A stretch of 64,000 bases of DNA from an uncultured Dehalococcoidia bacterium (GTDB lineage Bacteria > Chloroflexota > Dehalococcoidia > Lucifugimonadales > CATOSD01), in contig CATOSD010000002.1 of assembly GCA_951812395.1 (NCBI GenBank), positions 546,442 through 610,441 of the forward strand. The letters run 5' to 3'. The position numbers and the translations under genes are program-made. This document shows, piece after piece, positions 1-64,000 of this stretch. The notes under the pieces are model-generated. The model was not told the origin of the DNA. It was given only the letters and a program-made list of their open reading frames with translations, and did no database searches. Numbering within the stretch: the first letter of the stretch is position 1; every line of letters starts with the position of its first letter.

Positions 1-173
1 AACACAGACGCGCTGCCGCAAACAGGCCGCGACCTCGCCAGGGCGAGGGAAATTTCGGCGCGTTTACATTATGGTTATCAGGCCGACCGCACCCGTGCGG
101 ACCTGGACGGCGCGGTTCGCTAAGGCGGCGTATCCAAGCGCGCCGGCAATTCAACCGATCACGTCGAGGGAAG

Positions 174-1970
174 GTGACCACAGCTGATGCGGTTTGTGAC
201 AGAGCTTGCCATACGCCGGCGGGTAGTCAGTGTGTCGCCGGTCGTACACATGCCGGTCAACGAGACCTTCTTCGGCCTTTTCTCCCGGGGCTTCAGAAGG
301 CCTGTCTCTATCGAAGCGAGTTGATTGGCTTGGGCAAGTTGCGTTCGATCTTCCAGGGCTTCGAGTACGATCTCCAGACATTCCGGGGAGACATCTTTGG
401 CGGCGCCACGTCCGCCGTGGTCGGGTTGCCCATAGCAATCGCCTTCGGGATCGCGTCCGGTCTAGGCGCTCTCGCAGGGCTTTACGGAGCGATCGCCGTC
501 GGGTTCTTCGCGGCGGTGTTCGGGGGCACGCGCTCGCAGATATCCGGCCCTACGGGGCCCATGTCAGTCGCCATGGCGGTAATCGTTACCGCTAACGCGG
601 ACGACCCTTCCAAGGCGTTCACGATAGTTTTGATGGCCGGTCTGATCCAGGTCCTTCTGGGCGTCCTAAAGGTCGGGCGGTTCGTGTCGTTCACGCCCTA
701 TTCGGTGATATCGGGGTTCATGTCGGGGATCGGCGTGATCATCATGGTCATGCAGACCCTGCCCTTTCTCGGCGCTCCCTTGGCCGCTGCCAGCCCTCTG
801 GCGGTTCTCGGAAAGTGGCCGGCGGCTCTTGCCAGCGTCAATTTCGGCGCGCTGTGTATTGCCGTCATCACGCTGGCGGTGGGCGTAGTCTGGCCGGCCA
901 GGCTGGGGAGGTACGTGCCCTCCACGCTGGTAGCGCTTGTCGTGGGCACACTGATAGGGGTCTTCTGGCTGACCGATTCGCCGGTAATCGGCGAGGTGCC
1001 GATCGGACTGCCGAGCATCGAGCTTCCCTACCTGTCTGTCGACACCCTCGTGAGCGCTGTGCAGCCGGCACTGGCCATTGCGTTGCTCGGTTCCATTGAC
1101 AGTCTCCTCACCTCGCTCGTGGCCGACACGATGACCCGCACGCGCCATAACCCCAACAGGGAGCTGATGGGTCAGGGAATCGCAAACATGGCGGCGGGGT
1201 TTCTCTGGGCGCTGCCGGGAGCCGGAGCCACCCTGGGTACCGTGGTCAACCTGAGGGCCGGCGGCCGCACGCAGGTCTCGGGCGTGGTGCGGGCCGGCAT
1301 ACTGCTCGCTCTCGTCCTGGGGCTGGGCAGATACGTCAAGACGATTCCGCTCGCCGTGCTCGCGGGCATACTGATGAAAGTCGGCTGGGACATAATCGAC
1401 TGGCGCTTCATCACGCGCATCCACCGCGTGCAGAGGGAGCACCTTGTGGTAATGGTGGCAACCCTGGGACTCACGGTGTTTGTGGATCTTGTCACCGCTG
1501 TGGCCATAGGCCTGATCTTCGCGGGGATGGCTAGCGCGCGCCAGTTCGAGCGGTTGGAGCTGGACAGCGTAATATCGGTGCCGCTGTTGGACAAGACATT
1601 CCTTCAGGATGGCGATGCGGACGGTGACGACTTCTCCGCCCGGGTGGGCCTGGTGGCGTTGAGGGGCAGTTTCACCGTCGCATCCTCCATTCGCCTGATA
1701 AACACCCTCAGCATCGACATACGAGACCACGAGGTCGTCATTCTCGACTTCTCCGAGACCGTGTACGTCGACGACAGCGCCGCTCTCGTCGTCGAGCAGA
1801 TGATAGATTCCGCAGTCGCTGAGAGTACATCATGCATAGTACTCGGACTCAGCGGTCAGCCTGAGGACAACCTCCATGCCCTGAATATTCTGCGGCGCAT
1901 ACCTGTAGACCAGTTTGCCGCGACGCTCGACGAGGCCAGAGAGATTTCGAGGCGGCTACTCCAGACGTAG
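174..1970 (+). CDS. SulP-family anion permease with C-terminal STAS domain
   Basis: 598-aa ORF with a GTG start just after GAGGGAAG. Multi-TM body carries the SulP-type block FGGTRSQISGPTGPMSV, followed by a soluble STAS-like C-terminal tail. Confidence 0.9.
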   Translation: MTTADAVCDRACHTPAGSQCVAGRTHAGQRDLLRPFLPGLQKACLYRSELIGLGKLRSIFQGFEYDLQTFRGDIFGGATSAVVGLPIAIAFGIASGLGALAGLYGAIAVGFFAAVFGGTRSQISGPTGPMSVAMAVIVTANADDPSKAFTIVLMAGLIQVLLGVLKVGRFVSFTPYSVISGFMSGIGVIIMVMQTLPFLGAPLAAASPLAVLGKWPAALASVNFGALCIAVITLAVGVVWPARLGRYVPSTLVALVVGTLIGVFWLTDSPVIGEVPIGLPSIELPYLSVDTLVSAVQPALAIALLGSIDSLLTSLVADTMTRTRHNPNRELMGQGIANMAAGFLWALPGAGATLGTVVNLRAGGRTQVSGVVRAGILLALVLGLGRYVKTIPLAVLAGILMKVGWDIIDWRFITRIHRVQREHLVVMVATLGLTVFVDLVTAVAIGLIFAGMASARQFERLELDSVISVPLLDKTFLQDGDADGDDFSARVGLVALRGSFTVASSIRLINTLSIDIRDHEVVILDFSETVYVDDSAALVVEQMIDSAVAESTSCIVLGLSGQPEDNLHALNILRRIPVDQFAATLDEAREISRRLLQT

Positions 1971-2059
1971 GCATCGGCGGGCGGCTCGAAGGGCATGTAC
2001 GCAGCGGAGAGGCGAATTCGGCTCCGGCTCTTTTTCCGATTTCGAGGCTAAGAACCAGC

Positions 2060-2088
2060 TTGACAACCGCATTTGACCGCCTTAACTT
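2060..2088 (+). promoter_or_regulatory. putative sigma70-type promoter upstream of the HEAT-repeat gene
   Basis: TTGACA (2060-2065), 17-nt spacer, TAACTT (2083-2088), about 145 nt before the ATG at 2233. Sequence match only. Confidence 0.3.
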
Positions 2089-2232
2089 CACGATAGAGGG
2101 CAGCACCTACTTGGCGCGTTGCCTGATCTATGACTCGAGGGACGGTCGGCATGAGCGTGCCGCCCTTCTCCAGACCGGCTTACTACTCGAGCGGGGTTCG
2201 GTCCCCAGGAGTGCCTCCCAAGGGGGCTTGTC

Positions 2233-3153
2233 ATGACCATTCAGAGTTGCTTCAGAGAGCTGGCCGACCAGTCGAAACCGCTGCGCCATTCAGGGCTGCT
2301 TCAGCTATCGGGCCTGACGTCGGACGAGATTGCCGAGTTCAAGGCGGAGTGGAGCGGAGTCGAAGTCGATCGCAGGCGCGAGATACTGGCCCGCATGATC
2401 GAGCTGAGCGAGGACAACCTGGAGTTCGACTTCATCTACGTGTTTCGCGCGTGCCTGGCGGACGCCGACGCTCGCATAAGAGAGCAAGCTACGCGCGGCC
2501 TGTGGGATTCTGACGACCGCGTGTGCATTCGCCCACTAATCGCGCTACTCCGCAAGGACCCCTCGCCAAGTGTGAAGGCAGCGGCCGCGGCATCGCTGAG
2601 CAAGTTCGCGGCGATGGCGCAGGATAACAAGCTAATGGCGCGCGACGGTGAACGCATTCTCTCGGCGCTGCTCGATGTGATTGGAGATAACTACGAGCAC
2701 CTTGAAGTGAGAAGGCGCGCCATCGAGGCCGTATCGCACTTCGACACTCCTGAGGTTGGTGAGATCATCAAGCGCGCCTACAATGACGGTGAGCCGAAGC
2801 TGAGGCAGAGCGCGGTCTACGCCATGGGCCGAAGCTCGAACAACCGTTGGCTTCCGTTTGTACTCCGCGATTCCCAAGACGACGACCCGGCAATTCGCTT
2901 CGAGGCGGCCAACGCCATAGGACAACTGGGCGACGAGACGAGTGTGCCCCACCTGATAATGCTGGTCAGGGACGATGACGACGAGGTGCAGCTTTCGGCG
3001 GTGCACGCGCTGGGCGCCATTGGGGGCGTGTTGGCCAAGCAGGCGCTGATCCAGTGCATAAAGCTGGGCGACGAGGCGATGGAAGAGGCGGCCAGGGCCT
3101 CTCTACACAGCATTGAGTTCGATGAGGACCCGCTGGGGTTCCGCTTTCAGTAG
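2233..3153 (+). CDS. HEAT / PBS-lyase-like repeat protein
   Basis: 306 aa with repeated helical units such as AIRFEAANAIGQLGDETSVPHLIMLVRDDDDEVQLSAVHALGAIGG, typical of HEAT_2 repeats. Confidence 0.8.
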   Translation: MTIQSCFRELADQSKPLRHSGLLQLSGLTSDEIAEFKAEWSGVEVDRRREILARMIELSEDNLEFDFIYVFRACLADADARIREQATRGLWDSDDRVCIRPLIALLRKDPSPSVKAAAAASLSKFAAMAQDNKLMARDGERILSALLDVIGDNYEHLEVRRRAIEAVSHFDTPEVGEIIKRAYNDGEPKLRQSAVYAMGRSSNNRWLPFVLRDSQDDDPAIRFEAANAIGQLGDETSVPHLIMLVRDDDDEVQLSAVHALGAIGGVLAKQALIQCIKLGDEAMEEAARASLHSIEFDEDPLGFRFQ

Positions 3154-3195
3154 TAAACAGCATACGCCCCACGGGTTTCCCCGAACAGCGTCCGC

Positions 3196-4179
3196 TCACT
3201 GCCCCGGTGCTCGCGCCCCCCTGTCGTAGGCGTCGAACGCCAGCGCGGCAGCCCCCAGCAGGCCGGCGTCGTCTCCCAGCTTCGACAGCACGACCGGTGC
3301 TCCCTGCTTGTATGGCACGATGGCGCGCTCTTCGATCGCGCGAATCGCCGATGGCATCATCAGGTCCATGCTTCCGAGTACGCCGCCGCCGAGCACCACT
3401 CGCTCGACGTCGAGCGAGTTGAGCAGGCTGAGAATGCCTACTCCCAGATGTGTGCCCGCGTCGCTCATGACCGACAGCGCAAGCTCATCGCCGGACCTGG
3501 CCGCTTCGGCGACCGCCGGGCCGGCGACGCTCTCCAGCTCGCCGCCCGAGAATTGCAGGATGGCGCTGCGCTCTCCGGACGCCAGCCGCTCCCTTGCAAT
3601 GCGTCCCAGCGCGTCGCCAGACGCCAGCGTCTCCAGGCAGCCCCGGTTGCCGCACAGGCAAGGGGGGCCGTTGTGGTCGATGGATATGTGGCCCACTTCA
3701 CCGGCAAATCCCCGCGCGCCGGTGTAGAGCCTCCCGTCAATCACGATGCCGCCCCCGATTCCGGTTCCCACGGTCATGAACAGCAAATGACGCATGCCTC
3801 TGCCGGCGCCGTACGCGTACTCGGCCAGGGCCGCCGCGGTGGCGTCGTTCGCGTGTGAGGAGACCAACCCCAGCCGTCGCTCGAATGTTGGCTTGGCCGA
3901 AAAGCCGTCCCACCCTGGCAGGTGGGGCGGGTTGTACATGGTGCCGTCTTCGGAGTTCGTTGGGCCGGCCTGCGCTACGCCGATGCCGGCAATCGACCCC
4001 CGGTTCACTGGAGCGGCGGCGCGCTCGAGCTCCCGCACGAAAAGTTCCAGCACGTGTTCCCGGCCGCGCCAAGCCTCGGCGCGCACCGAATTCCGGTGTA
4101 CGATGTTGCCGTCGCGGTCTACGAGCCCCACGCGTAGATGGGTTCCGCCGAGGTCCGACGCCAGGGCATAATGAGTCAT
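3196..4179 (-). CDS. ROK-family sugar kinase (glucokinase-like)
   Basis: N-terminal DLGGTHLRVGLV ATP-binding motif and the ROK zinc motif CLCGNRGCLETLASG. GAGGAT RBS before the ATG. Confidence 0.9.
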   Translation of the reverse strand: MTHYALASDLGGTHLRVGLVDRDGNIVHRNSVRAEAWRGREHVLELFVRELERAAAPVNRGSIAGIGVAQAGPTNSEDGTMYNPPHLPGWDGFSAKPTFERRLGLVSSHANDATAAALAEYAYGAGRGMRHLLFMTVGTGIGGGIVIDGRLYTGARGFAGEVGHISIDHNGPPCLCGNRGCLETLASGDALGRIARERLASGERSAILQFSGGELESVAGPAVAEAARSGDELALSVMSDAGTHLGVGILSLLNSLDVERVVLGGGVLGSMDLMMPSAIRAIEERAIVPYKQGAPVVLSKLGDDAGLLGAAALAFDAYDRGARAPGQ

Positions 4180-4318
4180 GGCTATCCTCGCGAAGCGGGG
4201 CGCTGGGCGCCCCTTTGGTGTGGAAACATATTATAGTGTCGTGAACGCGACGTGGGGCGTGCCATGCTGGAATTGGACGCGCTTTCCCACGCGGAACTGC
4301 GAGACTGAGGAGCGGACT

Positions 4319-5275
4319 GTGCGCGATAGGCTCGAACGCCTGACGACACGGATTCACGAGGGCGCGCAACTGACGGCTTGGCGGCGCATGGCCGGAGGCT
4401 CTTCGGGGCTTACGCTAGAAATGGAACTGTGCCTCGCTCACGGCGGAGCGGAGAGAGTGGTGGTGCGCCGGTACGGGGAGCGTGACCTGCGCCAGAATCC
4501 CCGCGTCGCGGAGTGCGAGTTCCGGTTGCTGGACATAGCGGTACGGCTGGGTCTGCCGGCGTGCAGGCCTGTGTTGCTGGGCGAGCCGGACGAAGACTGG
4601 CCCACACCCTTCGTGGTTATCGAGCGCGTGGACGGCGAGACCGAATTCGCGCCGGCCGACCTCCACGTCTACCTTCAACGGCTGGCGGACGCGCTCGCCG
4701 CCATCCACGGCGTGGACCCGCATGCGGCGGGGCTTGGCTTCCTGCCTTCGCTGGCCGATTCGATGGCCGGCACGCTGCGAGAGGTTTCCGCCGAAGCGGG
4801 CGACCCACTGTCCCAACGCCGAATCTCGGATGCGCTGGAGGCCGCGTGGCCCCTGCCCAGCCGCAACAGACCCGCGCTGCTACACGGCGACTTCTGGCCC
4901 GGCAACGTGTTGTGGAAGCAGGGCGAGGTGGCGGCCGTGATCGATTGGGAGGACGCGAAGATTGGGGATCCACTAGCCGATCTGGCGAACGCCAGGCTGG
5001 AGCTGTTTTGGGCTTTCGGCCGGGACGCGATGTCCGGCTTCACTCGCATGTACCTGGACGTTGCGCGGGTCGACGACACGGGGCTGCTATACTGGGACCT
5101 GTGCGCCGCGCTGGTCACCGCGTCCAACTTCGGCGCGATTGCTGAGGGATGGACGTCCGTGCCAGCGCCGGGCCGGGCGGAGGGCGAATCGGAGCTGCGA
5201 GAGAGGCTCCGGTGGTTCGTGGACGACGCGTTCGCGCGGCTCCAGTCCCCTCTCCCAAGACTGGGAGAGGGTTAG
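4319..5275 (+). CDS. aminoglycoside/choline-kinase-type phosphotransferase (APH family)
   Basis: Catalytic block LLHGDFWPGNVLW followed by VIDWEDAKIGDPLADLA. I prefer the GTG at 4319 (GAGGAG 7 nt upstream), because the track start at 4178 abuts the divergent ROK gene start. Confidence 0.8.
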   Translation: MRDRLERLTTRIHEGAQLTAWRRMAGGSSGLTLEMELCLAHGGAERVVVRRYGERDLRQNPRVAECEFRLLDIAVRLGLPACRPVLLGEPDEDWPTPFVVIERVDGETEFAPADLHVYLQRLADALAAIHGVDPHAAGLGFLPSLADSMAGTLREVSAEAGDPLSQRRISDALEAAWPLPSRNRPALLHGDFWPGNVLWKQGEVAAVIDWEDAKIGDPLADLANARLELFWAFGRDAMSGFTRMYLDVARVDDTGLLYWDLCAALVTASNFGAIAEGWTSVPAPGRAEGESELRERLRWFVDDAFARLQSPLPRLGEG

Positions 5276-5276
5276 G
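5247..5276 (-). repeat. REP-like hairpin variant (CCTCTCCC-aagact-GGGAGAGG-GTTAGG)
   Basis: 8-bp stem resembling the window-wide REP hairpin in reverse orientation. It encodes the last residues (SPLPRLGEG) and the stop of the phosphotransferase ORF and is the IS5 insertion site. Confidence 0.5.
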
Positions 5277-6064
5277 GATACTCTGAACAAGTCTGGTGTG
5301 TTGTGGCATAGTAAAATGCCATAAACAAAGCAGAGATGTCTGGAGTGAAGACACGATGGACCAGCCAACATTTGCCGACTTGGAGTAGGAGAGCAAGAAG
5401 CGCAAGACCCGGCGGGAGATATTCCTTGAGCGCATGGACGGTCTGATCCCGTGGAAGCAGCTCGTAGAACGCATCCGCCCGTTCTATCCCAAGGCAGGCC
5501 GGGGCCGGCTCCCGGACGAGACGACGATCCTGAACTTCCGCCATCTGCTGGAAGAGCACGATTTGGGACAGGTTCTGTTCGAGGAGATGAACCGTCACCT
5601 GGAGTCCCAGGGGCTGCGGCTTCGGGAGGGAACGATCGTGGACGCGAGCGTCATTGAGGCACCATCGTCGACGAAGAATCGTGCAGGTGAGCGAGACGCT
5701 GAGATGCGTCAAAGGAAGAAAGGGTATGAGTGGCGCTTCGGGATGAAGGTGCACATCGGTACGGACGCTGAGACGGGAGTAGTACATAGCGTAACAACGA
5801 CACCTCCGAACGTTCATGACGTGACGGAGGCTAACCGGCTGCTGCACGGTGGAGAGAATCGGGTGTAGGGCGATGCGTGGTATCAGGGAGTCGACAAGCG
5901 ATTGGAGAACCGTGAGTTGGATGTGGACTGGCAGGTAGCGCTGAGACCCGGGAGACGTCGGCAACTGGAGCGGGGAAGCTATGAGGCGCTAATGGAGAAG
6001 CGCAAGGCGTTGACCAGGGCGAAGGAGGAGCATCCATTCCTGTACGTGAAGCGCCACTTAGAAA

Positions 6065-6900
6065 CTATCTCAAAACAGTCAGACGCCACTGACGACGGAA
6101 CCACAGAAGCGTGCAAGCGAGTTGCAGTACTCCGAGGTAGTTCGACGCCTTCTTATCGTAGCGAACCAGAACCGCACGACACTTTGAGAGCCATGCCAGC
6201 GTCCGTTCCACAACCCACCGACGCGCCGGATACCGCTTCTGTCCAGAGCCGTCCAGCTTCTCCTCTCCGATGCGTCGGATGTGCTCCCGATAGCCGTGTC
6301 CGGCGGCAGCCCGACGCCCCGAAGGATTGTCATACCCTTTGTCCAGACACAGGTGTTGGGGTTCCTCCTCCCTGGGCTGCGGCCGCTTGACCACAATGGC
6401 GGAAAGGGTCGCCTCCAACAACTTGGCGTCATGGACGTTTGCTCCCGCAACCGCAATGCTCAAAGGGCCGCCCTCTCCATCCACAAGGAGACTCCGCTTG
6501 CTACCAGCCTTGCCACGGTCCGTCGGGTTGGGCCCAATCAGGTCCCCCCAAAACGTGCCTTGCCCATGGCGCCGTCCGCAGCCTGCCATTCCCAGTCCAC
6601 GCCGCCCAACTCTTCGCACCCCTCCACCAACGCTCCCCACATTCGGCGCAAGACACCCCGTTCCACCCACCTCTGAAAGGTGCGATGGATCGTGCTGTCG
6701 TCCCCAAGCTCTCTCGGCAATCGGTTCCATTGACACCCGCTGCGCATCCGGAAGATGATGCCGTTGAGCATCTGTCGAGGATTGGCGCGCTTGCGGCCCC
6801 TTGCCTTGGGTGGGTCTCGCTCCAGAATGATAGGCTCGATGCGTTCCCAAAGCTCGTCCGGTACTTCCCAGATGGTTCCTAACGTCTCCTGATTCCCCAT
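6065..6900 (-). CDS. IS5-family transposase OrfAB (orfA 6538-6900, orfB frame 6065-6850) via a putative -1 frameshift
   Basis: orfA starts at the ATG at 6900 after GGGAGGAA (MGNQETLGTIWEVPDELWERIEP..). The orfB frame carries the DDE region (..NPTDRGKAGSKRSLLVDGEGGPL.., LDKGYD, RWVVERTLAWL). Confidence 0.8.
6544..6553 (-). promoter_or_regulatory. putative -1 programmed frameshift site (TTTTGGGGGG on the coding strand)
   Basis: T4G6 run exactly where orfA (..KARFGGT*) and orfB (..GDLIGPNPTDRGK) overlap. A -1 slip would give the contiguous ..KARFGGDLIGPNPTDRGK. Confidence 0.55.
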
Positions 6901-7366
6901 ACGATTCCTCCCGACGCTTTTGGAGAAACTATATGAATCAGACCAGAAACCAGCCAATGTATTTGTGGGTCAGGATTCTGAGATAGTTTCTTAGGATACG
7001 CCAAGGTGCGTTACCGATGGTTGGGAAAGAACACGCAACGACTGACATTGCTACTGGGGATGACGAACTTGATAGGGGCGGAGCGGTACTTGGCAGCCTG
7101 ACAAGGGCGAAGTGCGCTCAAGCTGGACAAACGAACGCAGATACGCCTTAGCAGAGCCGTTTCAGGACCACAATACCTCTATCGGCACACTGCAGGAGGA
7201 AGAAACACCCCGGACAGCCCACCTACTGTCCATCACATACGAGATGCTCTCAGTTGTTCAGAGGTTCCTTAGAGTCGACGGCGCGCGGCTGCGGCTTCCT
7301 GAGGTCCAGAGGCACACCGACCGCTTTCGGGTTACGGAGTGTCGGCAATCGAAAGGAGCAATGTAG

Positions 7367-8959
7367 ATGAACTTCAGTTCGCGGCGGTCGAACCTCGTGG
7401 CGCGCAACGGCATGGTGTCCACGACCCAGCCGCTGGCCGCGATGGCCGGCACACGGATGATGTTGCAGGGCGGCAACGCGGTGGACGCGGCAGTCGCGGC
7501 GGCGGCGACGTTGAACGTGGTCGAGCCGCATTCGACAGGCGTCGGGGGCGACGCATTCGCGCTCGTGTGGCTGGCAGGCGAGAAGCGCGTGCTCGCGCTG
7601 AACGCGAGCGGGCGCGCGCCGGAGGCCGCTTCCCGTGACGAGCTGCTGGCGAAGGGCATGGTAGGTATTGCGCCGACCAGTGCTTATTCCGTCACCACGC
7701 CAGGTGGCGTCGGCGGCTGGGAGGCGATTCTGGAGCGCTGCGGCACGATGACGCTTTCAGAGGTGCTTGCGCCGGCCATCGAATACGCGGAGCGGGGATA
7801 TCCGGTGTCTGAGGTCACAAGCGGCCACTGGGGCGCGAACGTTCCCAAGTTGCGCCAGCACCCGTCAGGAGCCGAACTGCTGCTGGAGGGGCGCGCGCCC
7901 GGGCCGGGCGAGGTGGTGCGCCTGCCCGAGCTTGCCGGCACGCTGCGCGCGATCGCTGAGGGCGGCGCTGAGGCTTACTACAAGGGGCCGCTCGCGGACC
8001 GTATCGCTGATCACGTGCAGAAGATGGGAGGGTGGCTCACGTCGAGCGACATGGCGGCGCAGCGGCCGGAGTGGGTGGAGCCGGTAAGCGTGGACTACCG
8101 CGGGGTGAAGTGCTGGGAGTGCCCGCCGAACAGCCAGGGAGTGAACGCGCTGATGGCGCTCAACGTGGTGGAGGGGTTTGACCTGGAGGCGATGGGCTAC
8201 CAGTCTGCGGATGCCTACCATCACATGATCGAGTCCATGCGGCTGGCGTTCGCGGACGGGCTTCACTACGTGGGGGACCCATCGGTCGTCGACGTGCCGG
8301 TGGACCGAATGCTGTCGAAGGAGTACGCGGAGGAGCGCAGGGGGCTGATCTCGGCAGAGCGTTCGATGGGGTTGGCGCCCGCGGGGGCGGACGCCGTCCA
8401 CTCCGACACGGTGTACGTGGCGGCCGCCGACGGCGAGGGCAATGCCTGCTCGTTCATCAACAGCGTGTTCCAGGGCTTCGGATCGGGGATCGTGGTGCCG
8501 GGGACGGGCATCGCGCTGCACAACCGCGGCGCGTCGTTCTCGCTGGACGCGGACCACGTGAACTCGCTTGAACCGGGCAAGCGTCCGTTCCACACGCTGA
8601 TTCCAGGAATGGCGACGAGAGAAGACGAGCTGTGGCTGTGCTTTGGTGTGATGGGGGCGATGCAGCAGGCGCAGGGGCACCTGCAGACGCTTGTGAACAT
8701 GGTGGACTTCAGGTTGGACCCTCAGGCCGCGCTGGACGCGCCGCGGTTCAGCGTCCAGCTTGGGCAGGGGGTGGCCGTCGAGAGCATCGCGCCCGCGGAC
8801 GCCATCCGGGGGCTTGCGTCCCGCGGCCACCGCGTGTTTGTCCAGCAGCCCCACGGCCTTCTGTTCGGCAGTGGACAGGTCATCGAGCGCGACCCCGAGA
8901 CGGGCGTGCTGCGCGGAGGAAGCGAGCCGCGGGCGGATGGCTTCGCCGTGGGCTGGTAG
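7367..8959 (+). CDS. ggt: gamma-glutamyltransferase
   Basis: 530 aa with the GGT-family pattern, including the autoprocessing/nucleophile region HSDTVYVAAADGEGNACSFINSVFQGFGSGIVVPGTGIALHNRG. AAGGAG RBS. Confidence 0.9.
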   Translation: MNFSSRRSNLVARNGMVSTTQPLAAMAGTRMMLQGGNAVDAAVAAAATLNVVEPHSTGVGGDAFALVWLAGEKRVLALNASGRAPEAASRDELLAKGMVGIAPTSAYSVTTPGGVGGWEAILERCGTMTLSEVLAPAIEYAERGYPVSEVTSGHWGANVPKLRQHPSGAELLLEGRAPGPGEVVRLPELAGTLRAIAEGGAEAYYKGPLADRIADHVQKMGGWLTSSDMAAQRPEWVEPVSVDYRGVKCWECPPNSQGVNALMALNVVEGFDLEAMGYQSADAYHHMIESMRLAFADGLHYVGDPSVVDVPVDRMLSKEYAEERRGLISAERSMGLAPAGADAVHSDTVYVAAADGEGNACSFINSVFQGFGSGIVVPGTGIALHNRGASFSLDADHVNSLEPGKRPFHTLIPGMATREDELWLCFGVMGAMQQAQGHLQTLVNMVDFRLDPQAALDAPRFSVQLGQGVAVESIAPADAIRGLASRGHRVFVQQPHGLLFGSGQVIERDPETGVLRGGSEPRADGFAVGW

Positions 8960-8962
8960 GGG

Positions 8963-10285
8963 CTACCTGAGGTCTTCCATCACCATGTCGGCGACCGTGT
9001 TGCCCATGCGCACGCTGTAGTTGGTGCCACGGTCCTCGGGGTATATCTGCGTTGTGTTCGCCAGGTACAGCCGATCTATCGGCGTGCGGTGTGAGGGTAT
9101 GCGGGACGAGTAGTCGACGCCGATGATTGGCTGCGCGGCGTCGACGCGGTGGTGGTAGCTCTCGATCACCCACGAGGGGTCGAATTCCGGGTTTATCTTG
9201 CGAAGGTGGGGCAGGTACGCCTCCATCAGCTCGTCGTGGCTCATTCGGTACATGGGGTCGTCGGTGGTCAGGTAGTTGGAAAGGTAGACCACGTGGTTGC
9301 CGCCGTAGTGCTCCGGGCCAATCAGGTTGGTGTGCTCTATCACGCCAACGAACGGAATCGACCGGTCGGCGACGTTCAGCCAGTACACCCGGGACAGCGG
9401 CCTGCGCAGCACAAGCACGATGAGCACGGCGGCCATGTAGTCCACCCCCGCCAGCCGGTCCAGGTAGTCCTGCGGCAGTCCGGGGGCAATGCGCGGGAAG
9501 ATGTACGACGGCGTGGTGGCAATCACGGCGTCATACTCCCGTCGCTGGGCCGACGCGCCGCGGACCGTCGCGTCCAAGCCGCGCGCCACTCCGTCCTCGA
9601 CGACGACGCGGTCGACGGATGCGGACAGAGTGACGGCTCCGCGCTGCTCCTCGACTCGCTGCGCCAGCACCTCGAAGATCTCGGCAAAGCTGCCGATAGG
9701 GTAGCCAAGCTTCTCCTTCACCATGCCCTTTCCCCGCGACGCGACTCGCGTCTGCACTTTGCCCCACACCCAAGGCATGCCGATTTCGGCGTAGTGGGCC
9801 TCGCCGAACTTGCCGCGCAGCATGGGTCCCCAGAACACCTCGTATGGCCGCCGTCCCGCGTACTTGCGCAGCCAGGCGTCCGCGGTGACGTTCTCGTAGC
9901 CGCGCCAGTCCCTCTTGCGCTGCAGGTACAGCGTCACCAGGCCCAGGCGGAACCGGTCGGCCAGGCTCAGCGGCGTAAACCTGAGCAGGTCCATGGGCGT
10001 TACGAAATCGTAGATTCGCCCGTCGTGCAGCGTGCCTACGGTTGAATCGATCCACCGTATCTGGTGGCCCAGACCTAACTCCTGGACTAGCTCGATAATG
10101 TCGGTGTCGTTGGTGAACCAGTGATGGTAGCCGCGCTCGAGTCTCGCGCCGCCCACGTCGAAAGTGGAGGCCTGGCCGCCCAGGAAGGGGGCGCGTTCGA
10201 ACACTTCGGCGACGTGGCCGTTCCGGCCAAGCCGATAGGCGGCGGCGAGTCCTGCGGCCCCGGCGCCGATGATGCCCACCCTCAT
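8963..10285 (-). CDS. NAD(P)/FAD-dependent oxidoreductase (amine-oxidase / HemY-like fold)
   Basis: N-terminal Rossmann motif MRVGIIGAGAAGLAAAYRL..EVFE..LGG. 4-nt overlap with the upstream gene. Confidence 0.8.
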   Translation of the reverse strand: MRVGIIGAGAAGLAAAYRLGRNGHVAEVFERAPFLGGQASTFDVGGARLERGYHHWFTNDTDIIELVQELGLGHQIRWIDSTVGTLHDGRIYDFVTPMDLLRFTPLSLADRFRLGLVTLYLQRKRDWRGYENVTADAWLRKYAGRRPYEVFWGPMLRGKFGEAHYAEIGMPWVWGKVQTRVASRGKGMVKEKLGYPIGSFAEIFEVLAQRVEEQRGAVTLSASVDRVVVEDGVARGLDATVRGASAQRREYDAVIATTPSYIFPRIAPGLPQDYLDRLAGVDYMAAVLIVLVLRRPLSRVYWLNVADRSIPFVGVIEHTNLIGPEHYGGNHVVYLSNYLTTDDPMYRMSHDELMEAYLPHLRKINPEFDPSWVIESYHHRVDAAQPIIGVDYSSRIPSHRTPIDRLYLANTTQIYPEDRGTNYSVRMGNTVADMVMEDLR

Positions 10286-11385
10286 CGTGCGGCGTCCTCG
10301 TCAGGCCCGGCGGAAACGCTCGCGCCCGCGGCGTCGCGCGCAGTGGCAGCGCCGCCGCGGGACAGCCTGTGCAGCGTGACGTTGCTAGTCCACAGGTACA
10401 CCTGGCCGAGCACGATGGTCGGTATGAGCAGGGCGAAGTGCGAGACGGCGGCGAAGCCCGCCGCGGTCGACTTGTCCACCATGGCCAGCGGAAGAAGCAC
10501 GAGCGTCTCCCTCGCGAGAATCTCGAACAGGCCGATGCCACCGGGCGCGGACGGGATGGAGCTGCCGATGTTGGCTACCGCGGTGACCAACACCACGGCA
10601 ATCGCCAGGTCGGCGAGGTTGGAGTAGAGGCCGTCGAGTCCGAACGAGAACCCCACGAAGAAGAACAGCCCCGCCTCGAACAGCCATATAGGCACCGATA
10701 GCGCGAAGAGCCCGGCCAGCTTTTGCGGGCTGCGTAGGGGCAGAAGTCCGACCATGAACATGTCCAGCAGACCCTCCAGCCTGGCGGCGACACGGGCCGG
10801 CAGGGGCCGGATGACGGCCAGGCCGAGCGCCCGCGTCCGCGCCGGCTGGAACGCGAACAACAGCAGCGCGCCGAACGCGCCGATGAACAGCGCGCCGAGG
10901 CCGGCGACGAACAGCGGCCAGGCTATTCTCGCGCTCTCACCCATCGCCTCGACGACGCCCGACAACGGCACGACAGCGGCGATGGCGGCGATGAAGAAGA
11001 GCAGCGTCAGGGCGTCCATGACGCGCTCGATCAGAACAGTCACAAGCGCCGACGTCTTGCTGATGTGCTCGCGTTCCCCGACGTAGTAGCTGCGCACCAG
11101 CTCGCCCAGTCGCATGGGCAGCAAGTTGTTGGCCATGTATCCTACGACCACCACCGGGAATAGCCGGCGCGCCGGAATGCTTCGGATGTGGCCGAGCATC
11201 AGCTTCCATCGGAGGGTGCGGATGAGAAGCGAAACGAAGTACATGGTCACGGCGGGTCCGAGGTACCAGTAGTTCGCGCCGGCCAGCTCGCTCCACAGGC
11301 GGCGCAGGTCGACGGTAAGCAGGAAGATGCCGAGGAGCACGACGCTCAGGCCCAGTCCTATCCACAGCTTGCCATTGCTCAGCAT
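10282..11385 (-). CDS. lysylphosphatidylglycerol-synthase-TM-like (UPF0104, flippase-like) membrane protein
   Basis: 367-aa polytopic membrane protein. Its N-terminal pattern (..LLTVDLRRLWSELAGANYWYL..LRTLRWKLML) is typical of the LPG_synthase_TM family. Confidence 0.7.
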   Translation of the reverse strand: MLSNGKLWIGLGLSVVLLGIFLLTVDLRRLWSELAGANYWYLGPAVTMYFVSLLIRTLRWKLMLGHIRSIPARRLFPVVVVGYMANNLLPMRLGELVRSYYVGEREHISKTSALVTVLIERVMDALTLLFFIAAIAAVVPLSGVVEAMGESARIAWPLFVAGLGALFIGAFGALLLFAFQPARTRALGLAVIRPLPARVAARLEGLLDMFMVGLLPLRSPQKLAGLFALSVPIWLFEAGLFFFVGFSFGLDGLYSNLADLAIAVVLVTAVANIGSSIPSAPGGIGLFEILARETLVLLPLAMVDKSTAAGFAAVSHFALLIPTIVLGQVYLWTSNVTLHRLSRGGAATARDAAGASVSAGPDEDAAR

Positions 11386-11392
11386 GGGGTGG

Positions 11393-13801
11393 CTACTGCT
11401 CCGCCCTGTACTCGATGGGCAGATCGCGGGCCACGTACAAGTAGGAATCCTCGCTGCCCAACTGGTCTCGCACGCCCTTCCGGTGCATGAAGTAGTCCAT
11501 AGCCCTGCGCCACGCCTCCCTGTCCGTGAGCGAGTCGATGATCTTGCCGGGTGTAAGTCCTCGGTAGGTCGTCTCGGGGAACCACCAGCGATGGCGGACG
11601 CGCTGCGCCTCGCGGTAGTCGGCGGACTGGAGGGTGTCGTTGACCTGGGTCCGGTTGTTGCGGTGAACGACCACGACGGGCGGCTTGTCCGGCCCGTCCA
11701 TCTGGTCCGGTTCGAACGCGACGTAGTTCACCCTCTCGCGGCCTCGCAGGTACCACACCCACGGCCAACTGAACCCGCTGGTGGTGTCGATGGCGATGGT
11801 CTCGCCTACACCGGCGCGCTCCAGCTCGCCTAGCAGCCGGGGTATGTCGGGGGACGTTTGCGTGTACACCAGCATCTCCACCGGCACGTCGCCGTTGTCG
11901 TAGGCCGCGCGCGCGCCCGTGCGCACCGTTAGCACCAGCAGCACCGTGACCAGGGGCAGTAGCGCAAACGTGGCGGACGCGCGCCATCCGTATCGCCTGG
12001 CGAAGAAGGCGCCCACTGCCGCCAGGGCGAAAAGCCCCGCGACAATCAGCGCGAGCGCGACCGGGCCGGAAGCCGAGCCTTCGCCGACGTCGAAGAAGGC
12101 GAGCTGCCAGAGCAGCCACAGCGCCAGCGGCACGCTGACGGCCAGGGTCACCGCGCCGCTGCGCACCAGCCATCGCCAGTCGATAGCCTCGACCACCTCG
12201 CCCAGGAACTTGCCCGCGACGAGGATCAGCGGCAGGGTCACGTTCACCAACAGCCAGGGCATCTTCTCGCTGGCGACGGTGTAGGCTCCGAACGTCGCGA
12301 CCGACCATAGGAGCAGGAACCAGGTGAACGCCTCGCGGCGAAAGTCGTACTCCTCATCGCCAAACACGCCCCTGAGCAGGCGGAAGAGCCAGTACGCGCC
12401 GGCCACCAGGGCCAGCAGCAGCGGCAGGAACTCGTAGAGCGACGTGATGACGAAGTAGTAGTGCGAGGGCTGGTTGCCTCGCGCCACATCCTGCTGCACT
12501 ATCCAGTATCCCAGCGACCTCCAGACTCCGCTGAGGAGGCCGCCCGGGTTGGTCAGGAACGTGGAGTACATTAGCATCCAAATCAGGTAGAAGATGGCCG
12601 CGCAGCGCCACCAGATGGGCCACCTCCACCGGACGCCCGCGTATATCGATGCCCCCAGCATCGCCGCGACCAGCAGTGCGGCAATAACCAGGCCGCCGCC
12701 GGTCGGAGCGCCGATGGCGGGAGACCCCACCGGGCTGGCGAGCACCAGGCCGCTGCCATGCAGCAGCCGCGTGCCCTGCAACAGCCCGGCAGTCGCGGCC
12801 CACTGCGGCAGCGTCAGCGTCGCCAGTAGCACCAGCAGCGTTCCCTCGCGTGTGCGCAACCCACAGCGAGACTGCCAGATGGCGCGCCAGATTCCCCGGA
12901 CGAGAGTCCACAGCGCGCGCGGCGTGGGCGTACGGCCGTCCGCGGTGGGCACTTCGACGTGCGCGAGCCCCGGCAGCACGAGCCTGGCGAGCAGGAACAT
13001 GCCGAAGATGGCAGAGACTATGTACGCCGTCTCCTTAGTGGCGAAGGCCAGGGCCAGCAGGGCGGCCGCGGCGTAGAGATAGCGGTTCTTGCCTTCGTCT
13101 ATGTAGCGCCAGGCGCAAGCCACAAGACCGAGCGTCCATACGGCCATGAGTATGTCGTTGCGCGAGAAGCGGCTGAAATACAGCATCGCCGGGGAAGCTG
13201 CCAGCATGGCGGACGCGAACAGGGCGCCCAGCCTGCCCATGTGCCGGCGCAGCAGGAAGGGCATCGCGACCAGCGCGACGCCGGCCACGGCGTAGATAAG
13301 GCGAGACGTGTAGTCGCTGTCGCCCAGCACCAGGAACACCGCGGCGGTCGCCTCGAACTGGAAAGGTCCGTGCATCATCGGGTCGTGCGTATAGCCGGAG
13401 CCGTTGGAAAGGATCCACGAGTAGTAGGCGTGGAGGCTCTCGTCGTGGTGTATCGCCCGCGAACCGAGGTCCCACAGCCGGCTGGCGGCGGCCGCGAGCA
13501 GCAGCGCGGCGTAGGCGGCGAGCTCCCACCACCTCACCGTCGGCGTGGCCGCGGTCGGCTCCTGCGCAGTCAATACCGCGTCCGGTTCGCTCTCTGGCGC
13601 ATCGCTGGCGGATGCCGCGCTCTCGTCCGACGGTGCTACCTCGGAGAGAGCGGCCTCGCCCTGCCGCGCGTCGTCGCCCCCCGCCACGCTCACCTCGTCG
13701 AACTCACCCGCCCGCGGTGTATCATCCGGATCGCGTCCCTCCGGCGCCCCATCCTGCCGCGGCGTGGTCGGCTCGCCGTCTGTGCTACTGTCGTGTATCA
13801 A
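11393..13801 (-). CDS. GT-C fold membrane glycosyltransferase-like protein (PMT_2 / TIGR03663-like)
   Basis: 802 aa: acidic low-complexity N-terminus, then a first-loop HHDESLHAYYSW (DE motif of ArnT/PMT-type GT-C enzymes), many TM segments and a large C-terminal soluble domain. Confidence 0.7.
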   Translation of the reverse strand: MIHDSSTDGEPTTPRQDGAPEGRDPDDTPRAGEFDEVSVAGGDDARQGEAALSEVAPSDESAASASDAPESEPDAVLTAQEPTAATPTVRWWELAAYAALLLAAAASRLWDLGSRAIHHDESLHAYYSWILSNGSGYTHDPMMHGPFQFEATAAVFLVLGDSDYTSRLIYAVAGVALVAMPFLLRRHMGRLGALFASAMLAASPAMLYFSRFSRNDILMAVWTLGLVACAWRYIDEGKNRYLYAAAALLALAFATKETAYIVSAIFGMFLLARLVLPGLAHVEVPTADGRTPTPRALWTLVRGIWRAIWQSRCGLRTREGTLLVLLATLTLPQWAATAGLLQGTRLLHGSGLVLASPVGSPAIGAPTGGGLVIAALLVAAMLGASIYAGVRWRWPIWWRCAAIFYLIWMLMYSTFLTNPGGLLSGVWRSLGYWIVQQDVARGNQPSHYYFVITSLYEFLPLLLALVAGAYWLFRLLRGVFGDEEYDFRREAFTWFLLLWSVATFGAYTVASEKMPWLLVNVTLPLILVAGKFLGEVVEAIDWRWLVRSGAVTLAVSVPLALWLLWQLAFFDVGEGSASGPVALALIVAGLFALAAVGAFFARRYGWRASATFALLPLVTVLLVLTVRTGARAAYDNGDVPVEMLVYTQTSPDIPRLLGELERAGVGETIAIDTTSGFSWPWVWYLRGRERVNYVAFEPDQMDGPDKPPVVVVHRNNRTQVNDTLQSADYREAQRVRHRWWFPETTYRGLTPGKIIDSLTDREAWRRAMDYFMHRKGVRDQLGSEDSYLYVARDLPIEYRAEQ

Positions 13802-13854
13802 GCGAATCCCTGTCGTTTAGACCTTGACTGTGTAACGCCTAGCCGCACGCGGCG

Positions 13855-16194
13855 TTAGCGATCTCCATGTGGAAGTCGGTAGATGGTGACACCGCCCTGG
13901 CTGAAAGCGACGTCCATGAACTCTGCAAACTTCGCGGCGCCCTCCTCGCCGTACTTGTCCCGCTCCCTCTGACCCACGAATACGAACTCCACGCCGTACT
14001 TGTCGAGGATGCCCCGCGCAACGGAGGCGTCCAGCGTCCTATAAGCAAGCTCTATGTCGACGTCCCTCTCTGTGATGAGCGGTGATGCCCCTCGCCACTG
14101 CGCCTGGTGGCCGGGCCAGTTCAGCGGCGTCGGCACGCCCGCGGCGCGCGAAATCAGCCCTGCGTCGTGCCATTCGCCCACAGCCTCCAGCATAACCGAG
14201 TCTCCGCCTTTCTCCCGCAGGTATTCTATTGCCTCGAATTCCGCCGAGCTGCCATAGCGCAGGTAGGCCAACCCGTCCAGCGTGGGCTGTCCGCCCGGTG
14301 GGCCGGCCTTGCTGGCGGCGGCGGCTGGCGAGTAGTAGAGCGCGCCCAGCAGCAGCGCGGCGAACACGCACGCCCACAGCGTCGCCAGCGCGCGCTTTCC
14401 CGGGCGCTGCCCGGCTCGGAGCGATACCCAAAAGTATATTGCGAATCCCGAAATCGTTGCAAGAATCATCCAAGCCTGGTAGTAGAGCTTGAAGACCGTG
14501 TTCATACGCTCGCTGGGCGAACCGAAAGAGTCGTCCACGTACAGCAATTCCGGTCCCATTATCAGCAGCATTCCGAACGCGGCGGCCAGCATGGCGAATG
14601 CCGCGGCGCCGCCGCTGTTCTCCCGCGCGAGCCAGAGGGTAGAGTATACCGCCATTGCGGCGAGCGCCGCGAACGGCAGCACGTGAATGAATCGGCCCGC
14701 GATTCCGCCGAGGCCTCCGTCGCCGGCGAGGTAGAGCACGGCCCACACGATGAACGGGGCGAGCGCCGCAAACAACGCCGCAGCGGTCATGCGGGCCCAG
14801 TCCGTGGTCAGCGTCGTCCGCCAAAACAGCACGACAACCATCGGCGCGACGCCGACCAGCAGTGGCGCCCAGATGGTCAGCAGATGTACGGGCCGTGACG
14901 ACGCCCAAGACACCGCGCCGATTCCGTTGACGCCGGCCCTGAACGTGAGGTAGTAGGGGAGGAAGAGCAACAGGGCCAGCGCCAGCACCACCAGTGCCGA
15001 TGCCATTGCGCTCAGCACCGCGGGCCGGGACAGGCCCAGCCCGGAGGCGTAGGCCCTCACCAGCGCCGCGCACGCGATGAGCGCCCAGAACACCGGAAGA
15101 TCCCAAGTGTTGGTGAAAGCCAACGCTCCCAGCAGAAAGCCGAGGACAGTAATCTCCAGCGCGCTCCGCCAGTGACGCCAGAACAGGCCGGGGTAGGGCG
15201 TGAGCCAGAAGTTCAGCGCCGCTCCGAGGAACAGCGCCACCGGCGGCAGCGACATGACGTGTGGGTGGAGGTCTCCCAGCATGAAGCTGAAGAATGGGAA
15301 CTCCTGGATCGTGTAGTCGATGCCGCCGCCGGTCTCGGTGAAGGTGTTTATCACGCGGGTGGCGCGGAACCACCACCAGTTCTCTTCGGGTCGCCACGAC
15401 TGGGTGGTGTTTTCGATTGGCCATGCCAACCCGTCGATGGCGAGCCAGTCCCAGAATCGCTCCGAGCCGACCGCGTTGGCGTGCATGAACTCGAAGACGC
15501 CCATGAGGTTGCCCGCGAAGACGAGGAGCAGGGCCGCGACGCCTCCGCCGGCGAGCGCGGCGGACAGGCGGTTAGAGTCGGCCCGTACGAGGTTGTAGGC
15601 CACGCCGGCGACGCCAAGCGCCGCGAGCGCGGGGACGAGGGCCATCGCGAGGTTGTACGCCACGGCGGACGTAACGCCGGTAAGCTGGGCGAGCGTCCCC
15701 ATCGTCCAGTAGCCGAAGTAGTAGTAGCTCACCGGCTGGCCGCTCAGCCAAAGGTCCTCCGGCGTCCCGGTCTCGGTGCGCATAGAGGCGTTCAGGAACA
15801 TCAGGTCCATCGGCTGCTCGGTGTGATCGATTGAGGGGTCGAAGGCGCGGAAGATGGCCCACGCGGCGAACACGCTCAGGAACAGCGCCTCTGCCGCGAC
15901 GATGGAAGCGCGCTCGCGCGAAACGAAGTCGAACAGCTCGTGGCGTTGCCTCCAGGCTAACCAGCTCGACAGGGTCATCAGGACCAGCACCAGCACCGCG
16001 ATGGTGGCGCCGGTGCTTGGAAGGACCCGCGCCTGGCTGAGCGCCCAGGACAGGTACGCCACCAGAACGATGCCGAGGGGCTTGCTGAGGCTGTAGCCCC
16101 TGTCGGCGAGCCGTGGAAACAGGAAGTAGGCGAGCGGGAACGCGGCCAGGCCGATGACCTGGACCGCGAGCAGCCACGAGAGAGCATCGAGCAT
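13855..16194 (-). CDS. Chlor_Arch_YYY (DUF2298-type) membrane protein
   Basis: 779-aa polytopic protein with the diagnostic GQPVSYYYFGYW motif (YYY codons at 15718-15726). Confidence 0.8.
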   Translation of the reverse strand: MLDALSWLLAVQVIGLAAFPLAYFLFPRLADRGYSLSKPLGIVLVAYLSWALSQARVLPSTGATIAVLVLVLMTLSSWLAWRQRHELFDFVSRERASIVAAEALFLSVFAAWAIFRAFDPSIDHTEQPMDLMFLNASMRTETGTPEDLWLSGQPVSYYYFGYWTMGTLAQLTGVTSAVAYNLAMALVPALAALGVAGVAYNLVRADSNRLSAALAGGGVAALLLVFAGNLMGVFEFMHANAVGSERFWDWLAIDGLAWPIENTTQSWRPEENWWWFRATRVINTFTETGGGIDYTIQEFPFFSFMLGDLHPHVMSLPPVALFLGAALNFWLTPYPGLFWRHWRSALEITVLGFLLGALAFTNTWDLPVFWALIACAALVRAYASGLGLSRPAVLSAMASALVVLALALLLFLPYYLTFRAGVNGIGAVSWASSRPVHLLTIWAPLLVGVAPMVVVLFWRTTLTTDWARMTAAALFAALAPFIVWAVLYLAGDGGLGGIAGRFIHVLPFAALAAMAVYSTLWLARENSGGAAAFAMLAAAFGMLLIMGPELLYVDDSFGSPSERMNTVFKLYYQAWMILATISGFAIYFWVSLRAGQRPGKRALATLWACVFAALLLGALYYSPAAAASKAGPPGGQPTLDGLAYLRYGSSAEFEAIEYLREKGGDSVMLEAVGEWHDAGLISRAAGVPTPLNWPGHQAQWRGASPLITERDVDIELAYRTLDASVARGILDKYGVEFVFVGQRERDKYGEEGAAKFAEFMDVAFSQGGVTIYRLPHGDR

Positions 16195-16540
16195 GGTTCA
16201 ATTATATACGCAAATCAGGGCAGGTGATGGGGTGGTTGGGGAGGGCACGCCGGTTTGGAGAGCCGGAATCGAGCCAACGCCTGTTCAGCAGAAATGGAGG
16301 TCGAGACTGGGCCGGAGCCCGCCCGAGAGAGGTGATTTCGCCTAAAGGTGTTCCGAACTGTTCCATTCTGTGCCACTTCATAGCTGGGGGCGCGGGCCGT
16401 CTGGGCCGTTGGGAGTGACGAATGGGGTGGTTTCAGGGTTGAAAGGGCCGGAAATGCAGCGGCAATGGAACAGTTGGCTGGAGGCGCCAGCGGCGGTGTG
16501 GGTGGGCATCGGACGGCGGTGTGGGTTTGTCATGGAGAGG

Positions 16541-16569
16541 AGAGTAGCACGTATGTGCGGAGGAATCAA
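16541..16569 (-). promoter_or_regulatory. conserved promoter-like box, copy A (TTGATT-17 nt-TACTCT)
   Basis: Minus-strand TTGATT (16564-16569), 17-nt spacer containing GCACGTATGTGC, then TACTCT (16541-16546). About 350 nt upstream of the YYY gene. Homologous boxes lie at 29634-29662 and 37814-37842. Confidence 0.4.
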
Positions 16570-16757
16570 TGGGGGTGGCGAATCCCAGGCTTGGTGTCGG
16601 CGCGGGCGGAAAACAGACTGGGGCAGGCTTGGTATTTGCCCTAGTCTTGAAACCTAGTCCAAGCGATTGCAATGACTGCGGCAACTTCCCGTAGAGTTCG
16701 GGTCGCGTGGCTTGTGGTAAGCTACCTCCACACCCGATCTGAGGAGACGCATCCGCG

Positions 16758-17162
16758 ATGACGAGAGACGAGATCGACGAGTTTCTGGCGCGCCCTCTGG
16801 TGGGCGTGATTACGACCCTTGACGCGGAGGGCCGGCCGAGGGCGACGCCTATCTGGTACGCATGGAAGGACGGAGAGGCCTACATGTTCACCGGCCGCGA
16901 CACGCTGAAGTGGCGCAACCTGGAGCGGAACCCGCACGCGAGCCTTTGCGTCGACTGGCGAGAGCCGCCGTACGCGGCGGTGACGATGGATGGCCCGGTG
17001 CGGGAGGTCGAGGGGCAGCTGTACGAGTTCGTGCTGGGCATGGCGCTGCGCTACTACGGGGAGGAGGAAGGGAGGGAGTTCGCCGAGTCTTATCGCGACA
17101 ACCCGCCGGGAGTGGTGGCGTTTGCGCTGACGCCGCGTCGCATCGCGACGTTCCGCTCGTAG
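16758..17162 (+). CDS. PPOX-class (pyridoxamine 5'-phosphate oxidase-like) probable F420-dependent enzyme
   Basis: 134 aa. LARPLVGVITTLDAEGRPRATPIWYAWKDGEAYMFTGRDTLKWRNLERNPHASLCVD fits the PPOX split-barrel family. GAGGAG RBS. Confidence 0.8.
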   Translation: MTRDEIDEFLARPLVGVITTLDAEGRPRATPIWYAWKDGEAYMFTGRDTLKWRNLERNPHASLCVDWREPPYAAVTMDGPVREVEGQLYEFVLGMALRYYGEEEGREFAESYRDNPPGVVAFALTPRRIATFRS

Positions 17163-17172
17163 GGGGGCGGCG

Positions 17173-18129
17173 TCAGTCGGAAAACAGGCCGTCGGCGAAG
17201 GCTTGTGGGTCGAACGCGGCGACGTCGGCGGGGCTTTCGCCGGTGCCAACGTAAAGCACCGGCAGACCGAGTTCGTCGGCGATGGCGATGGCAATGCCGC
17301 CTTTGGCGGTGCCGTCGAGCTTGGCGAGGAACACGCCGTCGCACTTGACGGCGTCGACGAATGCCCGCGCCTGGTACAGCCCGTTCTGGCCGGTGGTGGC
17401 GTCCAGGGTGAGCAGGACGCGCTGGGACTCCTCGCCGATCTGGCGTGAGAGCGCCCGCCGGATCTTCTTCAGCTCCTCCATGAGGTTGGATTTGGTGTGC
17501 AGGCGGCCCGCCGTGTCGATGATCACCACGTCAATGCCGCGGGCCCTGGCGGCGCTAAGAGTATCGAACGCGACGGACGCCGGGTCGGCGCCAGGCCTGT
17601 GGGCTACGACGTCGATGTCCAGCCGGCGGCCCCACACCTGCAGTTGGTCTATGGCGGCGGCGCGAAAGGTGTCGGCGGCGCCGAGCAGCACGCTGCGGCC
17701 GTCCTCTTGGAAGGCGCTGGCGAGCTTGGCGATGCTGGTGGTTTTGCCCACGCCGTTCACACCGACTGTAAGTAGGACCAAGGGCGGTTTCTCGACCTCC
17801 ATAGGCTGCGCGTCGCCATTGGCGTGAAGCAGCGTCACGATCTCCTGCTTGAGCAGTTCGAAGGCCTCCGCGGGGTCCGAAACGGAGTCCTGCCTGACCC
17901 GTGCGCGGAGCCTGTCGAGAATCTTCTGCGTGGTTGCGACGCCCACGTCGCCGAGGATGAGCGTCTCCTCCAGCTCTTCCCAGAGGTCGTCGTCGATGCC
18001 GGAGCGCCGGAAAATCGTCGCCACCTGGCCGAACCACGAGCGACGGGTCTTCGAGAGGGCTGATTCCGTCCTCTGCTTGTCCTTCTCTTTGTCTCTGCCG
18101 AACAGGCCTCTGAGCAACGCATTCACCAA
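17173..18129 (-). CDS. ftsY: signal recognition particle receptor FtsY
   Basis: SRP-GTPase motifs GVNGVGKTTSIAKLA, DTAGR and KLDGTAKGG. Confidence 0.95.
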   Translation of the reverse strand: MVNALLRGLFGRDKEKDKQRTESALSKTRRSWFGQVATIFRRSGIDDDLWEELEETLILGDVGVATTQKILDRLRARVRQDSVSDPAEAFELLKQEIVTLLHANGDAQPMEVEKPPLVLLTVGVNGVGKTTSIAKLASAFQEDGRSVLLGAADTFRAAAIDQLQVWGRRLDIDVVAHRPGADPASVAFDTLSAARARGIDVVIIDTAGRLHTKSNLMEELKKIRRALSRQIGEESQRVLLTLDATTGQNGLYQARAFVDAVKCDGVFLAKLDGTAKGGIAIAIADELGLPVLYVGTGESPADVAAFDPQAFADGLFSD

Positions 18130-18228
18130 TCTGCCAGTGTCGGTTTCAGGTAGAGGTTAGCACGGCCCAACGTGCCCAACAAGCCAATAGGGGGCCCGGT
18201 CCAGATTTCTTGGCTGCGCTCGAAATGA

Positions 18229-18261
18229 CAGGGGCGCTCCGCATTACGCGGAGCGCCCCTG
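18229..18261 (-). terminator. perfect 14-bp hairpin downstream of the small minus-strand ORF
   Basis: CAGGGGCGCTCCGC (18229-18242), loop attac, GCGGAGCGCCCCTG (18248-18261). Only a short T-run follows on either strand, so the terminator role is tentative. Confidence 0.35.
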
Positions 18262-18318
18262 CTCTTCATGTTGGCCGGGCTTGGAAGCTATCGGGTAGCC
18301 GGAGTCCGGGGCCCCACG

Positions 18319-18492
18319 CTAGCGGAGTGTGTAGCCCGCCTCCTGCTTCGCGGCGTTGGAAAAGTCCTTCCTGGCCTCTTCGTACGTCGGTTCTCCCGGC
18401 AGGCCGCGCTGGTGGATACTGTTCAGGTAGCCATCGAATCCGGCCGGCTGCTTCGCCTGGCGAACCAAATCTACAAATCTCTTGAGCAGCAT
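18319..18492 (-). CDS. small protein, tentatively YbdD/YjiX (DUF466)-like
   Basis: 57-aa ORF below the track cutoff: MLLKRFVDLVRQAKQPAGFDGYLNSIHQRGLPGEPTYEEARKDFSNAAKQEAGYTLR. Strong AAAGGAGGAA RBS 5 nt before the ATG. Loose resemblance to the ..DYDNYVxHM..HP....TYEEFFRE core. Confidence 0.45.
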   Translation of the reverse strand: MLLKRFVDLVRQAKQPAGFDGYLNSIHQRGLPGEPTYEEARKDFSNAAKQEAGYTLR

Positions 18493-18647
18493 GTGTTCCT
18501 CCTTTGGGGATCATCCCCTTGTCGCTGACTCGCCGCAATTCGTTCTGCTATGTGAATTGTATGACCGAACACAGTATCTCGTGAAGATATGTAACACTAT
18601 AATGATAATGGCGGTTCGCAATAGTATTTGTTGAGAGGGGTACGGAC

Positions 18648-19541
18648 ATGGAACTGAGGGAGCTGAGGAGCTTTTGCTTGGCGGCACAGATGAGAAGCAT
18701 GTCGAAGGCGGCGGAGCGGCTGGACCTGGGCCAGCCGACGGTGACCAGCCACGTGCGCAGGCTGGAGGCGGAGTTGGGCATGACGCTGTTCGACCGTCTG
18801 AAGCGCCCGATCATGCTGACGCTCGCGGGCGAGAAGCTGGCGGAGCTGGCAATGCCGCTGGTGGAGGGGATAGACTCCCTCGCCACGCTCACCTCGACGG
18901 CGGAGTCGGCCGGGCCGGTGTCCATCGCTTCCACGCCCGACATCATCCCGCACACGCTGCTGAGGGTCGTCAGTGCCTACCTCGACCTGTATCCGCACGC
19001 GCACCTGCGCGTGCGGTCTGGCACCAGGCCGGCCGTGCTCCAGATGGTGCGAGACGGCGAGGTGGACATGGGGATCGTGCAGCACGCCGAGAGGAGCGAC
19101 GACCTGGCGTTTGAGGGGCTTTTCGTCTACGAGAACGTGCTGATCGCGCCGAAGGATCATCCGCTGCTCTCAGAGGAACTGGCGTCGCTCGCGCAGCTAG
19201 CGCCGTATCCGCTCATCCTGATGGGTGGAGAGTCGCAGACGAGAGAGTTTCTGGAGAGGGAGCTGACTCGCCGCGCGCTCGACTACGAGGTGTTGCTCGA
19301 GCTGGACAGCATGGACATGATCAAGAAGTACGTGGCGCTCGGCATGGGCGTATCGGTGGGGCCGCGGCTGGCGATCGAGCCGGAGGACGAGCGTGACCTG
19401 GGCGTGATAAGCCTGGCTAACCTGCTGCCCGTCGACCAGGGTGGAATCGTGGCTCTGGAGGGCAAGGCGTTGTCCACACCCGCCAAGAGATTCATCACCA
19501 CGATGAGGAACGAGCTGAGGGTGCATCCGGTGACCCGGTGA
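18648..19541 (+). CDS. LysR-family transcriptional regulator
   Basis: N-terminal wHTH LRELRSFCLAAQMRSMSKAAERLDLGQPTVTSHVRRLEAELGMTLFDR plus a LysR substrate-binding domain. Confidence 0.9.
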   Translation: MELRELRSFCLAAQMRSMSKAAERLDLGQPTVTSHVRRLEAELGMTLFDRLKRPIMLTLAGEKLAELAMPLVEGIDSLATLTSTAESAGPVSIASTPDIIPHTLLRVVSAYLDLYPHAHLRVRSGTRPAVLQMVRDGEVDMGIVQHAERSDDLAFEGLFVYENVLIAPKDHPLLSEELASLAQLAPYPLILMGGESQTREFLERELTRRALDYEVLLELDSMDMIKKYVALGMGVSVGPRLAIEPEDERDLGVISLANLLPVDQGGIVALEGKALSTPAKRFITTMRNELRVHPVTR

Positions 19542-19585
19542 CAATGGTGAGTTTTGAGAGATCAAGACTGTTGCGCCTCGTTCGT

Positions 19586-19621
19586 CACCCCCATCCTAAC
19601 CCCCCTACGAGGGGGAAGGGA
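19586..19621 (+). repeat. REP-like element copy (CACCCCCATCCTAAC + G/C hairpin)
   Basis: cacccccatcctaacccccctacgagggggaaggga, lying between the convergent LysR and sortase gene ends. Confidence 0.75.
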
Positions 19622-19705
19622 TGATTTGAAGGAAACCTACCGCTGTCAGCGGTGGGCCGGTGACCCTGCTGACGCGTACACCGTGCCAAGTTCTGTGAGG
19701 TTGGG

Positions 19706-20734
19706 CTAGTTCAGCTCCGCCTCGGGCCGGAAGCCCACCAGATTGGCCGTAACTACCTGGCGATAGTCGTACATGGGCCGGTTGGCGCAGGTAACGAGAG
19801 TGATGGTCGAGTCGGTGGAGTCGTACAACCGCAGTTCGGAGTGGTGTACGACACGGGACTCGACGACCTGGTACAGATACACACCGCTGTCACTGTCAAC
19901 GTTGACGTAGACGGGATCGCCGTTGGTGAGCAGCCGGGCGATGTCGGGGAGACGCTTGAAAACGTTCCCCTCGCCCGCCACCGGGCTTTCGAGGTGGCCG
20001 AAAAACCAGCCGTTGCCAAGCTCGCCCGGATTTGCCGTGCCTGGTATGTGGCCGACCACCTGGTTCGGCGTCTCGTATCTGCGTCTGTCGCCGAGGTCGA
20101 GCAGGGCCAGCTCGCTGACGTCGGAGTAGACGCCTATGGCCGGAATTGCCAACCTCAGCGCCGGGGCGTTGGACCCCTTCGACATGCTCTCCAACTCGGA
20201 CGCTGGAATGAATCCCTTGGTCGCGCTGGAGTCGAGGGCAGTATACACGTCGGCGCCGGCCCACATCGGCTGATGCCAGTACTTCGGGTGGATCTGTGTC
20301 GTTGGGAACGAGGCGTAGCTGCGCACTCCGGCGAATCCTACGGGCGCGGCGTCGGGCGCGGCGGAAATCTCGGTCTGGATGTCTGACCGAGAGGGCGCGA
20401 CGAAGCTGCCGACCGGCGCAGTCGTGTCAAGGTAGGGATACAGCGGGAGTTGGGTCTGCGGGCGTGGCGGGTCCGGAGCGGTGATGCCGAGGGAACTCTC
20501 CGACTCACTCTCGCTCGCGCGGGCGACGCTTGCGATGATTGGCGGCAGCGAGGGCGGGCCTCCAAACGAAGCGTTGAGGTTGTCCAGTTGGGACGTGGAG
20601 TAAAGCCCCAGGGCGTAGTAGGCGCCGACCGCGGCGAGAAGAAGCGCGCCTACGGCGAGCATTGCAACACCGAGGGCGGTTACGAGCGTGGGCAGGCGGC
20701 GTGGGCGCGGGGAGCCTGGGTTACGTTCTTCCAT
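19706..20734 (-). CDS. sortase-family transpeptidase (class E-like)
   Basis: N-terminal TM anchor, then a C-terminal catalytic TLVTC motif and a preceding His region (VGHIPGT). Confidence 0.75.
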   Translation of the reverse strand: MEERNPGSPRPRRLPTLVTALGVAMLAVGALLLAAVGAYYALGLYSTSQLDNLNASFGGPPSLPPIIASVARASESESESSLGITAPDPPRPQTQLPLYPYLDTTAPVGSFVAPSRSDIQTEISAAPDAAPVGFAGVRSYASFPTTQIHPKYWHQPMWAGADVYTALDSSATKGFIPASELESMSKGSNAPALRLAIPAIGVYSDVSELALLDLGDRRRYETPNQVVGHIPGTANPGELGNGWFFGHLESPVAGEGNVFKRLPDIARLLTNGDPVYVNVDSDSGVYLYQVVESRVVHHSELRLYDSTDSTITLVTCANRPMYDYRQVVTANLVGFRPEAELN

Positions 20735-20822
20735 AGTCGAACCGCTCTAGCCTTCGGCGGCGCATCGCCGCCGAAGGACTGTACAACGTGGGTCCGGTTT
20801 GCCCGCGCTGGGTGTGGGGAGG

Positions 20823-21092
20823 CTATCGCATCCTGGGAGCGTGCATCGCTCCGCTGGCGATAGGCTCGTTGAGGTAAACGTCGCCGTTGCGGATCTTGAT
20901 GTTGAATCCGCAGGTGGGGTTGCTGCACACCCATGCCTTGTAGTGGATGGGCGCTCCCTGGCTTCCAAAGTCACTCAGCGGCAGAAGGCTGCCTTGGCCG
21001 CAGTCCTGGCATTCGGGCCAACCGTTTTGTTCCAACGTTTCATCCTCAACTTTCCGCCTCGTGTCGTAGGCGGCGGCAAGTATACCATCCAA
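20823..21092 (-). CDS. small zinc-ribbon protein, function unknown
   Basis: Two Cys pairs, CQDC and CSNPTC. The start is uncertain; an internal TTG preceded by GAGGAT would give about 68 aa. Confidence 0.4.
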   Translation of the reverse strand: MDGILAAAYDTRRKVEDETLEQNGWPECQDCGQGSLLPLSDFGSQGAPIHYKAWVCSNPTCGFNIKIRNGDVYLNEPIASGAMHAPRMR

Positions 21093-21114
21093 GAGCTGCT
21101 ATTGCCAAGCTCAG

Positions 21115-21143
21115 TTAGACCCCATTAGGCTTTGTGCTACAAT
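21115..21143 (+). promoter_or_regulatory. putative promoter of the molybdoenzyme gene
   Basis: TTAGAC (21115-21120), 17-nt spacer, TGC-TACAAT (extended -10, hexamer 21138-21143), about 40 nt upstream of the ATG at 21183. Confidence 0.45.
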
Positions 21144-21182
21144 GTGGGCACCCAAGCCCGTTCGCCCGGAGGTGATTCCCCA

Positions 21183-23435
21183 ATGACATCCAACATCGTG
21201 CTTTCCAACCAGGAATTCAACGTTGTCGGCAAGCGCCCAATACGACACGACGGTTACGACAAGGTGACCGGCAAAGCGCTGTACGGCGCCGACGTGGACC
21301 TGCCGGGGCTGCTGCATGGCAAGGTGCTGCGAAGCCCCCACGCCCACGCGAAGATTATCAAGATAGACACCAGCCGGGCGCGGGCGCATCCCGAGGTGAG
21401 AGCGGTGGTGACGAGCGCCGATTTGCCCACGCTTCCCAACGGCCCTGTGGCCATGGGGCCGGGCCCGAAGCCGAACGGCAGGGAGCTTAGCAACAACGTT
21501 CTCGCTGGCGAGAAGGCCCTGTACAAGGGGCACGCCGTCGCCGGGCTTGCGGCGACCAGCGCCCATGCCGCGGAGGAGGCGCTCGCGCTCATCGACGTCG
21601 AGTACGAGGTGCTGCCAGCCGTCACGGACGTAGAGGCCGCGATGGCTACCGACGCGCCCCAGCTCCACGAGAAGTACATCGGCAACGTGGCGAGCCACAG
21701 CCAGCTTCAGCAGGGTGACATCGAAGAGGGCTTTCGCAAGGCGGACGTTATCGTCGAGCGGGAGTACCGCACCAAGACAGTCCATCAGGGCTACATCGAG
21801 CCGCACACCGCCACCGCGTGGTGGACCTCGTCGAACAACCGGCTGACCATCTGGTGCAGCTCGCAGGGGCATTTCGCCATCAGGGACCGCACAGCGGGCG
21901 TGCTCGGCATACCCTACTCGGACGTCAAGGTGGTGCCGATGGAGATTGGCGGGGGCTTCGGCGGCAAGACGACAATTTACGTCGAGCCGGTGGCCGCCGT
22001 GCTGTCAAAGCTGTCCGGGCAGCCGGTGAAGGTCACGATGAGCCGGGCGGACGTGCTCGAGGGTTCGGGGCCGACGTCCGGCTCGTACATGAAGGTCAAG
22101 ATGGGCGCCACCAGCGACGGACGGCTGACCGGGGCGCAGGCGGAGCTGATGTACGAGGCCGGCGCATTCCCCGGATCACCCGTGGGTGCGGCCTCCATGT
22201 GCATATTCTCTCCATACAACGTAGACAACATCCTCATCGACGGATTTGACGTCGTTAACAACAAGCCCAAGACCACCGCCTACCGCGCGCCTGGCGCGCC
22301 AGGAGCGGCGTTCGCCGCCGAGACGGTTGTGGACGAGCTTTGCGAGAAGCTGTCCATAGACCCGCTGGAGTTCCGCATCGTCAACGGCGCTAAGGAGGGC
22401 ACGCGGCGGGCCAATGGTCTGGTCAATCCGGTCATCGGTTGCGTCGAGACCGCCCAGGCGGCCAGGGACCACGACCACTACGGCGCCGACCTGTCCGGCC
22501 CGTACCGCGGGCGCGGCGTCGCATCTGGCTTCTGGGTCAACGGCGCAGGCGCTGCCTGCGCCACCGCTAACGTCAATTACAACGGCACGGTCAACCTGAC
22601 CATCGGCTCGGTGGACATCGGCGGCAGCAGACCCGCGTCGGCCCAGCAGTTCGCGGAGGTGCTTGGCATCCCCGTGGAGGACGTGAACCCGCTGGTGGGC
22701 GACACCGACTCGATAGGCTACACCTCGATGACCGGCGGCAGCGGGGTGGCGTTCAAGACGGGGTGGGCGTGCTACGAGGCGGCGATGGACGTGAAGCGCC
22801 AGATGATAGAGCGGGCCGCGCTGCTGTGGGAGACCACACCGGACCAGGTGGACCTGGAGGACGGCGTGTTCAGGCACCAGTCCGACTCCGAGCTCAGCAT
22901 GAACTTCAGCCAGCTCGCCGGGCTGCTGCCGGACACAGGCGGACCTGTTGTAGGCAGCGCGAACCTCGACCCCAAGGGCGCCGGCAGCGCGTTCGCCACG
23001 CACGTGGTGGACGTGGAAGTCGACCCGGACACCGGGAAGGTGACCATACTGCGCTACACCGCGTTGCAGGACGCCGGCAAGGCCGTTCACCCCAGCTACG
23101 TCGAGGGACAGATCCAGGGTGGCGTAGTGCAGGGAATAGGCTGGGCGCTCAACGAAGAGTATTTCATGGGCGACGACGGCCGGATGCAGAACGCGACCTT
23201 CTTGGATTACCGGATGCCGACGTCGCTGGACCTTCCCATGATCGACACCGTTATAGTGGAGGTGGCGAACCCGCTACACCCGTTCGGCGTCAGGGGAGTG
23301 GGCGAGGTGAGCATAGTACCGCCAATGGCGGCCATCGCCAACGCCATCTACCGAGCGACGGGGTCCAGGCTGACCAGCCTGCCGATGAACCCGGCGGCGG
23401 TGCTCGACGCACTGCGCGAGGGGAACGGCTCCTAA
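21183..23435 (+). CDS. xanthine dehydrogenase / aldehyde oxidase family molybdopterin-binding subunit
   Basis: About 750 aa with VGKRPIRHDGYDKVTGKALYGAD at the N-terminus and the typical Mo-hydroxylase large-subunit body. Start placed at 21183 (GGAGGTG RBS), not the track's 21132. Confidence 0.9.
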   Translation: MTSNIVLSNQEFNVVGKRPIRHDGYDKVTGKALYGADVDLPGLLHGKVLRSPHAHAKIIKIDTSRARAHPEVRAVVTSADLPTLPNGPVAMGPGPKPNGRELSNNVLAGEKALYKGHAVAGLAATSAHAAEEALALIDVEYEVLPAVTDVEAAMATDAPQLHEKYIGNVASHSQLQQGDIEEGFRKADVIVEREYRTKTVHQGYIEPHTATAWWTSSNNRLTIWCSSQGHFAIRDRTAGVLGIPYSDVKVVPMEIGGGFGGKTTIYVEPVAAVLSKLSGQPVKVTMSRADVLEGSGPTSGSYMKVKMGATSDGRLTGAQAELMYEAGAFPGSPVGAASMCIFSPYNVDNILIDGFDVVNNKPKTTAYRAPGAPGAAFAAETVVDELCEKLSIDPLEFRIVNGAKEGTRRANGLVNPVIGCVETAQAARDHDHYGADLSGPYRGRGVASGFWVNGAGAACATANVNYNGTVNLTIGSVDIGGSRPASAQQFAEVLGIPVEDVNPLVGDTDSIGYTSMTGGSGVAFKTGWACYEAAMDVKRQMIERAALLWETTPDQVDLEDGVFRHQSDSELSMNFSQLAGLLPDTGGPVVGSANLDPKGAGSAFATHVVDVEVDPDTGKVTILRYTALQDAGKAVHPSYVEGQIQGGVVQGIGWALNEEYFMGDDGRMQNATFLDYRMPTSLDLPMIDTVIVEVANPLHPFGVRGVGEVSIVPPMAAIANAIYRATGSRLTSLPMNPAAVLDALREGNGS

Positions 23436-23463
23436 CGGCACACCGCTTTCCTCCCCTCCATAT

Positions 23464-23504
23464 GTCCCTTCCCCCCTCGCAGTGGGAAGGTTAGGATGGG
23501 GGTG
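23464..23504 (-). repeat. REP-like element copy (reverse orientation)
   Basis: gtcccttcccccctcgcagtgggaaggttaggatgggggtg, lying between the convergent ends of the molybdoenzyme and peptidase genes. Confidence 0.75.
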
Positions 23505-23510
23505 AAGCCC

Positions 23511-25493
23511 TCACTGGGCGGGTTCGACGGTGAGGCGGAAGCTCGCGCGCTGGTGGGTGTGGCGCGTGGACGGCGACACGACTACGATCGCCCGCTCAAT
23601 TCGCGACCCGAAGCCGCTAACCACGGCTTCTCCGGTTCGATCCGCGTCCAACGGCAACTGCCGGACGATGGCCGTGCCCAGCGCCGGAATCTCGACAATC
23701 TGCACCATGTACGACTGTGGCAGGGTGTTGTCGATTAGAGCGAATCCCCGCGCGTCCCACGCGCCTTCCCGCTCGGCGTCGTCATGGTAGCCCAGCTCGG
23801 ATACGCTCAGGTCGTCGATGAGCAGCCCGTCGAGGTATACCGCGTCGTCTGTCACGTACTCGAATCGCACCAGCACATTGCCTCCCGTGTAGGGCGTCAG
23901 GTCCAGCTCTTCCCTGACCCAGCCGGCGCTCGAGCCGGTGTAGCCGGGGCCGTAGCTGTTGCCGACGGGGTCGGTCGAGGTGCTGTGGGCGCCTTTGAGT
24001 ATGGACCACGTTTGCCCACCGTCAGCCGAGACCTGGACGTAGGCGTAGTCCCACCCTTCCTCGATGTCGAACCACGCCCAGAATTCAAGCGTCGCGGATT
24101 CCAGCCCTGTCAGGTCGAACTCCCGCGTAAGCGTCGTGTCCACCGAGTCCCCGCGGTTGCTCCACCAGCAGCGGCTCCCGCTGCGGCAGTCCGTCGCCGT
24201 CTGCCGCACGGTGGGTTGTCCCTCGAACCGTATGCGCGCCGCTCCATCACCGGGACGCAGGTCGAAGTAGCGGGTCGAGAACTGGGCGAGCGTCCCCTCG
24301 CGGTCGCCGAATCCGGAAACGGAGGACACTCTCTGCGTGCGGACGTCGCGGGAGGGGTAGCCGTAGATGCCGTTGTCGTCGAGGTAGTTGGCGACAACCC
24401 AATTTCGGAACACGTCCTCGAAGCGCAGGCCAAACTGGCCCATGTACGCGTCAACGCCCTCCTCGCCGTCCTGGGCAAGCCGGTACATTCGCCCGACGCC
24501 GTGGAATCCGCCGTAGTGGTCGGCCAGGTAGTTGACGAACAGCTCGGCGGCCCCGTAGTGGGGCACGGTGGCTCTCCCTGAGTTGGGCCAGAAGTTTAGC
24601 TGCGTTTCCGGTGACCGAAGAAACCTCTCCACGAACGATGCGGCGTAGCCTGCCTGGTGGGTAGCGTATTCGGCCAGCCCTTCGTTAATCCAGGACTCCT
24701 CGCCGCCGTCCTGGTTCCAGCTCACGGCGTGTTGGAACTCGTGGGTCAGCACACCCATGTACACCTCGGCGCCGGGTTCGATCGACGAGTTCATGTAGAT
24801 CATCTCGCGCTCGTTGCTCCGTGGATGGGTCGCCTTCGTGTACTCGTCGCGCGAACCGAAGTAGCCCGCGGCCGAGACGAGCGGCGTGTGCAGCACCGTA
24901 AAGCGGGGGTCGTTGTCGACGCCGGGGTTCCAGACGTCGCCTGTGGCGTTCGTCAGCAGCGGATGAACCCGCTCCTCGAATTCGGCCGCCGCCCTGGACA
25001 ACGCAACTGTCGGGATGTCGGCGTTGACGTCTACGTACCAGTAGGCGTGTTCGGTCACGACTGCGATGCTGGCCTCGATGGCGTATGAGACTGGCTCGTC
25101 GTCAACTTCGTCGCTTATCCAGAATGTGTCGGTGTGTCCCACTTGCTTAGCCCGCGGCGTGGTCGTCGCGGTTCGCGCCAGTTCGCCCCCGACGTCGGAG
25201 TGCAACCGTGCCGCGAGCTCGTGCAGGTCCCGGTCCGGCGGCTGCACGTGTGGCGGTATCGGCAGCGCCTGCACCGGAGGGCCTGCAGGTGAGGTCGGCC
25301 GTGGCGTTGGCGCCGACGCCTGCGAAGCGGCAGGTGTGTGCGCGGGCGAGGCCGTCCGGGCTTGGGTCGCCGGTTGGTCCGTGGGCTCCGACATTCCGAG
25401 CGAGCAGGCCGCGCCCACGAACACGGCGAGAGCGACGGCACATGCCAGGACGACAGGTGCGCGGTGCGGCCGGGCGCGGGCATTGGCTGTCAC
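23511..25493 (-). CDS. secreted zinc metallopeptidase (HExxH...NEGxAE gluzincin type, immune-inhibitor-A-like architecture)
   Basis: Hydrophobic N-terminal signal, Pro/Ala/Thr-rich linker, THEFQHAVSW..WINEGLAEYA zinc site and a large C-terminal beta-rich domain. Confidence 0.7.
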   Translation of the reverse strand: MTANARARPHRAPVVLACAVALAVFVGAACSLGMSEPTDQPATQARTASPAHTPAASQASAPTPRPTSPAGPPVQALPIPPHVQPPDRDLHELAARLHSDVGGELARTATTTPRAKQVGHTDTFWISDEVDDEPVSYAIEASIAVVTEHAYWYVDVNADIPTVALSRAAAEFEERVHPLLTNATGDVWNPGVDNDPRFTVLHTPLVSAAGYFGSRDEYTKATHPRSNEREMIYMNSSIEPGAEVYMGVLTHEFQHAVSWNQDGGEESWINEGLAEYATHQAGYAASFVERFLRSPETQLNFWPNSGRATVPHYGAAELFVNYLADHYGGFHGVGRMYRLAQDGEEGVDAYMGQFGLRFEDVFRNWVVANYLDDNGIYGYPSRDVRTQRVSSVSGFGDREGTLAQFSTRYFDLRPGDGAARIRFEGQPTVRQTATDCRSGSRCWWSNRGDSVDTTLTREFDLTGLESATLEFWAWFDIEEGWDYAYVQVSADGGQTWSILKGAHSTSTDPVGNSYGPGYTGSSAGWVREELDLTPYTGGNVLVRFEYVTDDAVYLDGLLIDDLSVSELGYHDDAEREGAWDARGFALIDNTLPQSYMVQIVEIPALGTAIVRQLPLDADRTGEAVVSGFGSRIERAIVVVSPSTRHTHQRASFRLTVEPAQ

Positions 25494-25503
25494 TCAGTCC
25501 ACC

Positions 25504-26109
25504 TCAGTTGAAGCGGTTCATTGCAGTGTCGATGCCCTCGGTCAGCAGGCAAGGCAGCAATTCCACTGCCCGCCCCAAGGCGTCGTCGACGGCAGCGAGT
25601 TCACTCCTGGGCAGCCTGCCGAGGACGTGGCCTACACGGTCCGCGCCGCGGGCGGCGTTGCCGACACCTATGCGAAGCCTGGGGAAGTCCTGAGTGCCCA
25701 GTGCGGCAATGATCGACTTAACACCGTTGTGGCCGCCAGCGCTGCCGCTGGGGCGCAGCCTGAGCGTGCCGGGAGGCAGGGCGATGTCGTCGTACACGAC
25801 CAGTAGCGAGGACGGGGGCACCTTGTACCGCGCGAGCAGGTATGTGGCCGCCTGTCCGCTGAGATTGACGTAGGTGCGGGGCTTGGCTAACGCGACCCGG
25901 AGGCCGTCGACGTTGCCCTCGCCGGTGAGCGCGTGGGGGTTGCGCCGCTGGAACTTGATGGAGTGCTCGGACGCCAGGCGGTCCATGTACCAGAACCCGG
26001 CGTTGTGCCGCGTGTTCTCGTACTCTTTGCCCGGATTGCCCAGCCCCATGACGACCGCGGCAGGATCCGGTCCCCGGCTGAAGCGCCGGGCCAGAAAGTC
26101 GCCTACCAA
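25504..26109 (-). CDS. pth: peptidyl-tRNA hydrolase
   Basis: VVMGLGNPGKEYENTRHNAGFW and the HNG..S motif. The track ORF runs to 26181, but a TTG at 26109 gives a Pth-typical length of about 201 aa. Start uncertain. Confidence 0.85.
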   Translation of the reverse strand: MVGDFLARRFSRGPDPAAVVMGLGNPGKEYENTRHNAGFWYMDRLASEHSIKFQRRNPHALTGEGNVDGLRVALAKPRTYVNLSGQAATYLLARYKVPPSSLLVVYDDIALPPGTLRLRPSGSAGGHNGVKSIIAALGTQDFPRLRIGVGNAARGADRVGHVLGRLPRSELAAVDDALGRAVELLPCLLTEGIDTAMNRFN

Positions 26110-26187
26110 TTTGCCGGTTCTTCCTCGAGACGCTGGGCGGGCGTTAGAGGCTCCGCGCCCGGCTCTGCCACGCCACGTCACTCCAGG

Positions 26188-27114
26188 TTACTCCGCCGTG
26201 AAGTCGCCGCTTCTGCCGCCGCTCTTGCTCACGAGGCGAACGCCCTCGATTCGCATTCCGCGGTCCACGGCCTTGCACATGTCGTAGATCGTAAGGGCCG
26301 CGACGCTGACCGCAGTGAGCGCCTCCATTTCGACGCCGGTCTTTGCCGTCGTGCGCGCTGTCGCCTCGATGTTCACGCGGCCCGCATCGGGATCGAACGC
26401 GAACCCGACGTCCACGCCGTCGAGCGGTATGGCGTGGCACAGTGGTATCAGTTGCGGCACCTGCTTGGCGGCCATGATAGCGGCGACCCTGGCGACGCCG
26501 ATCACGTCTCCCTTTTCGAACCCGTTGGATCGGATGAGGTGAAGGGTAGCGTCGGCCATCCGCACGTGACCCCGGGCCACGGCCACGCGCTGCGTCTCCG
26601 GCTTAGCGCCAACATCGACCATGCGCGCCGCGCCTGATTCGTCCAGGTGGGTGAGTCGTGGCTGGGGCGCGGGCGTCGCGGTTGGCGCCGGTGAGGTCTC
26701 TCTGGCTTGCGGGCGGGACATGGCGCCGGCTTGCTTCTTCGCTTCCTTCACCGCCAACCTGTCGGCCTCCTCGTTGTAGCGATTGCCGTCGTGGCCCCGC
26801 ACCCACTGCCATTTTACGTCGTGCCTCGCGACCTCTGCGTCCAGCTTGTCCCACAGGTCCGTGTTGGCCCTGCGCTTCCAGTTGCGGGTCATCGTGTTGA
26901 CTACGTACTGGCTGTCGGAGAATATCCTGACGGACTCGCCCTCCGGGACCGCCTCCAGCCCCTTTATGGTGGCCGTTATCTCCATGCGGTTGTTGGTGGT
27001 GCGTCGCTCTCCGCCGCTGAGTTGGGAGGTGACCGAGCCGTCAATCAAGATCGCGGCCCAGCCGCCGGGGCCGGGATTGTCCAGCGCTGAGCCGTCTGTG
27101 TAGATTTCTATCAA
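26188..27114 (-). CDS. moaC: RNase HI - MoaC (cyclic pyranopterin monophosphate synthase) fusion protein
   Basis: One uninterrupted frame. The RNase H domain has [22 protein letters not shown] and NEEADRLA. A Pro/Ala/Thr linker follows, then MoaC ([50 protein letters not shown]). Start probably the TTG at 27114, because the track's ATG at 27339 overlaps moaA by 173 nt. Confidence 0.75.
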
Positions 27115-27166
27115 TGTGAGACCTGCATCGCCTGAGGGGGATGGGCCCGCTGTCGGGCGCTGCCGC

Positions 27167-28180
27167 CTAGCCGCCAATCTTGTACATTTCCACCTTCTCA
27201 CGGCTGCGCAATGCCTCCGTGAGTGAGGAGCGCTCCTCAGAGTATCGGTCCTCGCGCACGCGCCAGACGCCGCCCGCGAGCGATGCCAGCTCCTCGTCGG
27301 TGGCGCCGTCCCGCAGCGGGCCGCGCAGGTCGGCGCCAACGCTGCCGAAGAGGCAGGTGAACATCTGGCCCTCCGGCGACAACCTGAGCCGCGTGCAGTC
27401 CCCGCAGAACGGCTTGGTGACGGAGGCTATCACGCCGATTTCGCCTTCGCCGTCGGCGTAGCGGTAGCGAGAGGCCACCTCGCCGGTGTAGTTGCTTTCG
27501 ACAGGCACGAGCGGCATTTCAGCGTCTATCAGGGCCACTATCTCGTCCGCGGGCACGACGTCGTCCATGCGCCAGCCGTTGAGCGTGCCAACGTCCATGT
27601 ACTCGATGAAGCGCATTATGTGTCCGCGCTCGCGGAAGTACCGGGCGAGGTCGACGATGGTGTGGTCGTTCACGCCGCGCTGGACTACGCTGTTCACTTT
27701 GATGGGATGGAAGCCCACGCGCTCTGCGGCCTCGATGCCCTCCAGCACGCGGTCGACGCCGAATCCGCGCCCGTTCATGTGGCGGAAAATCTCGTCGTCC
27801 AGCGTGTCGAGGCTCACCGTGACTCTGCCAAGGCCCGCTTCCCTGAGCGCCTGCGCCTTCTGTGGCAGGAGATAGGCGTTGGTCGTCATCGTCAGGTCGT
27901 CCACGCCGTCCACGCGCGCCAGCCGCTCGACGAGATGCTCGACGTCGTTGCGCACCAGTGGCTCGCCGCCGGTAAGCCGCACCTTGCTCGCGCCCAGGCC
28001 GGTGAACACGCGCGTAAGCCGTTCGATTTCTTCGAACGTCAGGAGTTGGGACTTCGGGAGGAACTGGTAGCGTTCACCGTAGATCTCAGCCGGCATACAG
28101 TATGTGCAGCGGAAGTTGCACCTGTCGGTTACGGAGATGCGCAGATCGCGAAACGGGCGCCTGAATTTATCGGTAATCAT
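27167..28180 (-). CDS. moaA: GTP 3',8-cyclase MoaA (radical SAM)
   Basis: [10 protein letters not shown] radical-SAM cluster motif near the N-terminus and a C-terminal CxxC cluster region ([10 protein letters not shown]). Confidence 0.95.
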
Positions 28181-28238
28181 GGCCGTATTCTACCAGATTG
28201 TGGCCGGGGCTACGTGTGGGCGCGTCGACGTTCGCTCA

Positions 28239-29114
28239 CTAGTCGTTCGCAGGGGCGCTCTCGGCCAGCTCGAGGAGCTGGCGGGCGCGCCGGACGACCG
28301 GCACGTCTATCACCTGGCCGTCGAGCGAGGTGGAACCCCTTCCGTTGCGCTCGGCCTCCTCGAATGCGGCGACGACGCGGCGGGCGTGTTCGACCTCTTC
28401 GGGCGATGGCGAGAAGGCCTCGTTAATGATGTCTATCTGCGCGGGGTGAATCGCGAACTTGCCCTTGAAGCCGTAGCGCCTCGCCTGGAGCGAGTTGGCG
28501 CGCAGGCCGTCCGGGTCGCGGAAGCCGAAGTACGGCGTATCCAGGGCGAGCACTCCGGCGGCTCTTGCGGCGATGCAGATGACCTTGCGCGGGTAGTCGA
28601 CCTCGGCGCCGTCCTGCGTGCGCTCGATTGCCATGTCGTTGGTGAAGTCCTCCGCGCCGAACGCGACGCCCACCACCCTCGGCGAGGCGGCACAGATCTC
28701 GTAGGCGTTGACGATTGCCATCGCGGACTCGATCCAGGGGATGATCATAACCGATCCGGCGTCCACGCCCGCGCTGCGCTCCAATTCCTCGATTATGCCG
28801 GAGACCTGTGCGATGTCCGCCGCCGAGTCGATCTTGCCAACGGAAATGCCGTCGATGTCGGGGCCAACCACCGCGGCGAGGTCGTCGGCGAGCAGGCCGG
28901 TATCGAGCGAGTTTACCCTCGGCACGACCAGCGCGCCGGACTCTCGCAGACGCGGGAGAAACGACGCCGTGACGTCACGGGCGTTCTTCTTCTCGTCGGC
29001 GGGCACGGAGTCTTCCATATCGGGTATGAAGGCGTCCGGGCGAAGTCCGGAGGCCCTCTCCAGCATATTGGCGCGATTGCCTGGAACGAACAACAGGCTT
29101 CTGAGGACCGTCAT
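28239..29114 (-). CDS. HpcH/HpaI aldolase / citrate-lyase beta (CitE)-like acyl-CoA lyase
   Basis: MTVLRSLLFVPGNRANMLERA.. and ..FGAEDFTNDM are typical of the CitE family. ATG at 29114 preceded by AAGGAG, so the track's upstream extension is unlikely. Confidence 0.85.
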   Translation of the reverse strand: MTVLRSLLFVPGNRANMLERASGLRPDAFIPDMEDSVPADEKKNARDVTASFLPRLRESGALVVPRVNSLDTGLLADDLAAVVGPDIDGISVGKIDSAADIAQVSGIIEELERSAGVDAGSVMIIPWIESAMAIVNAYEICAASPRVVGVAFGAEDFTNDMAIERTQDGAEVDYPRKVICIAARAAGVLALDTPYFGFRDPDGLRANSLQARRYGFKGKFAIHPAQIDIINEAFSPSPEEVEHARRVVAAFEEAERNGRGSTSLDGQVIDVPVVRRARQLLELAESAPAND

Positions 29115-29633
29115 GTGGCCACTCCTTGCGGGATTGATTCGTGAAGATGCGCTCGCGGCCAGGTGACCGCCCTGGCTGATTCGGGCAAGTATATCATGGC
29201 GGCAAGCGAGCGGTTCTGGGACACGCGGTCCGCGTGTACGCGAGTCCCGTTTCCAGTTCGGCCGCATATGGGTCACGCCGGAGGCTACGGCCGGGTCTCG
29301 GCCATTCGTGGCCCGTGTTTCAGGTTACTCGGCGGCGCCCAACCGTTGTCCCCGCGAAAGCGGGAAAGCGAATTCTGTTAGATTCTGCGACATTCTGTGC
29401 GACTCCTAGCTGGGGGCGCCGACGGTTCTGCGCAATTCTGGAATGCCGGCGTGGGCAATTCGGCGCAGAAGTGTCTCGCCGCGTGACAGAGTAGGACAGG
29501 GGGTCGACGGGCCGACCGGCCGTGTATCCGTTGGCACAGGGCGCCCGCAAGGGACGCCCCTACGGATGCCTGGGGCATTGTCCCGAATGGGGGTAGGGAT
29601 TCCGGGCCGCGGGGTCTGTCCCTCGCCTGGGCG

Positions 29634-29662
29634 AGGGTAGCACGTATGTACGCATATTGCAA
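29634..29662 (-). promoter_or_regulatory. conserved promoter-like box, copy B (TTGCAA-17 nt-TACCCT)
   Basis: Minus-strand TTGCAA (29657-29662), 17-nt spacer with GCACGTATGTAC, then TACCCT (29634-29639). About 520 nt upstream of the citE-like ATG. Confidence 0.4.
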
Positions 29663-30155
29663 GAGGGGGTGGCGAGACTGCGGGATTGGGCGGGAACGGT
29701 GGGGAGAAACTGCGCAGACGTGGGCCAGTGGTTGGGCGCCTGTAGGACGTTTGGGTGGCAGGGCCAGAGCACGGGCGGCGCATGAAAGTGACGGTTTTTC
29801 GGGGCGCCGGGGAGCGGAAGGGTCGGGCTTGGGTGAGGGGGCGCGGCCGGGGCGTGCGTTGGGGAGTCGGCAGGGGGACACTGGCTCAACAACGTCAAGG
29901 CGATGGCCGTAGGGTCAGAGTTGGGCGCCGGGGCAGGTTTTCGCGAGGGAGATGGTTCTGGGCGCACCTGGTAATCTGAAAGAGGCTCCATTCGTGGCCT
30001 GCGTTGGCCTTTTACATACTTTTGGCGTATACTCTGCTTGGGCAAGCGCCATCTGGAGGGTTCGTCTCTTCCGATGCTTAGGGCACGCTCGCCCTGAACG
30101 TGTGTGGCGCAGTGCGCGGGGTTCGCGCTCCCTGTTACCCCGCAAGGAGAGGCCC

Positions 30156-30974
30156 ATGGCGAGTCAAGAATTCACCTTCACCAAGTTCTCCAGCAACGAA
30201 TTTTACTCCGCGCTGAACGCGCGCCTGGTCGACATGGCGGACGTCGGTTCCGAGCAGCGTATCGTCGACCTGGCCTGCGGCACGGGCGGCGTCACGCAGC
30301 TTATCCTGGAGAGGCTGATGGGCGCGCGGGACTCGATGGTCATAGGTATCGACCAGTCCGCGGCGGCGCTGAAGCAGGCGATGGACGACTTGGTGGGCGC
30401 CTACGACGCGGCCGTCGACTTCGTACACAGCGGCGTGGAGAGGTTTTCCGATGCGGTGAAGGAGTCCGTGGACACGGTGTTTTTCTGTAACGCCATACAC
30501 TACATGCCCGACAAGGACATGATCGTTCAGGAGATATCGAGGTCGCTGAAGCCGGGCGGCAAGTTCGCCTTCAACACGTCGTTCTTCGACGGCGGCCAAC
30601 TACCGGAGTCCCTTGGCTTCTACCGCAAGTGGATGTTCAAGTCCGCCAGGGTGCTTCGCCGCGACTATGGCCTGTCTCCGGTCAGATCCGCGAAGGTCGA
30701 GTCGCGCAGGCAGCTCACCGCCGACCAGTACCGCGAATTGGTGGAGGGTCACGGTTTCATGGTGGTGAGGCAGGAAATCGACACTGTGAACGTTCCCATC
30801 GAGGGCTGGCTCGACATTAGCGACTTCGAGGACTTCATTGTCGGCACCATGCCAGGCGTCCCCCTGGAAAAGGCTAGCGCCGCGCTGAAGCGCGGAGTAC
30901 ACCTGACGTTCGAAGAGATGAACCTGGAGTACGTGCCCCGAAACTGGCTTGGTATAGTGGCCGTTCGAGTCTGA
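30156..30974 (+). CDS. class I SAM-dependent methyltransferase
   Basis: Motif I VDLACGTGGVT. ATG at 30156 after AAGGAGAGG. The N-terminal 68 aa of the track ORF are repeat-derived noncoding sequence. Confidence 0.85.
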   Translation: MASQEFTFTKFSSNEFYSALNARLVDMADVGSEQRIVDLACGTGGVTQLILERLMGARDSMVIGIDQSAAALKQAMDDLVGAYDAAVDFVHSGVERFSDAVKESVDTVFFCNAIHYMPDKDMIVQEISRSLKPGGKFAFNTSFFDGGQLPESLGFYRKWMFKSARVLRRDYGLSPVRSAKVESRRQLTADQYRELVEGHGFMVVRQEIDTVNVPIEGWLDISDFEDFIVGTMPGVPLEKASAALKRGVHLTFEEMNLEYVPRNWLGIVAVRV

Positions 30975-30994
30975 TCGAACGCCCCTGTGGCAAG

Positions 30995-31963
30995 ATGACG
31001 AGCCGTGCCATCACGACGCTTTTTCTAACCGACGCGGACGTTGACAGTCTCCTCAGCGTTGAGGAGGCCATCTCCGTAGTCGAGCAGGTGTTGCGGCAGC
31101 AGGCCACTGGCGATGCGGCCAACAGGCCCCGCGGACACGACTACGCCAGCCCCGACGCATACCAGGCATGGATGCAGGCGGCCGCCTACGGTCTGGGTGT
31201 GTGCGGCTTCAAGACCTACACCATCGTTGGCGGGTCGGGACGATTTTTCGTCTACGTGTATGACGTAGACGGCGGTCCCCCTCTCAGCATCATGGAGGCC
31301 AACCGCCTAGGTCAACTTCGCACCGGAGCGGCCAGTGGTGTGGCGGCGCGGCACATGGCCAACGAAGATGCCTCGGTCATCGCCCTGCTCGGCAGCGGAC
31401 TGCAGGCAGCCAGCCAGTTGGAGGCGTTCTGCGCCGTCCGCCCCATCGAGCTAGTCCGCGTGCACAGTCCCACGCCCCGGAACAGGGCCGCTCTCGCAGA
31501 GCGCATGACGGCGAAGCTCGGCATTGCCGTGGAGGCCGTCGACTCGCCGGAGCCGGCGGTGCGCGAGGCTGACGTGGTGGCCACCATCACCACCTCTACT
31601 ACCCCTGTGTTCCGAGGCGAGTGGCTGCGAGAGGGCACGCACGTGTCCGCCGCGGGCGGCGCGCATCCCTACGCCACCGAATTGGACGAGGCCACAATCG
31701 CGCGCGCCGACGCAGTTGTCGTGGACGACCCGGACCAAGCCCGCATAGAGTGCGGTGAGTTCATGATGGCTTCGGCGAGCGGCGCGCTGCTGTGGGAGCG
31801 CGTCAGGGAACTCTGCCACGTGGTATCCGGGCGTGTGCCGGGGCGGACGAGCGATCGGGACGTCACGTTGTTCAAGTCGCTGGGCATGGCGCTCTGGGAC
31901 GTCGCGGCAGCCAAGGCGGTGTACGACAGGGCCATCGAGCGCGGCGTGGGTACGCGGCTGTGA
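30995..31963 (+). CDS. ornithine cyclodeaminase / mu-crystallin family protein
   Basis: 322 aa with the Rossmann region IALLGSGLQAASQLEA and an overall OCD_Mu_crystallin pattern. Confidence 0.85.
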   Translation: MTSRAITTLFLTDADVDSLLSVEEAISVVEQVLRQQATGDAANRPRGHDYASPDAYQAWMQAAAYGLGVCGFKTYTIVGGSGRFFVYVYDVDGGPPLSIMEANRLGQLRTGAASGVAARHMANEDASVIALLGSGLQAASQLEAFCAVRPIELVRVHSPTPRNRAALAERMTAKLGIAVEAVDSPEPAVREADVVATITTSTTPVFRGEWLREGTHVSAAGGAHPYATELDEATIARADAVVVDDPDQARIECGEFMMASASGALLWERVRELCHVVSGRVPGRTSDRDVTLFKSLGMALWDVAAAKAVYDRAIERGVGTRL

Positions 31964-31975
31964 TCGGAAGCTGCC

Positions 31976-33184
31976 ATGGATCTTGAGACCCGCCCCGTTG
32001 GACGGGACGAGCTCTATGCCTACATCCTCTCGACGCGGAGGGTGTTCGGCGACCCGACGGACGAAGCCAGCGTTCGGCTGGAGGCGTCCATCGTGGAGAG
32101 GGCGAATTCGCGGACCCTTGCTGCCTTCGATCGCGGCGACATCGTGGGAACGTTGACATGTCACTACTTCGACATGAACGTGCCGGGCGGCCGGCTGGCG
32201 CTGGCCGGCGTATCGGACGTCACAACGAAAGCCACGCACCGCAGGCGTGGGGTTATGTCGCAACTGATGGAGCGGGCGCTGACCGAGGCGAAAGAGGAGG
32301 GCCAGCCGCTCGCGGCGCTGTGGGCGTCTGAGAGCGGAATCTATGGGCGATTCGGTTTCGGAATGGCAATGCTCCAGGAGAACTGGACCATAGATCGCAA
32401 GGACACAGCCTTCGCGCTGGAGGACGACTCCCGGGGCGAGATTCGCTTCGTGGAGCCATTCGAGGCAGCAGGGGCGTTCGCGGGAGTTTACGACAGGGCG
32501 TGTCGTTTACGCCCCGGCATGATCGACCGCAACGACCTGTTGTGGGAGGTGGCGCTGCTCGATACCGACGAGTTCAGGCAAGGCGCGAGCGCGTTTTACC
32601 ACGCTGTATACGAAGAGGCCGGTCGCGTGGACGGCTACGCGCTGTACAGGCTTGACGGCAGGGGACAGCAGTTGCGCGTTGGGGAGTTGGTCCCGGCTAC
32701 GGACGCGGCCTACTCCGCTTTGTGGCGGTTCTGTTTCGGCATAGACCTGATGAACACGTTTCGGGCGGACAATCAGCCGATGGACGCGCCCTTGCCATGG
32801 ATGCTGCGGGCGCCGCGCCAATTGCGGCGTGCGACCGGCGAGGAGTTCTGGCTGAGGATAGTGGACGTCGAGGCGGCGCTGGCGGGCAGAGGCTACGCTA
32901 CGGAGGACCGGCTGACACTCGAGATTCGCGATCCGCTTTGCCCGTGGAATGATGGGGTAATCGAGCTGGAGGGCGGGCCGGATAGGGCGGTGTGCCGACG
33001 GTCCGGTAGAGACGCGGACTTGACGATGACTATTGCCGACCTGGCCGGTGCGTACCTCGGCGCGGTCGATTTTTCCACGCTCGCCCGCGCGGGCCGCGTG
33101 GCCGAGCGCACGGAGGGCGCTCTTCGCCGGGCCGACGCGATGTTTGTTACCGATATGAAGCCGTGGTGCATCGTTCAATTCTAG
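31976..33184 (+). CDS. GNAT N-acetyltransferase, Eis-like (GNAT + SCP2-like C-terminal domain)
   Basis: 402 aa. The acetyl-CoA motif HRRRGVMSQLM and three-domain length are typical of Eis-type enzymes. Confidence 0.75.
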   Translation: MDLETRPVGRDELYAYILSTRRVFGDPTDEASVRLEASIVERANSRTLAAFDRGDIVGTLTCHYFDMNVPGGRLALAGVSDVTTKATHRRRGVMSQLMERALTEAKEEGQPLAALWASESGIYGRFGFGMAMLQENWTIDRKDTAFALEDDSRGEIRFVEPFEAAGAFAGVYDRACRLRPGMIDRNDLLWEVALLDTDEFRQGASAFYHAVYEEAGRVDGYALYRLDGRGQQLRVGELVPATDAAYSALWRFCFGIDLMNTFRADNQPMDAPLPWMLRAPRQLRRATGEEFWLRIVDVEAALAGRGYATEDRLTLEIRDPLCPWNDGVIELEGGPDRAVCRRSGRDADLTMTIADLAGAYLGAVDFSTLARAGRVAERTEGALRRADAMFVTDMKPWCIVQF

Positions 33185-33193
33185 TCCGCTCGG

Positions 33194-36016
<2,823 letters not shown>

Positions 36017-36042
36017 TCGCCCGTCCTGTCTGTGAGGCCGCC

Positions 36043-36822
36043 ATGCCCGAAAAGACAACCCCGCCCAGGCTCGAAGTCATAGGCGTAACCGGCATCCCGG
36101 AGGTGAAGCCCGGCGATGCGCTCGGTGCGCTCATCGCCGCGGCCGCCGAACGCCAGGGCACGCCGCTTGCGGACGGCGACGCGCTGGTGGTGACACAAAA
36201 GATAGTCTCGAAGTCTGAGGGCAGGGTGGTGGACCTGCGCACGGTGACGCCATCGCCGTTCGCGACTAGCTGGGCCGAGAGGGTCGACCGGGACCCGAGG
36301 CTGGTCGAGTTGGTGCTGAGGGAGAGCCGCGCCGTCGTCAGGATGGACGAGGCGAGGGGCATCCTGATAACGGAGACTCACCACGGATTCGTGTGCGCGA
36401 ACTCCGGCATCGACACGTCGAACGTGCCCGGCGACGAGATGGTGGCGCTGCTCCCGGTGGACTCGGACAAGTCGGCGCGCGGCATCCGGGAGGACATTCG
36501 CGGCCGCGCGGCGGGGGCTGAGGTCGCGGTGGTGGTCTCGGATACGTTCGGGCGAGCGTGGCGCGAGGGGCACGTAAACTTCGCCATCGGCTGCGCGGGC
36601 ATAAATCCTATCAAGGACTACAAGGGCACGCCGGACGCGCACGGCATGATACTGAAGGTGACCGCGATTGCCGTGGCCGACGAGCTGGCGGCGGCGTCGG
36701 AGCTGGTGACGGCGAAGGCGATAGGGGTGCCGGTGGCGATCATCCGGGGCTACGACTACGACACGGCGCCGGACGGGGTGGGAACGCTCATTCGCGAGAG
36801 TTCGCGGGACCTGTTTCGGTAG
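36043..36822 (+). CDS. cofE: coenzyme F420-0:L-glutamate ligase
   Basis: 259 aa. GVTGIPEVKPGDALGALIA..VVTQKIVSKSEGRVV..NSGIDTSN is typical of CofE/FbiB-N. Confidence 0.85.
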   Translation: MPEKTTPPRLEVIGVTGIPEVKPGDALGALIAAAAERQGTPLADGDALVVTQKIVSKSEGRVVDLRTVTPSPFATSWAERVDRDPRLVELVLRESRAVVRMDEARGILITETHHGFVCANSGIDTSNVPGDEMVALLPVDSDKSARGIREDIRGRAAGAEVAVVVSDTFGRAWREGHVNFAIGCAGINPIKDYKGTPDAHGMILKVTAIAVADELAAASELVTAKAIGVPVAIIRGYDYDTAPDGVGTLIRESSRDLFR

Positions 36823-36832
36823 AGGGCGCGTT

Positions 36833-36872
36833 CACCCCCATCCTAACCTTCCCCCTGCGAGGGGGAAGGGAC
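36833..36872 (+). repeat. REP-like element, consensus copy
   Basis: cacccccatcctaaccttccccctgcgagggggaagggac, with a 9-bp stem CCTTCCCCC/GGGGGAAGG and loop TGCGA. It fills the gap between the convergent cofE and tenA ends. Confidence 0.8.
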
Positions 36873-36874
36873 TT

Positions 36875-37543
36875 CTAGACGGGCCAGTCTTCCATGCGGT
36901 AGGCGGCGTCCCAGAACATGTACTCGTACTGGCTGCCGCGCATGAATGCGGACTCCATCAGTTCGATCTCCTTCTGGCCGCTGACCTCTGCCTCGCGGTC
37001 GATGAAGGAGCGGAGCCAGTCGGCCAGCTCGGCGAACTCGGGGGCGTTGTACATCTCGATCCATCGCGCGAGTAGCGGCTGGCCCTCGGGGAGGCCACGG
37101 TCGTACAGCATCTTGCCTATCTCGCTGTAGCCCCAGGAGCAGGGCAGGATGGCGGAGGCGATGACGCCGGCGTTCTGGGAGAAGGCGGTCTGTAGCAGGA
37201 AGCGGGTGTACGCCAACGTGGTGGGCGACGCCGTGGTGCCGCGCAGCTCCTCCTCGGAGATGCCGAAGTCGCCGCAGAAGCTGACGTGCAGGGCCATCTC
37301 GGTGTTGAGGGTCTCGTGAATCAGGCGGGCGAACCAGCCCATGTCGTCGAGGGTGCGGGCTTTGGCGGCGGCGAGGGCGACGGCGCGGCTGAAGTCGACC
37401 AGGAACAGGTAGTCCTGCCGCATGTAGTACTTGAACTGGTCGAGCGAGAGCGAGCCGTCCCCGATGCCGGTCACGAACGGGTGGCTGTGCTCCTTGTCCC
37501 AGATGGGCGCGGCCTTGCGCCTCAGTTCGTCCGAGAGTCCCAT
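36875..37543 (-). CDS. tenA: thiaminase II / aminopyrimidine aminohydrolase (TenA family)
   Basis: HPFVTGIGDGSLSLDQFKYYMRQDYLFL and the length (222 aa) are typical of TenA. Confidence 0.9.
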   Translation of the reverse strand: MGLSDELRRKAAPIWDKEHSHPFVTGIGDGSLSLDQFKYYMRQDYLFLVDFSRAVALAAAKARTLDDMGWFARLIHETLNTEMALHVSFCGDFGISEEELRGTTASPTTLAYTRFLLQTAFSQNAGVIASAILPCSWGYSEIGKMLYDRGLPEGQPLLARWIEMYNAPEFAELADWLRSFIDREAEVSGQKEIELMESAFMRGSQYEYMFWDAAYRMEDWPV

Positions 37544-37813
37544 GTGTGGCCTCCGTGAGAGGGTGGTAGTGTGGCTGCGCCCTCAGCGTAGCACGAACCG
37601 GCGGGCGAGGGGCCGTTTCACGGATTTTTCGTTGCAAAACGTTGCATTTCGTTGTATTCGTGGCTGGCGGCGTTGGGGCCGCGAGTGGCGGGACCCTGGA
37701 TTGGCCGGTTTTCTCGTTTTGCTTGCACCATTCGTAACTTCTTCCGCCTGGTGCTGACCTTCCGCTGTTCATGGGATGGTAGCCGGGTTGCGGGGCGGCG
37801 GGTGTCGTAGGAG

Positions 37814-37842
37814 AGAATAGCACGGATGTACGTGGAGAGCAA
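37814..37842 (-). promoter_or_regulatory. conserved promoter-like box, copy C (TTGCTC-17 nt-TATTCT)
   Basis: Minus-strand TTGCTC (37837-37842), 17-nt spacer with GCACGGATGTAC, then TATTCT (37814-37819). About 270 nt upstream of tenA. Confidence 0.4.
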
Positions 37843-37863
37843 GAGGGGTTGCGTGGAGGAGCC

Positions 37864-37998
37864 TGTGTCAGATTACTAGGCGGACTCTACACGGAGGCCC
37901 CGGCTCCCTGGGTTCCCACCCCAGTTTTCACGGGGGTGACGTTCATTCGCGGCAAAGACGAATGACGGCTCGAGAAGGGCACCTAGTAATCTGAGACA
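37864..37998. repeat. MITE-like 135-bp element with 17-bp terminal inverted repeats
   Basis: TGTGTCAGATTACTAGG (37864-37880) against CCTAGTAATCTGAGACA (37982-37998), matching at 16 of 17 positions. Internal hairpin tcattcg..cgaatga. A solo copy of the end motif (cacctggtaatctga) lies near 29966-29980. Confidence 0.55.
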
Positions 37999-38069
37999 GC
38001 TTCTGCGTGGAGAAATTGGCGACGGTAGGGTAGAATGAACTACTGCGATTCTACCACAAGGAGAAATCC

Positions 38070-38327
38070 GTGAGTCTGAACATCAAGAGCGAAGAGGCCC
38101 ATCAGTTGGCCAGGGAGTTGGCGCAGCTCACCGGCGAAACTATGACGGGCGCGGTCACGGTTGCGCTCAGGGAGCGGCTCGCCAGGGAGAGGCGCGAACG
38201 CAGCGTCGAGGAGCGGATGCGCGAGATCCACGCGATAGCGCAGCGCTGCGCCAGTATGGTGGGCGACGGCCCCTCCGCCGTCGAGCACGGCGATTTCCTG
38301 TATGACGAGCGGGGGCTGCCCAGGTGA
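38070..38327 (+). CDS. vapB: type II antitoxin, VapB/FitA-like
   Basis: 85 aa with a GTG start after AAGGAGAAA. MSLNIKSEEAHQLARELAQLTGETMTGAVTVALRERL is typical of this antitoxin class. Overlaps the toxin start (GTGA). Confidence 0.8.
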   Translation: MSLNIKSEEAHQLARELAQLTGETMTGAVTVALRERLARERRERSVEERMREIHAIAQRCASMVGDGPSAVEHGDFLYDERGLPR

Positions 38328-38710
38328 TAGTAGATTCGTCGGCGGTCCTTGCGATCCTGTTAGGTGAACCAGACGCTGAGAGGTATGAGAGGGCGATAGC
38401 TGAAGCTTCTCGCTGCCAAATGTCGGCCGCCAATTACCTGGAAACAGCAATTGTCCTTGAAAGTCGGACAGGGCCTGCAGGCATTCACGAACTCGACCTT
38501 CTGGTGGAGAGAGTTCCAATCGAGTTGACGCCAGTTACATCTGAGCAGGCCCGGGGCGCTCTGAGCGCTTGGCGGCGTTTTGGCAAGGGCAACCATCCAG
38601 CGGCCCTGAACTTTGGCGATTGTTTCGCGTACTCGTTGGCGGAGGCCAGCCGGGAGCCGCTTCTGTTCAAGGGCCTGGACTTCGGGCTGACGGACATTGA
38701 GCCTGCGTGA
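38324..38710 (+). CDS. vapC: type II toxin VapC (PIN-domain ribonuclease)
   Basis: MIVDSSAVLAILLGEP.. (first acidic residue), a later E, ..NFGDCFAY.. (conserved D) and a length of 128 aa. Confidence 0.85.
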   Translation: MIVDSSAVLAILLGEPDAERYERAIAEASRCQMSAANYLETAIVLESRTGPAGIHELDLLVERVPIELTPVTSEQARGALSAWRRFGKGNHPAALNFGDCFAYSLAEASREPLLFKGLDFGLTDIEPA

Positions 38711-38721
38711 CGATTTGCCTC

Positions 38722-39069
38722 TTAGCGTAGGCGGACGTTGCAGCGGGGCTGCCAGTCGCTGACCACGCGGGCCTCGAGCTCGCGGGTTTGGGCGTCGTCG
38801 TCGGTGAAGGCGACGCTGAACTGCACGTCGTCGCCGAACATGGCTAGCTCTCGGCGCAGTTCGGGGTTGGTCTCGTTGTAGAGGTGGGAGAGCAGGCGCT
38901 GGCGGACGGAGGTGGTGGATATGCCGACGTAGAGGCATTCGGGGTAGTCGCCGGAGGGGAGCCAGAGGGCGTAGACGCCGCGCCGGTTCAGGGGTAGTGA
39001 GCGGACCTCGGCACTGTGAAAGGGGCGATGCTCCCTTTCGAGCTGGTACTTGAGCGCGAACGGGTTCAT
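38722..39069 (-). CDS. stand-alone GIY-YIG nuclease-domain protein
   Basis: 115 aa: GVYALW..(x11)..LYVGIS, RQRLLSH, later ELEARV and N. Begins 24 nt downstream of the DUF1156 gene on the same strand. Confidence 0.75.
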   Translation of the reverse strand: MNPFALKYQLEREHRPFHSAEVRSLPLNRRGVYALWLPSGDYPECLYVGISTTSVRQRLLSHLYNETNPELRRELAMFGDDVQFSVAFTDDDAQTRELEARVVSDWQPRCNVRLR

Positions 39070-39093
39070 TAGACTTCCACCGTAAGTGAACGG

Positions 39094-41937
39094 CTAAAGC
39101 AGTCGGCCCGTTTGGGCTTCCTGTATCCTGTTGGTGATGTCCTGCCAGGAGGTGACGAGGTTGTTGAATATGACGGCGTTCTGCGAATCGTTGGTCCGAT
39201 CATAGTGGTTGTAGAGGATGCGGGCGAGTCGTTCGACGGATTCGACGTCGCCGCCGAGGCCGGCCATCTGGCGGGCGACGCTGGCTGCGCCGTCCACTCC
39301 GCCACCGGCTTCGCGGTTTAGGTGCCAGGCCATTCTCATGCAGCCTTCCCAGGCGGTCATGCCGCGTGAGAGCGGCCTGTCGGCGCCGAAGTCGTCCATG
39401 CGGCGTAGTTTTACCTGGCCTGCCTCGGCGGTTAGCAAGCCATGCATGGTGTCAGATTCTACGGCCACGTTGCGTGCCTGCGAGAGCACCTCGGCCTCGC
39501 CGTACGCGCCTTCGGCGAAACCGTGTTGCTTCAGCCAGTCGATGCAGAAACGGCTTTCAGCGTCGATTTCGCCCTCCTGGGCTTGGTGGTAGTCGTCGAT
39601 TGCTTGGTTTATGGCCACTAGTGCATCGCCGACTGTAACCTGCTCGCCGCTAATGGTGCTGACACTGCTGAATCGTGAGTATATCTCCATGCCAGGACCG
39701 ATTGCCGCCTGCGCAAGGTCAGTGGGGGCGATGTGGCTCTCGTGAGTAAGACGATTGAGCGCGGCGGGCATTTCGGCTTGCAAAGCGTCGAGAAACTCGC
39801 GGCGGGTGGCGGCCGGTGCTTCATCCGGCCGCGGGCGACACACGAGGATTATTGAAGAGGCTAGGGCGTTGAAGTTGAGTGAACGCAGCCGACTCCGCAT
39901 CTCTGTGCGCATTGGCCATGTGCCGACTACTTGAAAGCCAGCGTCGACTAACGCACTTAGCATTGTTTCCCACCCAGTTGAGGTAGTGCCGTTGCGCTTC
40001 TCCTCTTGTTGCTTGTATGCGTAAAAGATGGACGAGGGGAACTCTGATGAAGTCCTCGTTCTAATGATACGCAGGGTATTTCTTAGGAGATCTTCGAACC
40101 TGCTGTGGGCGTCCTCGAATCTAGTTGGCTCGGCTATCATTTCTTCGTCTTTGGGGGTTGTGATACCTGCGAACAGATCGGGGTATCTATCCCGGAGCAA
40201 AGGACGCATCCAAATGTAGAAGAAATCTGACAAATCTGCGTACGCGATGTTGTCGTAATATGGAGGGTCGGTTACTATGACAGGGCCTGATTCAGAAAGT
40301 AAGGTGGTAGACGCATCGGCTTGATGGGCTCTACCTGGATTGATGCTTGTGGGCAACCGTTCCACTACTCTTGATACCCATTCAACTTGCGCCATCCAGT
40401 TTTGGGATGAGTCAGAGAAGTGGTTTGCTTCCGCAAAGTCCCAGATCATTGAAATGGCTTGGCGGGCGAAAACGCCGGAGACTTTGTCTCCGGCGTTGTG
40501 CCACCTCGCAAAACGAGAACTACTGTGCGCATCGCGGCCGAAAGCCAGTGACAAATAAGTCACTACAACTTCAGCGTATTCGTGATCATGACAATCCTTT
40601 GCAACGCAAAGGCGAACTTGTTGCATCTGCTCGGCAAACTCAGTGAGTGAGTGCACCTGTCTTTCGGTGAAGAGCTGATGCCATTGTGTGAAGCCATACG
40701 CCTGAACCCTGAAACCCAATGCTTTCACAGGCAAGGAGCCTCGTGGGCGCCATTTCGGTTTCGCAGACTTGGCGCATTCTATCTGTTTCGGCGTGGGTGA
40801 CAGAAACACTCGCTTTCCACGCCCCTCGGCGACGACACTGGTCATAATCTCGCCCATGTTGCCGGCTTTGGACTGCTCGCGAATGTAGGTGTGGGGAACC
40901 GTTCCGCTACAGCCCACGCATACCGCACCTTTGCCTCCGGGAATAACGGTGCGCTCAAGCGGAATGCCCTCGTCGTTGTTCTGCACGACGAAGGAAACAG
41001 TCTTCGATTCCTGGTCGACTTCTGGCCTCGTCCAATGCTGGTTCTTGGCCTTCTTGGACAATTGGAATGTTGCCATCAGCGGCATCTGGATGCCACAGGC
41101 TGGGTTAGGACATGGCACGGTGCGCGCCCACAGCCACGCAATCACGGTGGCTTCGCCTCCGTCGGGCAGCTTGGCCTTTGGGTACAGGTGGCCAATGCGC
41201 TTGAACGCCTCGTCGCGCATCCATTTGCCGTAGTAGCGTATGTCGTCGGCTAGGCCGGCGGCGCCGCGCCAGGGTATCTGTTCGGGTTTCCGGTTCTTGC
41301 CCCTGCCGATGAACTTACCGGTTGTCATACCCATGGGGTCGGCGGCCGGGTTGACGGGCGGCTTGCCGTTGAATTTGGGCGGCAGCTCGATGAGCGCCTT
41401 GTTTATGAGGACGGCGACGGGGTTAAGGTCGGAAGCTATGGCGCGTAGTCCGAGCCGCTGCGCCTCCAGTGGGATGGAGCCGCCGCCAGCGAAGGGGTCA
41501 TAGATGGGCAGTGCTCTGTCCCCCAGATAGCGCAGCACGGTGGAGGGATCGGACTTGTCGGGCGGGTCGTCACCGCGTGAGCGGGCAACTGAGCGGGCTA
41601 TCTCGTAGCGGGCGTTGGCGATGAGCTCGCGGGCTTCGGGCTTGCTCTCGTCGGTGTTCTCCCATTTGACGAGTTCGCGGATCATGTCGTGTAGCCGCTC
41701 GCGCTCTTTGGCCTGTTCGCTCTCTGTGGGGAGCTCTTCGGGGCAGGAGGACGGGTCGTCTACCAGGCTGGCGAAGATTACGGCGCGACAGGCGGCGAGG
41801 GGGCGACGCGCCCACCAAAGGTGAAGGGTGGAGGGGTGGCCGTGGCGGATCGACTTTTCGCGGGCGGATTCGCGGTTGATGTCGTCCAGCGGTAGGTCTA
41901 CTTCGATGAGTTTTTTGCGGTAGGTGGGCTGGCTCAC
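39094..41937 (-). CDS. DUF1156-type DNA methyltransferase (N6A/N4C class, DPPY) with an internal zinc ribbon
   Basis: N-terminus KLIEVDLPLDDINRESAREKSIRHGHPSTLHLWWARRP (DUF1156 signature). Motif I DPFAGGGS (41476-41499), Cys pairs CPNPAC and CVGC, motif IV DPPY (40258-40269). The GTG start overlaps the upstream stop. Confidence 0.85.
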   Translation of the reverse strand: MSQPTYRKKLIEVDLPLDDINRESAREKSIRHGHPSTLHLWWARRPLAACRAVIFASLVDDPSSCPEELPTESEQAKERERLHDMIRELVKWENTDESKPEARELIANARYEIARSVARSRGDDPPDKSDPSTVLRYLGDRALPIYDPFAGGGSIPLEAQRLGLRAIASDLNPVAVLINKALIELPPKFNGKPPVNPAADPMGMTTGKFIGRGKNRKPEQIPWRGAAGLADDIRYYGKWMRDEAFKRIGHLYPKAKLPDGGEATVIAWLWARTVPCPNPACGIQMPLMATFQLSKKAKNQHWTRPEVDQESKTVSFVVQNNDEGIPLERTVIPGGKGAVCVGCSGTVPHTYIREQSKAGNMGEIMTSVVAEGRGKRVFLSPTPKQIECAKSAKPKWRPRGSLPVKALGFRVQAYGFTQWHQLFTERQVHSLTEFAEQMQQVRLCVAKDCHDHEYAEVVVTYLSLAFGRDAHSSSRFARWHNAGDKVSGVFARQAISMIWDFAEANHFSDSSQNWMAQVEWVSRVVERLPTSINPGRAHQADASTTLLSESGPVIVTDPPYYDNIAYADLSDFFYIWMRPLLRDRYPDLFAGITTPKDEEMIAEPTRFEDAHSRFEDLLRNTLRIIRTRTSSEFPSSIFYAYKQQEEKRNGTTSTGWETMLSALVDAGFQVVGTWPMRTEMRSRLRSLNFNALASSIILVCRPRPDEAPAATRREFLDALQAEMPAALNRLTHESHIAPTDLAQAAIGPGMEIYSRFSSVSTISGEQVTVGDALVAINQAIDDYHQAQEGEIDAESRFCIDWLKQHGFAEGAYGEAEVLSQARNVAVESDTMHGLLTAEAGQVKLRRMDDFGADRPLSRGMTAWEGCMRMAWHLNREAGGGVDGAASVARQMAGLGGDVESVERLARILYNHYDRTNDSQNAVIFNNLVTSWQDITNRIQEAQTGRLL

Positions 41938-44900
41938 TCTGTACCTTCCTCGAAATCCAGTCCTAGCTGCTGGCTGTTCTCGCGAACCGCTCGCGCTATG
42001 CTGTCGGAAAACCCACTCGCATTCGTGGCGGATATTGTAACGCTAACTGTGACCTCTCCGCCGCCATCTATAAGGGCGCGGACAATCTCATCGCGAAGCG
42101 GGCTGATCTCGTCCAGTGACAGTTGGCCCTGGACGACCTTGTTGACCTGTATGCGTTTCACTGCTTTCGCCAGCGGTGGTTGGGACGGCGTCGGTTCCTT
42201 GGGAGTGTTGTCGCCCTCTTCGCTGTCCGAGTCGGGTTCTGCCGCAGGGTCATCGGATGTCGCCTTACGCTGCTGTTGTTCCTTGACCATCTCGGCCATG
42301 AGCCGGTCGACCAACAGTCCGTCGCCGCGCTCAGAGATTACCCCCTGCTCGCCAAAGAGCAGGTTCCTGTACTCTTCAGTGTCCGCGGTATAACTCTCGG
42401 CATAACCGAACTTGGCTTCCGGCACGCCCTCACGGACGCTGTCCAGAAGCACGCCCTTGTTGCGGAGGCGCTGCATGTAGACGTTCGTGGCCATCAGGTT
42501 CCACAGGTCGTCTAATGCTATGTGGTCGCGGGAGGTCGTCCAGATGTGTTTTTCGAGAATCGCCTGTAGCGCATCGGGGGAGAGCTTGTCCGCGAGCGCC
42601 TCCTCCTCGAGGAACTTGACGAAGGCGTTTTCGACTATCTGGCCGGTGTCCTGGGCGTTTATCTGCCACCGCGAGAGGTCGATGTTAGACGCATCTTGCG
42701 GGTCCGGCTGGAAGGGCGCGAGCGCCCAGCGGTAGGCGTTCACCAGTGCGCGGCGCAGTTCAGAGTCGTATCTTCTTACGTTCTCAGTCACCTGCGACCG
42801 ACGTGCGCCCGCCAGGTTGGAAACGGCGCGTTCGCCGGCGCGGATCGACTGCCAGGAGAGGTAGTTGCGGGCGGCCGTGTCGAGTTGGCGGACCTGGTCC
42901 CGCGCCGCCGCGAGGAATAGGAGGGTATTCTTGCGGATGCGGGGCGCGTCGCCTCGGTTCATGAGCAGGTCGAGGGCGAAGGGGCCGGCCAAGTCTTCCT
43001 CGGCGCGCCGGCTTGGGAGCGACTTGTCGTGGGGAAGAATGACCAGCCTGACGGTTTCCGTGTCCGGAACGTCGCCTGAGCTGACGGGGAACAGGACAAT
43101 GTCCGACCTGCGTGGTACGGACTCTTCCATCGACATGCGGATCTGGTCGGCGATTTCGCGGGCGGTGACGGTGCCCGCGCGGTCGGCGGCGACCTTGTTC
43201 AGGTTCTCCTCGACGTGGAAGAAGTATCTGTCGTCGCTGCTGTAGAGGTAGTACAGGTCGGCGGACATGCGGCCTATGGCCTCGTTGTAGACGGCGACTC
43301 CATCACCAGGCTTCACGGCCCCAAGCCGGATCTGGCGCATGTCGATGCCGCGGGCACTGCCTGTGGGCGCGCTGCCCAGGAAGATGGTGCGCGCTATCCG
43401 GCGCGACGCTCCACCTACTTCCGCGAACCTTTGGACGTTCTTGTCTATGCGGTCCGTTCTTGATTCGTCACTGTCCACTTCGGACATGACGGAGCTCCAG
43501 TTGCCAGTCATCAGGTTTACGAACTCGTTTGACGGGGCGGGGTCGTCCAGCGTGAGGCTGGCCGGCATTATCAGCGGGAACGGATCGTTTCTCAGGTTGA
43601 GGCGGCTGATGCATGCGGCCATCATCCTGAGGACGCCGCGAGTGCGCTGGAACCGCGCAATGGAGGACCAGTCGGAGTAGAGGCGGTCGAAAATCTCCGG
43701 GTGAATGGGGTAGCAGTCCTTCATGCGCTGTAGGTAGAGCTGCTCGCTAACCCCCTGCGGGTACTCGCTTCGATTCTGGCTATACATCCTCGAGAATGCC
43801 GCGCAGGTGCGGTCCCTCTCGGACTCGTCCAAGACAGCGCCGAACAGCCTGCGGCGGACGACTTCGAACGCCTCGTAGACTTCCAGCGGCTCCCAGGTTG
43901 CCTCGATGCGCCCGAGAATGCTGTCCAACCTGGCGAGCACTTCGGCGCCGAGCTCGCCTCCGGCTTCCACCGCGTGCTCGGGCAGGGTGATGACAAGCGA
44001 CACACGGCCGCTTCGGCGCGCGGCCTGGGTAAGGTTCTGGACGAAGGTGTAGTTGCTGTCGATTGCGTTGCCGGTGTTGCGGATGTAGGCGACCAGCTCG
44101 TCTATCAGTATGACGCAGGGACCGACGTGCTGAAACAACTCGTCGAGTTGGCCCGCGGGGGCGGTGCCCTGACGCGCGGCCTCTCCCACGATGTCGTAGC
44201 CTTCCTGCCCGCCGAGCTGGTAGGCCATTTCGCCCCAGAGCGTGTTGAGTGGGTCGCCTTTCTCGGTCGTTATGGAACTCGTGGGGGACAGGAACACGCA
44301 GTCGAGAACGGCCACCTTGGCGCCCTGCCACTCGTCCGGGTCCAGACCTGCCTCCTGCATCATGCCGCGAATCTCTTCGCTCGGCCTTCGGGCGTCTTCG
44401 CTATCACCAGCGGGGTTGATTAGCAGACTCGCGTTCTGGACAAGGTGATACAGCGCGATAAGGCTGTGGGTTTTGCCGCCGCCAAAGCCCGTCTTGGTCT
44501 GGATCACGGGCTCGCCGCCGTTGCCGGCTAGTCGCCTCAGCGTGTTGACGAGCAACGTGCGGATGCCGGGCGTGATGTAGGTGTGGGTAAAGAAACTCAC
44601 CGGGTTGCCGTACTGGGTCGCGTCGGCGCGTCCGTCGTGGACCTGTTGGAGGTCGGCGGCGAACTCGGCCTGGCTGAAGACGCCCTGCGCGACGTCCTGG
44701 TTTATGCGCACAACCTCCCGCCAGGGAGTGAGGGCGGTCGAAGTGCGCTGTGGGCGCTGTGGAAGTTCATCAGGCGGCGGGGAATCCGGTTGAGGCGGCG
44801 TCACGTCGGACAGAGTTGGCAGCGTGGGGGCGGCGAACAGCAAGTCCCGAATGCGCTCGACGTCTGCCCTTTCGCCTGGCCTGCCGATCTTACCGAGCAC

Positions 44901-45299
44901 GTCGATGATGTGGAACAGGTGCGCCCTGGCAAACTCGGGGTCGATGTCTTGCGTGGACGGATGGGACGCCTGGTTTCTGGCCTCCTTGATCTGCCAGAGG
45001 GCGTTCTGCACTGTCATATCGTTGCCAAGGGCGTTACGAAAGCCGTCTCGCCAGTAGTCCCGGATAAGGATGGGGAAGTTGTTTATGTCCAGCAGGGACT
45101 CGACGTCGACATTACCTCCAGCAGTGTTGGTGCGGTAGTCGTCCGGCGTCCACCTTTCGAGCGAGTTGCGAATACGGTCGTCCGGCCTGCCGCCCGGTAT
45201 GGTACGCAGGTTGCGAACGATGAACGGGCGCATGGCGTCTCGGAGAATGTCCAGGGCCCTTGTGAGGGCGTCCTTGTTGGGTCTGCTTACGGTGGTCAT
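41934..45299 (-). CDS. HEPN (Swt1-like) - DUF499 P-loop ATPase fusion protein
   Basis: Probable start is the ATG at 45299 (GGAG RBS). RNQASH Rx4H motif at 44961-44978, Walker A GFGGGKTHS at 44463-44489, Walker B VILIDELV at about 44085-44114, and the RFQRTRGVLRMMA block typical of DUF499. Confidence 0.85.
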   Translation of the reverse strand: MTTVSRPNKDALTRALDILRDAMRPFIVRNLRTIPGGRPDDRIRNSLERWTPDDYRTNTAGGNVDVESLLDINNFPILIRDYWRDGFRNALGNDMTVQNALWQIKEARNQASHPSTQDIDPEFARAHLFHIIDVLGKIGRPGERADVERIRDLLFAAPTLPTLSDVTPPQPDSPPPDELPQRPQRTSTALTPWREVVRINQDVAQGVFSQAEFAADLQQVHDGRADATQYGNPVSFFTHTYITPGIRTLLVNTLRRLAGNGGEPVIQTKTGFGGGKTHSLIALYHLVQNASLLINPAGDSEDARRPSEEIRGMMQEAGLDPDEWQGAKVAVLDCVFLSPTSSITTEKGDPLNTLWGEMAYQLGGQEGYDIVGEAARQGTAPAGQLDELFQHVGPCVILIDELVAYIRNTGNAIDSNYTFVQNLTQAARRSGRVSLVITLPEHAVEAGGELGAEVLARLDSILGRIEATWEPLEVYEAFEVVRRRLFGAVLDESERDRTCAAFSRMYSQNRSEYPQGVSEQLYLQRMKDCYPIHPEIFDRLYSDWSSIARFQRTRGVLRMMAACISRLNLRNDPFPLIMPASLTLDDPAPSNEFVNLMTGNWSSVMSEVDSDESRTDRIDKNVQRFAEVGGASRRIARTIFLGSAPTGSARGIDMRQIRLGAVKPGDGVAVYNEAIGRMSADLYYLYSSDDRYFFHVEENLNKVAADRAGTVTAREIADQIRMSMEESVPRRSDIVLFPVSSGDVPDTETVRLVILPHDKSLPSRRAEEDLAGPFALDLLMNRGDAPRIRKNTLLFLAAARDQVRQLDTAARNYLSWQSIRAGERAVSNLAGARRSQVTENVRRYDSELRRALVNAYRWALAPFQPDPQDASNIDLSRWQINAQDTGQIVENAFVKFLEEEALADKLSPDALQAILEKHIWTTSRDHIALDDLWNLMATNVYMQRLRNKGVLLDSVREGVPEAKFGYAESYTADTEEYRNLLFGEQGVISERGDGLLVDRLMAEMVKEQQQRKATSDDPAAEPDSDSEEGDNTPKEPTPSQPPLAKAVKRIQVNKVVQGQLSLDEISPLRDEIVRALIDGGGEVTVSVTISATNASGFSDSIARAVRENSQQLGLDFEEGTE

Positions 45300-45498
45300 T
45301 GCGGGGTCTCCGTTAGCGGCGTGTGGGTGATATGTGTGCGTGGGGCGTGGCTGCGGGTGATGGCGGCATTCTAGCACGACACGGCGTCGACGGGACAACG
45401 CGAGGCCGCCTTATGCAGGCCCGCCGGCGCACGCGCGCCGTTGGCGTAAACCTGCTAGACTTGGCGGCAACGCTGACACTGGACAGGGAGGTGTGCAC

Positions 45499-46551
45499 AT
45501 GCCCACCGTTGAGGCTGATCGGCTTGAGTTTATCGCGAGCAGGCTGCTGCAGGCCGCGGGTGCGAACGAGGAGGAGGCGGTTATCATCAGCCGGCACTCC
45601 ATTGGCGCGAATCTGGCGGGCCATGACTCCCATGGGATCATCCAGATTCCTACCTACATCGACCGGGTGAATCAGGAGCATATCGTGCCCGGCGCGCCGT
45701 TCGAGGTGGTGCGGGAGACGAACACCACGACCGTTATCGACGGGCATTGGGGGTTCGGTTACGTGGTGTCCGAGCGCGCGATGAACATGACGATCGAGAA
45801 GGCGCGGCAGAACAGCATCGCGGCGGCGACGGTGTTCCGGCAGAGCCACGTGGGGCGCGTCGCCGACTATCCGATCATGGCGGCGGAGGCCGGCATGATC
45901 GGCATGATGACCGCGGACTCCGGTCGCTCGGCCAAGTCGGTCGCGCCGTTCGGCGGCCGGGAGGCGCGGCTGGGGACGAATCCCATCTGCATCGCCATGC
46001 CCAGCGAGCTGGACGGTCCGTTCTTCATCGACATGGCCACCAGCGCAGTCGCCGCGGGCAAGCTCGCGGTGGCGACGGCGCGCAACGCGCCGATCCCGGA
46101 GGGCTGGCTGCTGGACAGCGACGGCAACCAGACGACGGACCCGGGCGCGCTGCGGCAGGGCGGCGTGATGCTGCCGCTGGGCGGGCCGGAGGGCCACAAG
46201 GGCTACGGGCTGTCCGCGATGGTCGAGATTTTTTCAGGCATACTGACCGGTCTGGGGTTTGGCATCGACCCGACGGGGCGCCACAACGACGGCTGCTTCA
46301 TGGCGGCGTTCAGCGTGGACGCGTTCCGCGATCTCGCTGAGTTCAAGCGGGAGGTCACGGAGTTTGCCGAGTACCTGACGAGCACGCCGCCCGCGGAGGG
46401 GTTCGACCGGGTGTACTATCCGGGTGAGCTTGAGCATCTGCGGGCCGCGCAGAAGCGGCGCGACGGCGTCGAGGTGGAGGATGCGACGTGGGAACGGCTG
46501 CGGGCGCTGGCGGTGGAGTACGGGTTGGCAGAGGAACTGGCGTTGGAGTGA
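45499..46551 (+). CDS. Ldh_2-family (malate/L-lactate/sulfolactate dehydrogenase-like) oxidoreductase
   Basis: ..AGHDSHGI.. and the overall pattern of the type-2 malate/lactate dehydrogenase family. ATG at 45499 after GGGAGG. Confidence 0.85.
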   Translation: MPTVEADRLEFIASRLLQAAGANEEEAVIISRHSIGANLAGHDSHGIIQIPTYIDRVNQEHIVPGAPFEVVRETNTTTVIDGHWGFGYVVSERAMNMTIEKARQNSIAAATVFRQSHVGRVADYPIMAAEAGMIGMMTADSGRSAKSVAPFGGREARLGTNPICIAMPSELDGPFFIDMATSAVAAGKLAVATARNAPIPEGWLLDSDGNQTTDPGALRQGGVMLPLGGPEGHKGYGLSAMVEIFSGILTGLGFGIDPTGRHNDGCFMAAFSVDAFRDLAEFKREVTEFAEYLTSTPPAEGFDRVYYPGELEHLRAAQKRRDGVEVEDATWERLRALAVEYGLAEELALE

Positions 46552-46560
46552 GGGGAGACG

Positions 46561-46635
46561 GCACCCCCATCCTAACCTTCCCCCGTCGGTGAGCCGACAC
46601 CCCCATCCTAACCTTCCCCCTGCGAGGGGAAGGGA
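46561..46635 (+). repeat. REP-like elements: tandem half copy plus full copy
   Basis: 46561-46583 is the 5' module only (cacccccatcctaaccttccccc). 46597-46635 is a full copy with the hairpin. Confidence 0.8.
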
Positions 46636-46649
46636 CTTGTGAGAGCAGC

Positions 46650-47798
46650 ATGGCAGAGCCGTTTCGCATAGATATTCCTGAGGCTGATCTGGACGATCTG
46701 CGCCGGCGGATTGCGGCGACGCAGTGGCCGGATGAGGTGGATGGCGCGGGCTGGGAGTACGGCTCGAACCTGGGATACATGCGGGAGCTTGCGGACTACT
46801 GGCTGACGGAGTTCGACTGGCGGGAGCAGGAGCGGCGACTGAACGAGCTGCCGCAGTTCACGGCGGAGGTGGACGGCGAGCGGCTGCACTTCGTTCACGT
46901 GCGCGGGCAGGGGCCCGACCCTGTTCCGCTGCTGATAACGCACGGCTGGCCGAGCACCTCCTGGGAGATGTACAAGCTGATCCCGCTGCTGACGGACCCG
47001 GCCTCGCACGGGGGCGATCCGTCGGATGCCTTCGACGTGGTGGCGCCGTCGATGCCGGGCTACGGATTTTCGGGCAAGCCGAAAGCGCCGGGCATGAGCT
47101 ACCGTCGGGTCGCGGATCTGTTCGGTAGGCTGATGCGAGACGAACTGGGCTGCTCGCGGTTCGGCGCGCACGGCGGCGACTGGGGCGGCGCGGTGACGGC
47201 GAGCGTGGCGCACGCGCGGCCGGACGACGTGATCGGCGCGCACGTGACGCTTGTGATAGGCGCGCCATACCTGGGTGAGGGGGCGCGTCCGCTGTCGGAT
47301 GCTGAGACGGCCTTTCTTGACGAGCGCGTGGAGTGGCGGCACGGGGAGGGCGGCTACGGTCACATCCAGGGCACGAAGCCGCAGACGCTGTCGTATGGCC
47401 TGACGGACTCGCCGGTGGGTCTGGCGGCGTGGATCGTGGAGAAGTTTCGGACGTGGAGCGACTGCGGCGGTGACGTCGAGAGCGTGTACACGAAGGATGA
47501 GTTGCTGACGAACGTAAGCCTGTACTGGTTCACGGGGACGATAGGGTCGTCGGTGCGGTTGTACTACGAGTCGCAGCGGGATCCGCTGCTGCTCGGCAAG
47601 GACGAACTGATTCGGCCACCGGCGGCGGTGGCGACGTTTCCGAAGGAGATCTCGCATCCGCCCAGGGAGTGGTGCGAGCGAATCTTCGGCGACCTGCGGC
47701 GATTCACGGATATGCCATATGGGGGGCACTTCGCGGCGATGGAGACGCCGGGCGAGCTGGCGGAGGACATCCGGGGGTTCTTTCGGGAGCTGCGGTGA
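46650..47798 (+). CDS. epoxide hydrolase (EH N-terminal domain + alpha/beta hydrolase)
   Basis: FRIDIPEADLDDLRRRIAATQWPDE, ..HFVHVRG, HGWPS and GGDWGG are typical of microsomal-type epoxide hydrolases. Confidence 0.88.
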   Translation: MAEPFRIDIPEADLDDLRRRIAATQWPDEVDGAGWEYGSNLGYMRELADYWLTEFDWREQERRLNELPQFTAEVDGERLHFVHVRGQGPDPVPLLITHGWPSTSWEMYKLIPLLTDPASHGGDPSDAFDVVAPSMPGYGFSGKPKAPGMSYRRVADLFGRLMRDELGCSRFGAHGGDWGGAVTASVAHARPDDVIGAHVTLVIGAPYLGEGARPLSDAETAFLDERVEWRHGEGGYGHIQGTKPQTLSYGLTDSPVGLAAWIVEKFRTWSDCGGDVESVYTKDELLTNVSLYWFTGTIGSSVRLYYESQRDPLLLGKDELIRPPAAVATFPKEISHPPREWCERIFGDLRRFTDMPYGGHFAAMETPGELAEDIRGFFRELR

Positions 47799-47803
47799 GT
47801 CTT

Positions 47804-47867
47804 CACCCCCATCCTAACCCTTCGGCAAGCTCAGGGCAGGCTCTTCCCCCTGCGAGGGGGAAGGGAC
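47804..47867 (+). repeat. REP-like element with a 23-nt insert between the 5' module and the hairpin
   Basis: cacccccatcctaaccc-[ttcggcaagctcagggcaggctc]-ttccccctgcgagggggaagggac. Confidence 0.75.
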
Positions 47868-47903
47868 TTTCAAGACAGACCTCGGTAAGGAAGGAGGCAG
47901 GCA

Positions 47904-48266
47904 ATGGATACGGTGCATGAGCAACTGACCAACAGCAAAACGATTGCGGTGGTGGGGATTTCGCTAAATCCGGAGAGGCCGAGTCACTACGTGTCGAAGT
48001 ACATGCAAGAGCAGGGGTACCGGATCATCCCGGTGAACCCGCTGATCGAGGAGGTGCTGGGAGAGAAGGCGTACCCGGACCTGAAGTCGGTGCCGGAGTC
48101 CATCGACATGGTGGACGTGTTCCGGCGGTCGGAGCTGGTTGGGCCGGTGATCGATGACGCGATAGAGGCGGGGGCGCGGTTCGTGTGGATGCAGGACGGG
48201 GTGGTGAACGAGGAGGCGGCGGAGAAGGCGCGGGCGGTGGGTATGAGCGTGGTGATGGACAATTGA
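47904..48266 (+). CDS. CoA-binding domain protein (YccU-like)
   Basis: 120 aa. KTIAVVGISLNPERPSHYV..GYRIIPVNP matches the CoA_binding_2 pattern. GGAGG RBS. Confidence 0.85.
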   Translation: MDTVHEQLTNSKTIAVVGISLNPERPSHYVSKYMQEQGYRIIPVNPLIEEVLGEKAYPDLKSVPESIDMVDVFRRSELVGPVIDDAIEAGARFVWMQDGVVNEEAAEKARAVGMSVVMDN

Positions 48267-48446
48267 ACGCTGCGAGAGCATCGCCGCCGGTTCGGCGGCG
48301 CGGCGGGCGGGGGTTCGCAGTCCAGGGAGTAGCGGCAGGAATAGAGGAAGGTTCTCTGCCAATCCCCGTACGAGAACGGGACATGGTTGACTATTGGTAC
48401 GCTCCTAGCAGATAATTTGTTCCAAGATCATACTGCGAGGCGAATC

Positions 48447-49331
48447 ATGTCACGCGCACCCTCCAAATTGTACCTTGATGTCGATAGCAATACACCAGAA
48501 TTCGATCTTCCGAAGGGCGTAATCAGGCGGCAACGTCAACGTATGATCGCTTTTGGGTGGTACGGAGGCAAGTATAGCCAGTTGGACTGGCTATTGCCGC
48601 GTCTGCCTGACTCGCATCACTACTGTGAGCCATTTGGCGGCTCTGGCGCGGTCCTTCTCAACAGGCTTCCTTCACCTGTGGAGACATACAACGACTTGGA
48701 CGGAGAAGTCGTGAACTTCTTTCGTGTTCTGAGGGAGCAGCGAGAAGAGCTTGTCGCACAGATTGCGCTGACACCTTTCTCCCGCGAAGAGTTTTACCTT
48801 GCGATCTCGAACCAAGGTGAGGGTGTCTCGGCCCTCGAACGTGCCAGGCGGTTCTTTGTCCGCGCACGGCAAGCGAGAACCGGGCTCGCTCAGACCGCAA
48901 CACTTGGCAGATGGGCGAACTGCAAGAATACTAGCAGAGCGGGCATGTCAGGCGTAGTCTCGAGATGGCTTGGCAGCGTGGAGTCACTGCCGGAAGTCGC
49001 CGAGAGGCTGATGCGCGTGCAGATTGAGAATCGTCCCGCGGCGGATGTTATCCGGCTGTATGATGGTGGAAGGACCCTATTCTATTGCGATCCACCGTAT
49101 CCGCACGGTTCCAGGGGAGACAGTCGGGCCTATGGCTATGAAATGACTGACGCGGAGCACATTGAATTGTCGAAGCTATTGCACGGAGCTAAGGGTAAGG
49201 TCGCTCTCTCTGGGTATAGGTGCGATTTGCTCGATGAACTTTATGCAGATTGGGATCTGTATCTGGCTCCGGTCAAACAATCCCACGCCATAAAAAAGGA
49301 TCGACAGGAAGCCCTCTGGACTAACTTCTAG
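48447..49331 (+). CDS. D12-class (Dam-like) N6-adenine DNA methyltransferase
   Basis: FGWYGGKYSQL, motif I EPFGGSGAV, motif IV DPPY (49089-49100). Start ambiguous (48387, 48447 or 48543). Visibly AT-richer than the flanks. Confidence 0.85.
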   Translation: MSRAPSKLYLDVDSNTPEFDLPKGVIRRQRQRMIAFGWYGGKYSQLDWLLPRLPDSHHYCEPFGGSGAVLLNRLPSPVETYNDLDGEVVNFFRVLREQREELVAQIALTPFSREEFYLAISNQGEGVSALERARRFFVRARQARTGLAQTATLGRWANCKNTSRAGMSGVVSRWLGSVESLPEVAERLMRVQIENRPAADVIRLYDGGRTLFYCDPPYPHGSRGDSRAYGYEMTDAEHIELSKLLHGAKGKVALSGYRCDLLDELYADWDLYLAPVKQSHAIKKDRQEALWTNF

Positions 49332-49347
49332 ATGGGCGCACCCAAGA

Positions 49348-50436
49348 ATGCCTATCGAATACGAAAGTGCCAAGGAGGTTCTTCGAGCGGCGTTTGATGC
49401 CGCGGAAGTACATCTGCTCTCAGATAATGCTCGTCCCGCTCCGTCGATGCAATTCTCCGCCGACATTGATGTTGTGTTCGGGTCCAGAACACAGGCCTTC
49501 AGAGAGGTTCTGCTCGGCTGTCTGCTTGCACGCATTCAGGACAAGGATATCAACGTGAGGATGCCTTACGTTTCACTGGGATCCAGTGCATACAACGGCA
49601 GGACTCTCGATGAACGCGTAGTAAATCCGACACTTCAAGAGAGAAGAATCCCATCGTCCAGAGGTCCGTTCCTCAGTGTGTTCCGGCGTATGGTGTCTTT
49701 CGTTCCTGCCACGAGGGAAGGTCTTCGGGACAAGACAGCATACGACGCCTTTTTGGCCATCATTGACTTTGTGGCCAACACCGAGCACGATGAAGAGCTT
49801 AATGCTGTCCTAGAGTATGTCGCTTTTCAGTTCCTGAAGTTGCGTGAAGCTGCCGGAGCGCCACTGACTCGTGTGCACCGCATGAGTCTTGAGCAGATCG
49901 CGCAGTTGAGTGCTCTCCTACTCGATACCCCTAGCGGAGGCAGGCTCCCCGTGTACATGGTAGTGGCAACGTTTCAAGCCATAAGCAGGCGGTTCACTCT
50001 TAGTTGGGACGTTCGATGGCAAGGGATCAACGTCGCTGACTCGGCATCGGGCGTCGGCGGCGACATTGAGGTGGCATCCGAGGGATCTACAATTCTGGTT
50101 GCAGAGGTCACCGAACGAACAGTCGACAGAAACCGCATTGTGGCCACCTTTAACTCCAAGGTTGGCCCACACGGAATCATGGACTATCTGTATTTCGTGA
50201 GCGATCCAACCCAACCGGAGGATGCCATGCAGCAAGTGCGCCGCTACTTCGCACAGGGCCATGAGATCAACTTCGTTGTGGTTGCAGAATGGATTTCGGC
50301 CGTACTCGCGACACTTGGCAGCGCGGGCAGGCTGGTCTACCTTGAAGCCCTTCTTGAACTGATTGACCGAGACGATACGCCAGTAGCAGTGAAGTCCGCT
50401 TGGAACGACAACGTCAGCCGGATCATTGCCGGTTAG
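49348..50436 (+). CDS. hypothetical protein, positional candidate for the cognate restriction endonuclease
   Basis: 362-aa ORF 16 nt downstream of the methylase, same strand and same AT-richer composition. Possible nuclease-like GGDIEV-x11-AEVTER segment. No family recognisable by eye. Confidence 0.45.
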   Translation: MPIEYESAKEVLRAAFDAAEVHLLSDNARPAPSMQFSADIDVVFGSRTQAFREVLLGCLLARIQDKDINVRMPYVSLGSSAYNGRTLDERVVNPTLQERRIPSSRGPFLSVFRRMVSFVPATREGLRDKTAYDAFLAIIDFVANTEHDEELNAVLEYVAFQFLKLREAAGAPLTRVHRMSLEQIAQLSALLLDTPSGGRLPVYMVVATFQAISRRFTLSWDVRWQGINVADSASGVGGDIEVASEGSTILVAEVTERTVDRNRIVATFNSKVGPHGIMDYLYFVSDPTQPEDAMQQVRRYFAQGHEINFVVVAEWISAVLATLGSAGRLVYLEALLELIDRDDTPVAVKSAWNDNVSRIIAG

Positions 50437-50472
50437 GGGACATTCTCTGCCAGAGTGACTCCTGCTAATGAA

Positions 50473-50973
50473 TCACGCATTGGCATCGCCGGCCGGGTCA
50501 TCCAGATCTATCACGATGGGACGCCAGCGGCCTTCGCGGAAGTGGCACCTAACCAAAACGTGCATTTTGGAAATCAGGCCGGGGTTGTTGTCGCGCAGGC
50601 GCTGATCGATTGCGCGCGCCGCTTCGGCGGGCACGCCCAGCAGCAGGCCGAGCGCGGCGTCGGGCAGACGCTGGGGCGATGTGTTCGGGCGGACGAATCC
50701 TACGGCTTCGTTCTGCGGTCCCTTTTCGACGAAGGCGACACTGATTCGGGTGCGCCTGAGGGCCGTGACTTCCCCGGGAGTGATGCGACCGGCTGACGCG
50801 GCTACGTGCTCGTTCACCAGGTCCTTCCAGCCGTCCTGGAGCGCCCATGCAATCTCGTACTCGGTGTGCTGGGCAGGGTCTTCGGAGGGACGGCTGGGAA
50901 TGTCGGACCGCAGCGTTACGATGAGCCAGCGCGGCGCCAGAACGAACACGAGCCACTTGAAGAAGAGTTTCAC
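50473..50973 (-). CDS. hypothetical protein with a hydrophobic N-terminus
   Basis: 166 aa, GTG start, no clear RBS. In a 20-codon sample, third-position GC favours this strand over the overlapping plus-strand ORF. No recognisable family. Confidence 0.45.
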   Translation of the reverse strand: MKLFFKWLVFVLAPRWLIVTLRSDIPSRPSEDPAQHTEYEIAWALQDGWKDLVNEHVAASAGRITPGEVTALRRTRISVAFVEKGPQNEAVGFVRPNTSPQRLPDAALGLLLGVPAEAARAIDQRLRDNNPGLISKMHVLVRCHFREGRWRPIVIDLDDPAGDANA

Positions 50974-51001
50974 GACTGCCGTGCAAACCCTGGCGCGTCA
51001 G

Positions 51002-52381
51002 CTAGAGTTTGCACGCCGCCAGCAGCGCGTCGAGGTCGTCTTTCGTGCTCATGTTCGCGCACAGCTCGAAGATGCGCTCGTGCGTGCCGCCGGGGGCGAC
51101 GTCCTCGAGCAGCCAGGTCATCTTGGCGAGCAGCTCGTCGTCGGACATCGGCGCGTCGGGGTGGCCCTTGGGCTGGTGGACTACCGCCTTCTCGGCGCGA
51201 CCGTCCGTTAGCTCCGCGACGAGCTTCACGCCCATGATGCCGTGTTGGGCTATCGCCTCGTCGCGCTCAGGCTCACGCACGAGCTCGATCCGGGACGCCA
51301 GGGACTTGTACTCGGTGGTGTCCCAGGGGTCGCCCTCGTACTCGCGCGCGGTCAGCCTGCCGCGCAGCAGGGCCATGGCGACGACGAAGGGCGTGCTGTG
51401 GTCGGCGGCCTCGCGGGTGGCGGGCGCGTAGGCCTCCGGCGAGCCCTGCACGCCGCCGCAGACGCCGTTGTGGCCGTACACGGTTAGCCTGGATACGGTT
51501 TCGGCGCGCACGCCGGCGCGGTGGAGCACAAGCGCGGCTTCGACGGCGGCCTGGGTGGAAATCTGCGACGGGTAGGACTTGATGACGTTGCGGGTGGTGG
51601 TCCAGCGCTCGCCCAGCTCATCGACGCGGGCGAGGTCCGTGGGGGCGTCGTGAAGGGGCGCGAGTCGGTCGAACGTCGTCTCCAGGGCGTCCTCGGACGC
51701 GGTGACGCCGAGCGCCGCCAGCTCCGCGGACTGGACCGCGCGCTGCGACGCCAGCCCGACGGCAACGGCCTTGATCATGGGGATGCTGGGCGACGGCCGG
51801 AGCCAGGTGTTCAGCACCATGCCCGTTGCGCCGGCGAGTCCGCAGGCGTGCACGGCGGCGTCCGGGCCGGCGCCGAGCAGGCGTGAGGCCACCACGGCCA
51901 GGGTCCACGGCTCCACGGTGATGGCGTGGTAGCCGCGCCGCGAGAAGTGGTAGGTCTCCGAGAGCGCGCCCAGGAGCTCGTAGTTGGCGACGACGGCGGT
52001 GACCAGCTCGTTCGCGTCGTGGCAGCGCGCCTCGGCCAGGGCGGCCAGGGCGGGTATGACGTCGCTGAAGTGGCCGCCCTCGCGCCCGGGCGTGGGCGCG
52101 AAGATGTCGTTGGCGTCCAGGTAGCGCACCATGGTGCCGTTGACGAGGGCCGCGGTGTCGGCGGGAGTCTTGTCGGCTGCGCCGATGAGCGTGGCGTCGG
52201 GAGAGCCGCCGCGTGCGAGGGCGTACTCGCGGGCCTTTACTACAGGTTCGGCGTGGTAGGCGGCGAGGGCGCAGGCGAAGCTGTCTGCGAGGTAGCGCCG
52301 GGCGGCGGCGACAGCGTCAGGCGGGATGTCCTCGTAGCGTAGGCTGTGGACGAACCCGGCCATTTTTTCGGCGACGAACAT
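51002..52381 (-). CDS. MmgE/PrpD-family protein (2-methylcitrate dehydratase-like)
   Basis: 459 aa. N-terminal ..FVHSLRYEDIPPDAVAAARRYLADSFACALAA.. is typical of the MmgE/PrpD family. Confidence 0.88.
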   Translation of the reverse strand: MFVAEKMAGFVHSLRYEDIPPDAVAAARRYLADSFACALAAYHAEPVVKAREYALARGGSPDATLIGAADKTPADTAALVNGTMVRYLDANDIFAPTPGREGGHFSDVIPALAALAEARCHDANELVTAVVANYELLGALSETYHFSRRGYHAITVEPWTLAVVASRLLGAGPDAAVHACGLAGATGMVLNTWLRPSPSIPMIKAVAVGLASQRAVQSAELAALGVTASEDALETTFDRLAPLHDAPTDLARVDELGERWTTTRNVIKSYPSQISTQAAVEAALVLHRAGVRAETVSRLTVYGHNGVCGGVQGSPEAYAPATREAADHSTPFVVAMALLRGRLTAREYEGDPWDTTEYKSLASRIELVREPERDEAIAQHGIMGVKLVAELTDGRAEKAVVHQPKGHPDAPMSDDELLAKMTWLLEDVAPGGTHERIFELCANMSTKDDLDALLAACKL

Positions 52382-52389
52382 TTTTCTAG

Positions 52390-52427
52390 ACCCCCATCCT
52401 AATCTTCCCCCTTCGAGGGGGAAGGGG
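52390..52427 (+). repeat. REP-like element copy
   Basis: acccccatcctaatcttcccccttcgagggggaagggg. Stem 52404-52411 pairs with 52417-52424. Lies between two co-directional minus-strand genes. Confidence 0.75.
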
Positions 52428-52444
52428 CTGTTTGGAAGGCCGTG

Positions 52445-52813
52445 CTATTCCAGCACGCTCTCTTCGTAGAGCTCGAAGCGCTGGCGAATCATGTCGCAGG
52501 CGTGGGCCACGCCCTGGAGGGTCTCTTCAGCGGTGAGGCCCTCGTGGAAGGTTCCGGTGATCGCGTTCTCGTCGAACGTCGCCGAGACTCGGGCGCGGTT
52601 GAGCCACCGGCTGTAGCCGCGCACCCAGTCGGCGAGGGGACGCGAGGAGTCGACGGTGAAGGGGACGTCGCGTCCGCCGTCGGTGTCGGTGACGGACAGG
52701 CGAAACGCCGTCGCGTCGCCGTCGGCGGAGTCGTTCGCGTCAATCTTGAACGCGACGCCCGCCACGGGAAAGGCGAGGTTAACGCTGACTTGGACCCCGG
52801 TTGAGTTTGCCAT
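52445..52813 (-). CDS. hypothetical protein (122 aa)
   Basis: GGAGGAA RBS before the ATG. Balanced, acidic composition. Sits between the crotonase and PrpD-family genes. No family recognised. Confidence 0.6.
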   Translation of the reverse strand: MANSTGVQVSVNLAFPVAGVAFKIDANDSADGDATAFRLSVTDTDGGRDVPFTVDSSRPLADWVRGYSRWLNRARVSATFDENAITGTFHEGLTAEETLQGVAHACDMIRQRFELYEESVLE

Positions 52814-52844
52814 TGCGGTTCCTCCGTTTGCTGCTAGTTCGCGT

Positions 52845-52869
52845 CTTCCCCCGTTGAAGGGGGAAGGGA
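52845..52869 (+). repeat. REP-like hairpin-only copy
   Basis: cttcccccgttgaagggggaaggga, lacking the CATCCTAAC module. Confidence 0.6.
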
Positions 52870-52876
52870 TTGTTGG

Positions 52877-53689
52877 CTATTGGACTGCCATTTTGTGGGC
52901 GCGCCTGGCGTGCAGGAAGGGCATGTTCTTGGACGGGTCGATGCGCCTTCGCTCGATGAACGCGAGCCGCCGTTCTTCGGATTCTTCGGAGCTGCTGTAC
53001 TCGGGCATGAACGTCGCGGCGGGGTTGGGGATGTCCTCCATGTAGTCGGTGACCTCATTGAAGGTCATCTTCTGCAACTCGAGGATAACGGGGCTGTTGT
53101 TCTTGATGAGGGCGCAGTAGCGCTGGACCTCGGCCTCGAGCTGGTCGTGGTGTACGATCGAGTTGGCGAGGCCCATGTCGTAGGCCTGCTGGGCGCTGTA
53201 CTGCTGGGTGAGCATCCAGATTTCGCGGGCGCGCTTCTGGCCCACGACGTGCGCGAGGTATGCCACGCCGAAGCCGGTGGCCGGGCTGCCTACGCGCGGC
53301 CCGGTTTGGCCGAACGTCGAGCGGGTGGAGGCGACGGTGAAGTCACAGGTGTAGGCGAGGATGTTGCCGGAGCCGATGGCGTAGCCGTCCACCTTGGCGA
53401 TGACAGGCTTGGGCATATTGCGGACCATGTCGTCGATGTTGCCTTCGCTCTCGCCGGCGTACTCTGGGCTGGTGCGGTCTTCGCCCTGGTCGCGGCCCGA
53501 GCAGAAGGCGTTCGGGCCAGCGCCCTCGATTATCAGCACGCGGATGCTGTCGTCATTGTGGGTGTCTTCCATAGCGATTATCATCTCGTCCGTGGTCTTG
53601 CCGCGGATGGCGTTGTAGACCTCGGGGCGGTTGATGATGATGCGGGCAATGCCGTCGCTCTTCGAGTAGAGAATGTCGGTAAACTGCAT
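52877..53689 (-). CDS. enoyl-CoA hydratase/isomerase (crotonase) family, MenB-like
   Basis: IIINRPEVYNAIRGKTTDEM..VLIIEGAGPNAFCSGRDQ and a C-terminal ..ERRLAFIERR.. segment. Confidence 0.88.
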   Translation of the reverse strand: MQFTDILYSKSDGIARIIINRPEVYNAIRGKTTDEMIIAMEDTHNDDSIRVLIIEGAGPNAFCSGRDQGEDRTSPEYAGESEGNIDDMVRNMPKPVIAKVDGYAIGSGNILAYTCDFTVASTRSTFGQTGPRVGSPATGFGVAYLAHVVGQKRAREIWMLTQQYSAQQAYDMGLANSIVHHDQLEAEVQRYCALIKNNSPVILELQKMTFNEVTDYMEDIPNPAATFMPEYSSSEESEERRLAFIERRRIDPSKNMPFLHARRAHKMAVQ

Positions 53690-53919
53690 GGAGCAGGCCT
53701 CCGTTGGGGATTACGTATCGGCCCGGCCCGGTAGGCCGGCGCGTTGGGGCAAATATAGCACAGGTGGGGATGCGGGGCCATGCCTTGCAATCGGAGGGGG
53801 CGGCACGATTGCCGTGCACATTGTGGTACGATTGTGGCCACCACGGCTCCCTCTTCCCGGCTGTCCCCCAGCTATTTTTCAGCGGCCCATCACGTTCGGG
53901 TCGCGGTGGAACGTTAAGA

Positions 53920-55617
53920 ATGCTACAGGTCCTGAACATATCGAAGCACTACGGTTCCGAGACTGTGTTGAGGGACGTCTCCTTCGCAGTCAATCCAGGG
54001 GAGCGTATGGGGTTGGTGGGGCCGAACGGTTCCGGCAAGTCCACGCTGCTGCGGATCGTCGCGGGGACCGAACGAGCAGACAGCGGTAGGGTAGCTGTTG
54101 GCTCAGGGATGACCAAGGCGTGGTTGCCGCAAGGATTCGAGGCGGAGCCGGCCCAGACGCTTGGACAGACCGTGCGGCGCGGGCTTATCGAGCACGCCAG
54201 GTCGTACGAACGGCTGGCGAGCGTCGAGGCGAGGATGGCCCGCGCGTCACGCCGTGACCTGGACGCCCTGATCGAAGAGTACGGCCGTGCGTGGGAGGAG
54301 TACGAGGCGCTGGGGAGCTACGAGGTCGAGCAGCGCATGGCCGCCGTGCTCCAGGGGTTGGGGCTAGGTGGTGTGTCTGAGGACACGCCTCTCTCCAGCC
54401 TCAGCGGCGGCGAGCGGACGAGGGCAGGGCTGGCCGGCGTCATTGCGGCTAACCCCGGCGTGCTGCTGCTGGACGAGCCGACCAACCACCTGGACATCTG
54501 GGCGCTGGAGTGGCTGGAGTCGTACCTGTCGGGATACGCCGGCGCCGCGTTGATCGCCTCCCACGACAGGGCTCTCCTGAACGGCGCCGTGAGCGGCATC
54601 CTGGAGCTGAGCAACGATGTCCCCGGAATCGCCGCTTATCCCGGCGGGTACTCCCAGTACCGGCTGATGAAGGAGCGCGAGCTGGAGAAGCAGACCGCGG
54701 CGTGGAAGGACCAGGAGGCGGAGGCGAGGAGGGTTAGGAGGGACATCGTTCAGACGAAACAGACCGCTCTCCGCACCGAGAGGTCTACCACGCACGACTT
54801 CTACCGGAGGCGGGCGAAGAAGGTGGCTCGCAAGGCCAGGGTGCGGGAGCGGCGGCTGGAACGGCTGCTCGAATCGCCGGACAGGGTGAAGCGGCCCAGC
54901 GCAGCGTGGAAGATGAAGCTGGACTTTGGCGCACCGGCTCGGGGCGGGACGCTGGCGTTGCGGTTAGAGGGTGTTGGCCACGGTTACGGCGGTCGCCGGC
55001 TGTTCCGGGGCGTGGACCTGGTGCTGGAGCACGGCGAGCGCGTCGCCCTTCTGGGTCCGAACGGCAGCGGCAAGTCCACGCTGCTCGGATTCGTGGCGAG
55101 CCTTGCCGCACCGGAGCTGGGTGAGGTGCGGGTCGGCGCGAACGTGAAGATTGGCTACATGCCCCAGGACCAGGCGGGATGGGACTGGAGTATGACGCCG
55201 CTGGAAATGGTCCGGCAATCGGCTGAGATGAGCGAGACCGAAGCCAGGACGCTGCTTCATTTGTACCTGTTCGAGGGCGACCAGTCCCTGCTGTCCGCCG
55301 ATAAGCTGAGCTACGGCCAGCGCTCGCGGTTGCTGCTCGCCAAGCTGGTGTTGGAAGGGGCCAACCTGCTGGTGCTGGACGAGCCGGTGAACCACCTGGA
55401 CATCCCGTCCAGAGAGCGGTTCGAGCAGGCGCTGGACGCTTTTCCAGGGTCGGTGCTTATGGCAGTACACGACCGCGACCTGATAGACCGGTTCGCCACG
55501 GCGATCTGGTCGATAGAGGACGGAACAGTACGGCGCTACGGGAAGCGCGGCGAGGTTGGCGGTGGGGGCTTGACCAGTAGGGCTTCACCCTCATCCCCGC
55601 ATCAAGTACGGGGATGA
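53920..55617 (+). CDS. ABC-F family ATPase (two fused ABC cassettes, no TM domain)
   Basis: Two Walker A motifs (GPNGSGKSTLL twice), two signature motifs (LSGGERTR, LSYGQRSR) and a charged linker. Start at MLQVLNISKHYG (53920), not the track's 53704. Confidence 0.9.
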   Translation: MLQVLNISKHYGSETVLRDVSFAVNPGERMGLVGPNGSGKSTLLRIVAGTERADSGRVAVGSGMTKAWLPQGFEAEPAQTLGQTVRRGLIEHARSYERLASVEARMARASRRDLDALIEEYGRAWEEYEALGSYEVEQRMAAVLQGLGLGGVSEDTPLSSLSGGERTRAGLAGVIAANPGVLLLDEPTNHLDIWALEWLESYLSGYAGAALIASHDRALLNGAVSGILELSNDVPGIAAYPGGYSQYRLMKERELEKQTAAWKDQEAEARRVRRDIVQTKQTALRTERSTTHDFYRRRAKKVARKARVRERRLERLLESPDRVKRPSAAWKMKLDFGAPARGGTLALRLEGVGHGYGGRRLFRGVDLVLEHGERVALLGPNGSGKSTLLGFVASLAAPELGEVRVGANVKIGYMPQDQAGWDWSMTPLEMVRQSAEMSETEARTLLHLYLFEGDQSLLSADKLSYGQRSRLLLAKLVLEGANLLVLDEPVNHLDIPSRERFEQALDAFPGSVLMAVHDRDLIDRFATAIWSIEDGTVRRYGKRGEVGGGGLTSRASPSSPHQVRG

Positions 55618-55618
55618 G
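55590..55618 (+). terminator. 9-bp hairpin overlapping the ABC-F stop codon
   Basis: CTCATCCCC (55590-55598), 11-nt loop, GGGGATGAG (55610-55618). Weak T-run, so it may be a REP-type structure rather than a true terminator. Confidence 0.35.
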
Positions 55619-55818
55619 AGTGAATGTACGTCAGTTTGGACATCCCGGCGACCTGCTGGATTCCCGCCACTCTCTGCCGCAACGCTCCCACGTCCGTTCC
55701 CGACGGCGACAGCACCGGAAGCGCTCCAACTGCAATCCCCAGGCGTTTGCCCGCGCGCTCAGGCCGCCCCATTCCACGCCTCCGGCTCAACGGGGCTAGG
55801 CCCAAGCACCGCGTTGGT

Positions 55819-57680
55819 CCCAAATCCACCGCCTAACCGCGGCGGGGGGGGGTGTGGTGGGTTGGCGAGGGTGAATGTGCGTTTTGGGGCCGGTCAGTTG
55901 GCGTGGGGAAGGTCGATGCGACGGTCTGGGGGCGTGAGGCGGTTCCTGAGAGGGTAGTTGGAGGGTTTTGGGCGAGTTTCGGACACGGCGAAGCCGACGA
56001 CTTCGGTTCAGTCGCCTCGAGTGTGGGTGGATTCCTAAGGAGAATCAGGCCCGGAGCGGCGTGTTTGCCAGAGCGTGTATCCTGCGTTGCGCACTCACGA
56101 GCAGGTCATGGGTTGGGTGTCCTCTCGCGAGACGGATGATGAGCCTCCTTGCGTGTCTGACCACTCGCCCCGCAACGCAGATTACGCCGAAGCGCACCGC
56201 CTTCAGACGCTTGCTCACCCACTCTTCCCCCAACACCAGCCGCTTCATCGCTGAGTTCAGATTGAACGCCAACACCACAATCGCCCACCACGCCGCGTTC
56301 GACCCGAACTTCCCCGACGGCAGCCTGCCCCCCGCAAGATCCTCCTTCAGCACCGAATGGACCTCCTCCCCTTTGCCGCACCTCTGCCTGTACCACCGGA
56401 CCAACTCATCCCCAGGCAGCTCTCGGTTCGTCACCATCCCTGTCACTTTGTACAATTTGCCATCCCCCATCTCCATAATGGGAACCGATAGCTTCTCCCC
56501 ATCCATGTCGAACAGCGGCGGGTTCGGCATACGCTCCCTTATCGCGATGAACCTGTAGTCGGGACTGTTCTTGCTGTATCCCGTCCAACTGGTCACGTAG
56601 CACACCTCGGCGTACTGCTGTCTTGTGGCCTCTCGTTGCTCACCCTCTGTCCTGTACAGGTCGTGCCATCCTTCCTCCTCTACCTCACTCACCGCCGCCC
56701 TGAACTCGGCCATCACGTTCACTCCCACACAGAACTCGATCACTCCGAACCGCTCATCCCTTCCCTCGGCGCAGTACTTCAATAGCTCCTTCTGGTAGCC
56801 TGCCGAGTCAGACCTCATCATCACCTTGCTCACCCCGGACGGCAAACACTCCAGCGACTCCTTCAACACCCTGAGCTGTTCGTAGCCCGCGTTCACGTTG
56901 CCGTCTCTGAACTCGGAGTGCACCACAAGGTCCGCCTCATACCAGTAGGTGGTCAACGGCTGGTACGCCTTGTGCTTTTTGTAGCAGAAGCACGCCTGCC
57001 GCTTGTGCGTCCCTATCAGCGTGGCGTCCATGTCCAATGTCGCTTCGGTGTGTCCTGAATGGCCTCCCGCGAACCTCACCAGGTCCGCGTTGACCTTCCC
57101 AAGCCCTCTCAGCGCGTCGTTGGCCGCCGGTATGAACGCCTTGCGAGACCGTCTCCTGGCCTCCTCAGCCTCGTCGTGGAAACGGTCCAGATACCTGAAC
57201 ACCGCCGTGGGCGACGGCACAGTGCGGCTACGCTCCTTACGCCACCTTCTGAGCTGCGCCCTGCGCTCTGCCCGCCGCACCCCGTGAGTCTCCGCGGTGA
57301 GCAGCGCCCTGCCCAGCCCCTCGTCCTTCTCCAGCAGCCGCAGGTCATCCACCGACTCACCACCGGCCAGATTGAGCATCACAAGCGCCGTCACATTCTG
57401 GGCGTCCGTCCACCCCTGTGTGCCCTCTCTCACTCCCACGTGACGGCGCACCGACTGCCCCAGTCGGGCAACAAACGCCAAGTCCAGGTATGCCGGCAAC
57501 CCCGACAACGCCGTCATACCAGTAGACTCGGTCTCCTCTGCGTAGTGGAAAGGAAGCGTTGCTTGCTGCATAATAGTCGCACCTCGTTGGTGATGGGTTG
57601 TTGTTGATAACTACCATCATAGCCGGCTTTACAGCCGGCTCCAACGAGGCCTTCCTTTGCAACTAGGCGGTGGATTTGGG
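55819..57680 (-). mobile_element. IS1380-family insertion sequence
   Basis: Perfect 17-bp terminal inverted repeats CCCAAATCCACCGCCTA (55819-55835) and TAGGCGGTGGATTTGGG (57664-57680). 5-bp direct duplication TTGGT (55814-55818 and 57681-57685). Confidence 0.85.
56045..57571 (-). CDS. IS1380-family DDE transposase
   Basis: 508 aa. N-terminal ..LPFHYAEETESTGMTALSGLPAYLDLA.. and C-terminal ..VAGRVVRHARRLIIRLA.. are typical of IS1380-family transposases. Confidence 0.8.
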   Translation of the reverse strand: MQQATLPFHYAEETESTGMTALSGLPAYLDLAFVARLGQSVRRHVGVREGTQGWTDAQNVTALVMLNLAGGESVDDLRLLEKDEGLGRALLTAETHGVRRAERRAQLRRWRKERSRTVPSPTAVFRYLDRFHDEAEEARRRSRKAFIPAANDALRGLGKVNADLVRFAGGHSGHTEATLDMDATLIGTHKRQACFCYKKHKAYQPLTTYWYEADLVVHSEFRDGNVNAGYEQLRVLKESLECLPSGVSKVMMRSDSAGYQKELLKYCAEGRDERFGVIEFCVGVNVMAEFRAAVSEVEEEGWHDLYRTEGEQREATRQQYAEVCYVTSWTGYSKNSPDYRFIAIRERMPNPPLFDMDGEKLSVPIMEMGDGKLYKVTGMVTNRELPGDELVRWYRQRCGKGEEVHSVLKEDLAGGRLPSGKFGSNAAWWAIVVLAFNLNSAMKRLVLGEEWVSKRLKAVRFGVICVAGRVVRHARRLIIRLARGHPTHDLLVSAQRRIHALANTPLRA

Positions 57681-57693
57681 TTGGTATTGAACC

Positions 57694-57723
57694 TTGAACC
57701 TTGCATCGCCCGTGGTGTAGAAT
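57694..57723 (+). promoter_or_regulatory. putative promoter of the ABC-transporter operon
   Basis: TTGAAC (57694-57699, part of the tandem TTGAACC TTGAACC), 18-nt spacer, TAGAAT (57718-57723), about 85 nt before the ATG at 57807 and only 13 nt from the IS1380 end. Confidence 0.4.
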
Positions 57724-57806
57724 TATTCGCTGTGAACCCTCTATCTGGGCGCGGTTTTTCGCTTGACGGTCAGCCGCGCCGAATGGCCCGCTTTCAAGGC
57801 TAGAGA

Positions 57807-58763
57807 ATGATAGACCTGGACAACGTATCCAAATATTACGGCGACTTTCCGGCCATACAGGAAATCTCGTTCCGAGTGGAAAGGGGCGAGGTGCTGGGGT
57901 TTCTGGGACCCAACGGCGCAGGGAAGTCGACGACGATGAAGATCATCACGGGTTTCCTGCCGCCCACGTCCGGGCGCGCTACGGTTGCCGACTACGACGT
58001 GGTCACCCAATCGGTGGAGGCGCGCCGCCACATTGGCTACCTGCCCGAGACTGTGCCGCTCTACGCCGAAATGTCGGTGCGGGACTACCTGGGCTACATG
58101 GGCCGTCTGCGTGGCATGTCGGCGGCTTACGTGCGAAAGCGCACGGACGACGTTGTGGCCATCTGCCGGCTGGAGGATTACCGGGACTCGCTTATCGGGA
58201 AGCTGTCCAAGGGTTTTCGCCAGCGAGTGGGAATCGCCCAGGCTATACTGCACGAGCCGGACGTCCTTGTGCTCGATGAGCCAACCATCGGAATCGATCC
58301 CGTGCAGGTGGTGGAGACGCGCCAGCTTATCAGAGACCTGGGCGGTGAACACACGCTTATCATTAGCACGCACATTCTGCCCGAGGTGAGCATGATCTGC
58401 GAGCGCGTGATCATCATCCACGAGGGGCAGATAGTGGCCGTGGACAAGCCCGAGAACCTCAGCGCGCGGCTGAGCGGCACGGAGCACGTGGAGGTGGACG
58501 CCAGGGGGCCGCGGCGCGCGGTGACCCAGGCCCTGCAGGGAGTCGAAGGCGTGCGCGAGGTCGAGCAGACCCAGTCCATGGGCGAGGGCGTCTTCAGCTA
58601 CACTATCATTGCCAACCCCGAAGATCGCGTGCCGGCGAGGCTGGCCGAGGCGGTCGTCGGCGGGGGCTGGGAACTGGTGCGGCTGCAGTCCATCGGCATG
58701 ACCCTGGAAGAGATTTTCCTACGGCTGACAACCATCGAAGATGAAGGGGAGACACCGGATTGA
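57807..58763 (+). CDS. ABC transporter ATP-binding protein (GldA-like, ABC-2 type)
   Basis: Walker A GPNGAGKST, signature LSKGFRQR, Walker B VLVLDEP. Confidence 0.92.
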   Translation: MIDLDNVSKYYGDFPAIQEISFRVERGEVLGFLGPNGAGKSTTMKIITGFLPPTSGRATVADYDVVTQSVEARRHIGYLPETVPLYAEMSVRDYLGYMGRLRGMSAAYVRKRTDDVVAICRLEDYRDSLIGKLSKGFRQRVGIAQAILHEPDVLVLDEPTIGIDPVQVVETRQLIRDLGGEHTLIISTHILPEVSMICERVIIIHEGQIVAVDKPENLSARLSGTEHVEVDARGPRRAVTQALQGVEGVREVEQTQSMGEGVFSYTIIANPEDRVPARLAEAVVGGGWELVRLQSIGMTLEEIFLRLTTIEDEGETPD

Positions 58764-59473
58764 GGAACACGCTGACCATAGCTTGGAAGGAGACCAAGCT
58801 ATACTTTTCGACTCCAACGGCCTACATCGTCGGCGCCATGTTTCTCGCCCTTACCGGAGTATTCTTTGTCGACGGCGTAACGCTTCCGTTTGCCGAGGCC
58901 AGCATTCGCAACCTGGTGCTCCGTTCCAGCTTCCTGCTGTTGTTCCTGTCGCCGCTGCTCACGATGCGGCTGCTCGCCGAGGAGCAGAAACTGGGAACGC
59001 TGGAGTTGCTGCTTACGGCGCCGGTCCGCGACTGGGAAGTGGTGATAGGCAAGTACATCGCCAGTTTCCTCATACTGGTGGTGACAGTGGCGCTCACCTT
59101 CTACTACGTGGTGCTGCTGTACTGGTTCGGCTCGCCCGATACGGGACCCATGGTTAGCGCCTACATCGGACTGGTGCTGTACGGCGCCGCCGCCCTGGCC
59201 GTGGGGCTGATGGCCTCGTCGCTGTCTTCCAACCAGATAGTCTCGGCGGTTGTAGGAATCGCTATTTTGCTCATACTCTCCTTCGTCGACCAGATTGGCG
59301 ACGTAGTCACCGGAGTCGCGTCCGAAGTGCTGACAGGGATGTCCATGAACGCCCACTTCGTGGATTTCACGCGAGGCGTGATCGACACCAGCCACGTCGT
59401 CTACTTCATCAGCATCGCGGCGGTGTTCCTATTCCTGACCGTGCGCTCGATCGAGACGCGGAGGTGGCGCTAA
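58760..59473 (+). CDS. ABC-2 type transporter permease (GldF-like)
   Basis: 237-aa six-TM protein overlapping the ATPase stop by 4 nt. Confidence 0.85.
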   Translation: MRNTLTIAWKETKLYFSTPTAYIVGAMFLALTGVFFVDGVTLPFAEASIRNLVLRSSFLLLFLSPLLTMRLLAEEQKLGTLELLLTAPVRDWEVVIGKYIASFLILVVTVALTFYYVVLLYWFGSPDTGPMVSAYIGLVLYGAAALAVGLMASSLSSNQIVSAVVGIAILLILSFVDQIGDVVTGVASEVLTGMSMNAHFVDFTRGVIDTSHVVYFISIAAVFLFLTVRSIETRRWR

Positions 59474-61143
59474 AGATGCGAGGAACCACGAGTCGGTCGG
59501 ACTCCAACCGCGAAATTGTCCTCTCCACCTTAAGATCCGTGGGGTTCTGGAGTGCTGTAGTCGCCATAGTCGGCGCGATATCGATAGTCGGCGGAGGCGT
59601 CCTGTACCTCACCATCGCCGAGCTCGAGAATTTCGCTGTGAGCGTGCTGGTTATCGGCCTGGCGATGCTCCTTCTCGCGCTCGTGCTTTCGCCCCGGTCG
59701 GCGGCAATGTTCCTGGTCGGACGCCGGGGCAGATACGGCTCCAACGTTCTGGTCATGACGCTGGCTTTCTTCGTCATCGCCGTTCTGGTCAACTTCCTGC
59801 TGTTCCGCAGCCCAACGCGCGTCGACATGACCGCGACGCAGGTGTTCACGCTGGCGCCGCAGTCGATAAAGATCCTCGAAGAGCTGGATACCACGGTAAG
59901 GGCCAACGCCTTCTTCACGCCATCCAGCGCGTCCACGGCGGCGGCGCAGCAGCAGGCCAAGGACCTGCTCGACGAGTTTGAGCGGTACAGCAACAACTTC
60001 GTCTCCCGCTTCATCGACCCGGAGGTGAGACGCTCGCTCGCCGAGCAGTACAACGTTACCGAGTATCCCGCGGTGGTATTCGAGGACGTGACCCGCGGTG
60101 TTCAGCAACACGTCACATCCCTTACGGAGCAGGGCTTCGTTACCGGCATACTGGTGGCGACGGGCGTGGAACAGAAGGTTGTCTACTACCTTACGGGCCA
60201 CCAGGAAGCCGCCATAACCAGGGACCCAGGCAACGATCAGATCGCTGAGACAGGCTTCGACTTCGCCATCCAGGGTATGCAGCGCGACAACTACGTGGTG
60301 CTTCCACTCAATCTGACGCAGTTCGGGCTGATCCCCGACAACGCGGCCGTGCTGGTCATCGCTGGGCCGAGGCAGGACCTGAGCGATGACGAGGCGCAGA
60401 TTCTGACGGACTACATTGTAAGCGGGGGCCGCGTTGTCGCGCTATTCGACCCGGCGACGCCCGAATCGTTCGTCCGGCTGCTGGGCCTGTGGGGCCAGAC
60501 ACTCGGCCAGCACAGCGTGGCTGACGCGGTGAGCAACGTGGCGGGGCAGGATCTTACGCCGCTCGCCCAGCAGGCGAACTCCCAGTACGTGCCGGATAGC
60601 GTCGCCGAGCGGGCCGGCATAGGGATCACTTCCCAGCTAGACGTGACCTTCTTCCCAGGCGTGACATCCATCAACACAGCCATCAATCCCAACGACTTTC
60701 CTCCCCACGTACAGGTCGTGCCCCTGGTGATTTCGACGCCCGTAAGTTGGCTCGAAACCAACCCCGAACAGGCGAGTTTCGAGTCGGACGAGGACATACC
60801 CGGCCCGTTCAACCTCGCCGTAGTCATCACAGGCAGGGCAACCGTCGCCCAAACCCCGCAGGAGGCGTTGGGCTACCCGGAACTGAAACTGGTCGTGTTC
60901 GGAGACTCCGACTTCGCGCGCAACAAGTACTTCTTCAGCAGCGACAATGCGGACCTTCTGCTCAACTCGGTGAACTGGCTGGCCGAGGATTACGATCTCA
61001 TCTCGATTCGGCCCAAGCTGATACCCCTCAGGGAACTGGTACTGAACAAGCGAGAGCGTGAGTTCGTGAAGTGGTCGGGCTGGTTCCTCCCGCCAGCCAT
61101 AATGCTTCTCATGGGCGGCTACGTCTGGTGGAGAAGGCGCTGA
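59464..61143 (+). CDS. GldG-family ABC-transport auxiliary protein
   Basis: 559 aa with N- and C-terminal TM anchors, a large periplasmic body and the typical ..VVFGDSDFARN.. region. Confidence 0.8.
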   Translation: MALKMRGTTSRSDSNREIVLSTLRSVGFWSAVVAIVGAISIVGGGVLYLTIAELENFAVSVLVIGLAMLLLALVLSPRSAAMFLVGRRGRYGSNVLVMTLAFFVIAVLVNFLLFRSPTRVDMTATQVFTLAPQSIKILEELDTTVRANAFFTPSSASTAAAQQQAKDLLDEFERYSNNFVSRFIDPEVRRSLAEQYNVTEYPAVVFEDVTRGVQQHVTSLTEQGFVTGILVATGVEQKVVYYLTGHQEAAITRDPGNDQIAETGFDFAIQGMQRDNYVVLPLNLTQFGLIPDNAAVLVIAGPRQDLSDDEAQILTDYIVSGGRVVALFDPATPESFVRLLGLWGQTLGQHSVADAVSNVAGQDLTPLAQQANSQYVPDSVAERAGIGITSQLDVTFFPGVTSINTAINPNDFPPHVQVVPLVISTPVSWLETNPEQASFESDEDIPGPFNLAVVITGRATVAQTPQEALGYPELKLVVFGDSDFARNKYFFSSDNADLLLNSVNWLAEDYDLISIRPKLIPLRELVLNKREREFVKWSGWFLPPAIMLLMGGYVWWRRR

Positions 61144-61156
61144 CGCGGCGGACCCG

Positions 61157-62269
61157 ATGAACGTTCGAGTTACAATTGCTCTGGTCGTGGCGGCGATCGC
61201 GGTCGGTGTGGTCGTCTACATCAATCCTTTCCAGTCCGAGCCGGAACCGGTGGACGACTCACCTTGGTTCTTCCAGCTCGCCGAAGAGGACATTCAGTCC
61301 ATCGAGGTGATACACCGCGTCACGGACGGGCAGACCGTCGAGACCGTCAGTTTCGTGAAAACCAGCCCGGAGCACTACCTCTGGGAGTTCGTCGAGCCTG
61401 AGGGTGTCCCGCCGGACCGCAACCGGTGGGGCGGCATTACTCTGCTGCTCAGCGGCCCAAAGACGCGCCGCGACCTGACGCCGCAGAACGTAATCATCGA
61501 AGACCCTGCGGAGTACGGCCTGGACGATCCGGCGACGGTGGTTAAGGTGGGCCTCACCCTCGACAGGGACCTCGAGTTCCGGTTGGGCCACGAGACAACG
61601 GACGGTTTCCACCATTACGGCCAGGTGATCGGGTTTCCGCAGCTCTTCATCATCGCCGACTCCTGGGGCGACGTAATCGCGCGCCTTGCCGTCGAACCTC
61701 CCATACCCCGCTGGTACGTGGAGCACACCTCCGAGGACATCGTCGAAGTCAACGTACACGACGGACCGCGATTTGACGACGAAACGCAGACACTGACGTT
61801 CGACTACGACGACGAAGACGGATGGACGGTGCAGCTACGGAACGTCGATGAGGACAAGAGGCCGATTGACACCGAGCGCTGGGCCGAGGTGCAGAAGCTG
61901 TTGGGCAGGCCCCTGGGCGTGGCAGTGGCCGTGCCGTTCGTGGACGACCGGGACACCACTCCCTGGGGCGTAGGTGACGACTCGCGAGTCATCGAGATCC
62001 GCTTCCCGGGCACCAGCCAGGGCGACGTCGACTTCACCGACGGCGACACCTACATGATCGGCAACAGGGTGGAATGCGAAGACGACGCGAATGTGCCGGT
62101 CCCCTGCGAGAACGGCGTAGTGGTGGCGGGACAAGACCGCTACTATGTCCAGCGCATTTCAGACCACCTCATCAACCCCATCCTCTACGTGGACGCCATT
62201 TGGGTGGACACGCTGTTTGCCTTGTTCGACGACATCCCCTACGGCGAGGAACCGGCCTCCGAGGGTTAG
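61157..62269 (+). CDS. DUF4340-like protein, usual partner of GldG-type systems
   Basis: 370 aa with an N-terminal TM anchor. Position directly after the GldG-like gene. Family call is tentative. Confidence 0.6.
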   Translation: MNVRVTIALVVAAIAVGVVVYINPFQSEPEPVDDSPWFFQLAEEDIQSIEVIHRVTDGQTVETVSFVKTSPEHYLWEFVEPEGVPPDRNRWGGITLLLSGPKTRRDLTPQNVIIEDPAEYGLDDPATVVKVGLTLDRDLEFRLGHETTDGFHHYGQVIGFPQLFIIADSWGDVIARLAVEPPIPRWYVEHTSEDIVEVNVHDGPRFDDETQTLTFDYDDEDGWTVQLRNVDEDKRPIDTERWAEVQKLLGRPLGVAVAVPFVDDRDTTPWGVGDDSRVIEIRFPGTSQGDVDFTDGDTYMIGNRVECEDDANVPVPCENGVVVAGQDRYYVQRISDHLINPILYVDAIWVDTLFALFDDIPYGEEPASEG

Positions 62270-62444
62270 GTGCGACCGCCCAGACATGTCATTCTCAGCC
62301 CAGTTCCGCACGTCATTCTGAGTTTGTCGAAGAATCTTGGGCGCCTGTGTCCAAAGTCTGTTTGGCGTCGCCACACCTGCCAGATCGCCTCGGTTTAAGA
62401 TTCCTCGGCCACGCTCGGTATGACATCGTGATAGGAGGCGCCCC

Positions 62445-63716
62445 TTGAACGCCGAAATCATCGCCATTGGCACCGAAATCCTGTTCGGTGAGATCGTAGA
62501 CACCAACTCGGCCTATATGGCCTCCGAGCTCGCCAAGCTGGGCATCGAGGTACACTGGGTTTCCAAAGTCGGCGACCACCCCGACAGGCTGTACGAGACG
62601 ATCGACCGCGCCTGGCGCCGCGCCGACGTAACCATAACTTCCGGCGGCTTGGGCCCTACGTCCGACGACCTGACGCGCGAGAGCGTCGCGAGGGTGATGG
62701 GCGAGGAGATGGAGGTGCAGGACGACCTCCTGCGCCATCTGGAGGGCATTTTCGCGGGACGCGGCGGCGGGATGCCCGCCACCAACATCAAGCAGGCAAC
62801 GCTGATACCGTCGGCGGAGGCCATCTCCAACCCCATGGGCACGGCGCCCGGCTGGTGGGTCGACAGGGGCGGCCACGTAATCGTGTGCACACCGGGCCCG
62901 CCGCGTGAACTCGAGCGCATGTGGACCTATGAGATAGCCCCCAAGCTCCGGCAGATCAACCCTGACGTCGCCATCGTGACCCGCACGCTAAAGACGTTCG
63001 GCATATCCGAGGGGGGCCTCGACGAGATGCTGACCCCGCTCTTTCAGAGCGAAAACCCAGAACTCGGCATCTACTCCAAGCAGGACGGCATCCACCTGCG
63101 CGCAATAGCGACCGCGGGAACGGAGAGCGAGGCGGCCCGGTTGATCGAACCCATGGAGTCGGAGATCCGGTCTATCGTCGGCGACGACGCCGTGTGGGGC
63201 GTGGACGACGAGACCCCAGAGTCTCAGGTGGCCGCGTTTCTTGCGGAGAGGGGAGAGACGCTCGCAGTCATGGAGAACTTCACGGGCGGGCTGCTGGCGA
63301 GTACGCTGGCCGAGATTCCCGAGAGCCGAGGCTTCCTACGTGGCGGCATCGTGCTGTTCGGAGACGAGCAGCTCGAGGACCACGGAGTGGACGCCGCCCT
63401 TGTTGCCGAGCACGACGCCGCAAGCGGTCCGGTCGCCGAGGCGATGGCGCGGGCGGCGCGGCGCACGTTCGGCGCGGACTACGGCATAAGCGTGACCGGT
63501 AATGTTACCCGGCCCACGCCCACCAGTGGCCCCCTGGGAACATCGCACGTGGGATTCGCGCTGCGCCGGGGCGCGACCTCAACGGCGGGACGGTATCCTA
63601 CCAATCTCCGAAGGATCAGGGCGCGCGCCGTGACGCACGCGCTCCTGGAGTTTCTGCGCCACGCCTCGGAAGGCCCGCCGCGTCAGGGCGGACGCCGCAG
63701 GATGTTCGGCCGCTAG
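62445..63716 (+). CDS. cinA: CinA-family competence/damage-inducible protein (MoCF-binding + nicotinamide-nucleotide amidase domains)
   Basis: TTG start after GGAGG. MNAEIIAIGTEILFGEIVDTNS.. ..ITSGGLGPTSDDLTRE.. plus a CinA C-terminal domain. Confidence 0.9.
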   Translation: MNAEIIAIGTEILFGEIVDTNSAYMASELAKLGIEVHWVSKVGDHPDRLYETIDRAWRRADVTITSGGLGPTSDDLTRESVARVMGEEMEVQDDLLRHLEGIFAGRGGGMPATNIKQATLIPSAEAISNPMGTAPGWWVDRGGHVIVCTPGPPRELERMWTYEIAPKLRQINPDVAIVTRTLKTFGISEGGLDEMLTPLFQSENPELGIYSKQDGIHLRAIATAGTESEAARLIEPMESEIRSIVGDDAVWGVDDETPESQVAAFLAERGETLAVMENFTGGLLASTLAEIPESRGFLRGGIVLFGDEQLEDHGVDAALVAEHDAASGPVAEAMARAARRTFGADYGISVTGNVTRPTPTSGPLGTSHVGFALRRGATSTAGRYPTNLRRIRARAVTHALLEFLRHASEGPPRQGGRRRMFGR

Positions 63717-64000
63717 CTCCCCGGCGCCGGCGCTGGCAGCGGAAAGTACTCCGCCACCGGTATCTCGATGACGCACGGCCTGCCCTGCGCCAGCGCGTCG
63801 GAAACGGCCTCGCCGATGTCCGACGCTCGCTCCACGTAGTAGCCCCTTGCCCCGTACACCTCGGCAAGCTTGTCGAACCGCGGGTTTTGCAGGTCCACGC
63901 CGATGTAGCGCTCGTCGTAGTTGCGCATCTGCTGCGCCTTCTCCGCTCCGTGGCAGCTATTGTTCAGCACAATGCTCACGAGCGGAATGTTCCAGCGCAC
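63713..64000 (-). CDS. thiamine-pyrophosphate-dependent enzyme, C-terminal fragment (gene continues beyond the window)
   Basis: ..IPLVSIVLNNSCHGAEK.. and ..GRPCVIEIPV.. match the C-terminal TPP-binding domain of the acetolactate-synthase-like family. The 5' part lies outside the window. Confidence 0.75.
   Translation of the reverse strand: MRWNIPLVSIVLNNSCHGAEKAQQMRNYDERYIGVDLQNPRFDKLAEVYGARGYYVERASDIGEAVSDALAQGRPCVIEIPVAEYFPLPAPAPGS

Follow-up and report, generated by a model that had tools for sequence, protein, structure and literature searches.

The closest described relatives of the locus reported here are systems built on a DUF499 ATPase and a DUF1156 methyltransferase. Hma comprises the Snf2 helicase-nuclease HmaA, the DUF1156 methyltransferase HmaB and the DUF499 ATPase HmaC (Payne et al. 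2021, PMC8565338), genes that are often separated by inserted ones (PMC11232893). In Halomonas, HmaA alone gave defence, and T4 grown in an HmaB-overexpressing host gained no protection (PMC11232893); no other test of protective methylation by HmaB has been published, so that its part in marking self is unproven in canonical systems as well. The Type-1 DUF499-centred BREX-related (BR) core is tripartite, with a Swi2/Snf2 helicase that carries a PD-(D/E)XK nuclease (NAR 2026, PMC12839542), the domains being TUDOR, helicase, inactive REase and active PD-(D/E)XK. The same survey reports HEPN fusion to the DUF499 ATPase in 1370 of 2446 Type-1 taxa, a target-recognition insert after core strand 2 in the DUF1156 methyltransferase family, and auxiliary nucleases commonly found beside BR cores; GIY-YIG is not among its seven auxiliary-effector nuclease superfamilies, and 'GIY' does not occur in its main text (PMC12839542). 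PMC12839542 credits Anantharaman et al. 2013 with first noticing the HEPN-DUF499 neighbourhood. Type-2 BR systems, covered by the NCBIfam anti-phage-associated DUF499 and DUF1156 families and usually accompanied by DUF3780 and an HKD-helicase, draw on the same two protein superfamilies as the locus described below.

A three-gene block with an Hma / Type-1 BR core

The 64-kb stretch of DNA analysed here (the window) contains a block of three co-directional minus-strand genes, with intact reading frames and all catalytic motifs present:

41934..45299 (-): gene 1, HEPN(Swt1)-DUF499 ORC/Cdc6-like AAA+ ATPase, HmaC-type, 1121 aa
44730..45299 (-): N-terminal Swt1-like HEPN domain of gene 1 and Pro-rich linker, aa 1-190
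39094..41937 (-): gene 2, DUF1156 N6-adenine-type DNA methyltransferase, HmaB-type, 947 aa, GTG start
40288..41037 (-): variable central insert of gene 2, aa about 301-550, presumed target-recognition domain
38722..39069 (-): gene 3, stand-alone GIY-YIG nuclease (predicted activity), 115 aa, in the canonical helicase-nuclease slot
39070..39093 (-): 24-nt gap between genes 2 and 3, with the ribosome-binding-like site GGTGGAAG
45300..45400 (-): operon 5' region, with a GGAG site and a TAGAAT -10-like hexamer

The longest open reading frame of gene 1 extends over 41934-45398(-) and includes the ATG at 45299, which has the GGAG ribosome-binding site 7 nt upstream and yields a 1121-aa product exactly as found in the public protein collection. 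The TAGAAT hexamer lies at about 45368-45373, and a consensus promoter scan listed none in the 5' region. At the first junction the TGA stop of gene 1 overlaps the GTG start of gene 2, the minus strand reading acagaGTGAgcc (GTGA), while at the second the TAG stop of gene 2 is followed by the 24-nt gap and the ATG of gene 3. The three genes are thus tightly coupled, gene 1 being translationally coupled to gene 2 in the window, and since they overlap or lie 24 nt apart there is no room for a fourth gene inside the operon. An earlier reading of these letters (the original prediction) had described the shared orientation, the overlap and the gap in just these terms, and its placing of the motifs RNQASH, GFGGGKTHS, DPFAGGGS and DPPY agrees in all four cases with positions recomputed from the translations.

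Its domain assignments for the two large proteins were recovered by Pfam. Gene 1 matches DUF499 (E 1.4e-24) and, over aa 14-133, HEPN_Swt1 (PF18731; E 3.2e-7, 31.1 bits against a cut-off of 27.5), whereas the PADLOC HmaC model aligns to aa 189-1116 over model positions 2-936 of 941 (E 1.9e-237), the HEPN domain lying outside it. The Walker A sequence GFGGGKTHS (aa 271-279, 44463-44489) is identical in all 28 ATPases of the clade described below, which also keep the Walker B DE and, by alignment, the R[N/D]xxxH of the HEPN domain, here the Rx4H motif RNQASH (aa 108-113, 44961-44978). Gene 1 accordingly combines the domain model and the Rx4-6H motif of a Swt1-like HEPN domain, a predicted RNase, a fusion that is common in Type-1 BR and not special to this locus. 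Gene 2 matches DUF1156 (E 8.5e-32) and, at full length, the PADLOC HmaB model (E 3.3e-285); motif I (DPFAGGGS, aa 147-154, 41476-41499) and motif IV (DPPY, aa 557-560, 40258-40269) are conserved, the former as DPF[AC]GGGS, in 26 of 26 clade methyltransferases. Identity among these proteins is lowest at aa 301-550 (0.42-0.56 vs about 0.8 in the catalytic blocks), a part presumed from the alignment to be the target-recognition domain. It roughly coincides with the AT-richer centre of gene 2 already remarked upon in the original prediction, where GC falls to 0.50-0.55 (40000-40999) against 0.60-0.65 around it.

Given the PADLOC matches to HmaC and HmaB, the core belongs to the known anti-phage Hma / Type-1 BR systems. 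The original prediction had taken it for an uncharacterised DUF pair, a view superseded by these names (PMC8565338, PMC12839542), and seems to have had in mind the anti-phage-associated DUF499 and DUF1156 families, from whose NCBIfam equivalog cut-offs the window proteins fall far short (157.4 bits vs 1200 and 135.6 vs 1000, respectively). Resemblance to Hma extends from the full-length model matches to horizontal spread and embedded defence genes, including the HEC-09 NYN gene; the window differs in having a 115-aa GIY-YIG protein as its third gene and no HmaA, defined by PADLOC as a Snf2 helicase ending in a nuclease, in the same locus, and in running C, B, GIY-YIG where canonical plasmid loci run A, B, C (helicase, methyltransferase, ATPase). 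With Type-1 BR it shares the HEPN domain on the DUF499 N-terminus and a DUF1156 N6-methyltransferase with a variable insert, and likewise lacks PglZ and any DUF3780-like gene inside the operon, but the third core gene, a Swi2/Snf2 helicase, was found neither in the window nor in 38 related triads. Type-2 BR has the same ATPase-before-methyltransferase order, as seen in a second system adjoining one related triad (L027), yet the window operon has no DUF3780-like gene, helicase or HKD nuclease. PglZ, the marker of BREX and Type-3 BR, gave no match in the three proteins or the scanned neighbours.

The GIY-YIG protein

Gene 3 falls below the Pfam gathering scores (PF20815, 18.3 bits vs 22.4; PF01541, 17.0 vs 22.6), and a precomputed PF01541 match exists for only one of 120 homologues, which may be why it carries a 'hypothetical' annotation. 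Its family is small, with 82 representatives among 1.84 billion clusters, and was absent from the viral contigs searched. The AlphaFold model (pLDDT 91.8) has as its best Foldseek matches the UvrC GIY-YIG domains 1yd6 and 1ycz (probability 1.0; TM 0.57-0.65 on the query and 0.71-0.81 on the target), and the alignment of the family profile to the UvrC domain takes in the catalytic Glu and Asn. Across 31 sequences G31-V32-Y33, Y47-V48-G49, R56, R58 and H62 are invariant, and at least 90% of them retain E99 and N111. The modelled structure confirms gene 3 as a GIY-YIG nuclease, its activity being predicted, and so upholds an assignment first made from the letters and sub-threshold in Pfam. With a dN/dS of about 0.25 the gene is under purifying selection.

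Fold and catalytic residues are common to gene 3, the UvrC N-terminal domain, R.Eco29kI and R.Hpy188I; unlike these, gene 3 encodes the catalytic core alone, preceded by a conserved helical stretch of 30 aa at the N-terminus, and has no DNA-recognition module. R.Eco29kI is also among its structural matches, the TM-score covering about 0.26-0.31 of the Eco29kI chain. In this gene 3 departs from an Eco29kI-like type II restriction enzyme: it is 115 aa long and has no sequence-recognition elements of its own around the catalytic core.

Recurrence of the triad and the search for a helicase

The gene 3 family, scanned against GTDB species genomes, was found at 40 loci, in 32 of which HEPN-ATPase, methyltransferase and GIY-YIG follow one another on one strand. 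The other eight comprise three cut by contig ends, one with a gene 3 fragment only, and four orphan copies without partners (L026, which retains only a methyltransferase remnant, L030, L032 and L035); the ATPase is therefore present in 32 of 36 loci once contig-end-limited and fragmentary ones are left out. The reverse search, from gene 1 homologues, found the same triad in six of six informative contexts. In all, 38 related loci, drawn from three phyla, share this order, with gene 3 directly after the methyltransferase, though the ATPase or methyltransferase gene is split in several, which may reflect decay or assembly error. In neighbour-joining trees, built without bootstrap and with six canonical outgroups only, the triad ATPases form one clade apart from canonical ones, and the methyltransferases do likewise, while Poribacteria and Caldilineaceae copies are nested among those of Dehalococcoidia. 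On the strength of this nesting and of flanking genes that vary between loci, the triad appears to spread horizontally. Its sites include positions between sufB and sufC and between PDH E1 and E2, which, being common to related genomes, need represent only two insertion events, and no integrase or transposase lay beside the cassette at the sites viewed.

The helicase was sought over the 64 kb of the window and about 20 kb per related locus. Five HmaA references used in tblastn found matches in each of the six canonical plasmid loci and in L027's second system, which keeps its own ATPase, methyltransferase and helicase, and found none in the window, the other 39 gene-3 loci or seven further loci (L050-L056). 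Apart from that adjoining system, no HmaA homologue was seen in 45 related loci and no helicase within about 10 kb of the 38 related triads or 19-38 kb either side of the block; among window reading frames of 500 aa or more none encodes a helicase. Conversely, the six canonical loci have no gene 3 homologue, and GIY-YIG and HmaA are thus mutually exclusive in the loci examined. The original prediction had held that the usual partners were missing and had left the recurrence of GIY-YIG to be tabulated: no Snf2 helicase was found in the window and no DUF3780-like gene inside the operon, and GIY-YIG does recur beside ATPase homologues from which the helicase is absent.

Related triads are flanked mostly by metabolic genes rather than classical defence islands. 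Their defence context is instead provided by known defence genes embedded inside the cassette, namely the Hma-embedded HEC-09 NYN gene and OLD-type ABC ATPase pairs between ATPase and methyltransferase, and, in L024, SoFic between methyltransferase and gene 3. In the window the block adjoins vapBC, as originally proposed (PSK_trans_fac 2.4e-26, PIN 4.5e-15 by Pfam), while the supposed MITE-like element proved to be a 37-nt REP-like repeat, of which five copies are spread over 36.8-47.9 kb, with no particular tie to the block. A 352-aa reading frame (45493-46551) also adjoins it.

A probable helicase-less subtype and its alternatives

The preferred reading, to which we assign a probability of about 0.6, is that the block, an intact cassette, represents a subtype without helicase within the Hma / Type-1 DUF499-centred BR restriction-modification-like defence system. 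The recurrent GIY-YIG gene and the absent helicase make the 'reduced self/non-self system' of the original prediction the best-supported reading. An unlikely alternative is that the Hma / Type-1 BR system here is an ordinary one, with an HmaA encoded at another genomic site and acting in trans, the GIY-YIG protein being an auxiliary or backup nuclease. Auxiliary nucleases are indeed common beside BR cores, inserted genes often separate Hma genes, and the view covers part of each genome; yet GIY-YIG is outside the seven listed auxiliary superfamilies, the searches around the window block and the 38 triads and the mutual exclusivity of GIY-YIG and HmaA speak against a helicase in trans, the ATPases and methyltransferases of the triad fall into clades apart and their genes are ordered differently, and the canonical system next to the L027 triad keeps its own ATPase and methyltransferase besides its helicase. 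It is rather improbable, too, that gene 2 and gene 3 are a classical type II restriction-modification pair whose restriction enzyme is a GIY-YIG protein like Eco29kI or Hpy188I, HmaC being a separate or accessory module. GIY-YIG restriction enzymes exist, R.Eco29kI is among the structural matches, gene 3 directly follows the methyltransferase, and L026 pairs it with a methyltransferase remnant and no ATPase, but the catalytic core matches only a fraction of Eco29kI and has no recognition elements, the ATPase is there in 32 of 36 eligible loci and in all six reached from gene 1, its gene is translationally coupled to gene 2, and gene 2 encodes an HmaB of full length, whose family has until now been reported alongside DUF499 ATPases.

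Homing endonucleases of the GIY-YIG class are well known, and the cassette is placed differently between genomes with no integrase or transposase adjoining, so that gene 3 might serve cassette mobility or maintenance through homing-like cutting of empty sites or post-segregational killing. Such a role is nevertheless very doubtful: homing enzymes have a DNA-binding domain that gene 3 lacks, the family is missing from the viral contigs, it is strictly linked to HmaB and HmaC and not to introns or inteins, and the suf and pdh sites may amount to two insertions. That the block is a decaying remnant, a canonical system minus its helicase beside an unrelated small gene, seems hardly credible, for although split genes and orphan gene 3 copies occur, the window copy is intact in frames and motifs, the arrangement is conserved across three phyla, and purifying selection acts on gene 3.

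For the helicase-less subtype we infer the following function and mechanism, which retains the division of labour originally suggested, whereby methylation would mark self, the ATPase would sense and the nucleases would execute. HmaB, through its variable internal target-recognition domain, would recognise a motif and methylate adenine within it, so marking host DNA, and HmaC, the ORC/Cdc6-like AAA+ ATPase, would detect unmodified or otherwise foreign DNA, probably while in complex with HmaB. The 115-aa GIY-YIG protein, having no DNA-binding domain of its own, would be recruited or activated by the HmaC-HmaB complex to nick or cut the target, thereby taking over the role of the PD-(D/E)XK nuclease borne on the canonical helicase, and the N-terminal HEPN RNase of HmaC may constitute a second arm of the abortive-infection type.

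No paper linking GIY-YIG with DUF499 or DUF1156 was found in the searchable literature, and an Hma form without helicase and with GIY-YIG in the place of the helicase-nuclease is apparently undescribed. The core itself is already known; what is new here is the third gene, a GIY-YIG gene in place of the helicase-nuclease.

Layout of the operon and its neighbours

The three open reading frames lie on the minus strand, at the positions originally predicted, and together form a cassette (the triad) in the following surroundings.

41934-45299, minus strand: gene 1, a HEPN(Swt1)-DUF499 ATPase of HmaC type
39094-41937, minus strand: gene 2, a DUF1156 methyltransferase of HmaB type
38722-39069, minus strand: gene 3, a 115-aa GIY-YIG protein
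38070-38710, plus strand: vapB (Rv0623-like) and vapC (PIN) toxin-antitoxin pair, convergent with gene 3, stop codons 11 nt apart
36833, 46562, 46598, 47804, 47828: REP-like repeat of 37 nt (CACCCCCATCCTAACCTTCCCCCTGCGAGGGGGAAGG) that includes a GC hairpin, in five intergenic copies
48387-50436, plus strand: D12-class N6-adenine methyltransferase, then directly a SacI-like restriction endonuclease (Pfam, PADLOC)
56045-57571, minus strand: DDE_Tnp_1_4 transposase, the sole mobile-element gene that the window's large ORFs yielded

All motif coordinates were reproduced when recomputed from the translations, as were the GTGA overlap, where the stop codon of gene 1 shares bases with the GTG start of gene 2, and the 24-nt gap between genes 2 and 3, which contains a GGTGGAAG site. 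A GGAG ribosome-binding site precedes the gene 1 ATG at 45299, and translation from this codon gives exactly a 1121-aa product in the public protein collection. Promoter and terminator scans found nothing above chance within the operon and called no promoter upstream. The middle of gene 2 is indeed AT-richer, its GC content being 0.50-0.55 over 40.0-41.0 kb where the flanking sequence has 0.60-0.65.

The adjoining vapBC pair was confirmed, whereas the supposed MITE-like element survives only as a repeat: it is the REP-like sequence, spread over 36.8-47.9 kb and probably genome-wide rather than cassette-specific. The D12-class methyltransferase (Pfam 7.6e-22; PADLOC MTase_II 1.3e-56) and the SacI-like endonuclease (Pfam 1.7e-7), both within a low-GC block (0.53-0.57), look like a separate type II restriction-modification system 3 kb upstream of gene 1.

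Identity and recurrence of the three proteins

Both larger proteins belong to their predicted families, gene 1 matching Pfam DUF499 (1.4e-24) as well as HEPN_Swt1 (3.2e-7, which exceeds the gathering score) and gene 2 matching DUF1156 (8.5e-32). The idea that they form an uncharacterised pair did not hold, as this core is that of the named Hma system, comprising DUF499, DUF1156 and a Snf2 helicase-nuclease (Payne 2021, PMC8565338), which a 2026 survey renamed the Type-1 DUF499-centred BREX-related (BR) system and traced to Anantharaman et al. 2013 (PMC12839542). The PADLOC HmaC model covers aa 189-1116 of gene 1 (1.9e-237), so that gene 1 is a complete HmaC with HEPN added at its N-terminus, and the HmaB model covers gene 2 over its full length (3.3e-285); both proteins score far below the NCBI 'anti-phage-associated DUF499/DUF1156' equivalog cut-offs. 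Such a HEPN fusion is ordinary for Hma/Type-1 BR (1370 of 2446 Type-1 taxa, PMC12839542). Alignment across the triad clade showed the HEPN R[N/D]xxxH motif to be kept, Walker A to be the same in 28 of 28 ATPases with the Walker B DE retained, and motifs I and IV to persist in 26 of 26 methyltransferases, whose least conserved part (aa 301-550) overlaps the AT-rich stretch of gene 2 and is presumed to be a target-recognition insert.

Gene 3 falls below the Pfam GIY-YIG thresholds. Its predicted fold was nevertheless recovered in an alignment-based AlphaFold model (pLDDT 91.8), for which the best PDB matches are UvrC GIY-YIG domains (probability 1.0, target TM 0.71-0.81), with R.Eco29kI next, and the alignment of the family profile with UvrC runs through the catalytic Glu and Asn. 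Across 31 homologues GVY, YVG, R56, R58 and H62 never vary, and E99 and N111 hardly do; the R58-x3-H62 spacing resembles that of R27/H31 in I-TevI. Judging from the model, the UvrC match, this catalytic conservation and a dN/dS of ~0.25 in codon analysis, gene 3 is a real minimal GIY-YIG nuclease, and probably an active one. Its N-terminus is extended by 30 conserved, helical residues, with a conserved helix at aa 3-23, and it lacks a DNA-binding module. No docking segment shared by gene 3 with the HmaA helicases emerged from a profile search run with every filter off, and a search for viral carriage of the family returned three weak motif-level matches, none of them a family member.

Homology searching with gene 3 gave 121 clusters at 90% identity, all of 94-161 aa, and an exhaustive HMMER search of 1.84 billion representatives gave 82 matches at E <= 0.001, nearly all small proteins. 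A pattern scan of 185,579 GTDB species genomes located 40 loci, in Dehalococcoidia, Caldilineaceae, one Poribacteria and one Latescibacterota, and tblastn with the window proteins found the order HEPN-ATPase, methyltransferase, GIY-YIG on a single strand in 32 of them. Among the other eight, contig ends truncate three, a fragment of gene 3 is all that one contains, and four lack the partners, including one with a methyltransferase remnant only and one adjoining a transposase and an integrase. The independent start from gene 1 yielded 4635 homologues at E <= 1e-20, the best 120 of which show 54% identity or more, so that sampling from this side covers that range and stops short of the 35-50% zone, towards the lower boundary of the clade. 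Seven contexts were fetched, and all six informative ones show ATPase, methyltransferase and gene 3 homologue with no helicase; recurrence of GIY-YIG beside the ATPase, the subject of a proposed check, is seen from either end. The GIY and YIG motifs of these copies differ slightly, which is why the pattern scan missed them, and the true clade must therefore exceed 40 species. Complete chromosomes with the triad include OZ253472.1, OY761541.1, OZ243964.1 and OZ241328.1.

Neighbour-joining trees (few outgroups, no bootstrap) place the triad ATPases in one clade and the triad methyltransferases in one clade, each apart from canonical Hma. Poribacteria and Caldilineaceae copies nest among those of Dehalococcoidia, which indicates horizontal transfer. 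The carriers are MAGs of Dehalococcoidia, Caldilineaceae, Poribacteria and Latescibacterota, the typical sponge-symbiont phyla, which may point to cassette exchange inside one habitat.

The commonest gene embedded in the triad clade, a HEC-09 NYN gene, lies between ATPase and methyltransferase in eight of the loci found from gene 3 (L004, L010, L017, L025, L027, L029, L031, L034). Pairs of OLD-type ABC ATPases occupy the same position in two loci, and SoFic separates methyltransferase and gene 3 in L024. Embedding of defence genes is behaviour described for Hma (Hma-embedding preprint), and HEC-09 tested alone gave no defence (same preprint). The expected defence-island setting thus holds for the embedded genes and fails for the neighbourhood, the outer flanks being mostly metabolic genes. 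In L001 (1751-3463) HEC-09 also occurs as the C-terminal portion of a 571-aa protein encoded upstream of the ATPase, and gene 3 is closely followed by an NYN-domain gene in L051 (17866-18489), one of the contexts fetched from gene 1 homologues. PADLOC MADS models matched proteins in the L001-L037 flanks, four for mad2 (best E 3e-23) and two for mad3 (best E 3e-30). Three related large genomes carry the cassette between sufB and sufC (L050, L053, L056; about 9-17 kb) and two others between the genes for E1 and E2 of pyruvate dehydrogenase (L051, L054; about 10-18 kb); these 7-10 kb cassettes are co-directional with their essential host operons, and no integrase was found near them.

The helicase and canonical Hma

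The canonical set comprised plasmid loci of Thermus, Gloeocapsa, Nostoc, Niveispirillum, Rhodococcus and Acidovorax, which show 31-37% identity in the ATPase. An HmaA homologue lies upstream of the ATPase in all six, the order where annotated being helicase, DUF1156, DUF499, and none has a gene 3 homologue. No helicase is found among window ORFs of at least 500 aa. Five HmaA references from the canonical loci, used as tblastn queries, matched six of six canonical loci and a second system in L027, with no HmaA homologue in the window or the other related loci, in agreement with the predicted absence of the usual helicase partner. Nine large flanking ORFs were scanned as helicase candidates, and the sole Snf2 protein belonged to the separate system of L027. 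There, the GIY-YIG-type triad (2067-10333) is followed immediately by a canonical system (10126-20331) of ATPase, DUF6575-like gene, methyltransferase and SNF2 helicase, two family versions in tandem in one genome.

The 2026 survey places the Swi2/Snf2 helicase in the Type-1 core, gives the effector superfamilies as PD-(D/E)XK, HNH, HKD, TOPRIM, HEPN, PIN and Schlafen, and includes Poribacteria and Dehalococcoidia DUF499 proteins in one alignment (PMC12839542). 'GIY' is absent from its main text, from the Halomonas HmaA paper (PMC11232893) and from the Hma-embedding preprint. The searchable literature holds no link of GIY-YIG with DUF499 or DUF1156: 'DUF1156' and 'GIY-YIG' never appear together, and 'DUF499' and 'GIY-YIG' co-occur in one work (two versions), in unrelated contexts. 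What is new is a conserved and apparently undescribed subtype with a minimal GIY-YIG nuclease and no nearby helicase-nuclease, and the original interpretation is supported overall.

Possible mechanism and meaning for the family

Starting from the observed gene content, coupling, conservation and lack of a nearby helicase, a mechanism may be sketched in which HmaB would mark self DNA and HmaC with HmaB would recognise DNA that is foreign or lacks the mark. The GIY-YIG core, itself unable to read sequence, would be recruited as the DNA-cutting effector, standing in for the PD-(D/E)XK nuclease on HmaA, with HEPN as a possible RNase backup. More broadly, we tentatively propose, at a probability of roughly 0.4, that HmaB and HmaC are a self-sufficient sensing and modification core needing no DNA translocase, and that the clade is a fourth, helicase-independent DUF499-centred type, in which a minimal GIY-YIG nuclease, recruited in trans, is guided to unmodified DNA by a methyltransferase together with an ORC-like AAA+ ATPase, HEPN being an RNA-targeting second arm. 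When HmaB was put to its one published test as a protective methylase, the outcome for T4 was negative, and HmaA by itself gave defence in that study; HmaA is the sole Hma/BR component with a demonstrated function, the roles of HmaB and HmaC being open (PMC11232893).

A helicase might instead act in trans from another part of the genome, an unlikely arrangement; the tblastn searches for it covered the window and the related loci. Somewhat less probable still is that genes 2 and 3 are a plain type II pair with HmaC separate; R.Eco29kI is among the structural matches of gene 3, and the ATPase accompanies both genes in 32 loci. A role of GIY-YIG in mobility or addiction is very improbable. Finally, incomplete loci exist, and catalytic motifs are kept across the clade; that the cassette is a decayed remnant is less probable still.

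PADLOC requires HmaA for an Hma call, and the GIY-YIG gene receives no Pfam call, so that current defence-finding tools are likely to overlook such loci or report them as incomplete. If true, a helicase-independent core would be a new ATP-dependent restriction mode that belongs neither to Types I to IV nor to BREX. A conserved natural variant with HmaB and HmaC and no nearby HmaA argues that the system functionally centres on these two, in which case the effector would be an exchangeable plug-in. With three genes, 6.6 kb and four clean catalytic sites, the cassette is a compact test object, valuable chiefly as a natural experiment of small size on the roles of HmaB and HmaC.

Follow-up and report, generated by a model that had tools for sequence, protein, structure and literature searches.

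Organization of the operon

The window, i.e., the whole stretch of 64,000 nucleotides that was analyzed, contains a three-gene operon composed of hmaC, hmaB and a small GIY-YIG gene (Table 1). Residues 189-1116 of HmaC matched the PADLOC HmaC model (PDLC00662; E 1.9e-237; model positions 2-936 of 941) as well as Pfam DUF499, and the protein possesses Walker A (GFGGGKTHS) and Walker B (VILIDELV) motifs. The PADLOC model starts past the HEPN domain. This is the only HmaC in the genome. HmaB matched its own PADLOC model (PDLC00660) over the full length (E 3.7e-285), and hmaB is translationally coupled to hmaC, its GTG start sharing nucleotides with the stop codon of hmaC in a GTGA; the GIY-YIG gene begins 24 nt past hmaB. 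The hmaC reading frame opens with an ATG at 45299, with a GGAG 10 nt upstream. Within a conserved MTTxxRPN / RPN(K/R)DAL block, M1 was found to be invariant in homologues, and because both M1 and RPN(K/R)DAL are conserved in all of them, this ATG was taken to be the true start.

Table 1. Positions of the features described in the text, with the basis of each assignment.
Feature	Position	Strand	Basis
hmaC gene; HEPN plus HmaC/DUF499 ORC/Cdc6-like AAA+ ATPase, 1121 aa	41934..45299	-	PADLOC HmaC, Pfam DUF499
Swt1-like HEPN domain, HmaC N-terminus (residues 1-165)	44805..45299	-	Pfam PF18731, AlphaFold2 model, alignment
RNQASH, Rx4H catalytic-type motif (R108, N109, H113)	44961..44978	-	minus-strand read and translation, homologue alignments
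Walker A of HmaC	44463..44489
HmaB / DUF1156 N6-adenine DNA methyltransferase, 947 aa	39094..41937	-	PADLOC HmaB, Pfam DUF1156
Predicted minimal GIY-YIG nuclease, 115 aa, third gene	38722..39069	-	conserved order, alignment, model and Foldseek
vapB and vapC	38070..38710	+
Two-gene insert, low GC	48387..50436	+

The 115-aa product of the third gene reached only a sub-threshold Pfam score for GIY-YIG. An alignment of 47 orthologues revealed invariant G31, Y33, Y47, G49, R58, H62, N68 and E99, with N111 present in at least 90% of the sequences. The structural model (pLDDT 90.6) was matched by Foldseek to the UvrC GIY-YIG domain with a probability of 1.0 and TM scores of 0.75-0.82, confirming a GIY-YIG fold at the level of predicted structure. 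Judged from their sequences, the ATPase, the methylase and the GIY-YIG protein are all full length and retain their catalytic residues, i.e., the operon is an intact and compact copy. A scan of the operon for promoters and terminators gave nothing above shuffle expectation.

The operon is flanked by the housekeeping genes Ldh_2 and TenA, and by a vapBC pair that is convergent with its GIY-YIG end. This pair consists of vapB (Rv0623-like, E 2.4e-26) and vapC (PIN, E 4.5e-15), and is also found in the closest relative (L010; 88% identity). The window additionally harbors a two-gene insert of low GC content (0.56), which encodes a D12-class Dam-like methylase (Pfam E 7.6e-22) and a 362-aa protein matching Pfam RE_SacI (E 1.7e-07; 31.9 bits vs. 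a cut-off of 19.3). These two genes, which are likewise present in L010, probably constitute a type II restriction-modification (R-M) pair. The Ldh_2/hmaC flanks of the window and L010 align, with one segment of ~70 bp upstream of hmaC being duplicated in L010. Between Ldh_2 and hmaC, L010 carries a gene for a 210-aa NYN-domain (RNase-like) protein (L010:9028-9660); the window has only a 193-bp gap at the corresponding place (45300-45492), and tblastn detected no trace of this gene in the window.

The N-terminus of HmaC is a Swt1-like HEPN domain

The first-pass annotation had proposed that the DUF499 ATPase carries a fused Swt1-type HEPN module at its N-terminus, and profile searches returned exactly this. 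Residues 14-133 matched Pfam HEPN_Swt1 (PF18731) across model positions 1-111 of 115. The score was 31.1 bits with full-length HmaC as the query and 34.1-34.8 bits with the isolated domain, in both cases above the curated gathering cut-off of 27.5 bits. PF18731 was matched by 44 of 44 homologous N-termini scanned (best E 1.2e-11). Weaker matches of these N-termini were to other HEPN families only, i.e., Apea (11), DUF4145 (6), DZIP3 (4), MAE_28990 and RiboL-PSP; a few homologues also touched PF21693 (SWT1_3rd) in the Pfam scan. When searched against a representative protein library, the HEPN profile retrieved 971 clusters at E <=0.001, the best matches being mostly incomplete metagenome fragments.

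An alignment-based AlphaFold2 model of the domain (pLDDT 89.9, pTM 0.84) was entirely alpha-helical, with helices at residues 7-32, 39-59, 96-111, 121-137 and 141-154. Residues 60-95 form a variable helical insert, which is partly deleted in Poribacteria sequences. Helix 96-111 ends in R108, and the next loop contains H113; the predicted helices and the position of the motif match the published description of HEPN domains (Anantharaman et al., PMC3710099). The domain had initially been described as a helical module of about 130 residues ending in the motif. Its helical nature was borne out by the model, but the motif does not mark its end, given that helices 121-137 and 141-154 follow and the domain extends to approximately residue 155. 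A Foldseek search of the model against PDB and BFVD retrieved no HEPN protein and nothing with E <0.5 (best E 0.5-0.6, TM <=0.3). Similarly, a comparison of the HEPN alignment profile with PDB sequences yielded no HEPN protein, only spurious matches to armadillo repeats (E >0.05). Membership of the HEPN family is thus supported by sequence profiles, motif conservation and predicted topology, rather than by a fold match.

Conservation of the Rx4H motif

Re-reading of the minus strand recovered the codons AGA AAC CAG GCG TCC CAT at the positions originally given for them (44961-44978), with R108 (AGA) at 44978-44976 and H113 (CAT) at 44963-44961. In translation, the motif is embedded in ...QNALWQIKEARNQASHPSTQD..., with residues 100-118 reading ALWQIKEARNQASHPSTQD. 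A bare Rx4H carries no weight by itself, because shuffles of the HmaC protein contain on average 1.2 Rx4H motifs (and 3.7 of the looser Rx4-6H), and because a second Rx4H occurs in HmaC at residue 125. For the stricter pattern R[NDH]x3H, the expectation falls to 0.16 per shuffle. What raises RNQASH above chance is the PF18731 match exceeding the cut-off, the invariance of R108 and H113, and the recurrence of Rx4H throughout the clade.

The first-pass annotation had made its reading contingent on the Arg/His pair being conserved among homologues, and this proved to be the case. R108 and H113 were invariant across 50 database homologues and 44 genome loci with 34-92% identity, for which mean column identity was 49%. 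Amongst 84 clade members, the His was present in all 84 and the Arg, and hence Rx4H, in 83. The single Arg loss was observed in a Poribacteria MAG (L065:460-3876), in which the motif reads LNKVSH instead of RNKVSH; this sequence may represent an inactivated copy or an assembly error. RNQASH also conforms to the extended HEPN signature, i.e., Rx4-6H with a polar residue (N, D or H) after the Arg: of 50 sequences, 30 have N at position 109 and 19 have D. The acidic residue expected in helix 2 is present too, with position 40 being E/D and position 41 being D/E in 41 of 50 sequences each, within a predicted helix at residues 39-50.

The locus lacks an HmaA helicase

The Hma system is defined by HmaC, an adjacent HmaB and HmaA, a Swi2/Snf2 helicase that is usually fused to a PD-(D/E)XK nuclease. 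The locus encodes HmaC and an adjacent HmaB, but no HmaA. A search of the genome (3.69 Mb, 2 contigs, 95.8% complete) with the HmaA model (PDLC00659) gave no match at E <=1e-80, either at the locus or elsewhere. The best genomic match (127 bits, restricted to model positions 73-271 and located 275 kb away) was rejected as a generic Snf2 protein, since the HmaA model also finds matches in each of the 14 control genomes. The large genes flanking related loci included no Hma-type helicase-nuclease. Those open reading frames considered as HmaA candidates were instead AddA-like UvrD/PD-(D/E)XK, RecG, M16 peptidase, TmtA or ThsA-like proteins, or had no family match. As the conserved third gene, the GIY-YIG nuclease stands in the place of the HmaA helicase-nuclease.

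Related loci and their distribution

We collected 83 related loci, three by exact-protein look-up and the others from 80 species genomes. The order HEPN-DUF499, methylase, small GIY-YIG was preserved in 72 of the 83, the exceptions being mostly cut contigs. Relatives at 88%, 57% and 53% identity have the same gene trio in different chromosomal settings. In several loci, a gene for an AAA_15/AAA_21 ATPase of ~520 aa is situated between hmaC and hmaB (L030:13388-14986, L034:13962-15527, and also L013, L020, L025, L037, L047 and L051). The best PADLOC matches of the L030 protein were PD-T4-4_A, AriA and GajA, and the inserted gene looks like a defense gene nested within the operon; these inserts echo the insertions that were reported for canonical Hma (PMC11232893).

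In an even sample of the phylum comprising 401 genomes, HmaC was found in 97. Strong matches to the small GIY-YIG protein occurred in seven of the 401, and in each of these seven an HmaC with a score of 778-811 bits was located 3-8 kb away. Five of these seven genomes contained no HmaA at E <=1e-80 anywhere, and in the other two (G358 and G366) HmaA was located beside a second, canonical HmaC. These two genomes therefore carry both locus types, i.e., a canonical helicase-linked locus and a separate GIY-YIG-linked locus (G358, C1 44096-55800 and 1380791-1387854; G366, C1 2177229-2187747 and 2596880-2602975).

In a maximum-likelihood tree, inferred by a quick method and with most GIY-linked rows collected as relatives of the query, all 29 GIY-linked ATPases fell on one branch (SH-aLRT 100). 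Thirteen of 14 helicase-linked ATPases formed a separate clade (SH-aLRT 100), and the remaining one (L093), which has no HEPN, branched by itself. Helicase-linked HmaC proteins of the same phylum have a homologous HEPN domain, in which RNKWAH aligns to RNQASH. Because helicase-linked HmaC proteins also carry the domain, the HEPN-DUF499 fusion appears to be older than the split between GIY-linked and helicase-linked forms. From these sequences, HEPN appears to have been kept with either DNA effector.

The hosts are mostly Dehalococcoidia and other Chloroflexota, together with Poribacteria and Latescibacterota MAGs. The relatives L013-L092 come almost only from MAGs of Dehalococcoidia or other Chloroflexota, Poribacteria, Latescibacterota and Caldilineaceae, which are lineages typical of marine sponges. 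The host lineages of these relatives suggest horizontal spread within a sponge-associated community.

Relation to published work

The HEPN-DUF499 fusion is an ordinary and already published architecture, and the helicase-less context is the sole unusual point of the locus. In 2013, Anantharaman et al. reported the fusion under the name Ava_2192 group, classed it as "Active", located it in R-M-like operons that also encode a methylase and a Snf2-DUF3883 helicase-nuclease, and proposed an accessory role (PMC3710099). The system was later named Hma (Payne 2021, PMC8565338), and in 2026 was renamed a Type-1 DUF499-centred BREX-related system (Rakesh & Krishnan, PMC12839542). The fusion is covered by the 2026 census of 1370 taxa (PMC12839542) and is also represented in Pfam. 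A role for the HEPN domain on DUF499 as a "backup suicide RNase" has already been proposed (PMC3710099; PMC12839542).

Only one Hma system, that of Halomonas, has been tested experimentally; its HmaC (958 aa) has no HEPN, and HmaA conferred defense on its own (PMC11232893). In eukaryotic Swt1, it is the PIN domain that acts as the nuclease, the HEPN domain being predicted to be inactive (PMC3710099). Our literature search found no RNase assay of an HEPN-DUF499 protein and no characterized member of the Swt1-like HEPN clade. Nor did it find any mention of a GIY-YIG or helicase-less form of Hma, GIY-YIG being absent from PMC12839542. The suggestion that the ATPase might couple sensing to RNA cleavage is plausible, but is not new, since it is the published hypothesis for the HEPN-DUF499 architecture (PMC3710099; PMC12839542).

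Proposed function and alternative explanations

We consider it probable (roughly 0.6) that residues 1-155 represent an HEPN domain of the Swt1-like type whose active-site signature is complete (R108, N109, H113 and the acidic residue of helix 2), mounted on the HmaC/DUF499 ATPase of a methylation-based anti-phage system and functioning as an RNase. Starting from the domain family, motif conservation, operon structure and helicase absence, all of which the analysis shows, we infer the following mechanism. HmaC would place the HmaB methylase on DNA so that self becomes marked, in the way that the DUF499 ATPase MtsA loads its methylase in the related MANTIS system. On invader DNA that is unmodified, HmaC would assemble in an ATP-dependent manner and bring two HEPN domains together, given that HEPN RNases need a dimeric composite site. 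Such pairing would result in metal-independent RNA cleavage and growth arrest of the infected cell, and the small GIY-YIG protein would cut DNA in place of the missing HmaA helicase-nuclease. Both the activation by oligomerization and the division of labor with the GIY-YIG protein are conjectural.

The RNase reading is supported by the PF18731 match, the invariant Arg and His, the motif position in the model, the occurrence of HEPN in helicase-linked HmaC, the HmaC/HmaB/GIY-YIG context and the lack of HmaA. The underlying logic has been proposed by others (PMC3710099; PMC12839542), and DUF499-dependent methylase loading has been shown for MANTIS. Against it stand the fact that no member of the Swt1-like HEPN clade is known to be an active RNase, the predicted inactivity of the eukaryotic Swt1 HEPN, the negative Foldseek and PDB profile searches, and the fact that the tested Halomonas HmaC has no HEPN. 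A bolder proposal holds that, in the helicase-less GIY-YIG subtype, HEPN is more than a backup and acts as a co-primary effector under the control of ATP and DNA, with the minimal GIY-YIG protein recruited in trans for DNA cutting. This is possible, although in our estimate the odds are against it. Were it true, the system would be a methylation-based self/non-self system with an RNA cleavage read-out from AAA+ assembly on unmodified DNA.

Amongst the rival explanations, the foremost, which we regard as unlikely, is that the HEPN domain is non-catalytic and serves as a dimerization or nucleic-acid-binding (sensor) module, so that the system would act on DNA only, via the GIY-YIG protein. Inactive HEPN binding modules do exist, as in eukaryotic Swt1 (PMC3710099), the Swt1-like clade is without known RNase activity, and one clade member has Leu in place of the Arg (L065). 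Inactive HEPN domains typically lose the motif, however, whereas here the R, N/D and H are kept among sequences that share as little as 34% identity (range 34-92%) and a mean column identity of 49%. Moreover, the DUF499-fused Ava_2192 group was itself classed as 'Active' by Anantharaman et al. (PMC3710099).

Less probable still is a latent anticodon nuclease of the PrrC/RloC kind, which would cut a specific tRNA rather than bulk RNA and fire only once a phage anti-restriction factor had disabled the methylase or ATPase, i.e., a guard and not a parallel effector. The architecture speaks against this, since PrrC and RloC carry their HEPN at the C-terminus of an ABC-type ATPase, whereas HmaC has it at the N-terminus of an ORC/Cdc6 AAA+ ATPase, and Pfam assigns the domain to the Swt1-like and not the PrrC/RloC family. 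The guard model nevertheless shares its logic with PrrC, in which an HEPN RNase fused to an NTPase is embedded in, and silenced by, an R-M system (PMC3710099), and the retention of HEPN in both the helicase-linked and GIY-linked clades is consistent with a role that does not depend on the DNA effector. Finally, there might be no real HEPN at all, the Rx4H being a chance occurrence in an N-terminal extension that is simply helical. This would agree with the ~1.2 such motifs expected in HmaC, the second copy at residue 125 and the lack of a structural match to HEPN in the Foldseek search of PDB and BFVD. It is hard to reconcile with an above-cut-off match to positions 1-111 of the 115 in PF18731 that recurs in 44/44 homologues, or with an invariant R/H motif whose position, together with the predicted helix topology, matches HEPN. 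The PF18731 matches in 44/44 homologues and the Rx4H in 83/84 clade members effectively refute a chance origin, which is by far the least probable of the rivals.

For the preferred RNase reading, this three-gene, helicase-less copy offers a test case of the long-standing claim that an HEPN head acts as an RNase coupling DNA sensing to abortive infection. Since no helicase-nuclease would mask the phenotype, the helicase-less context makes the HEPN hypothesis cleanly testable.

Comparison with known systems

The closest counterpart of the HmaC described here is the HEPN variant of HmaC, i.e., the Ava_2192-type HEPN-DUF499 protein. It has the same domain order, with a Swt1-like HEPN containing Rx4H followed by the ORC/Cdc6-like AAA+ DUF499, the same adjoining DUF1156 N6-adenine methylase, and the same proposed suicide or backup RNase role for HEPN. 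The third core gene of canonical Hma encodes the HmaA Snf2 helicase-PD-(D/E)XK nuclease, whereas the present locus has the 115-aa GIY-YIG protein instead, and GIY-linked ATPases of this kind form their own clade as opposed to the canonical helicase-linked Hma ATPases.

PrrC and RloC also combine an HEPN RNase and an NTPase in one polypeptide that is genetically tied to an R-M module and provides a second, abortive line of defense. Their likeness to HmaC is in logic only, given that their HEPN is C-terminal and of another HEPN family, their ATPase is ABC-type and they are associated with a type I R-M system. The C-terminal HEPN of eukaryotic Swt1, the namesake of PF18731, belongs to the same Pfam family as the HmaC domain, but is predicted to be inactive (PMC3710099), in contrast to the bacterial domain with its full motif.

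Like the locus, MANTIS (Type-2 BR; bioRxiv 10.64898/2026.09.23.753747) combines a DUF499 AAA+ ATPase with a related N6-adenine methylase. It differs in that its ATPase is without HEPN, a word that is absent from the preprint, whereas the HmaC described here has this domain. MANTIS additionally needs a small protein, MtsB, and employs the HKD helicase-nuclease MtsD; MtsB is given as DUF3870 in the preprint, while a heading in PMC12839542 reads DUF3780. Experiments on MANTIS showed that the methylase is loaded onto DNA by the DUF499 ATPase, which both methylation and restriction require (bioRxiv 10.64898/2026.09.23.753747). Of the experimentally studied systems, MANTIS is the best template for HmaC and HmaB of this locus.
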